Source: Isurus oxyrinchus (lineage: Eukaryota). From it: 64,000 bases of DNA. The stretch covers positions 109,740,001 to 109,804,000 of the forward strand of contig JANJGN010000007.1 in the NCBI GenBank assembly GCA_026770705.1, read 5' to 3'. The notes beneath the pieces are model-generated. The model did no database searches, was not told the DNA's origin, and saw only the letters and a program-made list of their open reading frames with translations. The translations under genes and the position numbers were made by a program. Positions 1 to 64,000 of the stretch are shown here, piece by piece. Position 1 is the first letter of the stretch, and the number at the start of each line of letters is the position of its first letter.

Positions 1-803
1 GGAAGAGGACGGGTAAAATTGGTGGGGTTGGCAGTTTGTAATAATCATTCAAAGTAATCAGTAAATCAATCCAATGCCAGTATTGAATGTTGTGCTTTTT
101 TAGCAGGTCCTGCAGGAAACAACTGTCTGGAACACGACAAACTGTGAGGAAGATTTCACTGTCTCCAAGAAAATTGTGAAACAGGTATTCTGTGCAGGGT
201 ATGACGACTCTCAAGCCCCAATATGTGATAGGGGTAGATTTTGACTTGGTGAGATAGCGGAGAATGGGGGATAGAGAATTGGCAGTGCCTTTTACATCTC
301 TCACAAGTTTTATTGCAGTGAGAATAGGAACAAAATTCATTAGGAATAAGAGGAATGTAAAACGGACTGCTACCTCACTGTCTTCCAGCTTACACTGTCT
401 CCAAAATCCAAGATCTGGCCCCATGCTCCCTATAGTATTACATACCCAAATACAATAATTATACTGTCAGCGCCCACTGGCTCCAGCACAACCATTACAA
501 TTTTGATTTCATCCATACACGGTAATTTGTTTTTTTGCTAAGTTTTGTAGCCAAACTTCTGATTAAACCCACAGAAATAGATACTTAATAATGATAGGAT
601 CCAACTAAAATGTCCATCGTAATTGAATTGATTTTTAATAAAGCAATGCGGGATAGATCTTGTAAAACGATGACAGCTTCTTTGCAAACTATATCTCTCC
701 TCATTGAAGTCAATCTGGTGTACGATAGATCCGATGTGCAATAACACGGGCAGCTGCCTTGTTGTCAGTCGTTTTACAATGTAGCACAAAATCAATATCG
801 GCC

Positions 804-813
804 TCATTTTCTC
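804..813 (-). pseudogene. Putative terminal exon start (followed by 3' UTR) of the minus-strand NCR3-like gene
   Basis: Good acceptor ttactgttttcctttcag|GAGAAAATGA on - strand; a phase-2 join from the ITIM exon gives R-R-K-stop. Reading frame uncertain. Confidence 0.35.
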
Positions 814-1606
814 CTGAAAGGAAAACAGTAACATGAGTTTACTATGAATAGCGTTGGCCTGTTTAACAAAAATGAACTTCTAATGATATAATTGGAGACA
901 CCAGAAAATTGGAGCCCAGTTCTGTTTAAATTACCACCTGTAGTGTACAATATATTGACAGTATTATTTTCATCATGAAGACTAGATCGTCAATTTGCCA
1001 CCTAGGGGTAAAACCGATATTGCGAATCAGCCGTTGGTAATAGAAACCGTTTGGGCAGCATGTGGAAAATCTAACCCGCGTCGCGTACTGCCAGCTTTTT
1101 AATGGAATGGGTGATTTCTGTTTGTACCATCACAGAATCTATTTAATAAAGGATTTTCGTGCAACCTATCTAAGCAAAGTGATTATTTCAATTACGCCTT
1201 TTGTATCAGTGGTAAGATTATAGGAAATAAAAATGTTTTTCTTCAAAATCCAGCGGTGTACAGGCTCCATTTCCCCCTTGGACGCTGTTGTGAGCTGGGT
1301 GATATTGAATTAGCCGCGCCGGATTTTCATCTCCAGTGAAGTAAATGAAAATTGGGACACCCATTTGAATATCGCGCATCTTACACCATGTCCAAAGTTA
1401 AAACTACCCCAGGCATTCTTTAATTTGATTTTTTATTAATATTCCTTAGGCCACTAGTTTCATTAATAGGAAGACTAATAGATTCTCCGGGCACTCTCCT
1501 CTCAGGGTCTGAACTCTTTGATGACTTTATCAGATGATAGTTTTTTTTTAGAAATTTAATAAATTGGTCTTCACTGGGGGACATGTTTAGTGACTTCCCA
1601 TGTTAC

Positions 1607-1694
1607 CTGGTCTGTCGCTCACATGAAAGGTCCGAATAAAGGAGCGCTGAATTTGCTCTACTGGTCCTCCTCATCTGAGCAGTTGTAGCAGTTC
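1607..1694 (-). pseudogene. Cytoplasmic ITIM-encoding exon remnant (GTATTAQMRRTSRANSALLYSDLSCERQT), NCR3-like gene copy A
   Basis: Donor CAG|GTAACA; LLYSDL (1627-1644) fits LxYxxL; two differences from copy B (AGA/AGG, GCA/GCG) are synonymous in this frame; upstream acceptor reads CGG instead of CAG. Confidence 0.5.
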
Positions 1695-3215
1695 CCGAAG
1701 ATATATGTCAAATACGTGGATGTGGAGCAGAAACCACGTCCCCTCACGCGTACACTCAACTTCCCATTCCAGATCGCAATCTCTACACTGAGGGCACTGG
1801 CAGAGAGTCATTTTGCGCTCCAAGCTGTGCACAACGCACCACTCACATCAAATTGAATGCAGCAAATTTCCACCAACTATATGACGAAGTTGCCCAAAAT
1901 ACTTTCATAATTCAATAATCAAAAGTTACTTGACCATTAAAATACACTTTGATATGAAGTCCAATACATTTGCAGGCATGCTTGATGAATGAAATTGATG
2001 ACAGGAGTTTACATTGTAGTTTATTTAAGGTGACTTATACCTCCATTGGGTCTTAATGACGTGCTATTTCGGCGTAAGTTCGTCCGACATCCCGCAATAA
2101 CTGTGCCAAAAGATTGACGGATGCCCTATCATTTAGAGCATTTCTACAAGGCTACGTAAATTTACAGCTGCGGCTAGGGTTGACCATCGCACAGCAAATT
2201 CAAACCCTAGCAGCACAATTGTATAATTTCAGCTCAGCTGATAAGTTGTGCAGATGTGCAGCTAATCATTCGAGCAGGGGTCTGCCGATCAACCACGTAA
2301 CATTTTGGGGGATCCATTAAAACCTGAGAAACATCGCAAAATTAACGTTAATGGGGGTAGTATACCTCTAAAATGGTTTCTGCAGGCATGCCAGAAGAAC
2401 AGTCTTTGGGTGCCGATTGATCATTCAACTCGATCATGGCTGATCAGCACCTCAATACCAATTACCTGCCTAGCTCTGTATCCCTTGATATCGGTAACTA
2501 ACACAAATCCGTCATCTCTGTCTTGAAGCCTCCGATTGTTCAAGCATCCACAGCCTTTTCGGGAGCGGCATCTAGATTTCTACGAGTTTTTGTGTGAAAA
2601 AACATGTTTCCTGGTTTCATTTCCGAATGCCTGGCTTAAATTTTGAAATGATATTGCTTTCTTTTGGGTTTTAACTACTGTAAGAAGCAAAGATGTGCAT
2701 GCGAGTTCTGATCGATCTGAAGCGTTAACTCCGTTCTTAGGGAATCTGCAGCACTGCCGAGCTGACTGGCGATAGCGACATGTGACTATGGTCAATACTG
2801 AGGAAGAATATGATAAATATGAGAACACATTAATAATCTTGCAGAATGCCTGTGCAATTGGTAATTGAATTTCAGTATAGTTGAGTGCGACTTAGTGTAA
2901 TTCGGTAGCAAAAATAAGGGGATCTTATACTGTTTGCATAGTAAGAGTCTAAATGGGGTAGAGTGGAAAAGGGATCTAGGGTTAGAAACCACAAATCACG
3001 AGAAGTATTACTGGAGGCTAAGGCAAGCATTGGAGTTAATGCTTCAAGGAACAGAATTAAAAGGCAGAGAGGTAATGTCAAACTCCGATGAAAAAGACAG
3101 AAAATGCTGGGAAACATCTCAGCAAGTTGGTATCATCTATGGAGGGAGAAACATGCATAACTTTTCAAGTCTAATATGAAACTTCTGAAGAATAGTTTGT
3201 TAAATTTATAATTTT

Positions 3216-4385
3216 TTAATTCATTTACAGGATGTGGGCTTCGCTGGCTGGGCCAATATTTATTGCCCATCTCTAGTTGCCATTGAGAAGGTAATGCTGA
3301 GCTGCCTTCTTGAGCTGCTGCAGTCCATGTGGTGTAGGTACACCGACAGTGCTGTTAGGAAGGGAGTTTCAGGATTTTGACCTAGCGACAGTGAAGGAAC
3401 CGCGATATATTTCAAAGTCAAGATGGTAAGTGACTTGATGGGGAACATCCAGGTGGCGGTGTTCCCATCTATCTGCTGCCCTTGTCCTTCTAGGTTTGAG
3501 TGGTCGTGGAATTGGAATGTGCTGTCTGAGGACCCTTGGTGAATTCTTGCAGTGCATCTTGTAGATGGTACACACTGCTGCTACTCTGCATCGGTGGTGG
3601 AGGGAGTGAATGTTTGTGCATGTGGTGCCAATCAAGTGGACTGCTTTGATCTGGATGGTGCCCAGCTTCTTCAGTGTTGTAGGAGCTGCACTCACCCAGG
3701 CACGTCGGAAATATTCCATCACATTCCAGACTTGCACCTTGTAGAGGGTGGACAGGCTTTATAGTGTCAGGAGGTGAGTTACTCATCGCATGATTCCTAG
3801 CCTCTGACCTGCTCTTGTAGCCACAGTATTTATATGCCTAGTCCAGTTCAGTTTCTGATCAATCGTAACCCCCAGAATGTTGATAGTGGGGAATTCAGTG
3901 ATGTTAATGTCATTGAACACCATGGGGCAATGGTTGGATTTTCTCTTGTTAGAGATGGTCATTGCCTGACACTTGTGAGGCACGAAAGTTACTTGCCACT
4001 TGTCAACTCAAGCCTGGATATTGTCCAGGTCTCGCTGCATTTAGACATGGACTGCTTCAGTATCTCAGGAGCCACGCATGGTGCTGAAATTGTGCAATGA
4101 TCAGTGAACACCCCCAATTCTGACCTTGTGATGGACGAAAGGCCATTGATGAAGCAGCTGAAGATGGCTGGGCCTAGGACACAACCTTGCAGTGATGTCC
4201 TGGAGCTGAGATGACTGACCTCCAACAACCACAACCATCTTCCTTCATGCTAGGCATGACTCCAACCAGCAGAGTTTCCGTCCTGATTTCCATTGACTCG
4301 AATTTTGCTCGGGCTCCTGGATGCCACACACAGAGTCAAACGCAGTCTTGATGTCAAGGGCAGTCATTCTCACCTCATCTGCTTC
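3216..4385 (-). mobile_element. 5'-truncated non-LTR retrotransposon (CR1/L2-group LINE), RT C-terminus and 3' UTR
   Basis: ORF fragments QGCVLGPAIFSCFIN, VFTDHCT and ILGVTIDQKLNWTRHINTVATRAGQRLGI; same family at 28.5, 32.5, 35.6 and 56.5 kb. Confidence 0.9.
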
Positions 4386-4389
4386 AATG

Positions 4390-4923
4390 AACCAGCCATA
4401 TAAATACTGTGGCTACGATAGCAAGTCAGAGGCTGGGGATTCTACAGAGAGTAACTCACCTCCGGACTCCCCAAAGCCTGCCCACTGCCTATAAGGCACA
4501 AGGCAGGAGCGTGGTGGAATAATCTCCATTTGCCCGGACTAATGCAAGTCCAACACACTCAGGAAGTTTGGCAACAACCATGACAAAGCAGATGACTTGA
4601 TTTGCACCCCAAGCACCACCATCAACATAACTTCCTCTACCACTGTCAGTGGCAGCAGTGTGTACCATCTACAATATGCACTGCAGCAACTCACCAAAGC
4701 TCCATTGACAGCACCTTTCAAATCCACAACTTCTACAACTTAGAAAGTCAAGGGCAGCAGATGTATGGGAACACCGCCACCTGCAAGTTCCCCTCCAAGA
4801 CACACACCATCTTAATTTGGAACTATATCATCGTCCCTTCACTGTCGCTGGATCAAAATCCTGAAACTCCTTCCTAACAAGACTGTGGGTATGCACACAC
4901 CACATGGACTGCAGTGGTTCAAG
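4390..4923 (+). mobile_element. LINE 3' fragment, same family, inverted relative to its neighbour
   Basis: catataaatactgtggctac...catggactgcagtggttcaag is the reverse complement of part of 3216-3850. Confidence 0.85.
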
Positions 4924-6185
4924 AGAGCTAATCGGTATTTATGAAATTATGAAAGGGTTTGATAGGATAGTCCTGGAGAAAATTCTGAGGCAGTGCAAAA
5001 CTAGAGGGCAGAAACATAAGAAAGCTATGAAAAAATTTAATAGGAAATTCAAGAACTTTACAATTCAAGAATTGTAAGAATGTAAATGGTATTAGAAGAA
5101 GTAGTTGGGGTGAATTGCATGGAGACATTGAAAGGGAAAGCTTGATAAGTATATGAGGGAGAAAGAAATAAAAAAATATGCTGATAATGATAATGAAGCG
5201 GGATAGGATAGGACTCAGGGGAGCAAAAGTGTCAGTGGAGAGCAGTTTTGTGCTGTCGACTGTGTATACTTCTACGTAATGTGAAACGGAACAAAGAGGA
5301 AACATTTAGTGGCTCGATCAACATCAACCAAGTGAAACGATAGGTTAATGGTTCAGTCATAATCCCTCATTCGGACTGGAAAAATAAAGTGGATGATGCA
5401 AATAACAAGTTATATTTATATAACCCCTTTAAAGTAGAGAAACATGTTTCCCAAAGTCTAACCAAAAAGAAAAATGCACCCAGTAAAAGAAAGATGCATT
5501 TTATTTTATTCCTTCACAGGGTATGTGCATCGCTGGCTGGACCAATATTTATTGCTCATTCCTAATTGTCCTAGAGTAAGTGGTGGTGAGCCACCTTCTT
5601 GAACCGCTGCAGTCCATGTGGTGTATGTACACTCATACTGTTAGGCAAGAGGAGCCAAATGTTTGATCAAAGAGCTGGGTATCAAGTACAATCCTAATTG
5701 AGGAGCAGGAATACAGAAGCAGAGAAGTTTAGAGAGAGACTTTGAGAGCATGGAGTCTGTGCAACAGTGGACAAAGGGGTTGCATGATCTACTACATTCC
5801 ACAGATAAGGGAATGAAGAGATAGGGGAGTTATTAGCTGGAGAGGTTACTGAGATTGGGAAGGCCAAGGTCATGCAGAGTTTTAAATTAGGATGGGAATT
5901 AAAAATTTCAGGCACTGGGGAGGTGAGACCCAATATAGGTCAGCCAGGTTAGGGAAGAAGGGGAATCAGAGTTTGGTGTGGGATAGGTAATGGGAAGCAT
6001 TGTCTTCGATGAACAGAAGTAATTTACATGTCAAGGTTGGTGAGGCAGAGTGGGGAAGGGGAGATAGCTAAGAGTACATTGGTGTAATTAGATCAATCAT
6101 GACCACACGTAGATCAACATGGAAGTCAACAAATTAGGGACAACTGTTTCAGCTGCAAATTGTTAAGATGGGGTAAAGATGGAAG

Positions 6186-6316
6186 ATAGCCAAGTGGTTA
6201 TGGTACTGGACTTGCAACCCCAAAATCAAGAGTTCAAATCTCACAACGGCAAACTATGAAACAATGTAACTTCATCTGAATAGGAACAGATGGAAACGTG
6301 TTTGTACTCGAAAGAG
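6186..6316 (+). mobile_element. tRNA-derived SINE head, present in duplicate copy A only
   Basis: A-box TAGCCAAGTGG and B-box GAGTTCAAATC; copy B reads ggaagata|ttacaaagg without 6189-6316. Confidence 0.65.
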
Positions 6317-6559
6317 TTACAAAGGTAGAGATAGGCAGTCTGTGCAATGAAGTGGGTCTGGGGTTACCATCACAGTTACCTTCACCATTTGTGAATTTTA
6401 TTCGAGTTACTTTGGTTCTATGGTGGGATGGAAACCTGACTGGATAGATTAAAACAGCGGTGTAGATAAGATTGGCATAGAACAAAGGTAGGAGTGAGGC
6501 AAAAGTTGATATACGGTGTGAGCAATATATTTTACCATTCAGATATTTCACCATTCACA

Positions 6560-7030
6560 AACTATATATGCATGCGAATGTGTGCGTGTGTATATTTGTG
6601 CATATGTATTTATGTATGTTTGTGTGAGTGCATTGGGATTTGTCTATATATGTGTGTGCGTGTATTTGTGTGTGTATCTGGGGAAGATGTATATGTGTAC
6701 CTGTATTTGGGGGAGATGGGTGTCTGTGTATTAGTGGGAAGTGTGTGTGTGTGTGTATTTCGGGGAGGGGTTTGTGTGTGCCTGTGTGAGAGCGCATGTG
6801 TGTGTATCTGAGGGAGGCGGATGAGTGTGTATATGTGTGTTTATTTGGAGGTGCCAGATGTGTGTGTGTGTGTGTGTGTGTATGTGAGTATTTGCATTTG
6901 GGGGAGGTGTGTGTTTGTGTGTGTGTGTATTTGCGGAGGCGTATGTGTCTGTCTTGTGTGTGTGGGTGCGTGTGTGTGTTTTTGGGGAGGTGTGTGTGTG
7001 TGTGTGTGTGTGCATGTATATGCGTGTACT
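6560..7030. repeat. Degenerate (TG)n microsatellite with GGGGAGG-spaced subunits
   Basis: Direct inspection; source of the CVCV/HTHT pseudo-ORFs. Confidence 0.95.
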
Positions 7031-7164
7031 TTCCTGCATTCCAACAATGGCTATACTTCAATGACTGTAAAATGCTTTGGGATGTTAGAGATTTTGAAAT
7101 GCATTATATTTATGCAAGCCTTTCCTTATTTTTGGATGTGTGCGTGAATGTCATAGCGTCATTA

Positions 7165-8600
7165 CGGCAATCCAATCACTCCAATTGACCTGCTCTATCC
7201 CCGTAACCCTGCAAATTTATTTCCTTCAAGTATCCCTAAAATCTCCTTTTGAAATAATTGATCATCTCCGCTTTCACAACTCAAGTGCACAGCAAATTGC
7301 AGGCAATTACAGTTTGCTGCACTGTAAAGCTCTTCCCCGGCATCGCATGCCCAAAACCTTCAATCCGCGTCCCCTAGACTTTGTGCGGTCAACTAATAGG
7401 AACAGCTTTTCTTTGTCTATTTTATCTAAACCTATCATACCTTGTACACCTCTATGAATTCTCCCTTCAATAGCCATTTATCCAAGGAGAACAACTCCAG
7501 CTTCTCCATCCTGACTTTATAGCTAAACCGCCGCATCTGTGGAATCTTTTGGACAAATCTCCTTTGCATCCTCACAAGGATCAACGATCCTTCTGAAAGG
7601 AGAGCTTTAAAATGGTCCAGCATAATTTCCTTGATTTTGTGCTCAATACCCCTATTTATGATGCCCAAGGTCTCATATACTCTGCAAACTACTCTCTACA
7701 TATGGCCTGCCTCTTTCAAAGGTTTTGTACACGAAACCTCAGGTAGCTCTGTCCCTGGTTAATTTTTAGAATTTAGCCATTAAGTCTATATTGGCTCTCG
7801 CTCTCCTTTCTACTAAAATGCACCACCTGCCACCCTGTATTAAATTATTTCTGTCATTTGTCCACCCACTATGACAGCCTATCCATGCCCGTTGCAGTCG
7901 ATTGGTATTATCCCCACTGCCTGCCAAACTTCCAAGTTTGGTGCAATCGACACATTTTGTCGTTTTGCTTTGCATTCCAATATCCAGGTCATTTATGTAT
8001 ATCAAAGAAAAACAGTGGACGCAGCACTGACGCCTAGGGAACACTACTGTCTACTATCCCCTGATCTGAAAAAAAAGTTATCGTGATTCATTAATATTTT
8101 TCCTTAAGCCAAATTTTTATCCAGGCTGACACTGACTCTCCTATTCCATGAACCTTAATTTTGCTAGCCAACCTTTTATGCCGTATTTTGTCAGATGCTT
8201 TCTTAAAATCTATGTAAACAACTTCCATTACATTGCATTCATGAACATTCTCTGTTACTTCATTAAAAAGCAATCTATTAGATTTGTCAAGCCTGATCTG
8301 CTTCTTACAAATCTGTTGTTGATCACCTCAATTAACTTAAACTTCTCCAAGTGCCTGGTGGTTTTACTTTGATTATTGTTTCTAACACCTCACCTACTGC
8401 CAATGTTAAACGACCAGCGTCTAGTTATTAGGCAATCCTCTATACCCTTGCTTGAATAAGAGTGTCAAATTTGCTACTCATCAATCCTTTGGCACCTCCC
8501 ATGTATCCAGGGAAGATTTGAAAATTATGGCAAGCCCTTCTACCATCTGCACTTCCGCTTCCTTCAGCAACTTGGGGAACAAATCAAGTAACTTTAGCAT
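7165..8600 (-). mobile_element. Degenerate CR1 LINE (RT region to 3' end)
   Basis: VYIDFKKASDKIRHKRL, FSLIYINDLD and RMEKLELFSL fragments. Confidence 0.9.
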
Positions 8601-8909
8601 AAACAGCCTTTAAATTACACACTGCCTATCAATTTTCACCCAATTTATTCATCTCCACATCTGTAAATGCCTTGTCAACATCCTGTCCCCTTTAAACATC
8701 CAGCAAAGTTACTCATGAAATATTCTAGTCTTGCACTACGCCACTTTGCCCCGAATAGGCCCCACACCGTCTCTACTATCAGCTCACTATTTATAGGCCA
8801 GTATAAGAGATTTGAGTGTTCTTCTCTGATAACTGCCTTTCAATTCTTATGCTCTCTATTTGCCAGTTGTATTTTCCTCTTCACCTCGCCTCTCAATTTA
8901 TTGTATTTG

Positions 8910-9045
8910 ATATGTGTACATGTTTCTATGTCTGTATGTTTATAGCTGTATGTGTATGCGTGTATGTATATGTATGCATACTGTATGTACATATGTGTAT
9001 CTTTGTGTGCTGATGTATATGTATGCCAGTGAATGTATGTGCATA
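8910..9045. repeat. Degenerate (TG/TA)n microsatellite
   Basis: Direct inspection. Confidence 0.85.
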
Positions 9046-9681
9046 ACTACTGCCAATTCCGATTCATTCATCACCCCATGCTCGTTGATCCACAGTGACA
9101 CCAGATCCATCAATGCCTTCATTTAAAATTCTCATCTGTGTTTTCAAATCCCTCCTGGATCTTGTTCCTCATCCAATTCTGGACTCTTGTCCATCCTCAA
9201 TTTTCATCCCTCGACCTTGCGTTTAGCTGTGTTGGCCCAAGCTCTGGGACTCCATCCCAAAACAAATCTGCCTCTTTCCCCACCTTTAAAGCCTGCCTCT
9301 TTGACCAAGCTGTTGGTTACCAATATCTTACATTGCCTAGTGTTAAAATCTGTTCGATAATGTTCCCTGTGAAGCTCCAACTGATACTTTACTATTTGAA
9401 GGTGCTTTATAATTACGGGTTATTGTTGCATACGTGTGTATATGTTCGTGTGTGTCTGTGTGGCTGTCATTATGTTTGCTCTCCTCACCACCAGCCCTTC
9501 GCCACCCCTCCCACGACACCTTCCATTCTTTATGCTCCTTTTTAAATAGATTTTCCTATGTGTAATTTATTCAATTCTGATGAAAGGTCCTCGCCACAGA
9601 GGCATCTATTTTAGATGTTTTTAATACGCGATTGCTATTGCTCAAGCGTGAGCTTTGCAACTTATCTATAAAAAGACTTAT

Positions 9682-9844
9682 CTTGTAGCTGGTTTCTTCA
9701 TTTACCTAAGCATTGCAATCACTGGCAGAATAGAACTACACGGCGATTCTGCTAATGGTGTAATGGAAATACTTGTGGTTGAAAATTGCACCCCATCTCA
9801 GGGCGTGCAGTTTGCACAGTCCTTGCAGTATTTCCTTTGATGTT
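9682..9844 (-). pseudogene. Possible stalk/TM exon remnant of the NCR3-like gene (Arg near TM start)
   Basis: Acceptor tttcctaaattcag|; dead donor CAAG|ATAAGT; frames give EHQRKYCKDCANCT, YFHYTISRIAV and ILPVIAMLR*MKKPAT, but joining them needs frameshifts. Confidence 0.3.
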
Positions 9845-12419
9845 CTGAATTTAGGAAATGTATTTCAAACGCCGCATCTCTCAATCAAACATTTCTATAG
9901 ATGCTCTGCCAAGTCGATGTTTAGCGATTCCCGGCTTGTTAACGCTGACAAATGCAATGCGAAGCAACCAACCAAATCATCATTAGTGTTCTGTCCGCTG
10001 GCTCATTCTTTGCCTTGACCTGCTTTACCATCTCCTTCCACTTCCAGGGGCAGGGCGAGGACTTAGTTCTGAAGAGTCATACGTCTTGAAACGTTGCCAG
10101 ACTTGCTGCGTTTTTCTGTCTTTACTTAACGGGAATCGAACCCATGCTGCTGGCGTTATTTTGAATTATACACGAGCTTGCTAACCAACTAAGCTGATCA
10201 GTTGATAGTAACTGCGAAATATAATTAACTTTAGATATGTGTACCATTTTCTGAGGCCGCTATATCATTATAATTTGTTTTCGCAGCAATCGCTATAAAA
10301 AATAAGGTCCGGAAAATGTTTTAGTGGTCCAATGTTTTAGCGTATATATCTGAAGGGAAATATGATCTTGCAGTAGAAAATCGTGCAGTAAAATTCGCGA
10401 AAGAAGGTAGAAGAGCTTGTATTCACGTAGCGCATTTCTCGACCCCTTGAGGCCCCAAAATGCTTTACGGCCAACTGAGTACTTTTTGACATGTTGTCGC
10501 TGTTATAATATAGGACACGTGGCAGACATGCCGCACACAACAAATTCCCACAAACAGAAACATAATGAGCAGATAATCTCTTTCAGTGGTGTTGGCTGAG
10601 GGGTGAATATTGGCCAGGATGCAAGCAACATGTTGTGGAGTCGTGTTAAACTTCTTATATGCATGAATATTGAATTTCACAACAGCACATTCGCTTGTTA
10701 AGGTGCTCATTGAAATAGAGCAAATTTACACGTGAATGTTTGTCAGGACGCAAAAAACATGATGTAGGATCCTATTATGTGGAACCCAGCTCTCCCGGAA
10801 CATAAACCCAGTGGTAGAGCTCCCTTTCGTTTTCTGGAATCCAGTGGAGTCCTGACTGTGGATTTACATTGGAAGTGGGAATATATTTTTCCCATTAGAA
10901 AGGCTTTGCTGCTTAGTGCTGTGGCATCAACCATGACCCTACGACTGACCATCATAATAATATGTTTGATATATATTTAATTCATTAACTTCCAAGATTG
11001 CTTGGTAAATTCCAAATTCCAATCAATTTTACATGCTTTCGGGTATGCCACTATGATGAGAGAAAGAACGACTTGCATTCCTTCATACCTCGCCTCTGAA
11101 ATGTCCCAAATTGCCTCACACTGCTTTTGAAGTAGACAAATCTGAAAGCAGATTTTCTCAACAGATCCCATTAACAGCAGTAGAAAGGAAACTATTTTTT
11201 TAAATGTTGTCAATGGTTGTAATGTAGAGAAAGATGACAGGCAATTAGCAAACTGAAAGCTCACATGCATAGCAATGTGATGATCTGCAGTTAGAATTGT
11301 TCGTTGGGCGAATAATGTTGGACAAGACACCAGGAGAATTCTATGCGGTAGGGTATCTTTTACATGCAACAGACGAGACAGAAAGATCGATGGTTAATTG
11401 TCCCAAGGTAAGGAGAACACCTGCGGGAATTGAGGAATAAATCTGCTCAGGAGCAACTGCAGTGCTGCAACACGAAAGAACAATCTCTTAAATTAAATTA
11501 ATTATTGATGATTGTTATGATCTATTTTCATATCCTGTTACTATTTGGCGTATTTAATTTAAAATTACCCTCTCAAACCTGGTATTAAAACTGAGTAACC
11601 CACTGAAGTCGACTTCGGGAGCTTTAAGAACATAACGATGCAGAGAAAAGAAAGAGAGCATTGAGTCTATCCCAAAGGCTTCAAAAAACATCTCTATCCC
11701 TGATAATCACCAGTCCTCTCTCTTCAAAAAAGCAATTTAATGCTGTGGTGCTTCTTATACATAGGTAGCAAAGTGCATAAACTTTCATTTATGGCAGCTA
11801 CAAAGAAGATGGTGCTGTTTGTTTTGCACATCGAGATGATAGGAAAACACCCAGTGCATATGTAAGATGAAAAGGCAACACTGAAGAAAAGTAAGAATGT
11901 TCACATGGCGCCCTTGATGACCATGAGACCTCGCAAAGCGTTCTACAACCAATGAAGAACTTTTTGAAGTGTAGACACCGTTGTATGAAATGGTCGACAG
12001 TTTATGCACAACAGGGTCCCACAGGCAACATGGATAAACACCAGATTTTTTGTGCGATTTTGGACAAGGGTTAAATATTGGCGAGGAAACCGAGAAGAAC
12101 TTCCTGCTCTTCCTCCAATTCTTGGGTGAGTTATTTTTTTATCAGGATGTTACTGTTGAACCCATGGTATTTACTTGGTGCTTGAAACCGTAGAAACACA
12201 ATAAAAGCTGTTTTTATTTAAACATTATCCAAAATTCAATATTTCTACGTTTGATAGCAGTAAAATGCTACTTTTGAGTTCAACGATTTACGAAAATTAT
12301 ACATCACTATCAAACAAAAAGGCAAGTATTTTATACTGGGCTAGGTGATTGTAAGAAACGCAGTTCATGTATGTGCAATAACATTTGCAAGGCTGACCCC
12401 GAGCTACTGACAGCTGTCA

Positions 12420-12955
12420 TTTTAATTATCCACCTTGCTCACAAGCTGACCTCTCGGTGCTCGGCCTGCTGCAGTGTTCCAATAAAAAGGTCAATGTAAG
12501 TTTCTGAAACATCATCTCATCTTTGGATTAGAGCTTTAACAGCCTTCTAAGTTTAAGATTGAGTTTAACAATTTCAGACAGTAACTTCCCATTTTGTTCC
12601 TTTTCTTCGCATGTTTCGGTTTTCTCTTGCTCCTGCTTTCGTGCAGCAGAATTCCTGCTTACGTCACATCTGTTTCACTTTGTTTTTATCTTGTCCCCTT
12701 TGGCCCAGCACGAGTAACTCTCCTGTCTTTCAATCGGTCCCGTGTTCTGCCCTACTATCGACCCCCTCTTTTCTTATATTTCCCACGGTCTCCTTACCTC
12801 CGATTACCTTTCTAACTTTTTCCAATTCTGTTGCAAGATCGCAGTCCTGAAACGTTGCTCTGATTCTCTCTACAGATGCTGCCCGGTCCGCTGAGCATTT
12901 CCAGCACTTTCTGTCTTTACTTCAAATTTTCAGCAGCTGCAGTATTTTGCTCTTG
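12420..12955 (+). mobile_element. Old Penelope-like element 3' remnant
   Basis: ctctcggtgctcggcctgctgcagtgttcc (LSVLGLLQCS) and catctcatcttt...attgagtttaacaatttcaga resemble the GIY-YIG C-terminus at 55340-55470; PLE-type tail cagatgctgcc...gctgagcatttccagcac. Confidence 0.7.
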
Positions 12956-14009
12956 TAACATTTGCAAGCAACAGGCAAATGTCACATGGTCATGTCAGAT
13001 ATGAGATGTAAGGTTCAGATCAGTTATTATCTCATTAAATAGCAGAACATTCTGGAAGGGCTAACTAGCCAACTTTTGTTCTTAGGCGATTAAGCATCAC
13101 ATGAGCGATGTCACATGATCAGGTCACCAGGAACACATCAAAACAGAGCTGTAAACTCCATTGTGACTCACTTTTTCAACTGACGCAGGAAGATCGTTAA
13201 TGTACTTCCAATGTTTTATGTTTAACTTCATGTCTCCAACATTCAGAGTTTTAATTTCATCAGTCCAAATATACTATTGCGTGAGGTATTACTGAGCCCT
13301 GGCCTATTATTTTGCCCTTTACTGCTCAGTAACCCACTGGATGATTTCCGAATGAAAGTTGTTCTCCCCCCGCCCCTAAGAATTTCAGGAGCAGTCGCGG
13401 GAAACATCACAAACAACTTTGACACTCATTTGTGCCTGTGTGTGGAGATTGGTCTCTACTCCAGTGATAGCCATTATGAACCGCTTCAGAAGCTTTTCAT
13501 TGTAAATCGCTGCCGGTATAACACTTTCGTACTTAAGGACACAGAACTGCTGAATTAGTGAGATTCAATAGGGAGGACAGTTGATACGGGCAATCATTCT
13601 TCGCCAATCAACCTGCTACCACAAGTTCGCTCCTTCATGAACAAGCTGAATCAAATAGGATTGCCATCTCTTTTACTACAGTCTTATCTAGCTCCCATTT
13701 ATAATTAACCTGTATTCTTAAATTAGCATAGTGAGTATAGTTTAATAGTATAACTTTCATTGCTGTACCATTGTTTAGTGCTTATGATAGGTCACCTATT
13801 TTTGTGCTCACGACCAAGACCTGCCACGTTTCCTAACCTAGCTAAAGATGGAGCTTTGAGGCTCCCCATAATCTCCTCAAGGGCAATTAGGGATGGGCAA
13901 CAATTCTGGCTTGGCCAACGATGCTCACAACTCGTGAAAAAAATGAACAAAGAAACCGAGAGAGCGACTCACATTTCATTGGTCGCAAAGAGAAAGGAGA
14001 TTTCAATGA

Positions 14010-14400
14010 AAGTAACGTCTTGGGTGTATTTCCAATATCTTCAAGGTGGCAGGACAAATGAGGCATAGAGCATGTGGCAAGCAAGTTATACTAAACCTTT
14101 AGAAAGCATTAGTTCAACCTCAATCTGGAGTGTTATGTTCAAACCTGAAGATTGTCAAGGACTTAGAGAGGATGCAGCAGAAATTTACTGGAATGGTATC
14201 AGGGCTGAGGGACTTCAGCTATGTGGAGAGACTGGAGGAGATGGCGTTGTTCTCCTTAGAATTGGAAATGTCAAGAGGAGACTTGAAAGCTGCATTCAAA
14301 ATTATGAAAACTGTTGATAGTGTAAGTGAGGAGAAACTATTCCTCGTGGCAGCAGAGACGGTAACCAAAGGACAGAGATTTAAGGTGACTGGTAAAACAA
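14010..14400 (+). mobile_element. CR1 LINE 3' fragment
   Basis: LERMQQKFTGMVSGLRDFSYVERLEEMALFSLE. Confidence 0.88.
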
Positions 14401-14460
14401 CGAAAGGTTTCTGTCATTTGCTTGGAATTACGTTATGGCCTAGCCCCGTCCTGCTGTTAC

Positions 14461-14817
14461 CAAAGGTTTGTACAGTTCAAAAGGTCAGCAGCTCGGAGCA
14501 TGACTCCTGATTGATTTCCATGTCCTAATTCAGACCAAGTAACTCCACACAGCAGATTTCGAAACTGGCACCTAAAACAAGCTGGACGCCGTGAATGGCC
14601 GGCGTTCCTTGCATTGAAACCCCCATTCTCTTTACAATCAGCTAAATGCTTCCTGGTTAGTTTCTCCTTGCAGTTCCATCTGGGGGTATCGCCAAACACA
14701 GTGTCGTGAATATTCCTCGTTGCATTTCAGGCCTTCTGGGTTAATAAGTAGAACATTGAACCATGGTCCAAAATGTTATCCCTAACTTGAGAAAAGTTAA
14801 AACTGCCCTCAACAGCT
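14461..14817 (-). pseudogene. Degenerate NKp30/NCR3-like VJ-type IgV exon
   Basis: Acceptor catacctctatttcag|, donor TG|GTAAC, 357 nt. Translation across frameshifts: AVEGSFNFSQVRDNILDHGSMFYLLTQKA*NAT..WRY..FNARNA/IHGVQLVLGASFEICCVELLGL/ELGHGNQSGVML. This aligns with human NKp30 as recalled (VSQPPEIRTLEGSSAFLPCSFNAS...HIRDVRGHDASIYVCRVEVLGLGVGTGNGTRLVV). Confidence 0.6.
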
Positions 14818-15778
14818 CTGAAATAGAGGTATGGGGATGACAATGTTTGTTCATTTAAATTGTTTATCCAGTGACTTCTGCTTTATGTTCAGGTGTTTGG
14901 TGGCTGTTTAAGATGACGATCCCACGAATCTCTGAGGGCCCAACACTAAGTATTTGCCCACATGAAGAAACCCTTAGATAAGGTGTTGAAGGACATAGAA
15001 GCATAGAAAATAGGAGCAGAAGTATGACCCTTGGAGACTGCTCTGCCATTCAATAAGATCATGGCTGAACGCCTTCAATGCCGTACTCCTGCTGTCTCCC
15101 CATACCCCTTGACACCTTCGAGACTAGAAATCTATCTATTTCCTTCTTAAATATATTCAGTCATTTGGCCTTCACAGCATTATGTGGTCGAGAATTCCAT
15201 AGGATCACCACCCTCTGAGTGAAGACGTTTCTCCTCATCTCAGTCCTAAATGGTCTACCCCATATCCTGAGACTGTGACCCCTTGTTCCTTACTCTCTCA
15301 ACCCCCTCACGCTATCATCCCTGCATTGAGTCTGTCCAGACCTGTCAGAATTTTTATGTTTCAATGAGATTCCCTCTCATTTTTCTAAACTCCAGTGAAT
15401 ACAGGCCTAGTCAACCCAACCTCTCCTCATACAACAATCCTGCCATCCCAGGAATCAGTCTGGTTACGCTTTGCTGCACTCCCTATACAGCACGTATATC
15501 CTTCCTTAGGTAAGGGGACCAAAACTGTACACACTATGTCAGGTGTGGTCTCACCAAGGCCCTGTACAGCTGCAAGTAAGACACACTTGCTCTTTACTCA
15601 AACCTTGTTGCTATGAAGGCCAACATGCTTTCTGCCTCCCTCACTGCTTGCTGCACCTGTGTGCTTGCTTTTAGTCACTAGTGTACAAGAGCCATTGTAC
15701 CTAAACGTTTCTGAACTTATCACTATTTAAATAACAACCTGCCATTTTGTTTTTCCTACTGAAGTGGATAACTTCACA

Positions 15779-16091
15779 GAGATAAAAACAAAATAACTGC
15801 GGATGCTAGAAATTCAAAACAAAAACAGAATTACCTGGAAAAACTCAGCAGGTCCGGCAGCATCGGCGGAGAAGAAAAGAGTTGATGTTTCGAGTCCTCA
15901 TGACCCTTCAACAGAACTTGAGTTCGAATCCAAGAAAGAGTTGAAATATAAGCTGGTTGTATTTCAACTCTTTATTGCACTCAAACTCAAGTTCTGTCAA
16001 AGGGTCATGAGGACTCGAAACGTCAACTCTTTTCTTCTCCGCCGATGCTGCCAGACCTGCTGAGTTTTTCCAGGTAATTCTGTTTTTGTTT
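15779..16091. mobile_element. Palindromic miniature Penelope derivative (two 3' termini facing outward) with 14-bp TSD
   Basis: About 15816-15950 is the reverse complement of about 15959-16093; flanks TGGATAACTTCACA (15765-15778) and TGGATTACTTCACA (16092-16105); arms match the termini of the 52.4-56.0 kb element. Confidence 0.9.
15989..16028 (+). ncRNA. Minimal type I hammerhead ribozyme-like motif (variant core) in Penelope terminus
   Basis: AAGTT-CTGTCAA-A-GGGTC ATGAG GACTC-GAAA-C GTC-AACT: stem I, stem II, loopless palindromic stem III, GUC triplet; core deviates from CUGANGA. Confidence 0.5.
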
Positions 16092-16728
16092 TGGATTACT
16101 TCACACTTATCCACATTATACATCATCTGCCATGCATTTACCCACTCACATAACTTGTCTAAATTGATTTGGAGCCTCTTAACATCGTCCTCACCACTCA
16201 TATTCCCACCTAGTTTTGCATTGTCAGCAAACTTGGAAATATTACATTTGGTTCCCTCATCCAAATTTTTGATATATATTGTGAATAGCTGGGGCCCAAA
16301 CATTGATCCCTACCATACCTCAGTAATCACCACCTGCCACTCCAAAAAAGGCCCATTTATTCCTAATCTCTGTTCCTGCCTGTTAACCAATTCTCAATCT
16401 ATGGCAATATATTACCCCCAATCCATTGTGCTTTAATTTTGCACACTAACCTCTTACATGGGACTTTTTCCAAAAGCTTTCTGAAAATCCAAATACATTA
16501 AATCCACTGGTTCTCCCTTACCTATTCTGCTAGTTACATCCTCAAAACACTCCAGTAGGTTTGTCAAACGTGATTTCCCTTTCGTAAATCCATGTTGACT
16601 TTGTCTAATCCCATTGATAGTTTCTAAGTGTCCTGTTATCACATCCTTTATAATAGACTCCAACATTTTCCCGACTACTGATGTTAGACTAACCGGTCTG
16701 TTATTCCCCGTTTTCTCGCAGTACGCGC

Positions 16729-16791
16729 CTGTGTTCTGAATCGATATGTTTAGCATTGAGAAAAGGAGCAATGGTACGTGTTGATAAACAT
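16729..16791 (-). pseudogene. Leader exon remnant of the NCR3-like gene
   Basis: ATG at 16791; after a 1-nt shift reads QHVPLLLFSMLNISIQNT+G|GCGCGT (phase 1, GC in place of GT). Removing the CR1 leaves a leader-V intron of about 185 bp, like the 180-200 bp introns of the other genes. Confidence 0.5.
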
Positions 16792-17066
16792 AATTAATGG
16801 AATGTGATGCCCCAGGAGCGGCTGAAAATGCATTGTACTTCGAATGGAAACTTTTCAGCCGACAGTTAAGAGGGGACCTTTCACTTCCCAGACTCCCACC
16901 CAGAAATGCAACCGGACCCAATACGCTGCTTTAGTCACGTGATATCTCATGTCATGGTCTCCCGTTTCATATATTTATCTATGAAATCCATTTCCTGTCC
17001 AAACCTTTGACGATACCATCTTCCGTTACAGCAAGCAGCCAACTCATTTTTTGTTCCATTTGCATA
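16792..17066. promoter_or_regulatory. Candidate bidirectional leukocyte promoter: EICE, E-box, ETS sites, octamer
   Basis: TTTCACTTCC (= GGAAGTGAAA, PU.1/IRF composite) 16879-16888; CACGTG 16936-16941; ATTTCCTGT 16990-16998; ATTTGCAT 17058-17065; lies between two divergent leader exons. Confidence 0.55.
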
Positions 17067-17121
17067 ATGTCGATGAGACTTACAGTTCAGTACATGGCTC
17101 TTCTGGCCATAATTTTTCCAG
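17067..17121 (+). CDS. VJ-C1 Ig-superfamily receptor gene 1, exon 1: signal peptide (MSMRLTVQYMALLAIIFP)
   Basis: Hydrophobic leader, phase-1 donor CAG|GTACCG, 200-bp intron to the V exon, in frame. Confidence 0.8.
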
Positions 17122-17321
17122 GTACCGTGGTTGTTATATGCTCTGTTTTGGAATAGCTTAAATCGCATTTAACGCCCAATTGTATGCATTATAAAAATAC
17201 ATACTGTACTTCTCCAATTCGGCTGCATTTGTTTTTTAATTGTTTTTATATTTTTCTCCTTATAGTTAGCTTTCTTTCTCTGACGTATGCAACTGCTGTC
17301 ACCGTTCTTTTTTTTAAATAG

Positions 17322-17627
17322 CCGCCAAAGTAACTTCGAGCAAAGTGGATCAGTTCCCTAAACTCTTGAAGGCTGCCAGGGGTGACAATGTTTCCATGTT
17401 CTGCACATTTCCCATATTTGAAGACGCTCCTGAAGTTCATTGGTGGAAACGCAACGAAGAATCGTTTCTGGAACCGGACAGTCGGAAGCGAATCAATGTA
17501 AAAAGGGGAAGTAGTTCATTTGAAATTCTGAATGCAAGAGTTGCAGACTCCGGGATGTATTATTGTAAAGTAAAACATCAGCAAAACTCTATTGGAGATG
17601 GAAGTGGCTCCCAGCTCATTGTGTGCG
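17322..17627 (+). CDS. Receptor gene 1, exon 2: germline-joined VJ-type IgV domain
   Basis: ttcttttttttaaatag| ... G|GTAAGT; AKVTSSKVDQFP..GDNVSMFC..VHWW..ADSGMYYC..GDGSGSQLIVC has canonical Cys/Trp, DSGxYYC and J-like GxGSxLxV. Confidence 0.95.
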
Positions 17628-17989
17628 GTAAGTGTCATTGTACCGAGGAAAGGGAGTTCTTCAGCTGTGTGTGTGAGATATATAATTTGAACTTTTATCA
17701 CTAGATGAAAATCTGGTGATAGCGGATTCGTTTTCCACTGCTGGGGATTTCTTTTCATTGACCTGGATGTACAACGGCAGTCGATTCATTGTCGCCTTTT
17801 TTGATCAAGACCAATTTCACCTTGTCTCTCCTTGCCCTTGTGACATTCCAAAGTGCTTTTCGGTGCAGTTACAATTGTGACTGAACCAAGATACTGGAAC
17901 ATAGTGATGACTGTTTAACCCTTAGTTTGAAAATAATCAATGGGATGAGATGGCCAGATTCCTTCTCACCAAAACAACGGCACCAAAGT

Positions 17990-18135
17990 GCGAAATGGGA
18001 ACAATTTTAATGTAAAATCAAAACACTGCGGATGCTGGAAATCTGAAATAAAAATAGAAAGTGCTTGAAACAGACCTGTGAGCATCAGAGGAGAGAGAAT
18101 TAACGTTTCAGGTCTGCGAACTTTTATCAGAACAA
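17990..18135 (-). mobile_element. Penelope-type 3' tail fragment
   Basis: Reverse complement reads ctgataa..gacctgaaacgttaattctctctc..gatgct..tttcagatttccagcatccgcag, like the other PLE termini. Confidence 0.6.
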
Positions 18136-19958
18136 TTTTAACACCTTCTAAGTCGACTCTTTTATAAAATATTAAACACCATCTAATCAGTCCCAACAAA
18201 GTGCCTTCATCATAAATTCAGGTGAACACTCCCCTTCTACAGACAGCAATATTCCACACACAAGATAACTTGTTGGCACCTGCTCAAAATTGCCAATTGA
18301 ATCATTCAAGTGCCCGAAATTTGAGATGGACATGAAGGGAAAGGAACCATAGGACTCAAGAGAATGGAATTAAATCGGATAAACGGAGTTGAGGGAGGGA
18401 TCAACGATAATCTAAATAAATGACAGAGTATGTTCGAGGCAAGGAATAGCCTACTACTGTTCTTATGTCCGCAGTTTATGCTGTGCAATTGTATCCATTG
18501 ATAACTTGTTTGAAATGCCAAACTATTTCCACAAAGGAATGAGAGGAGGAGATGTTTATTTTACCGTCAATGCTGGATTCCACCCCAAGTCCTAGAGCTT
18601 GCGGGGCAATTCAGGCGCCCAATGTTTGAAACTCCGCGGTACGCCAATGGACTTTTTCTGATGCACTCACAACTGGTAAAGTGGAGGCAGGCCACCAACA
18701 AACATTCCTATAAACGCCTGGGTTCCCATGTTTGTAACTCATGATTTCCATGCACACTCCTCATAGGCAGACGGACGTTATGGCATAAGGCTAAGGGACC
18801 ACTGGCTACTGTCTTCTCATTGGGAATTCTGTCGCATTTTGTATTGTACCAAAAGCAGATCCATGAGAAAAGAATGGTGAAATTCTGAGTCTTTGCTGGA
18901 AATGAAAACTCACATAATTTTGAAAGTTAATAATGGCTCTAATTTAATCATTTTCTTTATCCACAATTCAAACATGTGAAGAAAAGATATGAATGAGATT
19001 GCTTATAATAAACAGCAAAATAATACAAACCGAACAACGGACTTTACTTAGTTAAACAGTGATTGGAGATCGAGCTGAAACAAGTTCACATTGCTAAATG
19101 TTGAATGTAGGACTGACATTAAGAAACTTCTACAGGCAAAGCGCGTTCAAAAGACCAAATAAAATTGTAGAAGGGCAAAACCTCTGGAGTTATATAAGAC
19201 ATGCACTTGATTAAAGATTTTCTGTTCGGTTTCACTCATCTGCATGGATGTTGTGATCTACACACCAATATATAATTGCCACTAAAGCATTTTCATGATC
19301 AGAAATGTGTTTCAGCCCTCGGATTTCCTTCTAGGGAAAGTTCTTTTTGTAAAGGCTGTACGATCAGAAATCTCCACCATAGAAATGTATAATCGATGCT
19401 AACGCAAGGATTTGAATCGATACATTTATCAACGTCTTTTCTGGAATCCTTAGAGACGTCGGGCATATTTCAAGTGCACATCTTCTCAATACTAATTGTT
19501 TAAACGAGCTATGTTTTGCAACATATGAATTATTTGGAAAACGATAATTTAAAAAAAAATAAACACAAAATGTTTAGTGGGACAATGATGATGACAGAAA
19601 AAGGTGAGATTATCCCGCGGTTCGTGCGGACTTGTTTACGCTCTCTCCCATAGATTTGGATAAGGAATCTCACTGTTGCCAAAATCAATCCCACCCCAGG
19701 AGCGGATTTTCCATTCAGAGCAGTGGTGCGTGCTTTGCGAATTTTCAACAGCTCCAGAAGATTCATCCTAGATGTGTATTGTTTGCAATGCATCCGGGCA
19801 TTTTGCCGTTCGCCGCAAAAAGATTTTCAAAATAAATACAAACACAAGGTTTTAAAAAAAACGATAGCGTGGATTATTATTGTCACATTAGGAATATAAC
19901 ATCATAACGGAGGGAAACAAATGACATTGTGCTCATTTATTCTTTTTCTCTGTTAAAG

Positions 19959-20255
19959 TTCCCCCAAGCCCCCTGAAAATCCTTTCGGTTGAAGGAATTT
20001 CAGCGAATTCTCTGAAACTCGAGTGTAAAACGGCTGCCTTTTACCCGAACGGTTTAACAGTTTCCTGGAAAAGAGATGGTGTGCAAATTCTGACCGGAAT
20101 AGAAACTGTGAAAACTGAGACCGTGGATGGGCTCTACGAGGTCTCCAGTTCTTTGGAAGAAGCACAGCCTGTCTGGAACAGAGTCGTTTATACCTGTCTG
20201 GTATATCACGTCTCTCTTGAGGTGCCCGCCAGTGTCAGCTACACCATCGATCAAG
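19959..20255 (+). CDS. Receptor gene 1, exon 3: IgC1-set domain
   Basis: tctttttctctgttaaag| ... G|GTAAGA; LECKTAAFYPNGLTVSWKRDG...DGLYEVSSSL...YTCLVYHVSLEVP contains the C1 hallmarks FYP, W and YxCxVxHxSL. Confidence 0.95.
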
Positions 20256-20344
20256 GTAAGATTGGAAACATTTACAGCAGCGAGTGGGGTATGTGCTCCA
20301 ACCTCTATTTACTTTTTTAATATCATTAATGGGATGGTCGGTCA

Positions 20345-20516
20345 GGGGTTTTTATGACAATCGACATGGTCATCATTAAACTTTTAATTCCAGGTGTTAA
20401 TTGAATTCAAATTCCACCATCTGCCATGACGGGAGTCGAACCGGAGGCCTCAGAACATTACCACGAGCCTCTGCATCATTAGTCTAGTGACAATAGCACA
20501 ACACCATGGCCTCCCC
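20345..20516 (-). mobile_element. tRNA-derived SINE
   Basis: Reverse complement GGGAGGCCATGGTG...GGTTCGACTCCCG (B-box) followed by gcagatggtggaatttgaattc. Confidence 0.75.
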
Positions 20517-21474
20517 TAAATAGCTGCAAATGTGCTGGACTGCACTAAAAATCAACCAGGGTTTCCATTCCTGAACATTATCTGGAACTGGAACTGGAAA
20601 ACGTATGTGTGGACGAGGCAACAATCCTGCTGGCCACTCGTAAACCCCACCATCAAACACCCCACCGGATGTCCCTGGAGAGGGAGCACGCGGTGTCTGC
20701 TGGCACTCTCGAGGCCTTCCATGCTCGGTGGGCACCGCGGGGACTGGGGTGTTTTGTTGACCCCTTTAATCACATTTTGATTTAAAGTTTGTAAGTTTCC
20801 TTTAAACTTTGTTCTTGGTTTTACAGCTGACCTGAATTAGGGGCTGTGCCTGATTTATCCCGATTTTGTTGATTCGGTTTTCATTTAAAAGATTATCAAA
20901 CACCCCACCAACACTCACTGATTTGGTTCTCACAAAAAGGAATATGCATTTGAGTGACTGCCAGCACTTATGGAACTGTCACAAGTAAGAATTGGTACCT
21001 TCTGGAGAGGAAAGCATAAAACTGGAATGAGAAAGAAATAGAAAATCAATTCCAGCATGAATCATCTACTTTTCCAAACCCTAGATTCCTTTGCAACACC
21101 GCCCTCCCCACCACCTCCACACCGCTTTATGTGCTTTACCTTTACTGGGATACTCTTCTGTTATCTTGGTGTCACACTTCCCTCTTCCTAATTCTCCGCC
21201 CCTTTTTACCTTCCTCCACACCAACTCAAAGCCTAGCACTGAACATGCCTTCAGTTACTTCCTTAGCCTCCTTTCAGAAGTCTAGCCATCGCTCTCCTTT
21301 GCAAACGACTTTGGGATACTTTACTACGTAGTTCTCTGATTGCACACTTGCATCTGAGTTAATAGTTGTGGGGTCAAGCCCCTGTCCCAGATTTGTGAAC
21401 TGAGAGTTACTGTCTTTCAGATGAACTGTTAAACTGATGTCCTAGCTGTTTGTTAATGTGGATCCTGCAGCATT

Positions 21475-21890
21475 TATTAATAGGGGCATAGAATATAAGA
21501 GCAAGGAGGTTATGTTGAACCTGTATAAGACACTAGTTCGGCCTCAGCTGGAGCATTGTGTCCAAATCTGTGTGAGCACTTTAGGAAGGACGTGAAGGTA
21601 CCTGAGCTTGTGCAGAAACGATTCACTAGAATGGTTCCTGGGATGAGGAACTTTAGTTATTAAGATCGGAGAAGTTGGGACTGTTTTCCTTGGAGAAGAG
21701 AAGACTGAGAGGAGATTTGATAAGAGTATTCAAAATCAGAGTAGAGATGGAAAAACTGTTCCTTCTCGTGAAAGGATTGTAAATGAGAGAGTACATATTT
21801 AAAATAATTGACAAAAGAAGCAAAGACGATATGAGAGAAAACCTTTTCACACAGCGAGTGGTTAAGGTCTGGAATGCCATTCTGTGATTC
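21475..21890 (+). mobile_element. CR1 LINE 3' fragment nested in a Deu-type SINE
   Basis: tataagacactagttcggcctcagctggag and agaagactgagaggagatttgat are CR1 ORF2 C-terminal sequences; SINE halves at about 21340-21470 and 21900-22040. Confidence 0.8.
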
Positions 21891-22634
21891 TGTGATTACT
21901 AAAAGAGCGAAGGGGATCCTCTTCAGTGACCTGGCCAAAATTTATCCTGCTGATTTTGCCTACATAGCAACAGTGAGTGTACTTTTGTGAAGTGCTTTGG
22001 GATGCGCTTTCTTTCCAAGGGTGCTATGCAAATAAAAGCACATATTACAATTGGGGAACAAAATGCTTTCGAAATCATGGCTTCTGCACTTAATGGAAAT
22101 CAGCAGACTATATTCGTGATGAGAGATATTTTGATGTTCAAACTGGAATATATAGGGTTAATGTGGACTGTTTTTACTCTCAATGTCACATTAATGGGAA
22201 TAAAATAAAATAATCAAGATGGTTTGTAGCTGGAGGAGGGAGAATATCTCCCTGAAGAGATCAGAGGGAGGTTGATGTATGAACTACTCAAAAATTGAAA
22301 GCTCATTCCTCATCACTTTCTTGCCAAATGAAACGAATTTACACGTAAAATGGAACGACTCTAACAAATTCAATTTTATATCATGTGCATTTAAATTCAA
22401 TATATGGACATATCATTTTCTTCATCTCTTCTCAGCTGTACACACCCTAAATTCAAAAATTGCCCTCATCTCCGGCTTCCAGCCTTTCCTTCTTTAGGAC
22501 TCCCCTTGAACACCATCTCCCCCTCTCCTAATGTCACTTTATGTGAGCTGGTGCCCTGTTTTGCTTGATAACGCCCTGTGAAATATCTCAGGACGCATTT
22601 TTTATTCCAAAGGTGCTATATAAATGCAAACTTC

Positions 22635-23155
22635 ACCTGGAGTACTGTGTACAGTTTTTGCCTTCCTACTTAAGAAAGGATATAATTGCTTTCAAAGCAG
22701 TTCAGAGAAGTTTTACTTGACTGATTCCTGGGTTGAACAGGTTACCTTATGAGGAAAGATTGGACAGGCTGGGTCTGTATCCATTGGCGTTTAGTAGAAT
22801 GAGAGGTGTTCTTACTGAAAACTTTAAGCTCCTCAGGGGATTTGACAAGGTGGATGCTGAGAGGACGTTTCTACTTATGGGAGAGACTGGAATTAGGAAT
22901 CACAGTTTAAAAATAAAGGCTCTCCCATTTAAGACAAGGAGATTTGTTTTCTCGTTAGTCTGTGGAACTCGCTTCCCCAGCGAGCGGTGGAGGCAGAGTC
23001 ATTAAATATTTTTAAGTCTGAGTTAGGTAGCTTCTTTATTGACAAGGTAATCAAAAGCTATAGGAGACAGAGAGGAAAGTAGAGTTAAAGCCACATTCAG
23101 ATCAAGCAAATGGTAGAGCTGGCTCAAGGGGCCAAATGGCGAACTCCTACTCCTA
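22635..23155 (+). mobile_element. CR1 LINE 3' fragment
   Basis: RLPYEERLDRLGLYPL...FKLLRGFDKVD. Confidence 0.88.
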
Positions 23156-23594
23156 ATTCAATGTAAATTGTTCTTCTTATCTACTAAAATTTGCAGTTGG
23201 TGTTCTCTGGTAAGGCTGCTATGATGTGTGTCCGCGCTAAAGAAGCAGCCGTTGCCCATCAATCTGGTGCAGAGCGGCAGGGCAAAAGTCATGCAAGTCC
23301 CCTTAATCCTAACAAACAACAATCCTGTCCAGAGAGAAGTTCCCTGTGCCTGTATGTAATGACATTTGTTTCCTCCATGAATTGCATTACTAATGTGCAA
23401 TTAATGTCGCTTGATAAACGTTATAATCCTTCCATAGTTAGTGCCCACAGAACTGAAAACAGTCGAGATCCACTGACAGTTGGTGCTATTATCCTGAGAG
23501 AAACCTCTGTAACTTGCCTTGAGTGCGTGATTCCCTGTGCATGAATCTCGCTCTGTTCTAACTTCCTTATTTCAATCATTAATTGATCCCTTAG

Positions 23595-23702
23595 ATGCGG
23601 GTGTCAATATTAAGCTCATTTTTGGATATTTGGCAGGCGGCATATTGGCAATTTCACTGTTGATAATTATTTTGACGAGACTCAAATTGAAAGCATCAGC
23701 TG
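23595..23702 (+). CDS. Receptor gene 1, exon 4: transmembrane domain (uncharged, GxxxG)
   Basis: cccttag|AT...G|GTAAGA; DAGVNIKLIFGYLAGGILAISLLIIILTRLKLKASA, hydrophobic span followed by basic stop-transfer residues. Confidence 0.9.
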
Positions 23703-24477
23703 GTAAGAACATTTTTTTATTTCGCCGCATTCTTCTATTTTCTAAGGCCCAGATATACGTTAAAATACATAAAGGACAGATTCATTGTGAGGGACTAAAG
23801 AGGACCTTGCTGCACCTTTAAAGAATGAAGCTGATACCACAAGAGAATTATGTGATTGGCAGTTGAAATGACAATGTAAAGCGGACTTTGAAATGCAAAT
23901 ACTTAATCTTCTCATTATAACTATCCACTTAATTATACAGTTCCATTTTGCTACATCAGGAATCGTTATGGTTCTGTTTTTTTTTAAATAACATCAATGC
24001 GGGTCCAATTCTTAGAATGTAAACACATTTTGAGTGGACTTAGGCTTTCTGTAGTAAAGTAAAACGGCTGATTTCGAACTGTTAACCGGTTTTACATCTC
24101 CTCCGGATTTTCTTTCCATTGTAATGTTGCGACCTCTTGCCGACTCTTTGCCGACTCTCTGTCATATGCTTCACACTGTCGCACAAAAGCAAGATCTACT
24201 CCATTGGCTACAGCGCCACTGAGGCTAATGAGAAGGCAATGCACAGTACATTGCAGCTGATATTGCTGAACACCTTCAGACATCATGGGCGGCATTTTAC
24301 ACCTGCGGAATTTTATGGTCCAGCCGCAGTCAATGCACTTTTGAACGGCTCGCCACATTTTACGGGGACGTAAAATTTTCTCACTTTATATACAGTAAGT
24401 ATGTTTTGAATCGAAAGAATGATACTGGCTTTGCTGGTGCTGATTCTGTTAATCAAGATGGATTTGTTCCATTTTAG

Positions 24478-24521
24478 GTATTAATAGAAATTCCGTGGAA
24501 GCAGCTCACAGAGAACAGCCG
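24478..24521 (+). CDS. Receptor gene 1, exon 5: short cytoplasmic exon (GINRNSVEAAHREQP)
   Basis: tttgttccattttag|GT ... CCG|GTAAGA; phase 1 in, phase 0 out, open. Confidence 0.75.
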
Positions 24522-25839
24522 GTAAGATTCTTATATTCCAAAAAGGTGGCAGGGAGGGAGGAGGTGGTGTGCAGGAGGGGATACCAAAAAATGCTATATT
24601 TAGTAGAGAAGATATTAATTAGATTTCAAATAGTCATAGAAGGTTATAGCACGGAAGGAGGCTATGGTGTGCCTGTGCAGCCTCTTTGAAATAACTACCT
24701 AATTAGATCCAATCCCATAAACTTCACCTATAGCTCTCATAATTTTATTTTCAAACATTTCTCCCAACCCCTATTTGAAAGTTTAATTTGAATTTTCTTC
24801 CGCCACCCTTTCAGTCAGTGCATTCCAGATGACAACAGTAGTCTATGCAAAAATCTTCATCTTCCCCTGATTATTTTGCCAATTAACTTAAACTTGTGTC
24901 CCTGAATATCGATGAAAACAGCTTCGCCTAATTTACTCGAACGAAACCTCTCAGAATTTTGAGATTAAATATGTTCTTAGCTTTCTCTGCTATAAGGGGA
25001 ACAATAGTAGATTCTATAATTTCCCTGACATCACTAAAGTTCCTCATCCCGGGTGCCATTCCAGTAAATCTCTTCGCCAAGGCCTTGAAATCCCCCATAA
25101 AGTGCAAAGACTGGAATGGTACACGATAGCCCAGGTGATGCTTGGCCAGTGATTTCTAAATGTTTAGCACTATTCTCTGTTTCTGCATTCTATTCCTTTA
25201 TTTACAAGGCCAAGATAAATAATTATCTTTACAGCAACATACACTTCTGACCACTCCCCCTTTCATAGTTCAAATTATTTCTAAAATGGGAACTATCCAG
25301 TTGCCCGATTGCTTAATGTAGACATTATTAGCACCAGAAGACAGATCAGGAGGGTCCCAGCTTCTGTCTCCACTCCTGTTGTATTGGTTGATCCAGGCTC
25401 GGCAACTGCTTCAGATAGTTCAATTGGCCTGAAATCTATACCTCTGGGTTTAGCAGTGCCGCTTGGAAGTCGAGCTGGTGATTGGGGACGGGGTTGGGGT
25501 GTGGGGACGGGGTGCTGTGAGGGAGGGTTTCTCAGGGTCCTGGATGCGGTTTGCCACCTCGAGAAGGAACGAGGACAAACTCAAACTTCGTTGTCAGGTT
25601 TTCCAATAGGCCGGACTGGCTGAGGAATATAAAGACGACCATTGCCCCAAGGAGGTGAGGGGGAGCTGGAGTCAATTGGAAAGGAGAAATGTGTATTATT
25701 CATTAGATAGTTATTAGCGGTTCCAATCAGAAGATGGAAACTGAGAGGAAATTTCACTGCAGCCTTTTTAAAACATCGGTTGTCTCAAACAATGAGTGAA
25801 CAATGGATTAACAAGTGATATTAAATTTGACTTTCACAG

Positions 25840-25976
25840 AATAAACAAAGAGGCGGAGATAACTGATTTACGCCGCTCCGCAGCTTGCTGATTCAAAGAA
25901 AACATCAAAATCTAAACAGAAAGACGAACGCGCCACATATGCAGAAGTAAACCTGTCAAAGAAAGAAAGAAGCTGA
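25840..25976 (+). CDS. Receptor gene 1, terminal exon: reads NKQRGGDN* (stop 25864-25866); a shifted frame encodes LIYAAP...ATYAEV to stop at 25974-25976
   Basis: Acceptor tttgactttcacag|; two SIRP-like tyrosine motifs lie in a frame blocked by TAA at 25860-25862. Confidence 0.75.
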
Positions 25977-26734
25977 GAATCTAAATATCATCCGAAGATG
26001 GGAGATATTATGATTGCAGGTCCAGCGTATTCGATTATACGCAGTAAAATATGCATCTATCTATTTATCATAGTCAAACTTAGATGTAAATATCTGGAGC
26101 ATCACGGGTCTCCTGTGTGTGTGCTCGGAAACATGAACTGGCGGAAATGCTCGCCGTCCATTGCAGAACAAGTCCAATATCAGGAGCTTTCCATGCCCAG
26201 GACAAGGTTTACAAAACAGTTCGAAGTTAACAGCAAGTTGAAAATCTACTTCTGTCCTCGGGTTCCCGATTTCAAATGTGCAGGATGCTTTTGTTGCGAT
26301 ATTATCAATCAATGGTCATCGAAATTTTGTAACGTCACCTTCTGATAGTTGTTAAAATGTAGCTTGCATGGTTTGTGATCACAAAATTCCATGAGGAGTC
26401 TCTTGAAGTCGAAGAAAGTGTCAATCTATTCAACTGTTAAAAAATGAACATTCATATATATTGTTTAACAAATAACACTTGCCTTTTAGAGTCCACGGTC
26501 GGCTGGTTACTGCTTGAGTCGACTGTAATCATTTGCTATGAATATTATCTGGATTGTGCTCTTTTCGATCACAGCATAGAGATGAGGGAGGAAAGACACT
26601 GCACTCATAACTCCACAAAATACACCGAACATATTATCGGGCCCCAATTTCAAGTAGCGCATATCCAATAGAGAGACAGACAAGCTAACAAGCGCAGAGG
26701 CACAAATAAGTCCCACTCTTAAGGAGGAAACATC

Positions 26735-26740
26735 AATAAA
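26735..26740 (+). other. Candidate polyadenylation signal of receptor gene 1
   Basis: AATAAA about 760 bp downstream of the terminal coding region; not otherwise validated. Confidence 0.25.
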
Positions 26741-28469
26741 ATACACTAGAGGCTGATCCAGTACGCCACTTTCAACAGAATCTACTGTAATGTATTTAAA
26801 ATCAGTATAGAAAATCAAATATGCAGCCCGCGTTTTTAATCAAACCTTTACTACAGAACGTGGAAGGAGCTGAAAATAACAGAACAGGCAGTATCTACTT
26901 AAACATAGAAGCAATTTATTTCTTGCCACTCCAGGGGAAGCATAACTTCGTTTGAGGAGAATCCTGGAGACCCAACAGGATCAAGGAGACAGCACAGCTA
27001 ACATGGACTCTCTTTGATGTCCATCTGCCTGTGTTCCAGGTTTGTGCAGTTTTGATTGTGCTGTTGCAATACGTGCCAGTTGGCTGAGTCCAACAACGTT
27101 TATACATCAGCTGTAGATACTAAGGGGTACCAAAGCAGAACGGGACACAGTGTGAAAGTACACCCATGTTTCCAGCGTTGTAAATCATTTTATTTCTACG
27201 TTATAACTATATATCTAGAAAGGGACTTAGGGAACAAAAATGGGTCAAGAGGACATTAGACTCAAGACCCGTGCCCAGATTCAAATCCCCTACGAAAATT
27301 ACATGGATCTGGGTAGAAGCCCGCCAACAAATTTGTACTTCTGCTCAGGAACATGTTTGGACGAAAATGATCAATTTTCCTTTATAAACAGGGTATAAAG
27401 TCTGGCAAATATTTACATTAATTGTTCAGCTACTAGAGTACTAATACCAATAGAACATGGGGCTCTGATGTGGAGTTTAAGCACAAGGCTATCGATCATT
27501 TTGGGACCAATGCATAGTAGATGGGGGAAAACAACTGAAATTCCAGATTGCGACAACCATCAATTCCCTGCTACAAAGTTAGCAGACTAGTTTGGTGGGT
27601 GAGTGGAAGTTGGGGGTTGGGGCGGGGTGGCAACAGGAAAAAGAGGGTGTAAGCAGCCGTTTATGAATAATCTTGAGTTGTCGAAGTTCCGAGAGACCAC
27701 TGATGTGCCCCTGCACTCCACTAGGCTCATATTTAAGCCATGTGCTTTGCACAACTTCTGCAATACAAGTTCCTTTTTTCATCACTCCCACCAGTGACAG
27801 GCCCATTCTAACACTTCACTGTCTTTATACTGCTCTCTCCAGACACCAACTAGCTTTAGAACGCCAAACACTTTACAACATAATTGCATGCACCATTTTC
27901 AATGTAAGTTGGCCCAGTTATGAATAATGCATGCCTACTACAATTCTGGCGACATGGCTTCCAAACAGTCGCCAGCATCTGCCAGAAGTAATGATCTAAC
28001 ACATCCTAATGGCAAAATGAAGTTAGACACTACGATGATGTACAACATCAAAAGGGTCAGGTGTCTAAATCTCTAAGTAAATACGGTGGAGCAAGACCTT
28101 AAAAAGCATTTTTGGGAATGGGAAAGGCCACATTTGTCAGCAAGAAGCTCACAAAGCACATTCGCCTTGAATTGCTGCAGTCCATGATGATTCAAACAGT
28201 CTAATGCTTTACTCGTCACATGTCTCTTGCTAAGAATGAATTTACTTAATGTTCAATCCATTTGAGCTTGTGTGAAATAAATTGCTGCTGAACCGTGGGC
28301 CCTCCACCAACTACAGACACCAACAAACGGAGATCCACAACTGGTTCATTATCTTTCATGATCAAGGTATTCAAATCCAGACTAATGCTCCTCGCTTTAG
28401 TCCAGTTGTGTGGAAAATTGCCTGAGAATGAATTAACAAAGGGCAGGATAAATCTAACTCAGCTAATAA

Positions 28470-29755
28470 CCACCCCGTCAAATTATTCACAATCTTCCAC
28501 AAAATGATGGAAATGGTCATTGACAGTGCTACCAGTTGGCACTGACATAGTAATAACCTGCTCATTGATGCTCAGTTTGGGTTCTGCCGGGGCTTCTCAG
28601 CTCCAAACCTCATTACAGTTTCAGTTCAAACAGAGACGAAAGAGATGAACTCAAGAGGCAAGATGAGAATTGCACTGACACCAAGGCAGCTTCCCCGATT
28701 GTAGCATCAAGGAGCCCTAGCAAAATGGAAGTCAATGGGAATCATGGGGAGAACTCTCCGCTGGTTGGAGTCACACCTAGCACAAAGGTATCATATCAGT
28801 CCCAGAGCACCGCTGTTGGAGTTCCTCAGGGCAGTGTCCCAGAACCAAACATATTCAGCTGCTTCGGCAATAACAGTTATTCCATCATAACTCAGAAGTG
28901 ATGAGATTTGCTGATGATTGGACAATGTTCAGTGCCACTCACAGCTTCATAAATATTGTAGCAGCCTGTATCCATATGCCGGAAGACCTGGAAAATATTC
29001 AGGCTTGCACTGATAAGTGGCAAGTAACATTTACAGCACACAAGTGCCAGGCAATGAGCATCTCCATCAAGAGAGAATATACCCATCTCCCCTTGGCGTT
29101 TAACAGCATAACCATCGCTGAATCCCCGACCATCAACATCCTCGGGGCTATCATTGACCAGAAACTTCATTGGACTAGTCACATAAATACTGTGGCTACA
29201 AAAGCAGGACGGCTACTAGGAATTCTGTGGTGAGTAGCTCAACTCCTGGCTCCCCAAAGCTATCCCACCATCTGCTAGGATTGTGACGGAATATTCTGAA
29301 TTAGCCTGGATGAATGCTGCTCCAGCAGCACTAAAGAAGCCCAACACAATCTTGGACCAAGCAGCCCGCTTCAACAATGCCCCGTCCACCACCTTAAACT
29401 TATTCCCTCCACCACCAAGGTACAGTGTAATATACATTGTAGCAACTGACCAAGACACCTTCAACACCTTCCAAACCTGTGATCTCGACCACTAGAAGGG
29501 TAAGGGCAGCAAACACATGGAACACTACCAGCTGCATGTTTCCGTCCGACGCACAGCAACCTGGCTTGTAAATATATCACAATTCCTTCACTGTTGCTGG
29601 ATTAAAATCCGGGATCTTCCTAACAGAACCGTGGGCGCTCCTGCACAACATGGACTGAAGCGGTTCAAGAAGGTGTCTCACCACCAGCTTCTCAAGGCCA
29701 AGTAGGAATGGGCAACCAATGTTGGCCTTGCCAGCGCACTCAGCCCATGAAACCA
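28470..29755 (+). mobile_element. LINE (CR1/L2 group) RT and 3' fragment
   Basis: GVPQGSV, FADDWT, ILGAIIDQKLHWTSHINTVATKAGRLLGIL. Confidence 0.9.
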
Positions 29756-30824
29756 TAAAAAACACTTTTTTATCATTGTATGTTTAACAACTCCCACCCA
29801 TGATTTTTTTGTATGCATATCAACACAAGTTAATAAATGTCTGCCTACAGCCTTATGGCTGCCCACAACCTGACATATACCATAGCACTCGCTAATACTG
29901 AATATTCAATGCCCTGCAAATATAAATCACATCCACGTAATTAACGTTAAAATTACTTCCACACAATTTAAATTAAACTCAGCACACTGCACCAAAATGG
30001 GTAGGCCCATAAATCACTACCATGTAAGTAGCAGTCAGATAATTTGCACAACTCGACTGTCAGTCGGGCTCACAATGTGGTGCATTTGTGTGTACTGGAA
30101 GTGACATATAATAATACGCAGGGCCCTATTCCTTCCAGACAGAAAGAACATATAGACACTTTGCGCCTGTTTCAGCTGAACAAAATAAGTGACAGCCATT
30201 CACTGACTCACTCCTCAGGGAAATGACTTGATCAATCAGGGTCAAGTGACCTGGTTTAATTTTCAAACAATGTTTGGCAGTTAACTGTCAGTCACCATCA
30301 GCGGGTGCATTCCCCATGGCCACACCACTTTCCAACCAATCAGCACTCTCTTCACATACAGTATAAATTGTTGTCACCCTTTTACATTGGTATGCTTGTG
30401 AGTGTCCAAGTGAGAGCAAGACAAGAAGTTTAGACATCACTTTTTCTGCAATACTCAAGTTGTACTATCAAATGACTACATGCAGTCTCGTTCTTTCAGG
30501 CATTGAATTAAAGACTTAACGTTAGCTTTTAAATTATTTTTCATTTCTAATCTTTCTTTCCCTTTCCGATTTGACATTCAATTTGTCCATTCTAATTCTA
30601 CATCTTTTTCAGTCCTTCATCTATTTCTAAATCCTTACATCTCATTGGTCATACACTTTTCCCTCAGCCTCAGAAATCCTGTTGCCCTCGTTCAGTTAAC
30701 AGTTTGCAACTTCAGCAATTTACAAGGGAAATATTTTCACCTGAAGCATGCAGGAAAACATCTAATCAGAAAGCACGTCAGAAGAAGCCTTGTTTCTGCA
30801 AATTTCCACCCATGGTGAAGGAAA

Positions 30825-33800
30825 ACTAGAATATAACAGGAGCAGTAGGACATCTGGTCCCTCGACCCTGCTCCACCTTTCAATAAACAATGACTGATCT
30901 GTTTTTGGCCTCAATTCCGCTATCCTGCCTGCTCCTTCCCCACACCCCCATAAACTTTGACTCCTTGGGAGATGAAAAATTTGACCAACTCAGCCTTCAA
31001 TATATTCAATGACCCATCCTCCACTACTCTCTGAGGAGACAATTCCAAAGACTAATGACCATCTGAGAATAGAAATATTTATTCATCTCTGTCTTAAATG
31101 GCAGACTCCGTATTTGCAAACAGTGCACTTCGTTCTAAATTTCCCCACATCCCCTCAGTGTTTACCTTCTCAGACACCCTCGGAAACATAGATGTTTCAA
31201 TAAAATCTCATTCTTCTAATCTTCAATGAATATAGCTCAGCTGGCTCAAACTTTCATCCTAATTAAAACCCTTCATCCCGAGAATCAATCTGGTGAACCT
31301 TCTCCAAACTGACAGCAGTGCAAGTATGTCCCTCTTTAAATAAGGAGGCCAAAACTGTAAGCTACACTCCAGTGTTCTTTCACTAATGCCCTTGCAGCTG
31401 TAGCAAGGCATCCATATGTTTTAATAAACCCTCTTGCAATAAAGGTCAACATTCATAAGTACTTCTTGTACCTGCATGTTGACATTTTGTGATTCATGTT
31501 CGAAGACAACCCTGATTCCTCTCTACCACCGTGTTCCGTAATCTCTGCCCATTTAAATAATATCCTGCTTTTCTATTCCTTCTATCAAAGTGGATAGCCT
31601 GACACTTTCCCGCTTTGTATTTCATTTTCCAAATTTTCATCCACTGATCTAACCTATCTACATTCCCTTTCAGACTTTGTTTGTGCCCTCTTCAAAATAG
31701 ATTTCCTATCCATATTTATACCATCAGAAAATCTGGCTACAATATACCCTGTGCTTTTGTCCAAATCATTAACATAGATTGTGAGCATTTGGAGACCTAG
31801 CACTGATCTTTGTGGCACATGATTAGTTAGTTTTCCAGCTTGGAAATGACCAATTTATTCAGACTGTCTGCCTCCTGTTCGTTTCCCAATCGTCTATCCA
31901 CGTTAATGTACTAACCTCAACACTATGAGCTCTTATCCTTTGCCGTAACTTCTGATATGCGAACTTATCGAATGCCTTTTGGATATCTAAATAGATTCGA
32001 TCAGTTGCTTCCCCTTTATCTACTTCTAACGTCTTCAAAGACCTCTATCACATATATGAAACATGATCTCCCTTTCATAAAACCATGTTGCATCTGTTCG
32101 ATTAAATTATGGGTTTCGGAATGCTCTGCCAGTACTTCCTTAAGAATGGATTTCAGCATTATTCCAATGACAGATGCTAGGCTAATTACCGTATAGTTTC
32201 CTGCTTCATGCCTCCATCTTTTCTTGAATAGGGGCATAAGGATTGCAGTTTCCAATCAAGTGAGACTTCTGTAGAATTTAAGGAATTTTAGAAGGTTATA
32301 AGCAATGTTTCAACTGTTGCCACAGCTACTCCCTTTAATACCCAAACGGTGCCTAACAATCAAGTCCAGGATCTTTGCTATCCTATTAATTCACCTAGTA
32401 CGTTTTCTCCAGTGATATTGATTGTGTTAATTTGCTCCTTCCCGTTTGTGCCGCAATGTTCTCATTATTGGGATTCATTTAGTGTCATCTATTGTGTGCA
32501 GCAAGACTGGCACAACATTCAGGCTTGGGCTAAAGCGTGGCAGCTAACATGCATGCCACAAAAGTGCAAGAAAATGACCATCTCCAACAAGAGATAATCC
32601 AATAATCTCCCCTTGACATTCAATGATATTACCATGCTAAACGACCCACTTTCAACATTGGCAGGGTTTCTATTGACGAGGAACTGAACTGGACCAGCCA
32701 TATCAATAAAGTAACAAGAGGAACAGTCAGAGACAGGGAATTCAGTGGTGAGTAACTCACCTCCTGATTCCCCAAAGCCTGTCCAGAATCTACAAGGCAC
32801 AAGTCCAGAGTGTGATGGAATACTCTCCACTTGCCTGGCTCAGTGCAGCTCTATCAACAGTTAAAAAGCTCGACACCATCCAGGACAAAGCAGTCCGTTT
32901 GACTGGCACCCCATCCACCACCTCGAACATCCATTCCTTCCACCACCGATGCATGGTGGCAGTAATGTGTACCATCGACAGCATGCAGTGCAACAGCTCA
33001 CCAAAACTCGTTCGACAGCACCATCCAAACCCGTGAATTCTACCACCTTGACGGACAAGGGCAGCAGATGCATGGGAACACCAGCACCCGGAAGTTCACC
33101 TCCAAGCCACTCACTGTCCTGACTTGGAAATATATCACCGTTCCTTCATGCTACTGAGTCAAAATCCTGTAACTCCCTCCCAATCAGCACTATGGGTATA
33201 CCTACATCATATGGACTGTTGTGGTTCAAGACAGCAGTTCAGCACCACATTCACAAGGGCAATTAGGGATGGGCTGCAGAAATGTTGGCCTAGTCAGCCC
33301 ACATCCCATGAAAGAATATACAAAGAAAACAAGCTCAAGGTACTTGATCAATGTCTCTGCCATTTCCTTGTTACCAATTATTGGTTCTGCTGTCTTATTC
33401 TCAAAGGGACCAAAGTTTACTTTAGCTATTCTCTTCCTTTTTATATAAAATCTCTTACTGTCTCTTTTTATATTGCTTGCGAGTTTACTACCATATTTTA
33501 ATTTCTCCCTCTTTTTTAATCATCTTTGCTGTTTTCTACAGTTTACACAAGCTACTAGCCTACCAGTAATCCTCACGGAATTTTATGCCTTTTCGTTCAA
33601 TTTAATACCATCCTTAACTTCCTTTATTAGACACAGTTGGTTCATGCTTCTCTGAGAGTCGTTATTCCCAAAGTTAAGAAATATCTCCTCAAATGTCTGC
33701 CAATGCTTACCTACCATCTTAACTTTTAACCGATTTTCCTAGTCCACTTTAGCTCACTCATCTTCATACTTTCTTCCTTGTGTTCATTGCAGTTTAAGAC

Positions 33801-34490
33801 AGCAGTTTCAGACCCAAACTTCACACTCACAAACTGAATTTGGAATTCTACATGTAGGGTCACTCTTCCCTAGAAATCCTTTACTATGAGGTATTTAACA
33901 CATTCTGCCTCATTGCACTTTATCAGGCCTAAAATAAATTGTTCCCTGGGTTGGTTCCACAATGTATTGCTCCTTGAAGCTGTCCAAAATACACTCAATG
34001 TACTCACCTGAAAGCTACCATTGCCAATTTGATTTGTCCAAATCATAAGATGATTAAAATCACCCATGATCATTGCAGTATCTTTCTTACAAGCTCCACT
34101 ATTTTTCTGATGTTTACTCTGTCCTGCAGTGTAATTAATTTTAGGAGGCCTATGAATTGTTTCCACTAGTGACACCTTCCTCTTTGCTGTTTCCTATCTC
34201 CACCCAAACTGATTCTACATCTTGACCATCCTAGCCAAGAGCATTTCTCACAAACGTGCTGATCGTATTCTTATTAATACAGCTACCCAACTCCTTTTCC
34301 TTTCTTCCTATCCTGTCAAAGTGTAAAATACCCTTGAATATCCAGTTCCTGGCCTTGATCACCTTGCAGCCACTTTTCTCTAATGGCTATTATATAATAT
34401 CCTTACCTTTATATTTGTGCCATCGATTCATCTATCTTGTCATGAATCCTGCATGCATTCACATGAAGAACACGGAGATCCATGTCACAG
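30825..34490 (-). mobile_element. Degenerate CR1 LINE (endonuclease to 3' end) interrupted by another LINE
   Basis: MIMGDFN (APE domain) at 33.9-34.2 kb; GNYTVISLASVIG and QHGFMKGRSC at 32.0-32.2 kb. Confidence 0.85.
32493..33320 (+). mobile_element. LINE 3' fragment nested in CR1
   Basis: QDWHNIQAWAKAWQ, MEYSPLAW, KLDTIQDKAVRL. Confidence 0.88.
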
Positions 34491-34899
34491 AGTGTTTACA
34501 GCACAGAAAGAAGTCATTTGGCCCTTTGTCTCCATGCCAGCTCTCTGCAAGAACAGCTCTCCTAGTCCCAGTCCCTTGTCTTTTTCCCATAGCCCTACAT
34601 ATTTTTTCTCTTCAGATAATTGTCCAGTTCTTCTTTCAAAGCAACGATTGAATCAGATTTCGTCCTTTTATCATTTTCCTCCTCTATTCCTATATGCTGG
34701 TGCACTCTTATGTTTGTACTCTCTGACCCTTCATTTCACACTCTGGTTATCATTACCCATATCGTCGCATTACACTATTGCGTTGGCCTTTCAATTTAAT
34801 TCGCTTCATTTTCCCTCACCTGACGTATCCTTCTTCACTATTTAGTTTAATTCCTTATTCCAACAGAAAATGCCTGGTTGATCTAAGGGGATATCCAAA

Positions 34900-35500
34900 A
34901 TCAGAATATCTCTCTTCATTTTTACATAATTTCAAGTAACAGGATCTCAAGGCAGAAATGGAAGGTAGTCCCTTTACAGCATCTGATGAAGGGAACTTTG
35001 ATGGCTGCATCAAAACCTTTAAAGAATGTTAATGCTTACACCAAGTTCTTGTGTGATCCATTAATGAAAACGACCAGATGGTGGAAAATGCCAGGAGGAA
35101 CTGTTCAAGACATCAGCACAGCGCACAGACTTAATTGCTCACTTGCTTGTTGGCTTAACCATTTAAATCATAGCCAGTTCACAGGATACATAAGCTTGCA
35201 GGCAACAATTGGATAGATTCTACTGACTTAGGTAAGAGCCTGGAAGCCAGACTTTTCATTCCAAGTCTTCCATTGTATCCGTAAAGACTGTAACTGTGCA
35301 CTGAGAAAAGAAGTCTTAGCTGATTCACCTAAAGCAATTGTTAGATTACAAACTGCTGCACAAACAGCTTTTAAAGAAGTGCATTTTCACCTTTGGTCAT
35401 AAATAATGTTTCAGCTACGTCGCCCATTTAGTAAACCTCCTACAAACAATATTACCCTTTAAGAACATCTACCCTTCGATTTTAGTGTTTTTCATTCCAA
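34900..35500 (-). mobile_element. Possible hAT/ZMYM1-like transposase relic
   Basis: The - strand reads EQLSLC (about 35125-35140) then GFDAA (about 35003-35017), echoing the hAT EQLSxxxRY and GxDGA motifs; highly degenerate. Confidence 0.3.
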
Positions 35501-35614
35501 TGAAGACCCACCCACACGGGACAACCACTCAGGAAGGACTTTTAAATTACAGCATGATGTGGACACTAGAAATCTGTAAGTGAAACAGGAAATGCTCTGC
35601 AGGTTGTGCAGCAT

Positions 35615-36570
35615 TTTTTATTTGTTCACGGGAAATGGCAAGGCCAGCATTAATTATTCATCCCTAATTGCCCTTGAGAAGATGAGCTGATTCTTGAACC
35701 ACTGCAGTCCATTTGGTGCAAGCATGCTGGTGAGGTGGGGGGGCGGTTTACAGGGGATGTGGTGTGGTGGTGGTGATTGTCAGGGGTGGTGGTGGGGGTG
35801 CGTTCCAGGATATTGACCCGGGGCGGTGAAGGGATGGTGCTGTACCAGCTCAGGGTGCTGTGCAACTGAGAAAGGAATGTGCAGGTCTGATATTCCCAAG
35901 CATTTACTGCCCTTGTCTTCTAGGTGGTCGAGATGTCAGATTGGAAATGGGTGATGCTATCTAAGGTGCCTTGGTCAGTTGCCGCAGTGCATTGTGCAGA
36001 TGCTGTTGCCGTTGTGGGCCAGCGGAGGAGGAAGTGCATGTTTAAGGTGATGGAAGGGGTGCCGATCAAGCAGACTGCTTTGTCCTGGATAGTGTCCAGC
36101 TTCTTGAACGTGTTGAAGTCACTCTTATCCAGGAAAGTGAAGGATATGAATATTCCGTCACACGCTTGATATGTACCATGTAGATAATGGGCAGGATTTG
36201 GAGTGTTAGGTGGTGTGTTACTTGACACATAATTCCCAGCCTCTGGCCTGCCCTTGAAGCCAAGGCATTTATAAGGCTGGCCCAATTAAGCTTATGGTCA
36301 ATAGCAACACCAGGATTTTTAGGGGGTGGTGGTGTAGACTGGTGGAGGCTTTCAGTGCCAAAAATGCCTTGAACGTCAAGAATGATGGGCTGATTGTCTC
36401 TTGTTGGAAATGCCATTACCTGGCATGAATTGTGGTGTGACTGTCACTTGCCTCTTATCAACCACAGCTTAAAGGTTTTCCAAATCTTACTGCATATGGA
36501 CACGGATTGCTTCAGTATCTGAGGAGTTGTGAATGGTGCAGAACAAGGTGCAATTAGCAGCAAAGCTCCC
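35615..36570 (-). mobile_element. LINE 3' fragment
   Basis: GVAIDHKLNWASLINALASRAGQRLGI, KKLDTIQDKAVCLIG. Confidence 0.88.
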
Positions 36571-36693
36571 CACTTTACACGTGATGTCACCAACTTCTGA
36601 CATATTTCTCGACTGAGCTTTTGTAAACCCACACAATCTGAACTATCGACTGTCATTTGCTGACTTGTATTCATTCAACATGCATAGTCTGAA

Positions 36694-38692
36694 ATGTTTC
36701 TATGTATACCGACCCTGGCGATTGCACACACCAGTACAGATGTTTACTTTAGTATTTACATTCTCTTTCTCTTGGTTGTTGGGGATTCCACAGTCGGACA
36801 AATACCCTCCACACAAAGTTCCGCTCAAACATCACCTGATAGGACATTTTCCCGCTCTTTCTAGAGGATTCAGATGTAGAGGTTCACTGATGGCGACACG
36901 ATAACCAGGAAGACGGAGAAGTGAAAAGAGACAATATAATATTCCCCAAAAAATGGCGGGAGACGCCCCCTATCTATTGAATGTGAGGTTCAGAGAATCT
37001 ATCCGCTATTACTGCCTGGCCTACTGTCGAGAAGGATAGCTGGGAATAGAACCGGCTCGGAGATCCTTGCGCCTGTTGAGTCGCAGGTTCTGGATGTTGC
37101 AGGAGTCAATCGTGCAACAGGTACTTGGTAAAATACCCTGGAGATAGTGAAGAGAGCGAGAATGGGACACCTGCCTAGGTTTTTGTATTTATAGTGCCAG
37201 TATCAAATCAACCTAGGGATAAGATTATCGATTGACGGAGCAATTATTTTGCAAACGTTTTTCTTTAATGTAGCCAGTTATTTTGCTTTTTCTTTAAGTT
37301 TACAGTTTCGTTACTGTGGATACATAATCCACGATGTTCAGATGCTAAATGAACAAAAAAGTCAATGAGACAAACTGGATTACTTTTTCAGAACCACCCA
37401 GCACACTAAGGAAATCGCTTCCTGCACTGTAACATGACCCAATGACCAGAAAAGCTATGATTCGGTAATCAAATGACTCAGATTTAAGAAAAAATGGCAA
37501 AAGAACGACAGGGCAGAGGAATAGAAAGTATTTTACAAAGTAAGTTGCTAGCATCTGGAGTTCCCTAGCTAGACGCAGCGCTAGTAATTTTCAGGAGGGA
37601 ATTGGATAGATGCTTTAAAAGAAAAAAAAAACAGGACTTTTGAGAAAAAGCAGAGGAGAGGAACGAATTGTATAGCTATTTCAAAGAGCCAATCCGGGCA
37701 CGACAGGCTGAATGGCCTCCCCCAATGCCCTGTAACTCAGTAATTCTAACATATATAACACCTTTCTTTCTCTATTCAAGAATCCATGTAATATCAAGTT
37801 CATGTTAAATACTATTTGAAAACGAAAAAAATAAAGACGCACCAATGAAACTCGACGTTAAATTACCTATCCTGAACGTGTCTCTAAATTACAGGCTACA
37901 GAAATAAAATAATAATGATCACTTTATACTCCAAAAAATATTTCAATAGCAAAATCATTTTTTTCTCCCAATTTTGCCCATTAATCACAGAATCTAATTG
38001 ATTGAGTCTAAATTCTGTCTATCAACTTCACCGGCTCTCCTGTGCAAAACAGCTCAGTTTTACCTTGAAGATCTCAATGTGACTCGTTATTAAGAACAGG
38101 GCGAAAGTTGGAACCGGGACCAATAGTACTAAGCAGCGAATAACACTGCAAATGTATGGACCTTCCAGCACTTTAAAATACACCGTATCAACCAGCAGTG
38201 AAGCTATATACAGCTGCCAAGTGCTTCATCTTTCTCTTCAGACTCCAGCATTGTCGAATAGAAATGTGAAGGTGCGGTCTTGTTTTCAGGAACCCTTGCT
38301 CGTTTGTCGTTTTTCTTAATGCAAGGATGATTGTGAATACGTGTTAGCATTTGACGCTGTTGCATTCTCACGTTGCATTGAGGATTCATTGGCCCGATTG
38401 TAAATTGCTTCACGAGTTGGCATTTTTTGAATATCTTTAAAACATACTTGCACTTGTACTCACTGTTCATTAAACGATTCGTTCTGAACTCCTTTATCGG
38501 TGCGTTTTTTTGTTGGTGCTGGTTTTATTGAAATTAACGCCAGTCGGCCTGACATCTCTACCATTCTTTGTTTGCAGGCGCTGCTAACGTCGTTGCCCTC
38601 TATTTGACGTCCGGCCATTAGTGTGTATATTGGTAATTATGACGCTAATTGGCTTCGTTAAGAATTATTTGAAGCTTGAGATACTTCCAAAG
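36694..38692 (+). pseudogene. VJ-C1 receptor paralogue 2 (pseudogene): leader 36694-36733, V 36776-37075, C1 about 37972-38271, TM 38578-38692
   Basis: MFLCIPTLAIAHT; FPLFLEDSDVEVH*WR, NVRFRESIRYYC, GNRTGSEIL; LLCKTAQFYLEDL, YSCQVLHLSLQTPA; RPLVCILVIMTLIGFV. Stops, frameshifts and dead splice sites. Confidence 0.85.
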
Positions 38693-39109
38693 GTGAGACA
38701 CCCCCTTTATTACGAGAACGCAGTGTCACTTTGCAGATCATATTTTTGCAATAAATAGGAGATATAAATGAATGCTCTTTGATCGTGGACATTTGGATCG
38801 CAATTCATACGTTGAAAGATTTTATCCTGGGAAATAGCTGATTCACAGTTTCGACGATTATTACTCCAGACTAGCAGTATCTTGCGAGAGAAAAGACCTC
38901 ACCTGTCCACTCTGGAGTAGCAATGTTGCGAAGATATTTGGGGAGTTACCATGTTGTGGGGAAATGGCGGAAGTGTTGTAAAAGAACCAATATAAGATTT
39001 CACTAGAAGAGGCAGGAAGACGAAATATTTCTCAGTTATTTAAAAGAGAGTAAAATGCCAGCCGTCTCGATAACAGGATAATGATTTCTTTAATTATTGT
39101 TTAAAAAAA

Positions 39110-39556
39110 GGAAAGATTTACATTAGTATCCTACACGGTAACCAGACTTTCCAGAGCCCTTTGCAGTCAACTTTGAAGAATGGTCATTGTTTTGATTAGG
39201 AAGTGTCACTGCAAACGTACGCACAGCAAATCTCCAAATTAGCAACGTGATTATGATCAGATATCCTGTTTTTTTTTGGTGATTTAGTGATTGATTTGGT
39301 TAGGACACTGGAGATAACGCCTCTACTTTCTTCAAAATACTACCATGTGATCTTTGACATTCACCCAAGGGGGCAGATGAAACCTAGGTTCAACATTGCA
39401 TCGGGATGACATCAAGTCACAATGCAGCACTCGTTCAGTGCAACACTGGAATATCAATCTAGATTGGTGGTGCTCAAGTCCTGGAGTGGGACTTGAACAC
39501 GCAACCTTCTCACGCAGTTTTCAGAGTGCCAACAACTGAAAAATTGCTGACACTCA
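39110..39556 (-). mobile_element. Deu-domain (SacSINE1/AmnSINE-like) SINE
   Basis: Reverse complement: tRNA-like head gagtgtcagc...gttcaagtcccactcc, then cagtgttgcactga...gtgctgcattg and aagatcacatggtagtatttt core; related copies at about 10.4, 11.9, 21.3 and 48.1 kb. Confidence 0.65.
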
Positions 39557-40744
39557 AATTAATATAAATATGAAAGATATGGGAAAACTGAGGGGAGAGC
39601 ATATCGAGGTCTTTGAAATTATGAAAGGTTTTGATTTGGGAGATCCAATGAAAATGTGTCCGCTTTTGATCGAACCCAAAACTGGAGGCCAGAAATAATC
39701 AGTCACAAATGAATCCAATAGGTAATTCATGAGAAGATTCTACAGCCAATAAGTGGTAAGAAGGTGGAGCACGGGAGAGAAAGCGGAAATTGAGGAGAAT
39801 AGATTAGATACATTTAAACGGGAACTTTCAAATGAATTTGAAGCAGAACGAAATGTACAGATGGGAGTACAAGAGGAGGGCTGGGAGGAGCATAAATGTT
39901 AGCATATATAAGTTGAGCCCAATAGCCTTTTCCTGTGCTGTAGACTATTTAAACATTCTTGTTCTGTTATGACAGGCATTGCTGTGTACTGGCAACCTGT
40001 ATTGGACTCTTAGATGCTATACCTACAGAATATTTGCCTTCTTTCAGTATCTATACCTTGCCCATTTCTGGTCCTGATAACTTACATTTTCAGCCTCCAT
40101 TTCTTGCTGTTGTCTTTTATGTTCAGCCTTTGACATTACCTCTCTGACTTGAACTCTTTTCTAACATTATAGACATTTCTCCAGCAGTTGGAGGCTGACA
40201 AAAGAGGATCTTGCTTTGCCTGAATAGATAAATCTAAACAGTGCGCAGCACAACCAAGTTTTATCTATTCACAACAATCTCAAAACAGAACTTGGGTAAA
40301 ATTTTAGTGCAACATAAATGCACCAACAATCCTCTAAAGTTGTTCGAGTCAAGTCAGCAAAACAGTCCAATAGGCTCTCTTCCTGTAAGAATGCGTGTAT
40401 ATAACATATAAATAACATGCTGGTATGCAGGCTAATGCAATAGAATGAATTACCATTTGTGATGGTATTTAGAAATTCTTATATAAATATAACATTTATA
40501 TTTAATAAAATAAAGGTATATATCTTATGTAGATCGTTGATCTCACATGGAATTGCTTTTAAAGAAGATTATGAAAAATATTGTTTTTCCATTTTTCCAA
40601 TGTGGGTATCAGTGTGAGAGAGCAGAGGGACAGCACTGAAAGGGTAGGTTAGATGAAAGATTCCTGTGATAAAAAAGGCTTTTTTTTTTGTATAAATCAT
40701 TACTATCCAGTGACCTGTTTCTCTACTTTTCCCTGTGTACTTTA

Positions 40745-43200
40745 AGAAGGTTCATGAAAGGCAATCAGGACAGTTTGCTGAAAAAGCATAGTAATGAACC
40801 AGCTCCAGAACAAGCTATTTTAGATCTAGTATTGTGTAATAGGACAGAGTTAATCAGTAACTTCATGGTAAAGGGTCCTCTCGCAAAGTGTGATCTTATA
40901 GAATTCCATATTGAGTTTGAAAGTAATGGGATCACACCCAGTGGGTTTGCAGGTCTTTAAACAAAGCCAATTGTGCAGGTACGAGTGGCTAGTTAGCTAA
41001 AGTAGAGTGGACATCAGTTTAAAAGATATGATACTAGATTAGCAATGGTAATCATTTAAAAAAATATTCCATTGTTTTCAACAAATATAAATTCGCTTGA
41101 GAAACAAAATCTCCACTAGAAAAGGGGTTGAAAAGTAACTAGAGAAGTTAAGAATAGTATTAGATTAAAAGAAAAGCCTTACGGTGTTGCCAGGTTTGCG
41201 GAGATAAACAGAGATTGATGGAGAGAGAAAGTAAAATATGAAAGTAAACAAGTAACAAATATGATTTAAGCACATGAAAAGGAAGAGATTAGCAAAAACA
41301 AACATGGCTCCCTTACAGACAGTGATAGGAGACATTATAATTAAGAAGAAAAAAATTAGCAGACACATCAATTTGTATATGCCTTCTCAGTAGAAGACAC
41401 AAGAGCATACCAGAAATAATGGGGAATGGTGGGACTGATGAGTGTGAGGAATTTGAAAGCCTCCACCCTTTGTAAATTAGCCAGCAGCATGGGGTGTCTA
41501 TAGTTCCCTGATGTTTTCTTCATGGCAATGCCATGACTAGTCAGAGTCAACTTGCCAGCCAATCAGCACCCCTTTTCTCCTGTAGTATACTTTGCTGTGA
41601 TCGTTTGAAATTTGGCATTCTTGCATTTGTTCTGATGAGTACAAAATGAAAGGTTATGGCAACATGTCTCTGTTTTCAGCAAAATTCAATCTCTGTACTA
41701 CGAAGAATCTGTAATTAATATTAGTGAAGAGAAAGTCTTGGAAAATTAATGGGATGAATTGCTGACAGATCCCATGGAGCTGTTGGCCTACACACTACAC
41801 TTTAAAATAGGTGACTGCAGAGATAGTGGATGCATTGGTTTTGATCTTCAAGAATTCCCTAGTGCATTCTCTGTGGATTAAAAACTAGCAAATGTAATCC
41901 CACTGTTCCAGAAATGAGAAGGAAAGAAAATAGGGAATTATAGACATGTTAGCCTGACATCAAATTTATTATTAGGGACATTGTAACAGAGTACTTGGAA
42001 AATCATTATATTATTTGGCAGAATCAGCATGGTTTTATGAAAGGGAAATCATTTAGGTAAATCTATTGAAGTATTTTTGAGGATGTAACTGAAAGGGTAA
42101 ACGAGGGAGAACCAGTATTTATAGTATATTTGGCTTTTTAGAAGTCATTCAATCAGTTGCCACACAAGAGGTCATTACACAAAATTAGGGGGTGGGTTTG
42201 GAAATACTATTATAACAGGGATTTAGGACTGGTTGCTGAACAAAAAAGTGACAAGGATTAATTGGGCCATTTTCAGATTAGCAGGGTGCAATTTATGGAG
42301 TGCAACAAGGGTCAGTGCTTGAGCCTCAGCCATTTACAATCTATTTCCGCTACTCGGATAGGAGAACCAAGTATAACATATCCAGGTTTGTTTGGGACAG
42401 AAAGCTAGATGAATTGATAAATTGTGAGGACAATGCGAAGAGGCAACAAAGGAATATAGATCAGTTACATGATTGCACAAAAACATAGCAGATGGTGCAC
42501 AATAAGTTATCCACGTTTGTAGGAAGAATTAAAAAGCAGAATACTTTTTCGAAAAGCGATAAAACTAGTAAATATTAGGATTCAAAGGAATTTTGTGTTT
42601 TTGTACATGAATCGCTGAAAATTAAGATGCGGGTACAGCAGACAATTAGGAAGGAAAGTTGTATGTTAGAATATATTGCAAGGGAATTTCAATTGTAAGC
42701 TGCTTTGCTGCAATTGTGGTGAGCTTTACTGAGACCACATCTGGAGTAATCTGTACAGTTTTGGTCTCCTAACCTAAGGCAAGATATACTTGTCGTCGAG
42801 GAGGTGCAATAAAAGTTCAATAGATTGATTCCTGGAATGAGAGGTCTGTTCTTTGATCAGAGATTGAGTATACTGGGTCTATATTCTCTGAAGTTTGGAA
42901 GAATCACAGGTGACTTCATTGAAACTAATAAGATTATTTTGTTTGACAAGCTTGATGCTGAGAGGTTGTTTTTGCTTACGTGAGAATCAGAGCTTGGAAT
43001 ATTGACTCGGAGTTAAAGGCTAGTCCTTTAGTACTGGGAAGAGGAGAAAATGCTTTGCTCAAATAGTTGTGACTCTTGAGAACTTTCTATCCCAGAGGGC
43101 TGTAGATCCCCAATCATTGAGTATATTCAAGGCTAAGATTGATAGATTTTTAAGCACTAAGCGAATCAAAGAACATGGGGTAAGGTAGGAAAGTGGAACT
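40745..43200 (+). mobile_element. Degenerate CR1 LINE, with a short element inserted at about 41460-41710
   Basis: AILDLVLCN, cagcatggttttatgaaagggaaatc (QHGFMKGKS), QQGSVLEPQPFTIY. Confidence 0.88.
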
Positions 43201-43340
43201 GAGCTGAAGAAGCGTCATACAGACTCGAAACGTTAGCTCTGTTTCTCTCTCCACAGATGCTGCCAGATCTGCTGAGTTTTTCCAGCATTTTCTGTTTTTT
43301 GTTTCAGATTTCTAGCATCTGCAGCATTTTGCTTTCATCC
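43201..43340 (+). mobile_element. Penelope-type 3' tail with canonical hammerhead core
   Basis: CTGAAGA-AGCGTC ATAC AGACTC-GAAA-CGTT followed by ctctgtttctctctccacagatgctgccag...tttccagc tail. Confidence 0.65.
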
Positions 43341-44776
43341 AGTGTTCTTATGTTGACCAAGAGTAAAACTGTTTAAGGATGCTGTCGTTCCTTGTAGACA
43401 GTATGGACAAATTCTATAGTGTTAAGAGGATCCATCGTGCACCAGACATAAAAATATTCAGGTGCTACAAAATAATTAAAGAATGACATAAAAAAAATGA
43501 TGAAAGTCAACTTCAGCTAGGGGCAAATGAGGTGGCTGCTGAACGTCTGTCCACTTTTCATCCTATCCGATTTATCATCTGGTGCGTGATAAGTGGTTAA
43601 TCTACTACCCATTTTGCGCCAACACCGAAGTTGAATTTCAAGCCAGAATTGAAGGAGCACAGGGATCTCAGAGGGTTGTTGGGCTGGAGGAGCTTGCAAC
43701 GATAGAGCAAAGTAACGGACGGAGAGATGAGATTTTTTATCTCGAAGGATAACCAGATCAACGAAAAATATCAACATCAGGCAATAGAGCAGTTTCCCAA
43801 CCCGAATACTGAGTCCCTGCATAACACGTCTCAACTAAGATGTAAAACTCAAGCAAAGAAACTCCCTCAAAAAGGCTTCATGACGACTCGTAAGCCTTGC
43901 ATAGCACATGTTAGAAGCGAAGTAAAGCACCCTCAAATGTCATCAACATTCCAATCATCATAGAACATTCGTTCTGAGCAACGTTTCTAATTCCCCCCAC
44001 AGAATCAGCCCTGCAACATTTCTGAATGAAACTGGCAAAAACTGCTTTCACAAGGCAAAGGAGCATTTCATTCTGCAAGTAAGAGTGCCCAATTTCAAAC
44101 AATAACTGGACAGCTATCTACCTCATTGCGTTCCCCTTAGTGTTCCTTCAGGTAACAGTTTGGCATTCAATTTCAAATTTATAGTTTCAGTTAATCTGAA
44201 CCTTGTGGCTCAGCTGAGACCAGACCTGAATAACAACTTCACCAGTGTTAAAGTCTGAATTAAAAACTATCGTTGTCATTTAGAAGTAGTATTAATCAAT
44301 GGTGAGACAAGTGGAACAACAAGGTTTCTATGAGACCAGAACAGCAACACGGAACCAACAGAATTTTGTCTGGACTGTCATTAGCCATCAATTAACGTGG
44401 GAGCATAGGAATTTCTAGACAAAAAATGGCCAAGTTCCATTTAGTCTCTCTTCTACCATGTTGATTCAGTATCCTAGGTTTAAACAGAGTTCGCGCATTG
44501 GTTTAAGATTAAGAGTTAGCTTGATAGAGTTTATGTTAGTTTGTTAGGGTTCACGGTTGCTGTCAGGAGTTGGGCTAGTGGTTGGAGTTAAAGATTTGGG
44601 GTTAGAAACCGCTATTTACATGGTTATAAAGATGTAGACAGGGTAATTCAAGGCACATCGCTACGGAATGTCACCAGCCTCTGACACATTTCTTCCCTGG
44701 CCTTGTGTAAACTAACATATCCGAACTACCTGAAGTCCTTGGTTTAGTTGCGTTCATTCGACTTCCACCATCTGGC

Positions 44777-47475
44777 ATGCTTCCATGTATATTGATCCTG
44801 GGGATGGCACACACAGGTACTTTAATAGTTACTAGGTAATGATAAGAGCAATATCTGTACAGTGATATTATTTGATGAGTTTATTCATCTCCATTTATGG
44901 TTATTATAGTTTATCAATCTTTTTATCCCCGTTTCTACCTTTATTTATATATATAATGAGATGTTTATTTTTATGTTTATATTGGCTGTCTGATAGTTGT
45001 TGCGGATTCCAAAATCGTCCAAATCCCGCCACTCACAGTTGCACTCAAAGGGACAAACATTACTCTCAACTGCATATTCCCACTCTTTCAAGAGTAATCA
45101 GAGGTAACGGTTCACTGGTGGCGACATGGTGGAAACGGGTTCTTGGGCCACGTAGTAACGACCAAGGAATAGTATAAGCTTTTGAGAAAAGGGGGAGCCG
45201 TCCTCCATGTTTTGAATGTGAGCTTCAAAGATTCTGGCCGCTATTACTGTTCCGTGTACTGTGGGGGAAGAATGTTTGGGAATGGAACCGGCTCAGAGCT
45301 CCTTGTGTCTGGTGAGTCCCCGTTCCAATCGGTACAGGTGTTAGTTGTGCAATGAGTATTTGCTAAAATAGCAAAGAGGTAGAGAAGGGTGCCGGAATGG
45401 GATGCAGGTTTGGGGTTTGTATCCAGTGCCAGCATCAAGACACTTTGGAGGTGACATCGTCGATTTACGGGGAAGCGTTTCTGCCTGTGTTCTGGGCAAT
45501 ACTGTTTCCCTGAAGAGTACAAGAAAGAAAATCTTCCTCCTTCAGTGACAATGGGTAGAACCTGACTTTGCGGCTCTTTGCGGCGCTGTCCAGAACAGTT
45601 GACAGCAAGTTGGTGATTCCAACTTCAATCGGAATAAATGTCGGGGCAGATGTAAAAGGGGCTGCCCGCTGACACTAGTCCGGTTTCCATTACCACACAA
45701 AGTCAATGTGTGCTAGATACGGCCTGGTATCGGTATGGAAGATCCCCTCTCGTTGTTTTTAGTCAAATATTTGCTCAAAGTTCCTACATGTTTACTGGAA
45801 GCATCAAACATAACGAATTTCTGTTGTGGTGAAAGTAGGACTTGTCACTCCAATGTTGTTCAAAATTGACATGCAGTTTTGTTCTCGAGGTATTAAGTCT
45901 TTTGGAGCAACTTTATGATTTTATTAGAAGCAAACCCACAAAGGACACACTTACAATGCCTCTGCACATAGTGACAACAGAAACCCTTCATTGCGGTTCC
46001 TCGCAACACGATACGGGTGATTTTCCCATTCATCTCCTAGAACCCCGGCTTCCCTTGGATTCCTGCGGCTCTTTGGCGGAATTAAGGCGAACCAGGGAGA
46101 TCATGATGTTTGGAAACAAATGAACTATATTAAAATATTGAACTTAATAAGCCTCTGACGGGAATACCTAAAAAGGTGAAATATCCTTTCAGATAGAGTG
46201 TTGCAAGCAGAATCTATGATTTTTTTTTTAGAAGGGGAACCGGATGAATATGTCAATCTGACTAGCTGGATTGCTGTGTCAGAGAGGGGCCAGAACACTG
46301 AGCCAAATGGATTCCTGCTGCATTGTAAAGCTTTATGAGTCTATAACCATAAAACCATGATTCGATAACCAGGAGGCGCAGATTTAAGCTAATTAACAAA
46401 AGAGTACCGGGGGAAAGTGGGAGAAAGAGATTTGCACGGCAGGTCCTATGATGTGCAAGTCACAACCTGATAGCAAGCCGAATAAATAGTAATTTTCAAG
46501 AGGGTGTTGCGTATATACTTAAAATGGAAACTTTTGGCAGGGCTATGGATAGCCTCCTGACCTCTGTGACGCTCCCATATATATCACTTCTTTCTCCGTT
46601 AAGGGCTCCATGTAATTTCTAGCTTCATGTTTGCTACTATTTGAAAATGTAGGAATTAAAAACGTTCCAATGAAGCACAGATTTAAACCTACCCGTCCTA
46701 AATTCGTATTATCAACAGAAATACAGTAATCATTAATATTTCAATCAATAAATAATGTTCTTTTTCTCCTAAGTTCGGCCAACGCCTCTGACGATCGGCT
46801 TGCTTGAGTCTAAATTCCGTCCGTCGACTGCCCTGACTCTTCAGTGTAACACGGCTAAGTTTTACCCCGAAGATCTCAGTTTGACTTGGTATCCGAACGA
46901 TGCGAAAATTGTAACTGGGATCAATACTACGAAACAGCGAACAGCGGTGGGAGTGTATGAGGTGTTCAGCACTTTAAATCATGCGGGGCCATCCCGTAGC
47001 GCAGCTGTACATAGCTGTCAAGTGTCTCATCTTTCCCTTCAGACTCCCGCCAAAATCAATTACAGCTTTGATGGTACCGCTGATTCATTCTTTTCAGAAA
47101 GGTTCGCTCAGAAAACTTTTATCGTTTTACCTAAGACACGGACACGTGTAAGCATTTGATGCCTCTGCATTCGTTTATTGCATTGAGGATTCATTGTTCA
47201 GGCTGTGAATTGTTTCATTTGTGGACATCTTATTTTGAATATTTTAAAACATATATTAAATTCCCTTTACAGGATTACATGATCCTGTCTATCTCTGGGT
47301 TTTCTTGCTCGTCGAATTGATATTAATGCATGTTGACCTTATACCGCCGTTACTCATTTGCAGGCGATAACGACGTTAAACAATTGTTGGTGTCTCGACA
47401 TTTATTGGGTATATTGATAATAATGGTGCTTATGATCATTGTTGGGAATTAATTTAAGCTGAGGTACTGTCAAAT
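44777..47475 (+). pseudogene. VJ-C1 receptor paralogue 3 (pseudogene): leader 44777-44816, V 44997-45311, C1 46774-47073, TM from 47364
   Basis: MLPCILILGMAHT|; V GTNITLNCIFPLFQE*SEVTVHWW..DSGRYYCSVYCGGRMFGNGTGSELLVS with stops at 45095 and 45170; open C1 LQCNTAKFYPEDLSLTW..HSCQVSHLSLQTP; TM LLVSRHLLGILIIMVLMIIVGN* (stop 47450). Confidence 0.9.
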
Positions 47476-48139
47476 GAAAGACGCACCATTATTACCAGAG
47501 CGCATCAGCGCTTTACAAACCGCGCTGTAGGTCAGTGTTCACCTATAGGAGGTGAAAATGAATAGTCTTTGAAGTTGGATATTCGGACTACAATTTGCAC
47601 ATTGAAAGTAATAGGATGTTATCGCAGAGCAATAGTGGGCATAGAGCTCCCTCGATTATACCTTCAGGCCAACAAAGCCTCTCAGAGGACAACGATTCTC
47701 TCTGGTTACCCTTGGTTAGCAACGTTGTAATGATATTTGGATAGTTTCTATGCTCCAGGGAAATAGAGCACACGGTTTTAAAGGAAGAGGTATGCCTTGG
47801 TATCGTTTAAGACGGGGATAAGGAGGACTTTCTTCTCTCAAAGGGTAGATGCTCTTTATAATTCTGTTCCACAAAGGCCAGCGGAGTTAAGGCCACAATC
47901 AAATCACCATGACCTTACTAGATGGAGGAACAAGCTCGATGGGCCAAATGGCCTACTCCTATTCCTATTTCTTATAACCTTATTTTCTTACAAGTGATTT
48001 AAAATAAAGCATTTAAGATTTCACCAGATATAGCAAACAGAGGAATATATGGGGTACCAGTTATTAAATGACCGCAAAAATCTAATCACTGGTTATGAGG
48101 CCAATTATTTCTTTCAAAACCATTTCAAAAAGAAAAAAT

Positions 48140-48595
48140 ACATCTATATACCACCTTTAATGGCCACTTAAAAGCTCAAAGCATTTTAAAGCCAATGAAG
48201 TACTTTTGAATTGTAGTCTTTGCTGTAATGTAGAGAACAAAGCAGCCAACTTGCCCAGAGCGAATTGCCATAAACAACAATCTGATAATGACCAGGTGAT
48301 CTGTTTTCCTGATTTTGATTGAATGATAAATATTGGCCAGGTCACCAGAGCTGAATCGCCTGCTCTTCTTCTAAATCGTGCTATGGCTTCTTTTACTTCC
48401 GCTTGAAAGGACAGACAGTACCTCGGCTAAATATCTCATATCTAAAGACAGCACTTTCGACAGTGCAGCACTCCCTCGGTAATGCACTTTGTGTCAGCCT
48501 TGATTTTTGTGCTCAAGGCCGGGAATGGAACTTGCACCCACAACCTTCTAAACCAGGGGTAATAGAACGACCAAACGAGCCAAGGCTGACACTCT
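48140..48595 (-). mobile_element. Deu-domain SINE
   Basis: Reverse complement gagtgtcagccttggctc...gagggagtgctgcactgtcgaaagtgctgtctttagatatgag...ctggccaatatttatc. Confidence 0.65.
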
Positions 48596-48766
48596 TAGTT
48601 AGAAAGGAGGAAGTTTTTTTTTCCCTGATGCTTGTTTGGGGTCATTGTAAATCCGTTTTTTTGTTAAATAGCGTTTGTGATTTGGCTGGAGTCAGCGCAG
48701 CGTACCTTCCTTTTCATAATGCATTACTCATTATGTATTGTGTTCACCTGTTTTGTTTTTCCTTAG

Positions 48767-48792
48767 GTTTTTTCTACAAATTGAGGAACTCA
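48767..48792 (+). pseudogene. Possible short cytoplasmic exon of paralogue 3 (GFFYKLRNS)
   Basis: ttttgtttttccttag|GT...TCA|GTAAGC, phase 1 to 0 like exon 5 of gene 1. Confidence 0.3.
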
Positions 48793-51202
48793 GTAAGCTT
48801 TTCAGAACCACATTCTACTTTAAGGCCGGTGTGCCGAAAACATGTGTCCCCCAAGGAGAATAGAATCAATCTCCCAGATGTCTGGTTATTGATAAACTCA
48901 GAGTAGATTACATTGGTTCCAATAGTTGGGTTGGAGACTGATTTAACCATGTTTACGGATAAAATGAAGTTTGCTGATCACCCTGCCATTGTTACAGACT
49001 GGAGATAACCTGAGAAACTAGTTAAAGGTTGAAACAATTGTATATTTATGGTTAAATATAACAATAAGTAATAGTTGTGTTGTCAAAGGCTATATTTAGG
49101 GAGTGGGAAGATCTCATATTCCATATTGGACTATACTGAAAGGGCTGTTTTCTGCAAGTGGGGCAGTATGATCTAATTTTGATGTTCTTGTCTAGGGAGG
49201 GTGAAATCAGCCATGTCAGACGCTGAATGCCTGTACGGTTGTCACTCCCATGGAAAGACTTCATGTGTGGAGCTCAGGAAGTGTTTCACTGTGATGTTCC
49301 CTCCAACTGAGAGCCAAATCCTGCTCACACTTAGAGATAGAAATTAGCTTTGTACAATATCAAGTTTTGGGCCAAATCGAATCGGTGGCTCGTTTTTGCT
49401 CTGTCTGATTTGCTTTTTTCATTGAAGAAAATGGAAAAACATATCAGACGGAATTCAAAAACAATTCGTTATTGCCAGTACTGCATTGTTGCCCGGGATA
49501 AACATAGACCTCTTACCAATTAGGCTTAGCCTTGAACGTTCGTCAGTTGAGTGAGATAACAGAAAGTGTACTACCAACATAGAAGGGAAGTTTATCAGCA
49601 CGTATGGAAGAGGACGGGTAAAATTGGTGGGGTTGGGAGTTTGTAATAATCATTCAAAGTAATCAATAAATCAATCCACTGCCAGTATTGAATGTAGTAC
49701 TTTTTTAGCAAGTCCTGCAGCAAACAACTGTCCAGAACATGACAAATTGTAAGGAAGATTTCACTGTCTCCAAGAAAATTGTGAAACAGGTATTCTGTGC
49801 AGGGTATGACTCTCAAGCCCCAATATGTGATGGGGGTAGATTTTGACTTGTTGAGATAGCGGAGAATGGGTGATAGAGAATTGGCAGTGCCTTTTACATA
49901 TCTCCCAAGTTTTAGTTCAGTGGGAGTGGGAACAAAAATCAATATGATTACGAGGAATGTAATGCGGGCTGCCACCTCACTGTCTTCCATCTTACACTGT
50001 CTCCAAAAGTCAAGATTTGGTCCCATGCTCCCTATAGTATTACATACCCAGATACAAGAATTATACTGTCAGCGTCCACTGGCTCCAGCACAACCATTAC
50101 AATTTTGATTTCATCCATACACGCTCATTTGTTTTTTTTTGCTGGGTTTTGCAGCCGAAATTCTGATTAAACCCACAGAAATATATATTTAATAATGATA
50201 GGATCCAACGAAAATGTCCGTCGTAATTGAATTGATTTTTTAATAAAGCAAAGCGGGGTAGTTCTTGTAAAACGCTGACAGTTTGTTTACAAACTATATG
50301 TCTCCTCATTGAAGTCAATCTGGTGTACGATAGGTCCGATGTGCAATAACACTGGCAGCTGCCTTGTTGTCAGTCGTTTTGCAATGTAGCACAAAGTCAA
50401 TATCAGCCTCATTTTCTCCTCAAAAATGAGTTTACTATGACTAGCATTGGCCTATTTAACAAAAATGAACTTCTAATGATATAATTGGAGACACCAGAAA
50501 CTTGGAGCACGGTTCTGTTTAAATTACCACTTGTAGTATACCATGTATTGACAGTATTACTTTCATCATGAAGGCTAGATCTTCAGTTTACCACCTAGGG
50601 GTAAAACCGATATTGCGAATCAGCCGTTGGTAATAGAAACCGTTTGGGAAGCATGTGGAAAATCTAACCCACATCGCGTACTGCCAGCTTTTTGTTGGAA
50701 TGGGCGATTTCTGTTTGTACCATCACAGAATCTATTTAATAAAAGATTTTCGTGCAATCTATCTAAACAAAGTGATTATTTCAATTAGGCCTTTTGTATC
50801 AGCGGTAAGATTATAGGAAATAAAAATGTTTTTCTTTAAAATTCAGCAGTGTACAGGCTCCATTTTACCCTTGGACGCTGTTTTGAGCTGGGTGATATTG
50901 AATTAGTCACGCCGGATTTTCATCTCCAGTGAAGTAAATGAAAATTGGGACACCCAATTGAATATCGCCCATCTTACACCCTGTCCAAAGTTAAAACTAC
51001 CCCAGGCATTCTTTAATTTGATTTTTTATTAATATTCCTTAGGCCACTAGTTTCATTAATAGGAAGACTAATAGATTCTCAGGGCACTCTCCTCTCAGGG
51101 CCCGAACTCTTTGATGACTTTATCATATGATACTTCTTTTTTTTAGAAAAATAATAAAATTGGTCTTCATTGGGGGACATGTTTAGTGACTTCCCATGTT
51201 AC

Positions 51203-51290
51203 CTGGGCTGTCGCTCACATGAAAGGTCCGAATAAAGGAGCGCTGAATTCGCCCTACTGGTCCTCCTCATCTGAGCAGTTGTAGCAGTTT
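51203..51290 (-). pseudogene. ITIM exon remnant (LLYSDL at 51223-51240), NCR3-like gene copy B
   Basis: Paralogue of 1607-1694; donor CAG|GTAAC retained. Confidence 0.5.
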
Positions 51291-52908
51291 CCGAAGATAT
51301 ATGTCAAATACTTGGATGTGGAGCAGAAACCACGTCCCCTCACGCGCACACTCAACTTCCCATTCCAGATTGCAATCTCCACACTGAGGGCATTAAGGCG
51401 CTCCAAGCTGTGCGCAACGGACAACTCACATCAAATTAAATGCAACAATTTTCCACCAACTATACCAGGAAGTTCCCCAAAATGTTTTCATAATTCAATA
51501 ATCAAAAGTTACTTGACCATTAAAAATACACTTTGATATGAAGTCCAATACATTTGCAGGCATGCCTGATGAAAGAGATTGATTACCGGAGTTTACACTG
51601 TATTTTATGTAGTGTGACCTATGCCTCCATTGCGTCTTAAGGACATGCTATTTCGGCGCAGGGTTCTCCCGAAATCTCGCAATAACTGTGCCAAAAGATT
51701 GACGGATGCCCTACCATTTAGAGCATTTCTACAAGGATATGCAAATTTACAGCTACGGCAGGGGTTGACCATCGCACAGCAAAATTCAAACCCCAGCAGC
51801 ACAATTGTATACTTTCAGCTCAGCTGATAAGTTGTGCAGATCTGCAGCTAATCATTTGAGCAGGGGTCTGCCGATCAACCACGTAACATTTTCGGGATCC
51901 ATTAAATCCTGAGAATCATCGCAAAATTATCGTTAATGGGGGTGTCTGCATCTTAAATGGTTTCTGCAGGCATGCCATAAGAACAGTCTCTGGGTGCCGA
52001 TTGATCATTCCATTAGATCATGGCTGATCAGCACCTCAATACCAATTACCTGCCTAGCTCTGTATCCCTTGATATCGGTAACTAACACAAATCCGTCATC
52101 TCGGTCTTGAAGCCTCCGATTGTACAAGCATCCACAGCCTTTTCGGGAGCAGCATCAAGATTCTTAAGAGTTTTTGTGTGAAAAAACATGTTTCCTGGTT
52201 TCATTCCCGAATGCCTGGCTTAAATTTTAAAATGATATTGCTGTCTTTTGAGTTTTAACTTATGTAAGAAGCAAAGATGATCGTGGGAGCTCGAGTCGAA
52301 CTGAAGCGTTAACTCCGTTCTTAGGGAATCTGTAGCACTGCCGAGCTGACTGGCGATAGCGACATGGGACTATGCTCAAAACAAAAACAGAATTACCTGG
52401 AAAAACTCAGCAGGTCTGGCAGCATCGGCGGAGAAGAAAAGAGTTGACGTTTCAAGTCCTCGTGACCCTTCGACAGAACTTGAGATCGAGTCCAGGAAAG
52501 AGTTGAAATATAAGCTGATTTAAGGTGTGTGTGTGTGTGTGTGTGTGGTGGGGGGGGGGGGGGGGGGGGGGTGCGGAGAGAGAGAGAGAGAGAGAGAGAA
52601 GTGGAGGGGGTGGTGTGGTTGTAGGGACAAACAAGCAGTGATAGAAGCATATCATCAAAAGGTGTCAACAACAATAGCACAAAAGAACATATAGGTGTTA
52701 AAGTTGGTGATATTATCTAAACGAATGTGCTAATTAAGAATGGATGGGAGGGCACTCAAGGTATAGCTCTAGTGGGAGTGGGGAGAGCATAAAGGATTTT
52801 AAGATATTTAAAAATAATGGAAATAGGTGGGAAAAGAAAAATCTATATAATCTATTGGAAAAAAAAGGAAGGGGGAAACAGAAACGGGGTGGGGATGGGG
52901 GAGGGAGC

Positions 52909-54659
52909 TCACGACCTAAAGTTGTTGAATTCAATATTCAGTCCAGAAGGCTGTAAAGTGCCTAGTCGAAAGATGAGGTGTTGTTCCTCCAGTTTGCGTT
53001 GGGCTTCACTAGAACAATGCAGCAAGCCAAGGACAGACATGTGGGCAAGAGAGCAGGGTGAAGTGTTAAAATGGCAAGTGACAGGGAGGTTTGGGTCATT
53101 CTTGCGGACAGACCGCAGATGTTCTGCAAAGCGGTCGCCCAGTTTACGTTTGGTCTCTCCAATGTAGAGGAGACCACATTGGGAGCAACAAATGCAGTAG
53201 ACTAAGTTGGGGGAAATGCAAGTGAAATGCTGCTTCACTTGAAAGGACTATTTGGGCCCTTGGACGGTGAGGAGAGAGGAAATGAAGGGGCAGGTATTGC
53301 ATCTTTTGCGTGGGCATGGGGTGGTGCCATAGGAGGGGATTGAGGAGTACGGGGTGATGGAGGAGTGGACCAGGGTGTCCCGGAGGGAGCGATCCCTACG
53401 GAATGCCGACAGGGGGGTGGTGAAGGGAAGATGTGTTTGGTGGTGGCATCATGCTGGAGTTGGCGGAAATGGCATAGGATGATCCTTTGAATGCGGAGGC
53501 TGGTGGGGTGATAAGTGAGGACAAGAGGGACCCTATCATGTTTCTGGGAGGGAGGAGAAGGCATGAGGGCGGATGCACGGGAGATGGGCCGGACACGGTT
53601 GAGGGCCCTGTCAATGACCGTGGGCGGAAAACCTCGGTTAAGGAAGAAGGAGGAAATGTCAGAGGAACGGTTTTTGAAGGTGGCATCATCGGAAGAGATG
53701 CGACGCAGGCAAAGGAACTGAGAGAATGGGATGGAGTCCTTAGAGGAAGCGGGGTGTAAGGAGCTGTAGTTGAGGTAGCTGTGGGAGTCGGTGGGTTTGT
53801 AATGGATATTGGTGGACAGTCTATCACCAGAGATTGAGACAGAGAGGTCATGGAAGGGAAGGGAAGTGTCAGAGATGGACCACGTGAAACTGATGGAGGG
53901 GTGGATATTGGAAGCAAAATTAATTATTTTTTCCAAGTCCCGACGAGAGCATGAAGCGGCACCGAAGTAATCATCGATGTACCGGTGAAAGAGTTGTGGA
54001 AGGGGGCCGGAGTAGGACTGGAACAAGGAATGTTCCACATAGACCATAAAGAGACAGGCATAGCTGGGGCCCATACGGGTAGCCATAGCCACACCTTTTA
54101 TTTGGAGGAAGTGAGAGGAGTTGAAGGAGAAATTGTTCAGTGTGAGAACAAGTTCAGCCAGACGGAGGAGAGTAGTGGTGGATGGGGATTGTTCGGGCCT
54201 CTGTTCGAGGAAGAAGCTAAGGGCCCTCAGACCATCCCGGTAGGGCATGGAGGTGTAGAGGGATTGGACGTCCATGGTGAAGAGGAAGCGGTTGGGGCCA
54301 GGGAACTGGAATTTGTTGATATGACGTAAGGTGTCAGAGGAATCACGGATGTAGGTGGGAAGGGACTGGACAAGTGGAGAGAGAAGGGAGTCAAGATAAC
54401 GAGAAATTAGTTCTGTGGGGCAGAAGCAAGCTGAGATGATCAGTCTACCGGGGCAGTTCTGTTTGTGGATATTGGGTAGGAGATAGAAGCGGGCCATCTG
54501 AGGTTGTGAGACTATCAGTTTGGAAGCTGTGGCAGGAAGATCCCCAGAGGAGATGAGGTCAGTGACAGTCCTGGAAACAATGGCTTGATGTTCAGTGGTG
54601 GGGTCATGGTCCAGGGAGAGGTAGGAGGAAGTGTCTGCGAGTTGACGCTCAGCCTCCAT
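52909..54659 (-). pseudogene. Penelope RT plus GIY-YIG endonuclease ORF, 5'-truncated and frameshifted near 53415
   Basis: RT motifs TMDVQSLYT, GVAMATRMGPSYA, RYIDD; GIY-YIG NLVYCICCSQCGLLYIGET..R..EH; upstream IKPADKG at about 54700. Confidence 0.93.
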
Positions 54660-55142
54660 GAGGTAGAGGTCAGTGCACCAAGAGCAACAGGAGCACCACC
54701 CTTGTCAGCGGGTTTGATGACAATGTCAGGGTTGGACCTGAGAGAATGGAGTGCAGTAAGTTCAGAGAGTGAAAGGTTAGAATGGGTGGGAGGGGCCCAT
54801 CTCCCGCGCATCTGCCCAAACGCCTTCTCCTCCTTCCCAGAAACATGATAGGGTGCCCCTTGTCCTCACTTATCACCCCACCAGCCTCCGCATTCAAAGG
54901 ATCATCCTCCGTCATTTCCGCCAACACCAGCATGATGCCACCACCAAACACATCTTCCCTTCACCCCCTCTATCGGCATTCCATAGGGATCGCTCCCTCC
55001 GGGACACCCTCGTCCACTCCTCCATCACCCCCTACTCCTCAACCCCCTCCTTGGCACCACCCCATGCCCACGCAAAAGATGCAACACCTGCCCCTTCACT
55101 TCCTCTCTCCTCACCATCCAAGGGCCCAAACACTCCTTTCAA

Positions 55143-55472
55143 GTGAAGCAGCATTTCACTTGCATTTCCCCCAACTTAGTCTACTGCATTTGTTGCTCCC
55201 AATATGGTCTCCTCTACATTGGAGAGACCAAACGTACACTGGGCGACCGCTTTGCAGAACATCTGCGGTCTGTCCACAAGAATGACCCAAACCTCCATGT
55301 CACTTGCCATTTTAACATTCCACCCTGCTCTCTTGCCCACATGTCTGTCCTTGGCTTGCTGCATTGTTCCAGTGAAGCCCAACGCAAACTGGAGGAACAA
55401 CACCTCATCTTCCGACTAGGCACTTTACAGCCTTCCGGACTGAATATTGAATTCAACAACTTTAGGTCGTGA
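55143..55472 (+). pseudogene. Second (inverted) copy of the Penelope GIY-YIG domain
   Basis: Differs at 6 of 109 aa from 52909-53238. Confidence 0.9.
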
Positions 55473-55892
55473 GCTCCCTCCCCCATCCCCACCCCGTTTC
55501 TGTTTCCCCCTTCCTTTTTTTTCCAATAGATTATATAGATTTTTCTTTTTCCACCTATTTCCATTATTTTTAAATATCTTAAAATCCTTTATGCTCTCCC
55601 CACCCCCACTAGAGCTATACCTTGAGCGCCCTACCATCCATTCTTAATTAGCACATTCGTTTAGATAATATCACCAACTTTAACACCTATGTGTTCTTTT
55701 GTTCTATTGTTGTTGACATCTTTTGATGATCTGCTTCTATCACTGCTTGTTTGTCCCTACAACCACACGCCCTCCCCCTCCACTTCTCTCTCTCTCTCCC
55801 TCTCCGCCCCCCCCCCCCCCACCCCCCCCCCCCCCCCCCCGAACACACCTTAAACCAGCTTATATTTCAACTCTTTCCTGGACTCGAACTCA

Positions 55893-55931
55893 AGTTCTGT
55901 CGAAGGGTCACGAGGACTCGAAACATCAACT
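55893..55931 (+). ncRNA. Minimal hammerhead-like motif (CUGUCGA core) in Penelope terminus; mirror copy at 52441-52482 on - strand
   Basis: AGTT-CTGTCGA-A-GGGTC ACGAG GACTC-GAAA-CATC-AACT; the mirror copy retains GAAACGTC. Confidence 0.5.
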
Positions 55932-56464
55932 CTTTTCTTCTCCGCTGATGCTCCCAGACCTGCTGAGTTTTTCCAGGTAATTCTGTTTTTCTTTTGGATT
56001 TGCAGCATCCGCAGTTTTTTTTGTTTTTATGGACTATGCTCAATACTGAGGAAGAATATCATAAATGTTAGAAGACATTAATAGTCTTGCAGAATGCCTG
56101 TCCAATTGGTAATTGAATTTCAGTATAGTTGAGTGCGACTTAGTGTATTTCAGTAGCAAGAATAAGGGGATCTTATACTGCTTGCATAGTAAGAGCTTAA
56201 ATGGGGTAGAGTGACAAAAGGCTCTAGGGCTATAAACCACAAATCACGAGATGTATTACTGGAGGCTAAGGCAAGCATTGGAGTTAATATTTCAAGGAAC
56301 AGAATTAAAAGGCAGAGTGGTAATGTCAAACTCCGATGAAAAAGGGAGAAAATGCTGGGAAACATCTCAGCAAGTTGGTATCATCTGTGGAGGGAGAAAC
56401 AGGCATAACTTTTCATGTCCAATATGAAACTTCTGAAGAATAGTTTGTTAAATTTGTAATTTTT

Positions 56465-58200
56465 TTAATTCATTTACAGGATGTGGGCTTTGCTGGCTGG
56501 GCCAGCACTTATTGCCCATCTCTAGTTGCCATTGAGAAGGTAATGCTGAGCTGCCTTCTTGAGCCGCTGCAGTCCATGTGGTGTAGGTACACCGACAGTG
56601 CTGTTAGGAAGGGAGTTTCATGATTTTGACCTAGCGACAATGAAGGAACCGCAATATATTTCAAAGTCAGAATGGCAAGTGACTTGATGGGGAACTTCCA
56701 GGTGGCGGTGTTCCCATCTATCTGCTGCCCTTGTCCTCCTAGGTGGTAGTGGTCGTGGTTTGGAAGGTGCTGTCTGAGGACCCTTGGTGAATTCTTGCAG
56801 TGCATCTTGTAGATGGTACACACTGCTGCTACTCTGCGTCGGTGGTGGAGGGAGTGAATATTTGTGCATGTAGTGCTAATCAAGTGGACTGCTTTGTTTA
56901 GGATGGTGCCCACCTTCTTCAGTGTTGTAGGAGCTGCACTCACCCAGGCAATTAGGGAATATTCCATCAGATTCCTGTCCTGTGCCTTGTAGATGGTGGA
57001 CAGTCTTTGGAGAGTCAGGAGGTGAGTTATTCATCACACGATTCCTAGCCTCTGACCTGCTCTTGTAGCCACAGTATTTATATGCCAAGTCCAGTTCAGT
57101 TTCTGATCAATCGTAACCCCCAGAATGTTGATAGTGGGGAATTCAATGATGGTAATGTCATTGAACACCATGGGGCGATGGTTGGATTTTCTCTTGTTAG
57201 AGATGGTCATTGCCTGACACTTGTGAGGCACGAAAGTTACTTGCCACTTGTCAGCTCAAGCCTGGATATTGTCCAGGTCTCGCTGCATTTAGACATGGAC
57301 TGCTTCACTATTTCAGGAGCCACGAATGGTGCAGAACATTGTGCAATGATCAGCGAACACCCCGACTTCTGACCTTATGATGGAAGGAAGGGCATTGATG
57401 AAGCAGCTGAAGATGGCTGGGCCAAGGACACTACCCTGAGGAAGTCCTGCAGTGATGTCCTGGAGCTGAGATGACTGACCTCCAACAACCACAACCGTCT
57501 TCCTTTGTGCTAAGCATGACTCCAACCAGCGGAGAGTAACCCCCCCCCCCCACCCCCCGGCCCAACCCCACTGATTCCCATTGACTCCAGTTTTGCTTGG
57601 GCTCCTTGATGCCACACACAGAGTCAAATCGGACTTGATGTCAAGGGCAGCCACATTCACCTCACCTGCTTCAATGAGCCAGCCATATAAATACTGTGGC
57701 AATGATAGCAGGTCAGAGGCTGGGGAATCTACGGAGAGTAACTCACCTCCTGACTCCCCAAAGCCTGCCCACCGCCTACAAGGCACAAGTCAGGAGCATG
57801 ATGGAATACTCTCCATTTGCCAGGAGGAGTGCAAGTTCAACACACTCAAGAAGCTTGGCACCAACCATGACAAAGCAGACCACTTAATTTGTACCCCAAG
57901 CACCACCATCAACATAACTTCCTCCACCACCGACAGTGGCAGCAGTGCGTACCGTCTACAATATGCATTGCAGCAACTCACCAAAGCTCCTTTGACAGCA
58001 CCTTTCAAATCCACAACTTCTACAACCTCGAAGGTCAGGGGCAGCAGATGTATGGGAGCACCGCCACCTGCTTATTCCCCTCTAAGACACACACCATCCT
58101 AACTTGGAACTATATCATCATCTCTTCACTGTCGCTGGATCAAAATCCTTCCTAACAACACAGCGGATGTGCATACACCACATGGACTGCAGTAGTTCAA
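56465..58200. mobile_element. Head-to-head LINE fragments (minus 56465-57670, plus 57675-58200), paralogue of 3216-4923
   Basis: GLPQGSVLGPAIFSCFIN, FADHCT, ILGVTIDQKLNW. Confidence 0.9.
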
Positions 58201-59779
58201 GAGAGCTAATCGGTATTTATGAAATTATGAAAGGGTTTGATAGGATAGTCCTGGAGAAAATTCTGAGGCAGTGCAAAACTAGAGGGCAGAAACATAAGAA
58301 AGCTATGAAAAAAATCTAATAGGAAATTCAAGAACTTAACAGTTAAAGAATTGTAAGAATGTAAATGGTATTAGAAGAAGTAGTTGTGGTGAATCTCATG
58401 GAGACATTGAAAGGGAAAGCTTGATAAGTATATGAGGGAGAAAGTAATAGAAAGATATGCTGATATGGATGATGAAGCGAGAAAGGATAGGACTCAGGGG
58501 AGCAAGAATGTCAGTGGAGAGCAGTTTTGTGCTGTCTACTGTGTATACTTCTATGCAATGTGAAACAGAACATAGAGGAAACATTTAGTGGCTTGATCAA
58601 CATCAACCAAGTGAAACGATAGGTTAATGGTTCAGTCATAATCCCTCATTCGGACTGGAAAAATAAAGTGGATGATGCAAATAACAAGTTATATTTTTTT
58701 AACCCCTTTAAAGTAGAGAAACATGTTTCCCAAAGTCTAACCAAAAAGAAAAATGCACCCAGTAAAAGAAAGATGCATTTTATTTTATTCCTTCACAGAG
58801 TATGTACATCGCCAGCTGGACCAATATTTATTGCTCATTCCTAATTGTCCTAGAGTACGTCGTGGTGAGCCACCTTCTTGAATCGCTGCAGTCCATGTGA
58901 TATATGTACACTCACAGTGCTGTTAGGCAAGAGGAGCCAAATGTTTGATCAAAGAGGCGGCTATCAAAGACAATTCTAATTGACGAGCAGGAATACAGAA
59001 GCAGAGAAGTTTAGAGAGAGACTTTTAGAGCATGGAGTCTGGGCAACAGTGGACAAAGAGATGCATAATCTATTACATTCCACAGATAAGGAAATGAAGA
59101 GATAGGGGAGTTGTTAGCTGGTGAGGTTACTGAGATTGGGAAGGCCAAGGTCATGTAGGGCTTTAAATTAGGATGGGAATTAAAAATTTCCGGTAGTGGG
59201 GAGGTGAGATCCTATATAGGTCAGCCAGGTTATGGATGAGGGGGATACAGAGTTTGGTGTGGGATAGGATATGGGGAGCAGAGTCTTCGATGAGCAGAAG
59301 TAATTTGCATGTCAAGGTTGGTGAGGCAGAGTGGGGAAGGGGAGATAGCTAAGACTACATTCGTGTAATTGGATCAATCGTGACCACACGTAGTGGTGTA
59401 AGTGGGTTGGCAACTTCATTTTCATTTTTCGGGATCTTTATTTGCATTAACTTCCATTGATCAATAAAGTAGGGACAACTGTTTCAGCTGCAAATTGTTA
59501 AGATAGGGTGAAGACGGAAGATATTACAAAGGTAGAGATAGGCACTGTGTACAGTGAAGTGGGTCTGGGGTTACCATCACAGTTACCATTATTTACCATC
59601 ATCATTTGTGAATTTTATTCGAGTTACTTTGGTTCTATGGTAGGGCAGAAAAGTGACTGGATAGATTAAAACAGCGTTGTAGACAAGATTGGCATAGAAC
59701 AAAGGGAGGAGTGAGGCAAAAGTTGATATCCTGTGTGAGCAATGTATTTCCATTCAAATATTTCACCATTCACAAACTA

Positions 59780-60220
59780 TATATGCATGTGAATGTGTGC
59801 GTGTGTATATTTGTGCATATGTATTTATGTGTGTTTGTGTGTGAGTGCATGTGCATTTGTCTATATATGTGTGTGTGTGTATTTGGGGAAGATGTATATG
59901 TGTACCTGTATTTGGGGGAGATGTGTATCTGCATATTTGTGGGAAGTGTGTGCGTGTGTGTATATTTCGGGGAGGGGTGTGTGTGTGCCTCGTGAGAGCG
60001 CATCTGTGTGTATCTGAGGGAGGCGGGTGAGTGTGTAAGTGTGTGTGTTTATTTGGAGGTGCCAGATGTGTGTGTGTGTGTGAGTATTTGCACTTCGGGG
60101 AGGTGTGTGTTTGTGTGTGCGTATTTGCGGAGGCGTGTGTGTCTGTCTTGTGTGTGTGGGTGTGTGTGTGTGTGTATTTAGGGAGGTGTGTGTGTGTGCA
60201 TGTATGTGCGTGTACTTGCC
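59780..60220. repeat. Degenerate (TG)n microsatellite (paralogue of 6560-7030)
   Basis: Direct inspection. Confidence 0.95.
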
Positions 60221-60349
60221 TGCACTCCAACAATGTCTATACTTCAGTGACTGTAAAATGCTTTGGGATGTTAGAGATTTTGAAAGGCATTATATTTATG
60301 CAAGCCTTTCCTTATTTTTAGATGTGTGCGTGAATGTCATAGCGTCATT

Positions 60350-61800
60350 ACGGCAATCCAATCAGTCCAATTCCCCTGCTCTATCTCCGTAACCCTGCTA
60401 ATTTAATTCCTTCAAGTATCCCTCCAATCTCCTTTTGAAATAATTGATCATCTCCGCTTCCACCACCCAAGTGCACAGCAAATTGCAGGCAATTACAATT
60501 TGCTGCACTGTAAAGCTCTTCCCCGGCATCGCTTGCCAAAATCTTCAATCCGTGTCCCTTAGCCTTTGTGCGGTCAACTAATAGGAACAGCTTTTTTTTT
60601 GTCTATTTTATCTAAACCTATCATACCTTGTACACCTCTATGAAATCTCTCTTTAATCACCATTTATCCAAGGAGAACAACTCCAGCTTCTCCAACCTGA
60701 CTTTATAGCTAAAACTCCGCATCTGTGGAATCTTTTGGACAAATCTCCTTTGCATCCTCACAAGGATCAACGATCCTTCTGAAAGGAGAGCTTTAAAATG
60801 GTCCAGCATAATTTCCTTGATTTTGTGCTCAATACCCCTTTTTATGATGCCCAAGGTCTCATATACTCTGCAAACAACTCTCTACATATGTCCTGCCTCT
60901 TTCAAAGGTTTTGCACACGAAAACTCAGGTACCTCTGTCCCTGCTTACTTTTTAGAACTTAGCCATTAAGTCTATATTGGCTCTCCCTCTCCTTTCTACT
61001 AAAATGCACCACCTCGCACCCCTGTATTAAATTATTACTGTCATTTGTCCACCCACTATGACAGCCTATCTATGTCCCGTTGCAGTTCATTCGTATTATC
61101 CCCACTGTCTGCCAAACTTCCAAGTTTGGTGCCGTCGAATCATTTTGTCACTTCGCTTTGCATTCCAATATCCAGGTCATTTATTTATATCAAAGAAAAA
61201 CAGTGGACACAGCACCGACGCCTAGGGAACACTACTGTCTACTATCCCCTGATCTGAAAAAACAAGTTATCGTGATTCGTTAATATTTTTCCTTAAGCCA
61301 AATTTTTATCCAGGCTGATACTGACCCTCCTATTCCATGAACCTCAATTTTGGTAGCCAACCTTTTATGCCGTATTTTGTCAGATGCTTTCTTAAAATCT
61401 ATGTAAACAACTTCCATTACATTGCATTCATGAACATTCTCTGTTACTTCATCAAAAAGCAATCTATTACATTTATCAAGCCTGATCTGCTTCCTACAAA
61501 TCTGTTCTGGATCACATCAATTAACTTAAACTTCTCCAAGTGCCTGGTGGTTTTTCTTTGATTATTGTTTCTAACACCTCACTTACTGCTAATGTTAAAC
61601 GACCAGCGTCTAGTTATTAGGAATTCCCTTATACCCTTGCTTGAATAACGGTATCACATTTGCTACTCATCAATCCTTTGGCACCTCCCATGTATCTAGG
61701 GAAGATTAGAAAATTATGGCAAGCCCTTCTACCATCTGCACTTCCGCTTCCTTCAGCAATGTGGCGAACAAATCATTCAGACCAAGTAACTTTAGCATAA
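60350..61800 (-). mobile_element. Degenerate CR1 LINE (paralogue of 7165-8600)
   Basis: VYIDFKKASDKIRHKRL, RLEKLELFSL. Confidence 0.9.
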
Positions 61801-62878
61801 ACAGCATTTAAATTACACACTGCCTATCAATTTTCACCCAATTTATTCTCTCTGCCATCTCCACTTCTGTAAATGCCTTGTCAACATCCTTTCCCTTTTA
61901 AATATCCAGCAAAGTTATTCATTAAATATTCCAGTCTTGCACTACGCCACTTTGCCCCGAATAGGCCCCACACCGTCTCTACTATCAGCTTACTACTTAT
62001 AGGCCAGTATAAGAGCTTTGAGTGTTCTTCTCTGATAACTGCCTTTCAATTCTTAAGCTCTCTATTTGCCAGTTTTATTTGCCTCTTCACCTCTCTTCTC
62101 AATTTATTGAATTTGATATGTGTACATCTGTCTATGTCTGCATGTTAATAGCTGTATGTGTATGCATGTGTGTATATGTATGCATACTGTATGTATATAT
62201 GTGTATCTTTGTGTACTGCTTTGTATGTATGCCAGTGAATGTATGTGCATAACTACTGCCAATTCCCATTCATTCATCACCCCATGCTCGTTGATCCACA
62301 GTGACTCCAGATCCACCAATGCCTTCATTTAAAATTCTCATCTGTGTTTTCAAATCCCTCCTGGATCTTGTTCCTCATCCAATTCTGGACTCTTGTCCAT
62401 CCCCAATTTTCATCACTCGACCTTGCTGTGTAGGCCCAAGCTCTGGGACTCCATCCCAAAACAAATCTGTCTCTTTCCCCACCTTTAAAGCCTGCCTCTT
62501 TGACCAAGCTGTTGGTTACCAGTATCTTGCATTGCCTAGTGTTAAAATCTGTTCGATAATGTTCCCTGTGAAGCGCCAACTGATACTTTACTATTTGAAG
62601 ATGCTATATAATTGCGGGTTATTGTTGCATACGTGTGTATATATTCGTGTGTGTCTGTGTGGCTGTCATTATAGCTCTCCTCACCACCACCCCCTCGCCA
62701 CCCCTCCCACAACACCTTCCATTCTTTATGTTCTTTTTTAAATACATTTTCCTATGTGTAATTTATTCAATTCTGATGAAAGTTCCTTGCCACAGAGGCA
62801 TCTATTTTGATGTTGTTTTAATACGCGATTGCTATTGCTCAAGCGTGAGCTTTGCAACTTATCTATAAAAAGACTTAT

Positions 62879-63041
62879 CTTGTAGCTGGTTTCTTCATTT
62901 ACCTAAGCATTGCAATCACTGGCAGAATAGAACTACACGGCGATTCTGCTAATGGTATAATGGAAACACTTGTGGTTGAAAATTGCACCCCATCTCAGGA
63001 CGTGCAGGTTACACAGTCCTTGCAGTATTTCCTTTGATGTT
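62879..63041 (-). pseudogene. Possible stalk/TM exon remnant, copy B
   Basis: Paralogue of 9682-9844 with the same dead donor and stops. Confidence 0.28.
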
Positions 63042-64000
63042 CTGAATTTAGGAAATGTATTTCAAACGCCGCATCTCTCAATCAAGCATTTCTATAGATG
63101 TTCTCTCAAGTCGATGTTTAGCGATTCCCGGCTTGTTAACTCTGACAAATACAATGCGAAGCAACCAACCAAATCATCAATAGTGTTCTGTCCGAACAGG
63201 CGTCGCTGGCTCATTCTTTGCCTTGACCTGCTTTGCCATCTCCTTCTATTTCCAGGGGCAGGGCGAGGACTTAGTTCTAAAGAGTCATACATTGGTCTTG
63301 AAACGTTGCCAGACCTGCTGAGTTTTTCCAGCAATTCCTGAGTTTCCTTAACGGGAATCGAACCCATGCTGCTGGCGTTATTTTGAATTCTACACGAGCT
63401 TGCTAACCAACTAAGCTGATCGGTTAATAGTAACTGTCAAACATAAGTAACTTTAGAGATGTGCAGCTTTTTCTGAGGCCTCCATATATTTTATGATTTA
63501 ATAATTTATGATTTGTTTTCGCAGCAATCGCTATAAAAATGAAAGGGTCCGGAAAATGTTTTAGTGGTCCAATGTTTTAGCGTATATATCTGAAGGGAAA
63601 TATGGTCTTGTGGTAGAAAATCGTGCAGTAAAATTCACGAAAGAAAATAGAAGAGCTTGTATTCACGTAGCGCATTTCTCGACCCCTTGAGGCCTCAAAA
63701 CGCTTTACGGCCAATTGAGTACTTTTTGACATGTTGTCGCTGTTATAATATAGGACACGTGGCAGACATGCCGCACACAACAAAGTCCCACAAACAGAAA
63801 CATTATAATGAGCAGATAATCTCTTTCAGTGGTGTTGGCAGAGGGGTGAATATTGGCCAGGATGCAAGCAACATATTGCAGAGTCGTGTTAAACTTCTTA
63901 TATGCATGTATAATGAATTTCACAACAGCACATTGGCTTGTTAAGGTGCTCATTGAAATAGAGCAAATTTCACATGAATATTTGTCAGGGCACAAGAAAC

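Follow-up and report, generated by a model that had tools for sequence, protein, structure and literature searches.

A germline-joined VJ-C1 transmembrane receptor gene of Isurus oxyrinchus with a frame-broken tail, one member of an unnamed chondrichthyan family

Introduction

Germline-joined VJ-C1 genes are the class that has been searched for clues to the target of the RAG transposon (PMC12227049, PMC10751288). Among the closest described receptors are the SIRPs, whose ectodomain combines one V-set domain with a pair of C1-set domains, and which occur as inhibitory, charged-transmembrane (TM) and tail-less versions (PMC12975943). Here we describe a gene at positions 17,067 to 25,976 of a 64,000-nucleotide stretch of Isurus oxyrinchus DNA (contig JANJGN010000007.1, positions 109,740,001 to 109,804,000; referred to here as the window) that, judged from its sequence, is a member of an unnamed germline-joined VJ-C1-TM multigene family of sharks, rays and chimaera.

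Exon Structure

Six exons were recovered (leader, V with J-like strand, C1, TM, short cytoplasmic and last), with phases 1-1-1-1-0 and good splice sites; all donors are GT, with gtaag in four, and every acceptor has a pyrimidine tract. The features of the locus are:

17067..17121, + strand: exon 1, start codon and signal peptide MSMRLTVQYMALLAIIFP, ending in phase 1
17122-17321, + strand: leader-V intron, 200 bp
17322..17627, + strand: exon 2 (306 nt), V domain that includes its own J-like G strand (IGDGSGSQLIV), followed by a Cys at the V-C1 junction
19959..20255, + strand: exon 3 (297 nt), C1-set constant domain VPPSPLKIL...YTCLVYHVSLEVPASVSYTIDQ
23595..23702, + strand: exon 4 (108 nt), stalk, transmembrane helix LIFGYLAGGILAISLLIIIL and basic stop-transfer sequence TRLKLKAS
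24478..24521, + strand: exon 5 (44 nt), short cytoplasmic exon (G)INRNSVEAAHREQP, ending in phase 0
25840..25866, + strand: exon 6 from the conserved acceptor, NKQRGGDN and a TGA stop at 25864-25866
25863..25976, + strand: frame-shifted distal-tail remnant LIYAAPQLADSKKTSKSKQKDERATYAEVNLSKKERS followed by a stop, in a frame separate from that of exon 6

The canonical model comprises 837 nt and 278 aa without a tyrosine motif, a length derived from coordinates only; searches and folds were run exon by exon and not on the spliced protein. The leader in exon 1 is similar to the orthologue leaders MSVRASVQYMALLGMVWP and MSIRVTAQYMALLGLIWS, and a LINE reverse-transcriptase fragment was observed 137 bp upstream of the ATG. 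An earlier sequence-only reading of this DNA had proposed the six-exon layout with the same phases and a 200-bp leader-V intron, and the sequence, frames and splice sites bear this out.

Contigs of five small species-labelled runs, each holding 1-2% of the words, covered none of exons 3-6 over 19950-25949 and provide no evidence either way. These contigs held only intronic repeats (20350-20950, 21350-21750, 22550-22950 and 24750-25150), and the few read joints over the same interval were repeat chimeras without splice-site ends.

V, C1 and TM Domains

Exon 2 matched the Pfam families I-set (3.2e-10) and V-set (2.3e-9), and the nearest folds to its AF2 model (pLDDT 91.8) were VNAR, TCR V-alpha and NCAM Ig1 (Z 14-15). 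The V and J-like strand occupy one germline exon and not the separate RSS-flanked V and J segments of IgL and TCR genes, and no RSS-like heptamer/nonamer was found on either strand of 16800-26200. Exon 3 matched C1-set at 1.5e-9 (38.5 bits; cut-off 21), and the best Foldseek matches of its AF2 model (pLDDT 90.0) were MHC II beta2/alpha2, C-lambda/kappa and UrIg2 (TM score 0.83-0.86). Two further claims of the earlier reading, a J-like GSGSQLIV strand within a V exon lacking an RSS and a true C1-set domain, are upheld by the exon 2 sequence, the RSS scan and the Pfam score. No second C1 exon was found in the introns with a C1 profile (17.6-23.6 kb). A predicted homodimer of the C1 exon scored 0.18 against a mark of 0.32, which counts neither for nor against pairing.

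Exon 4 matched the family TM profile with 25.3 bits (E 1.6e-6). The helix has no internal charged residue, and the Cys of the common GCAGG TM motif is replaced by Tyr in the window copy. No alternative exon encoding a charged TM was found within the gene; a weak TM-like piece at 24389-24478 contains a stop (E about 0.5).

A VJ-C1-TM Family of Cartilaginous Fish

When 1.84 billion representatives were searched with the C1, many single-C1 proteins of ~250-400 aa were retrieved, with the C1 at residues ~122-218; all those that were looked up belong to sharks, rays or Callorhinchus. Far from being an isolated oddity, the window gene belongs to a family spanning sharks, rays and chimaera. Automatic names given to family members include SIRP-alpha-like (in full, 'tyrosine-protein phosphatase non-receptor type substrate 1-like'), NCR3LG1-like, tapasin-related-like and Ig-lambda-like. 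Exons, domains and family together support what had been proposed from the letters, a cartilaginous-fish receptor with a germline-joined VJ, a single C1 and a TM; the generic labels predicted for it, SIRP-like or B7H6-like, are among the automatic names of its orthologues. We found no published description of a chondrichthyan VJ-C1-TM family in the literature. Word-indexed searches with P0154, the family alignment and the P0079 tail returned no relatives from outside the cartilaginous fish, a result that reflects the reach of these searches (the tail-only search with P0079 gave 39 candidates and 2 matches).

The closest relatives of the window gene are Heterodontus XP_067906043 (V 78%, C1 68%) and Scyliorhinus; the V exon is 78% identical to Heterodontus P0154 and the C1 exon 68-71% identical to the Heterodontus and Scyliorhinus orthologues. 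In the V tree, the window sequence groups with S. canicula P0174, P0175 and P0005 in a six-row clade (SH-aLRT 93), which belongs to a shark group whose sister is a ray group. The C1 tree places the window sequence with the same neighbours in a 27-row clade (support 99). Its terminal branches are of ordinary length in both trees (V 0.092 vs a median of 0.08; C1 0.19 vs 0.14). The family signature consists of WW(K/R) in strand C, DSGxYYC, GxGSxLxV, a VPPTPLKI hinge and YTCLVSHxSLxxPA, for which the window gene has HWWKR, DSGMYYC, GSGSQLIV, VPPSPLKI and YTCLVYHVSLEVPA, and its V and C1 exons keep every residue that is invariant or nearly so in the family. Leader, VJ, single C1 and TM are connected by phase-1 joins throughout, with the domain order of P0154, P0022, P0044 and others. 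About a tenth of the members have an unpaired Cys at the V-C1 junction (LIVC/VPP).

In the family alignment, intact members have a tail with several tyrosine motifs in the style of SIRP-alpha (xAYxxLNL, TVYAQT, LTYAALxL and xVYAEV). A rough regex parse found a TM without a tyrosine motif in 14 of 68 models, and S. canicula P0174 ends two residues past exon 5. Members of a single orthologue group combine one and the same ectodomain with an ITIM tail, a charged TM or, in the copy described here and in S. canicula, no signalling tail. Two paralogues in the window carry accumulated stop codons, whereas the ectodomain of the copy described here is stop-free.

Cytoplasmic Tail and Frame Break

Exon 5 matches S. 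torazame GNNRNSVESAQREEP and Heterodontus GSKKDSAEAGQAEEQ. Exon 6, when read in phase 0 from its acceptor AG (25838-39), is AAT AAA CAA AGA GGC GGA GAT AAC TGA, and the resulting NKQRGGDN aligns with TKQRGGDN / TKQRSGEN of the orthologues. The tyrosine stretch LIYAAPQL...ATYAEVNL (25863-25973) lies in a different frame, and relative to the catshark and horn-shark orthologues (TKQRGGDNKLTYAALQ) the last exon has lost 3n+1 nucleotides. Where the tail of S. torazame P0201 reads ...TKQRGGDNKLTYAALQFADSRK..., the window has NKQRGGDN and a stop in one frame and LIYAAPQLADSKK in another, and tblastn of the S. torazame tail onto the window was split across two frames.

The remnant scored 50.6 bits against the distal-tail profile (E 5e-16 within the gene, 2.5e-14 over the whole window). 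It is ~70% identical to Heterodontus over 37 codons (26/37), stop-free, and open to the same stop position as the orthologues (KKERS and stop), an identity and open frame that are consistent with either a recent break or continued translation. The LIYAAP motif is degenerate, with YAAP replacing YAAL and the ITIM +3 Leu changed to Pro. Tail profiles detected no mid-tail exons anywhere in the window. The sole route to the remnant would be a possible alternative acceptor, ccgcag/CTT at 25884, which is in phase 0 and would keep ATYAEVNL alone.

Here the earlier reading, which had assigned the gene a tyrosine-motif tail and called it an inhibitory receptor, does not hold for the window copy. The stop at 25864-25866 precedes the motifs, both are out of frame and one is degenerate, the mid-tail exons are absent, and no in-frame tail with the ITIM-like tyrosines of an inhibitory subtype is present.

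Possible Roles of the Window Copy

Our preferred reading, to which we give a probability of roughly 0.4, is that the ectodomain and TM are intact and the tail disabled, the likely product being a 278-aa tail-less type I membrane protein that would serve as a SIRP-gamma-like decoy or adhesion form. The net 3n+1 loss in the last exon brings in the stop after NKQRGGDN and puts both distal motifs out of frame. The signal peptide, V, C1 and TM are intact, with every family-invariant residue kept. If, as we presume, the gene is expressed and its intact relatives bind a ligand and signal, the V domain would still bind the putative family ligand and the product could not itself recruit SH2 phosphatases. 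Because the V domain is kept and the product's own SH2-phosphatase recruitment would be lost, a SIRP-gamma-like decoy or adhesion form is suggested and not an inhibitory receptor. Points against the tail-less reading include the in-phase acceptor at 25884, which would restore ATYAEVNL, a possible assembly error at the frame break, the stop-free remnant with its ~70% identity to Heterodontus, and the fact that a recently disabled pseudogene would look identical.

Such a young pseudogene, in which the tail break marks disuse and the ectodomain is intact only through too little time, seems to us possible but somewhat unlikely. The frame-shifted last exon with its ITIM +3 Leu to Pro change, the Tyr in place of the GCAGG TM Cys, the dead neighbouring paralogues, the LINE fragment upstream of the ATG and the absence of exon coverage in the RNA-labelled runs (19950-25949; five small runs) all fit a disused gene. 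However, about 270 codons are open across the leader, V, C1, TM and exon 5, with invariant residues and good splice sites kept, the terminal branches in the V and C1 trees are ordinary, and tail-less members are present in the annotated gene sets of other species. It is more doubtful that the window copy is still of the inhibitory type, either by splicing of exon 5 to 25884, which would yield ...REQP/LADSKK...ATYAEVNLSKKERS and a single tyrosine motif, or by virtue of an assembly-error frameshift, in which case both distal motifs would be made. The 25884 acceptor is in phase 0 and is preceded by a stretch moderately rich in pyrimidines, and the remnant is open to the orthologues' stop position, but the conserved acceptor at 25840 has a better tract and leads into the TKQR... 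frame of the orthologues. In addition, ATYAEV, with Ala at -2, fits neither the ITIM [ILVS]xYxx[ILV] nor the ITSM TxYxx[VI], LIYAAP has no +3 hydrophobic residue, and a 4-nt loss is untypical of homopolymer sequencing error.

We regard it as very improbable that the gene is a B7H6 (NCR3LG1) orthologue, that is, a V-C1 ligand for an NKp30-like gene supposed to lie head-to-head upstream. B7H6 also combines VJ and C1, and several family members are automatically named NCR3LG1-like. Yet no B7-H6 chain occurs among the best 60 PDB matches of the family profile or the orthologue, where SIRP-alpha, SIRP-gamma and lambda chains are present; the family tail is SIRP-alpha-style; and neither motif searches nor the family HMM nor inspection by eye revealed an intact V-like exon in the minus strand at 13.8-17 kb, where only LINE debris was seen.

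Taken alone, the window locus adds a further, partly damaged copy to a poorly studied family. The family itself is a large and conserved set of VJ-C1 genes of sharks, rays and chimaera hidden under five automatic names, and merits proper description; its ITIM, charged-TM and tail-less variants on one ectodomain show the pattern by which paired or decoy receptors evolve. A much more speculative view, to which we attach a low probability, is that the family, with the window gene in it, is the cartilaginous-fish survivor of the VJ-C1 stock ancestral to SIRPs, PRARPs and perhaps the rearranging receptors, with tail-less copies like that of the window selected as decoys alongside inhibitory and charged-TM siblings with near-identical ectodomains. 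The family's compact VNAR/TCR-V-alpha-like V is joined to a lambda-like C1. If true, this would represent a pathogen-driven paired-receptor system, in which the unpaired Cys at the V-C1 junction would allow covalent dimers.

Comparison With Known Systems

With IgL and TCR chains the window gene shares the layout of leader, V(J) and C1 with phase-1 exons and the J-like motif GxGxxLxV; for its C1, C-lambda is as near as any other match, and for its V, VNAR and TCR V-alpha are the nearest folds. It differs from them in its germline VJ exon without RSS, in having its own TM and tail, and in lacking a membrane-proximal interchain cysteine like that of Ig/TCR chains. UrIg and UrIg2 (Flajnik et al., 2023, 2025; PMC12227049) are likewise non-rearranging elasmobranch VJ-C1 genes, and UrIg2 (9dmx) was among the best C1 matches, with a score summed over its three C domains. 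UrIg2 is an antibody-like V-C1-C2-C3 chain, whereas the window gene has a single C1 followed by TM. For comparison with PRARP A/B (Fu et al., 2019, J Immunol 202:1992, as cited by PMC10751288), no head-to-head A/B pair was seen at the window locus. B7H6 has a VJ and C1 ectodomain with TM in common with the chondrichthyan family, some members of which carry its name automatically, but its tail type differs from theirs.

The SIRPs share with intact family members a V with J-like strand, a C1-set domain, a TM and an ITIM-type multi-tyrosine tail. SIRP-alpha 2wng was the best single-receptor PDB match among the best 60. With the family profile it scored 99.3 bits and lambda chains about 88; with the orthologue P0154 as query, the corresponding scores were 44 and 41.8 bits. 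The margin is small, and by solved structures the window gene appears roughly equidistant from SIRP-alpha and lambda light chains. In the ESM Atlas, the nearest clusters were SIRP-alpha, and the nearest outgroup in the C1 tree, by path length only and in a tree without an authentic SIRP sequence, was formed by lungfish 'SIRP-alpha-like' C1 domains. SIRPs have two C1 domains, whereas the window gene and all its close relatives have one, and the window V is short and VNAR/I-set-like. No conserved genes flank the receptor within the window. Like the SIRPs, the chondrichthyan family includes inhibitory, charged-TM and tail-less versions, and the window copy, without an in-frame tyrosine motif, is alike in outcome to SIRP-gamma.

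Exon structure and predicted domain folds

The receptor gene, first placed at 17067-25976 on the forward strand, lies in a window with 0 N runs, and its protein was searched and folded exon by exon. Reading of 16500-26500 together with translation reproduced exactly the coordinates of exons 1-5 of the six exons proposed in the sequence-only reading, including the short intron between leader and V, and the splice sites of the gene are canonical.

Exons and introns of the receptor gene up to exon 5
17067-17121, +, exon 1, signal peptide, ending in phase 1 (translation)
200 bp, +, leader-V intron, between exons 1 and 2
17322-17627, +, exon 2, full V-type domain including a J-like G strand (translation, Pfam I-set/V-set)
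19959-20255, +, exon 3, C1-set domain (translation, Pfam C1-set)
23595-23702, +, exon 4, uncharged TM helix followed by a basic stop-transfer (translation)
24478-24521, +, exon 5, short, ending in phase 0 (translation)

Exon 2 itself encodes the G strand IGDGSGSQLIV, corresponding to the J motif GxGxxLxV, and matched I-set (3.2e-10) and V-set (2.3e-9) in Pfam, while exon 3 matched C1-set at 1.5e-9 (38.5 bits, cut-off 21). No RSS-like heptamer/nonamer pair was found in 16800-26200 on either strand, and only 1 such pair occurs across the entire window; a C1 profile scan of the gene recovered no second C1 exon. The earlier proposals of a J-like strand within a V exon lacking RSS and of a true C1-set domain were confirmed, as was the overall logic of ectodomain, TM and exons. 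The residue at the V-C1 junction after the J-like strand (17624-17626, +) is Cys (QLIVC/VPP), where orthologues have Tyr, His or Phe; this cysteine is unpaired, and 7 of the 68 family models share a Cys at the position, the majority of them Callorhinchus proteins.

AlphaFold2 models were built from family alignments for V and C1 separately (pLDDT 91.8 and 90.0, respectively). The V domain is predicted to be compact (101 residues), with no C'' strand assignable in the DSSP trace, and its best structural matches, shark IgNAR V, TCR V-alpha and NCAM Ig1, were effectively tied (Z 14-15, rmsd 1.6-2.1 Å); sequence identity to VNAR and to V-alpha was 24-28%. The C1 model matched MHC class II beta2/alpha2, C-lambda/C-kappa and UrIg2 (TM 0.83-0.86). 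By these matches, the antigen-receptor architecture claimed for the gene is real at the level of its domains.

A receptor family in cartilaginous fish

A full HMMER search of 1.84 billion representatives with the C1 exon returned 190 matches at E<=1e-10, dozens of which are 250-400 aa long, carry one C1 (residues ~122-218) and show identities of 45-69%. All relatives looked up came from sharks (Heterodontus, Scyliorhinus, Mustelus, Heptranchias, Chiloscyllium, Hemiscyllium), rays (Mobula, Narcine, Pristis, Hypanus and others) or the chimaera Callorhinchus, and those looked up within each species were all on a single large contig. As anticipated from the sequence, annotation labels family members as SIRP-like or B7H6-like: automatic names include 'tyrosine-protein phosphatase non-receptor type substrate 1-like' and 'NCR3LG1-like', in addition to 'tapasin-related protein-like', 'immunoglobulin lambda-1 light chain-like' and 'TCR beta chain-like'. 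The family is apparently undescribed in the literature searched, yet publicly annotated.

In the family alignment, the leader-V(J)-VPPTPLKI-C1-TM core is constant and is followed by a tail bearing 4 or 5 tyrosine motifs. When 68 family models were roughly parsed by regex, 34 had a TM with ITIM/ITSM-like tyrosines, 15 a charged or His-bearing TM without tyrosine motif, and 14 a TM with a short tail. Identity to the window exons was 78% (V) and 68% (C1) for Heterodontus XP_067906043, and 73-75% (V) and 70-71% (C1) for the Scyliorhinus canicula proteins P0174 and P0175. In the V tree, the window V grouped with the S. canicula genes (SH-aLRT 93) within a group of sharks whose sister group consists of rays, and the C1 tree gave the same neighbors, in a 27-row clade with support of 99.

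The ectodomains of P0174 and P0175 are almost the same; one member of the pair has an ordinary TM and a tail that stops 2 residues past exon 5, and the other has an R...DH transmembrane segment, which is a paired-receptor pattern. The pair shows that tail-less forms are present elsewhere in the orthologue group of the gene. Among P0174, P0175 and P0005 (S. canicula) and P0176 (Heptranchias), near-identical ectodomains are joined to an ordinary TM in some cases and to a RLVLGFLVILGLLGIIVDH-like segment in others. The RLVLGFLVILGLLGIIVDH-type segment, with Arg at its outer end and Asp-His at its inner end, is an unusual charged-TM kind for a would-be activating partner.

Cytoplasmic tail and frame break

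The tyrosine-motif tail described in the sequence-only reading was not recovered in frame. A good acceptor (tttcacag/AAT) puts the start of exon 6 at 25840, from where the exon reads NKQRGGDN and then TGA at 25864-25866, and the tyrosine stretch extending to 25976 (LIYAAPQLADSKKTSKSKQKDERATYAEVNLSKKERS*; asterisk, stop) lies in a different frame. Orthologues identify the ancestral tail frame: a Heterodontus orthologue (...TKQRSGENQLTYAALQLADSKKTSKPKQDKSAVYAEVNVIKKERS), a second Heterodontus gene (TKQRGGDNKLTYAALQL) and the S. torazame protein P0201 (TKQRGGDNKLTYAALQFADSRK). With the S. torazame tail, tblastn aligned two window frames, SQNKQRGGDN*FT and LIYAAPQLADSKK..., and a distal-tail profile matched the frame-shifted piece at 50.6 bits (E 5e-16). 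The simplest reading of these alignments would be a net 3n+1 loss near ~25863, most simply of 4 bases including a conserved Lys codon. The ITIM +3 position has also changed from Leu to Pro in the window gene. Since the stop in the exon 6 frame precedes the shifted tyrosine stretch, the canonical product is 278 aa (length from coordinates) without a tyrosine motif. The kind of gene proposed earlier stands, but an inhibitory function does not for the present copy, whose tail motifs are out of frame.

Longer orthologue tails contain xAYxxLNL and TVYxQT motifs encoded by mid-tail exons, of which tail profiles found no trace in intron 5 or the rest of the window. In the Heterodontus model P0171, exon 5 is joined directly to the last exon; as P0171 also skips the mid-tail exons, this layout may be ancestral in the gene. 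A hydrophobic frame at 24389-24478 (+; ERMILALLVLILLIKMDLFHF) abuts exon 5 upstream, with a stop before it and a weak likeness (E ~0.5) to the R...D(H) TM segment of charged-TM family members, and may be either the relic of an alternative TM exon or a chance resemblance.

Genomic neighborhood

Two paralogues downstream of the gene are dead, the second (44960-47479) having the public protein P0059 as its nearest relative (64-66% identity).

Features surrounding the receptor gene
15911-16309, -, second RT-like piece (RT likeness)
16457-16930, -, LINE reverse-transcriptase fragment (RVT_1, E 1.2e-5)
36905-37036, +, V fragment of the older, more decayed paralogue (E 0.026)
37998-38090 and 38083-38316, +, C1 of the older paralogue in two pieces with stops (40 bits)
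44960-45094 and 45173-45352, +, V exon of the second dead paralogue, split by two stops (family similarity)
46773-47156, +, open C1 exon of the second dead paralogue (C1-set 3.4e-8)
47327-47479, +, Arg-bearing TM exon of the second dead paralogue (LLVSRHLLGILIIMVLMIIV) with an in-frame stop (family similarity)
53238-54704, -, 489-aa open frame (no Pfam match, no PDB sequence match)

The LINE fragment ends 137 bp 5' of the receptor ATG, and much of the presumed promoter is therefore transposon-derived. An NKp30-like gene lying head-to-head with the receptor was not evident: scanning the minus strand of 13800-16950 for motifs and with the family V profile, and reading through each of its frames, revealed no intact Ig V exon, a search that a divergent or decayed V could escape. 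GC-rich sequence is confined to one stretch of the window (52-58 kb, GC 0.47-0.51), in which the 489-aa frame sits; this frame may be a transposon ORF. Long simple repeats of (CA)n/(TG)n type at 6500-7200 and 59766-60236 yield spurious open frames of 100-180 aa, rich in His/Thr and Cys/Val, on both strands.

Nature of this copy and its relation to known receptors

The family is interesting, and the present copy is a damaged member new to it. We favor a retained receptor without a tail, with a probability of roughly 0.4. A young pseudogene is somewhat less likely. The gene could still be tyrosine-bearing, via an alternative acceptor or through an assembly error: an acceptor at 25884 is in phase and could rescue ATYAEVNL only, a motif that matches no ITIM or ITSM consensus. 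We consider a tyrosine-bearing product by either route improbable. A B7H6-type ligand seems very improbable, given that B7-H6 was absent from the best 60 PDB matches in every search. As to expression, contigs of five sequencing runs, each with 1-2% of the words, fell within 19950-25949 solely on intronic repeats.

The family profile was searched against all PDB sequences, with the best 60 matches considered. UrIg2 scored 119 bits with its three C domains added together, SIRP-alpha (2wng) 99 bits spanning V and C1, and SIRP-gamma and many lambda light chains 88 and ~88 bits, respectively; a Fab lambda chain construct was also among the best matches. A single orthologue, Heterodontus P0154, scored 44 bits with SIRP-alpha and 42 with lambda chains. 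ESM Atlas neighbors of the orthologue were SIRP-alpha clusters (0.96), and in the C1 tree the nearest outgroup by path length was formed by C1 domains from a lungfish protein named 'SIRP-alpha-like'. Atlas neighbors, PDB scores and lungfish outgroup may point toward SIRP kinship, as leads rather than proof. The SIRP-alpha tail, with the four motifs ITYADLNL, TEYASIQ, LTYADLDM and SEYASVQ, may match that of the family in the type and order of its motifs. The defining SIRP layout is a V domain plus two C1 domains (PMC12975943). The chondrichthyan family differs in having one C1. PRARP (Fu et al. 2019, cited in PMC10751288) reportedly shares the architecture of the family. We file the gene in this unnamed chondrichthyan family, with a putatively SIRP-like mode of action and possible membership in SIRP or PRARP.

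Follow-up and report, generated by a model that had tools for sequence, protein, structure and literature searches.

Do two dead receptor genes that carry a transmembrane (TM) arginine, lying close to a gene whose TM is uncharged, record the rapid loss of activating partners of an inhibitory receptor, or do they have another origin? The window considered here, a stretch of 64,000 nucleotides from Isurus oxyrinchus contig C7, holds two such paralogues (g2 and g3) together with gene 1, all on the plus strand, and a sequence-only reading had interpreted them as birth-and-death evolution of a VJ-C1 paired-receptor family with quickly replaced activating members. Judged by their sequences, g2 and g3 are pseudogenes of an old subfamily with an Arg-bearing TM and a short tail (type B), separate from gene 1. 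We consider it probable that the cluster is a paired-receptor system in which g2 and g3 are dead type-B members and in which the Arg build arises by two routes.

The two paralogues are homologous throughout, as had been proposed. Their leader, V, C1 and TM exons (36694-38696 in g2, 44777-47530 in g3) are 65-75% identical in nucleotides, and ~170 bases 5' of the ATG (36526..36693 in g2) are homologous as well, with a local score of 94 against 48 for the best of 500 shuffles. That both are dead was equally borne out. In g3, the leader exon (44777..44816; alignment and spliced model) is intact with a GT donor, and both the VJ exon (44997..45311; J-type motif FGNGTGS) and the open C1 exon (46774..47073; Pfam C1-set E 1.8e-08) keep their AG/GT sites, but three in-frame stops interrupt the gene, at 45095 (TAA) and 45170 (TAG) in the VJ exon and at 47450 (TAA) where the TM ends in the TM/terminal exon (47364..47530), as read from the assembly and from comparison with an upstream copy of g3. 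In g2, the leader exon (36694..36733; sequence comparison and multi-copy alignment) is followed by an intron cut to ~42 bases, a deletion common to 5/5 g2-type copies aligned with the leader. The g2 VJ exon (36776..37075) has lost its acceptor AG and donor GT, contains frameshifts and has a stop where the first Cys codon should be, and the C1 exon (37972..38271, start approximate) has two frameshifts and lacks its acceptor and the conserved Trp.

An Arg near the N-terminal end of the TM, also claimed earlier, is present in both paralogues, as CGA at 47396-47398 in g3 and as CGG at 38612-38614 in the TM/terminal exon of g2 (38578..38696), and altogether in 8/9 aligned type-B TM exons. In g3 it occupies position 4-5 within the most hydrophobic window of 19-21 residues. 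The g2 Arg codon is preceded by a 2-base insertion common to 7/7 g2-type TM exons, and the multi-copy alignment identifies the reading RPLVCILV as the ancestral frame behind that insertion; the same alignment led us to reject the idea, raised by an ambiguous pairwise alignment, that the g2 Arg is a frame artefact. A GT at 38694 in g2-type copies was likewise rejected as a donor site leading on to a tail exon, as an in-frame TGA stop ends the TM exon in 5/7 of these copies, and no ITIM exon was found downstream of the g3 TM/terminal exon. Descent of g2 and g3 from an Arg-TM, short-tail gene is supported by these comparisons.

Type B could also have been mainly a secreted V-C1 decoy with a TM exon that was already vestigial, which we regard as unlikely. 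The horn shark orthologue (P0013/P0014), which falls within the type-B clade with a clade support of 100, is annotated without a TM, both isoforms ending 6 residues after C1, and the 2-base insertion of the g2-type copies would likewise yield a TM-less product; that insertion, however, accompanies nine other shared fatal lesions, and the upstream copy of g3 retains an open TM exon with an AG acceptor, the Arg and a hydrophobicity of 2.6. An intact type-B gene with a TM was found neither by word search (1 match, TM-less) nor among the best 150 of 1245 HMMER matches to cluster representatives, of which the 60 with a TM were used.

The sequence-only reading had cast gene 1 as an inhibitory receptor and g2 and g3 as its short-lived activating partners, whose deaths would show faster activating turnover; this is very improbable, and its strict form is contradicted. 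In favour of such a partnership, each of the 11 type-B copies located is broken, type-B loci alternate with gene-1-type genes along the cluster, and horn shark type B adjoins the gene-1 orthologue by accession order. Type B and gene 1 are, however, only 36% identical in V and 41% in C1, and on a FastTree tree (205 columns; 88 rows, excluding isoforms, four distant tetrapod/lobe-finned matches and the frameshifted g2-type pseudogenes) type B is a separate and old clade, horn shark included, with which no uncharged member groups. The deaths also count for less than their number suggests, since nine g2-type copies have ten lesions in common, with w neutral, and therefore represent one death followed by passive duplication. 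Outside type B, V and C1 are open in 7/9 Arg genes (the status of one, gene T, being set by hand from its spliced model) versus 17/32 uncharged genes, so that the claim of fast turnover of activating members is not supported.

Gene 1 is a poor candidate for the inhibitory partner as well, as its tail has no Tyr. It comprises a leader exon (17067..17121; spliced model), open VJ (17322..17627; Pfam V-set E 2.3e-09) and C1 (19959..20255; Pfam and spliced model) exons, a TM exon (23595..23702) and a first tail exon (24478..24521; sibling comparison and spliced model). The TM is uncharged, as had been stated, with a Gly codon (GGA, 23624-23626) where activating-type genes have Arg, but the Tyr tail attributed to this gene was not recovered: spliced at AG/GT sites, it encodes 278 aa with no Tyr after the TM, because two tail exons, both kept in its sibling, are gone at a 1.23 kb deletion junction (25719..25721) and because the last exon (25840..25975) is 4 bases short near 25863, a gap that shifts both Tyr motifs out of frame and is followed by a stop at 25864-25866. 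The gene 1 ITIM has a Leu to Pro change as well. Against this, the half of sequencing run X2 that was covered showed only the form that has the 4 bases, at 25862. Coverage of 23400-26200 in the presumed RNA run X21 was on repeats only and speaks neither for nor against expression. That gene 1 is a working inhibitory gene is not supported, its Tyr tail being lost; the intact inhibitory-type gene is its sibling 53 kb downstream, which is modelled at 383 aa with all AG/GT sites and the tail motifs LIYAAL and STYAEV.

These genes belong to a much larger array. Contig C7 carries at least 63 V-C1 loci of one family, counted as 63 C1 loci in 1.404 Mb, a lower bound since the genome searches scored 150 candidates each and the 1.404 Mb, picked around matches, are part of two blocks; TM or tail exons missing from this census may sit outside the sequence covered. 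Clearly broken C1 loci number 32/63. A J-type motif within a single V exon is present in 42/49 V matches and is followed by a C1-set exon, and there is one C1 exon per gene model according to spliced models and Pfam. The cluster consists of non-rearranging VJ-C1-TM loci encoding antibody-like surface receptors in putative "off" and "on" forms. Within the window, positions 49606..64000 (plus strand) are by sequence comparison a second copy, ~91% identical, of positions 1-10758 and part of a ~50-kb tandem unit containing g3-type, gene-1-type and g2-type loci, and evolution of the family through duplication and loss is supported by such comparisons. The birth-and-death proposal accordingly survives with respect to its two builds and to duplication and loss, and is not supported with respect to the pairing of g2 and g3 with gene 1 and to fast activating turnover.

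Gly and Arg alternate at one TM column, with codons GGA versus CGA/CGG. Among the 60 database proteins with a TM mentioned above, this N-terminal TM column has Arg in about 15-17 and Lys in none, and a long ITIM tail is found in 1/17 Arg-TM proteins versus 25/43 others (Fisher p 1.7e-4, rows not independent; P0012, an isoform of P0015, dropped). The TM-column and tail listings exclude proteins of >500 aa, with C1 identity <35% or with no hydrophobic segment. On the other side, P0029 combines Arg with an 81-aa tail containing LAYASL, and no Tyr motif is present in 17/43 uncharged proteins, many of which may be incomplete models. Among the mako genes whose V and C1 are open, a tail exon was found behind 10/17 uncharged TMs versus 1/7 Arg TMs, the latter frameshifted. 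Because short tails accompany Arg at a single TM column, the architecture of the family is that of paired receptors, with both inhibitory-type and activating-type members in the cluster as judged by TM residue and tail, and because only 1/17 Arg-TM proteins has a long ITIM tail, the paired-receptor reading is not refuted. On the tree the Arg label changes 18 times, 13 of them forced by starred branches, in a count that mixes point changes with exon exchange.

Two intact Arg-TM genes, of the kind that the sequence-only reading had proposed to look for, were found in the course of this survey. Gene T lies 393 kb upstream of gene 1 and is modelled at 270 aa with all AG/GT sites present; its V exon (G000:C7:109364359-109364664, minus strand) has 90% protein identity to the gene 1 VJ exon, its C1 is 86% identical, it pairs with gene 1 and its sibling with a clade support of 99, and purifying selection acts on it (w 0.32, p 0.003). 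Between T and gene 1 the V exon shows 7/64 synonymous differences while intron 1 is ~70% identical (Fisher p 0.0016), a gap not seen between gene 1 and A868 (p 0.54), and C1 alone gives no significant conversion signal (p 0.08). The V exon of this pair has thus likely been kept alike, with a conversion-like signal. On V+C1, T groups with gene 1 and a catshark Arg gene groups with a catshark ITIM gene, although T and catshark Arg genes have one TM exon type in common. Both T and P0006 carry V-x-Y-x-x-L directly after the TM. The second intact gene, A989, is modelled at 264 aa with all AG/GT sites, its reading frame being closed by a stop within tail exon 1.

The position of the Arg bears on whether such forms signal at all. 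They could be non-signalling membrane decoys or B7-H6-like ligands in which the Arg marks the outer membrane edge, which seems to us improbable. None of g2, g3 and T has the NxxR motif described for FcR-gamma-binding TMs (PMC2413239); in these genes an Asn is 5-7 residues before the Arg or missing, and several relatives are automatically named NCR3LG1-like. The expectation that the Arg lies within the membrane span held for g3, its upstream copy and T, in which it is inside the best hydrophobic window, and did not hold for A989, in which it is outside the best 19-21-residue window. Against a decoy or ligand, the Arg occurs at a single column in scattered clades and tracks tail loss, receptors are indicated by the relatives with ITIMs and by a feature comparison that places SIRP-alpha closest (0.96), and C7 has no myogenic-factor gene, a marker of the B7-H6 region.

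Under the paired-receptor explanation, the Gly-TM build with its multi-exon ITIM/ITSM-type tail would recruit SH2 phosphatases and inhibit, and the Arg build would activate, its Arg likely forming a pair with the Asp in the TM of an ITAM dimer of the FcR-gamma/CD3-zeta type. PF11628 has three matches in the genome, one on C18, which by sequence likeness we take to be zeta-like, and two on small contigs, which we take to be FcR-gamma-like; complex prediction for the gene T TM with an FcR-gamma-like dimer gave a score of 0.07 and a mark of 0.34, which speak neither for nor against such pairing. By the first route an old Arg-TM exon is retained and the V exon is probably refreshed from an inhibitory gene via gene conversion, as may be the case for T when set beside gene 1 and the sibling of gene 1; by the second, an inhibitory gene would be converted when GGA changes to CGA and a stop arises in its first tail exon, as in A989. 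On this account the g2 lineage died a single time and was thereafter carried along in tandem duplications; g3 and the copy upstream of it, which contains a 2-base insertion, broke separately after the 50-kb duplication, and gene 1 lost its Tyr tail after that same duplication. Precedents are the association of Arg-TM KIR-like receptors and Xenopus XFLs with FcR-gamma (PMC2413239) and the conversion of V exons between paired genes in inverted orientation (PMC5112662). More tentatively, and with more doubt than belief, these loci may represent a large, undescribed paired-receptor complex of cartilaginous fishes, shared by chimaera, rays and sharks and following the VJ-C1-TM plan of antigen-receptor chains. 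A GGA to CGA switch to FcR-gamma coupling would there have been thrown many times and V re-matched by conversion, which would make the complex the shark equivalent of KIR/LILR/SIRP and the earliest arms race of this kind on record.

While the pseudogenes themselves are ordinary, the surrounding family matters for comparative immunology, and innate immunity of cartilaginous fishes was termed overlooked in the whale shark genome paper (PMC8455134). Both putative signalling builds occur in the cluster, which also contains a matched pair in which both genes are intact (T and gene 1's sibling) and, in A989, an intact intermediate of conversion; these three genes are test objects for the origin of activating from inhibitory receptors and for the choice of ITAM adaptor in the first jawed vertebrates. 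Further, tallying dead activating-type copies inflates turnover when pseudogenes travel in tandem duplications. Literature searches found no description of this cluster, and "undescribed" is provisional.

Known systems share separate features with the shark family. According to PMC2413239, the FcR-gamma-coupled LILRA2, PIR-A, NKp46, GPVI, OSCAR, Fc-alpha-R and Xenopus XFL TM1 have an N-terminal TM Arg and a short tail, and the KIR-like/XFL receptors have uncharged ITIM counterparts in a large cluster, as in the shark, but have NxxR and FcR/KIR-type domains, whereas the shark genes have VJ and C1 and no NxxR. In paired CEACAMs (Xenopus, human CEACAM1/3), ligand-binding V exons are alike between oppositely oriented genes of opposite signal while introns diverge, as in the shark, although CEACAMs are a different family activating through an ITAM-like tail rather than, as is likely in the shark, a TM Arg (PMC5112662); with 7 synonymous differences still between the V exons of T and gene 1, the event would be older here. 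In NKp30, PRARP and UrIg/UrIg2, too, one exon encodes V together with a J-type motif and precedes a C1-set exon, but these genes are MHC- or antigen-receptor-linked, UrIg being an antibody-like multi-C1 molecule, and the passages searched in the two sources (PMC10751288, PMC12227049) mention no ITIM/Arg V-C1 cluster, with 0 matches for ITIM.

Likeness to SIRP lies in the V-set plus C1-set ectodomain and in ITIM and charged-TM short-tail forms within one cluster (PMC12975943, PMC10729450). SIRP differs in having one V-set and two C1-set domains (PMC12975943), against one C1 in the shark, and in a TM Lys that binds DAP12 in activating SIRP (PMC10729450), against an Arg near the outer TM end. The shark family, with its many loci, is also unlike SIRP in size, and SIRP-alpha is its best non-titin PDB match (2wng, E 1.4e-10). 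For synteny, we take SEP-domain (NSFL1C) and syntaphilin (SNPH) genes to be SIRP neighbours and MYOD1 (myogenic factor) to mark the B7-H6 region; PF08059 and PF15290 matched on C12 and C5 only, and PF01586 on C9, C10 and C20 only, none of them on C7, although a literature search gave no confirmation of the choice of SIRP markers. B7-H6 (NCR3LG1) resembles the shark family in its V plus C1 ectodomain, whereas the shark family has ITIM tails and Arg-TM forms. The distant matches included SIRP-like proteins of coelacanth and lungfish, and a turtle NCR3LG1-like protein matched at 29%.

The Isurus oxyrinchus genome spans 4.98 Gb, and the genome-search matches to the V-C1 receptor family (at least 58 C1 and at least 47 V) were located solely on contig JANJGN010000007.1 (C7), where they occupy two blocks (96.4-97.6 and 108.7-110.0 Mb) and a single site at 114.8 Mb. 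The 1.404 Mb fetched around these matches include 63 C1 loci, a J-type GxG motif is present in 42 of 49 V matches, and the named close relatives among database protein matches are all from sharks, rays and a chimaera. The transmembrane (TM) exons share one alignment column with mostly Gly or Arg, the codon being GGA in gene 1, its intact ITIM-tailed sibling, A868 and A910, CGA in A830, A989 and g3, and CGG in g2. The paired-receptor signature proposed in the sequence-only reading is borne out at family level, as two associated builds exist, Arg with a short tail and uncharged with an ITIM tail. In a set of 60 TM-bearing database proteins, of which related ones are not independent and some are incomplete models, tails of at least 60 residues with an ITIM/ITSM-type motif occurred in 1 of 17 Arg versus 25 of 43 non-Arg proteins (Fisher p 1.7e-4), and any tail motif in 3 versus 26 (p 0.004). 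In this genome, tail exons were found behind 10/17 uncharged versus 1/7 Arg TMs in genes with open V and C1, with gene T counted as open from its spliced model. A868, noted at C7:109871540-109871560, has an ITIM tail that looks intact but a C1 donor that is AT, not GT. Additionally, the TM end is rich in Cys (WWIY..C motif) in one subfamily (C7:109636361, 109670593, 109312398 and 114794930). Its database relatives have tails of 73-85 aa that lack Tyr motifs, the search for an ITIM exon at the four C7 sites gave none, and it is possibly a third signalling type.

Three plus-strand V-C1-TM loci lie in the window: gene 1 (17067-25975) and the pseudogenes g2 (36694-38696) and g3 (44777-47530) of the type B subfamily. 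As had been claimed, g2 and g3 are alignable across leader, V, C1 and TM exons plus flanks, including about 170 bases before the ATG (score 94 versus 48 for the best of 500 shuffles), and both are dead: g3 retains all splice sites and has stops at 45095, 45170 and 47450, while g2 has lost three splice sites and the first Cys, with several frames broken. The g2 Arg is ambiguous in the pairwise g2/g3 alignment, but a multi-copy alignment of nine type-B TM exons shows it to be real: the codon at one column is Arg in eight of them, and the seven g2-type exons have a 2-base insertion in common upstream of that codon. Within the best hydrophobic window of g3, the Arg takes position 4-5. An in-frame TGA closes the TM exon about ten codons past the TM in 5/7 g2-type copies, and none of the type-B copies has an ITIM exon that could be found behind it, so that, together with the Arg column, type B was built as an Arg-TM receptor with a short tail.

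The pseudogenes do not hold up as partners of gene 1: type B and gene 1 share 36% identity in V and 41% in C1, and type B makes up a separate clade (support 100) together with a gene of the horn shark whose annotation lacks a TM. The true counterpart of gene 1 is instead gene T (L063; minus strand, C7:109364922-109360500), an intact 270-aa Arg-TM gene with a short tail, which is 90% (V) and 86% (C1) identical to gene 1 and under purifying selection (w, a dN/dS-type measure, is 0.32, where the neutral median is 0.75; p 0.003). Intron 1 of gene T matches that of gene 1 at about 70%, as distant as that of A868, yet the V exon differs from that of gene 1 at only 7/64 synonymous sites (p 0.0016) versus 22/65 for A868 (p 0.54). 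The V exon is conversion-like, the same pattern as the conversion within an inverted pair described for CEACAM genes in PMC5112662. The Arg-TM exon type of gene T is also found in catshark and sevengill shark, on ectodomains of the gene-1 subfamily, and the catshark Arg gene groups with the catshark ITIM gene, not with gene T.

A989 (C7:109989481-109994850; L059-L060), an intact 264-aa model with all splice sites intact, has CGA at the Arg column, a stop in tail exon 1 and a decayed ITIM exon behind; a second route to the Arg form is visible here (GGA to CGA plus a tail stop). The same tail codon is also a stop in A938, which likewise has a decayed ITIM exon behind. An unrooted 88-row FastTree tree has 18 changes of the Arg label, of which starred branches force 13, versus a shuffled mean of 21.5, in a count that pools point changes and exon exchange. 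Two Arg genes with otherwise inhibitory-type TMs, at C7:109230609 and 109562284 (minus), have uncharged genes (109041, 109403) as tree-nearest neighbours and are candidate further pairs.

Of the uncharged TM and Tyr tail ascribed to gene 1, the uncharged TM stood (Gly codon GGA) and the tail did not. Compared with the sibling 53 kb downstream, whose 383-aa product has LIYAAL and STYAEV, gene 1 has two deletions: one of 1.23 kb at 25721, which takes out two tail exons, and one of 4 bases near 25863. In addition, Pro replaces Leu in the ITIM; the spliced product is 278 aa with no Tyr behind the TM. In short-read contigs of run X1, depth at the 4-base site is 62, of which 31.7 carry the 4 bases, a split that fits paralogues with them and gene 1 without. 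X1 may be the assembled sample, and would therefore not be an independent animal; the form with the 4 bases is the sole one seen in the covered half of run X2 and in a related species.

There was no sign here of the suggested faster death of activating-type members. Nine g2-type copies sit between gene-1-type genes and share ten lesions, each in all copies keeping the part (5/5 to 8/8); the horn shark protein and those g3 copies that stay in frame gave the polarity. The w values (0.57-1.04) are within the neutral range in 8/8 g2-lineage comparisons, made among themselves and versus the g3 type with a control run; the lineage therefore died once and was copied afterwards. Outside type B, V and C1 are open in 7/9 Arg versus 17/32 uncharged genes, again with gene T as open. 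The g3 gene and its upstream copy (C7:109735167-109737875; L040) have no lesion in common (w 0.58, p 0.24, also within the neutral range) and became defective only after a roughly 50-kb stretch had been duplicated in tandem, of which 42.6 kb aligned at 89-97%. The upstream copy has open leader, V and TM and is broken only by a 2-base insertion and a Trp to Gly change in C1, which could be recent, polymorphic or assembly errors. A 3.6-kb insertion in the window (52377-56032), missing from the duplicate unit, has 1.2-kb inverted arms (94%) and a 489-codon open frame (minus strand, 53238-54704), which we take to resemble a retroelement reverse transcriptase and for which no Pfam match was found.

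FcR-gamma-like and CD3-zeta-like genes, so labelled by sequence likeness, are present in the genome. The FcR-gamma-like exon occurs in two nearly identical versions, each on a small contig (C1723:88553 and C1648:27629), which are either a duplicate gene or two haplotypes. It is established that ITIMs recruit SHP-1/2 (PMC12975943), FcR-gamma associates with Arg-TM KIR-like receptors and Xenopus XFLs (PMC2413239), and activating Ly49H derived from an inhibitory gene (PMC4701786). Arg-form shark receptors would by extension pair with FcR-gamma or CD3-zeta; against this, the NxxR motif is missing, a V-x-Y-x-x-L lies directly behind the gene T TM and one Arg protein carries an ITIM tail. The usual account of such pairs, as given in PMC5112662, is a self marker mimicked by pathogens, and by analogy we would guess the same for the shark ligand.

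No description of the cluster was found in literature listings or in the searched passages of PMC10751288, PMC12227049, PMC8455134, PMC13262535 and PMC10729450. The flagged pseudogenes are ordinary; the surrounding family is the part worth publishing. The cluster probably works like SIRP, but has one C1 and Arg rather than Lys, and the SIRP synteny markers used lie elsewhere than on C7. It also differs from B7-H6 at the synteny marker used for that gene.
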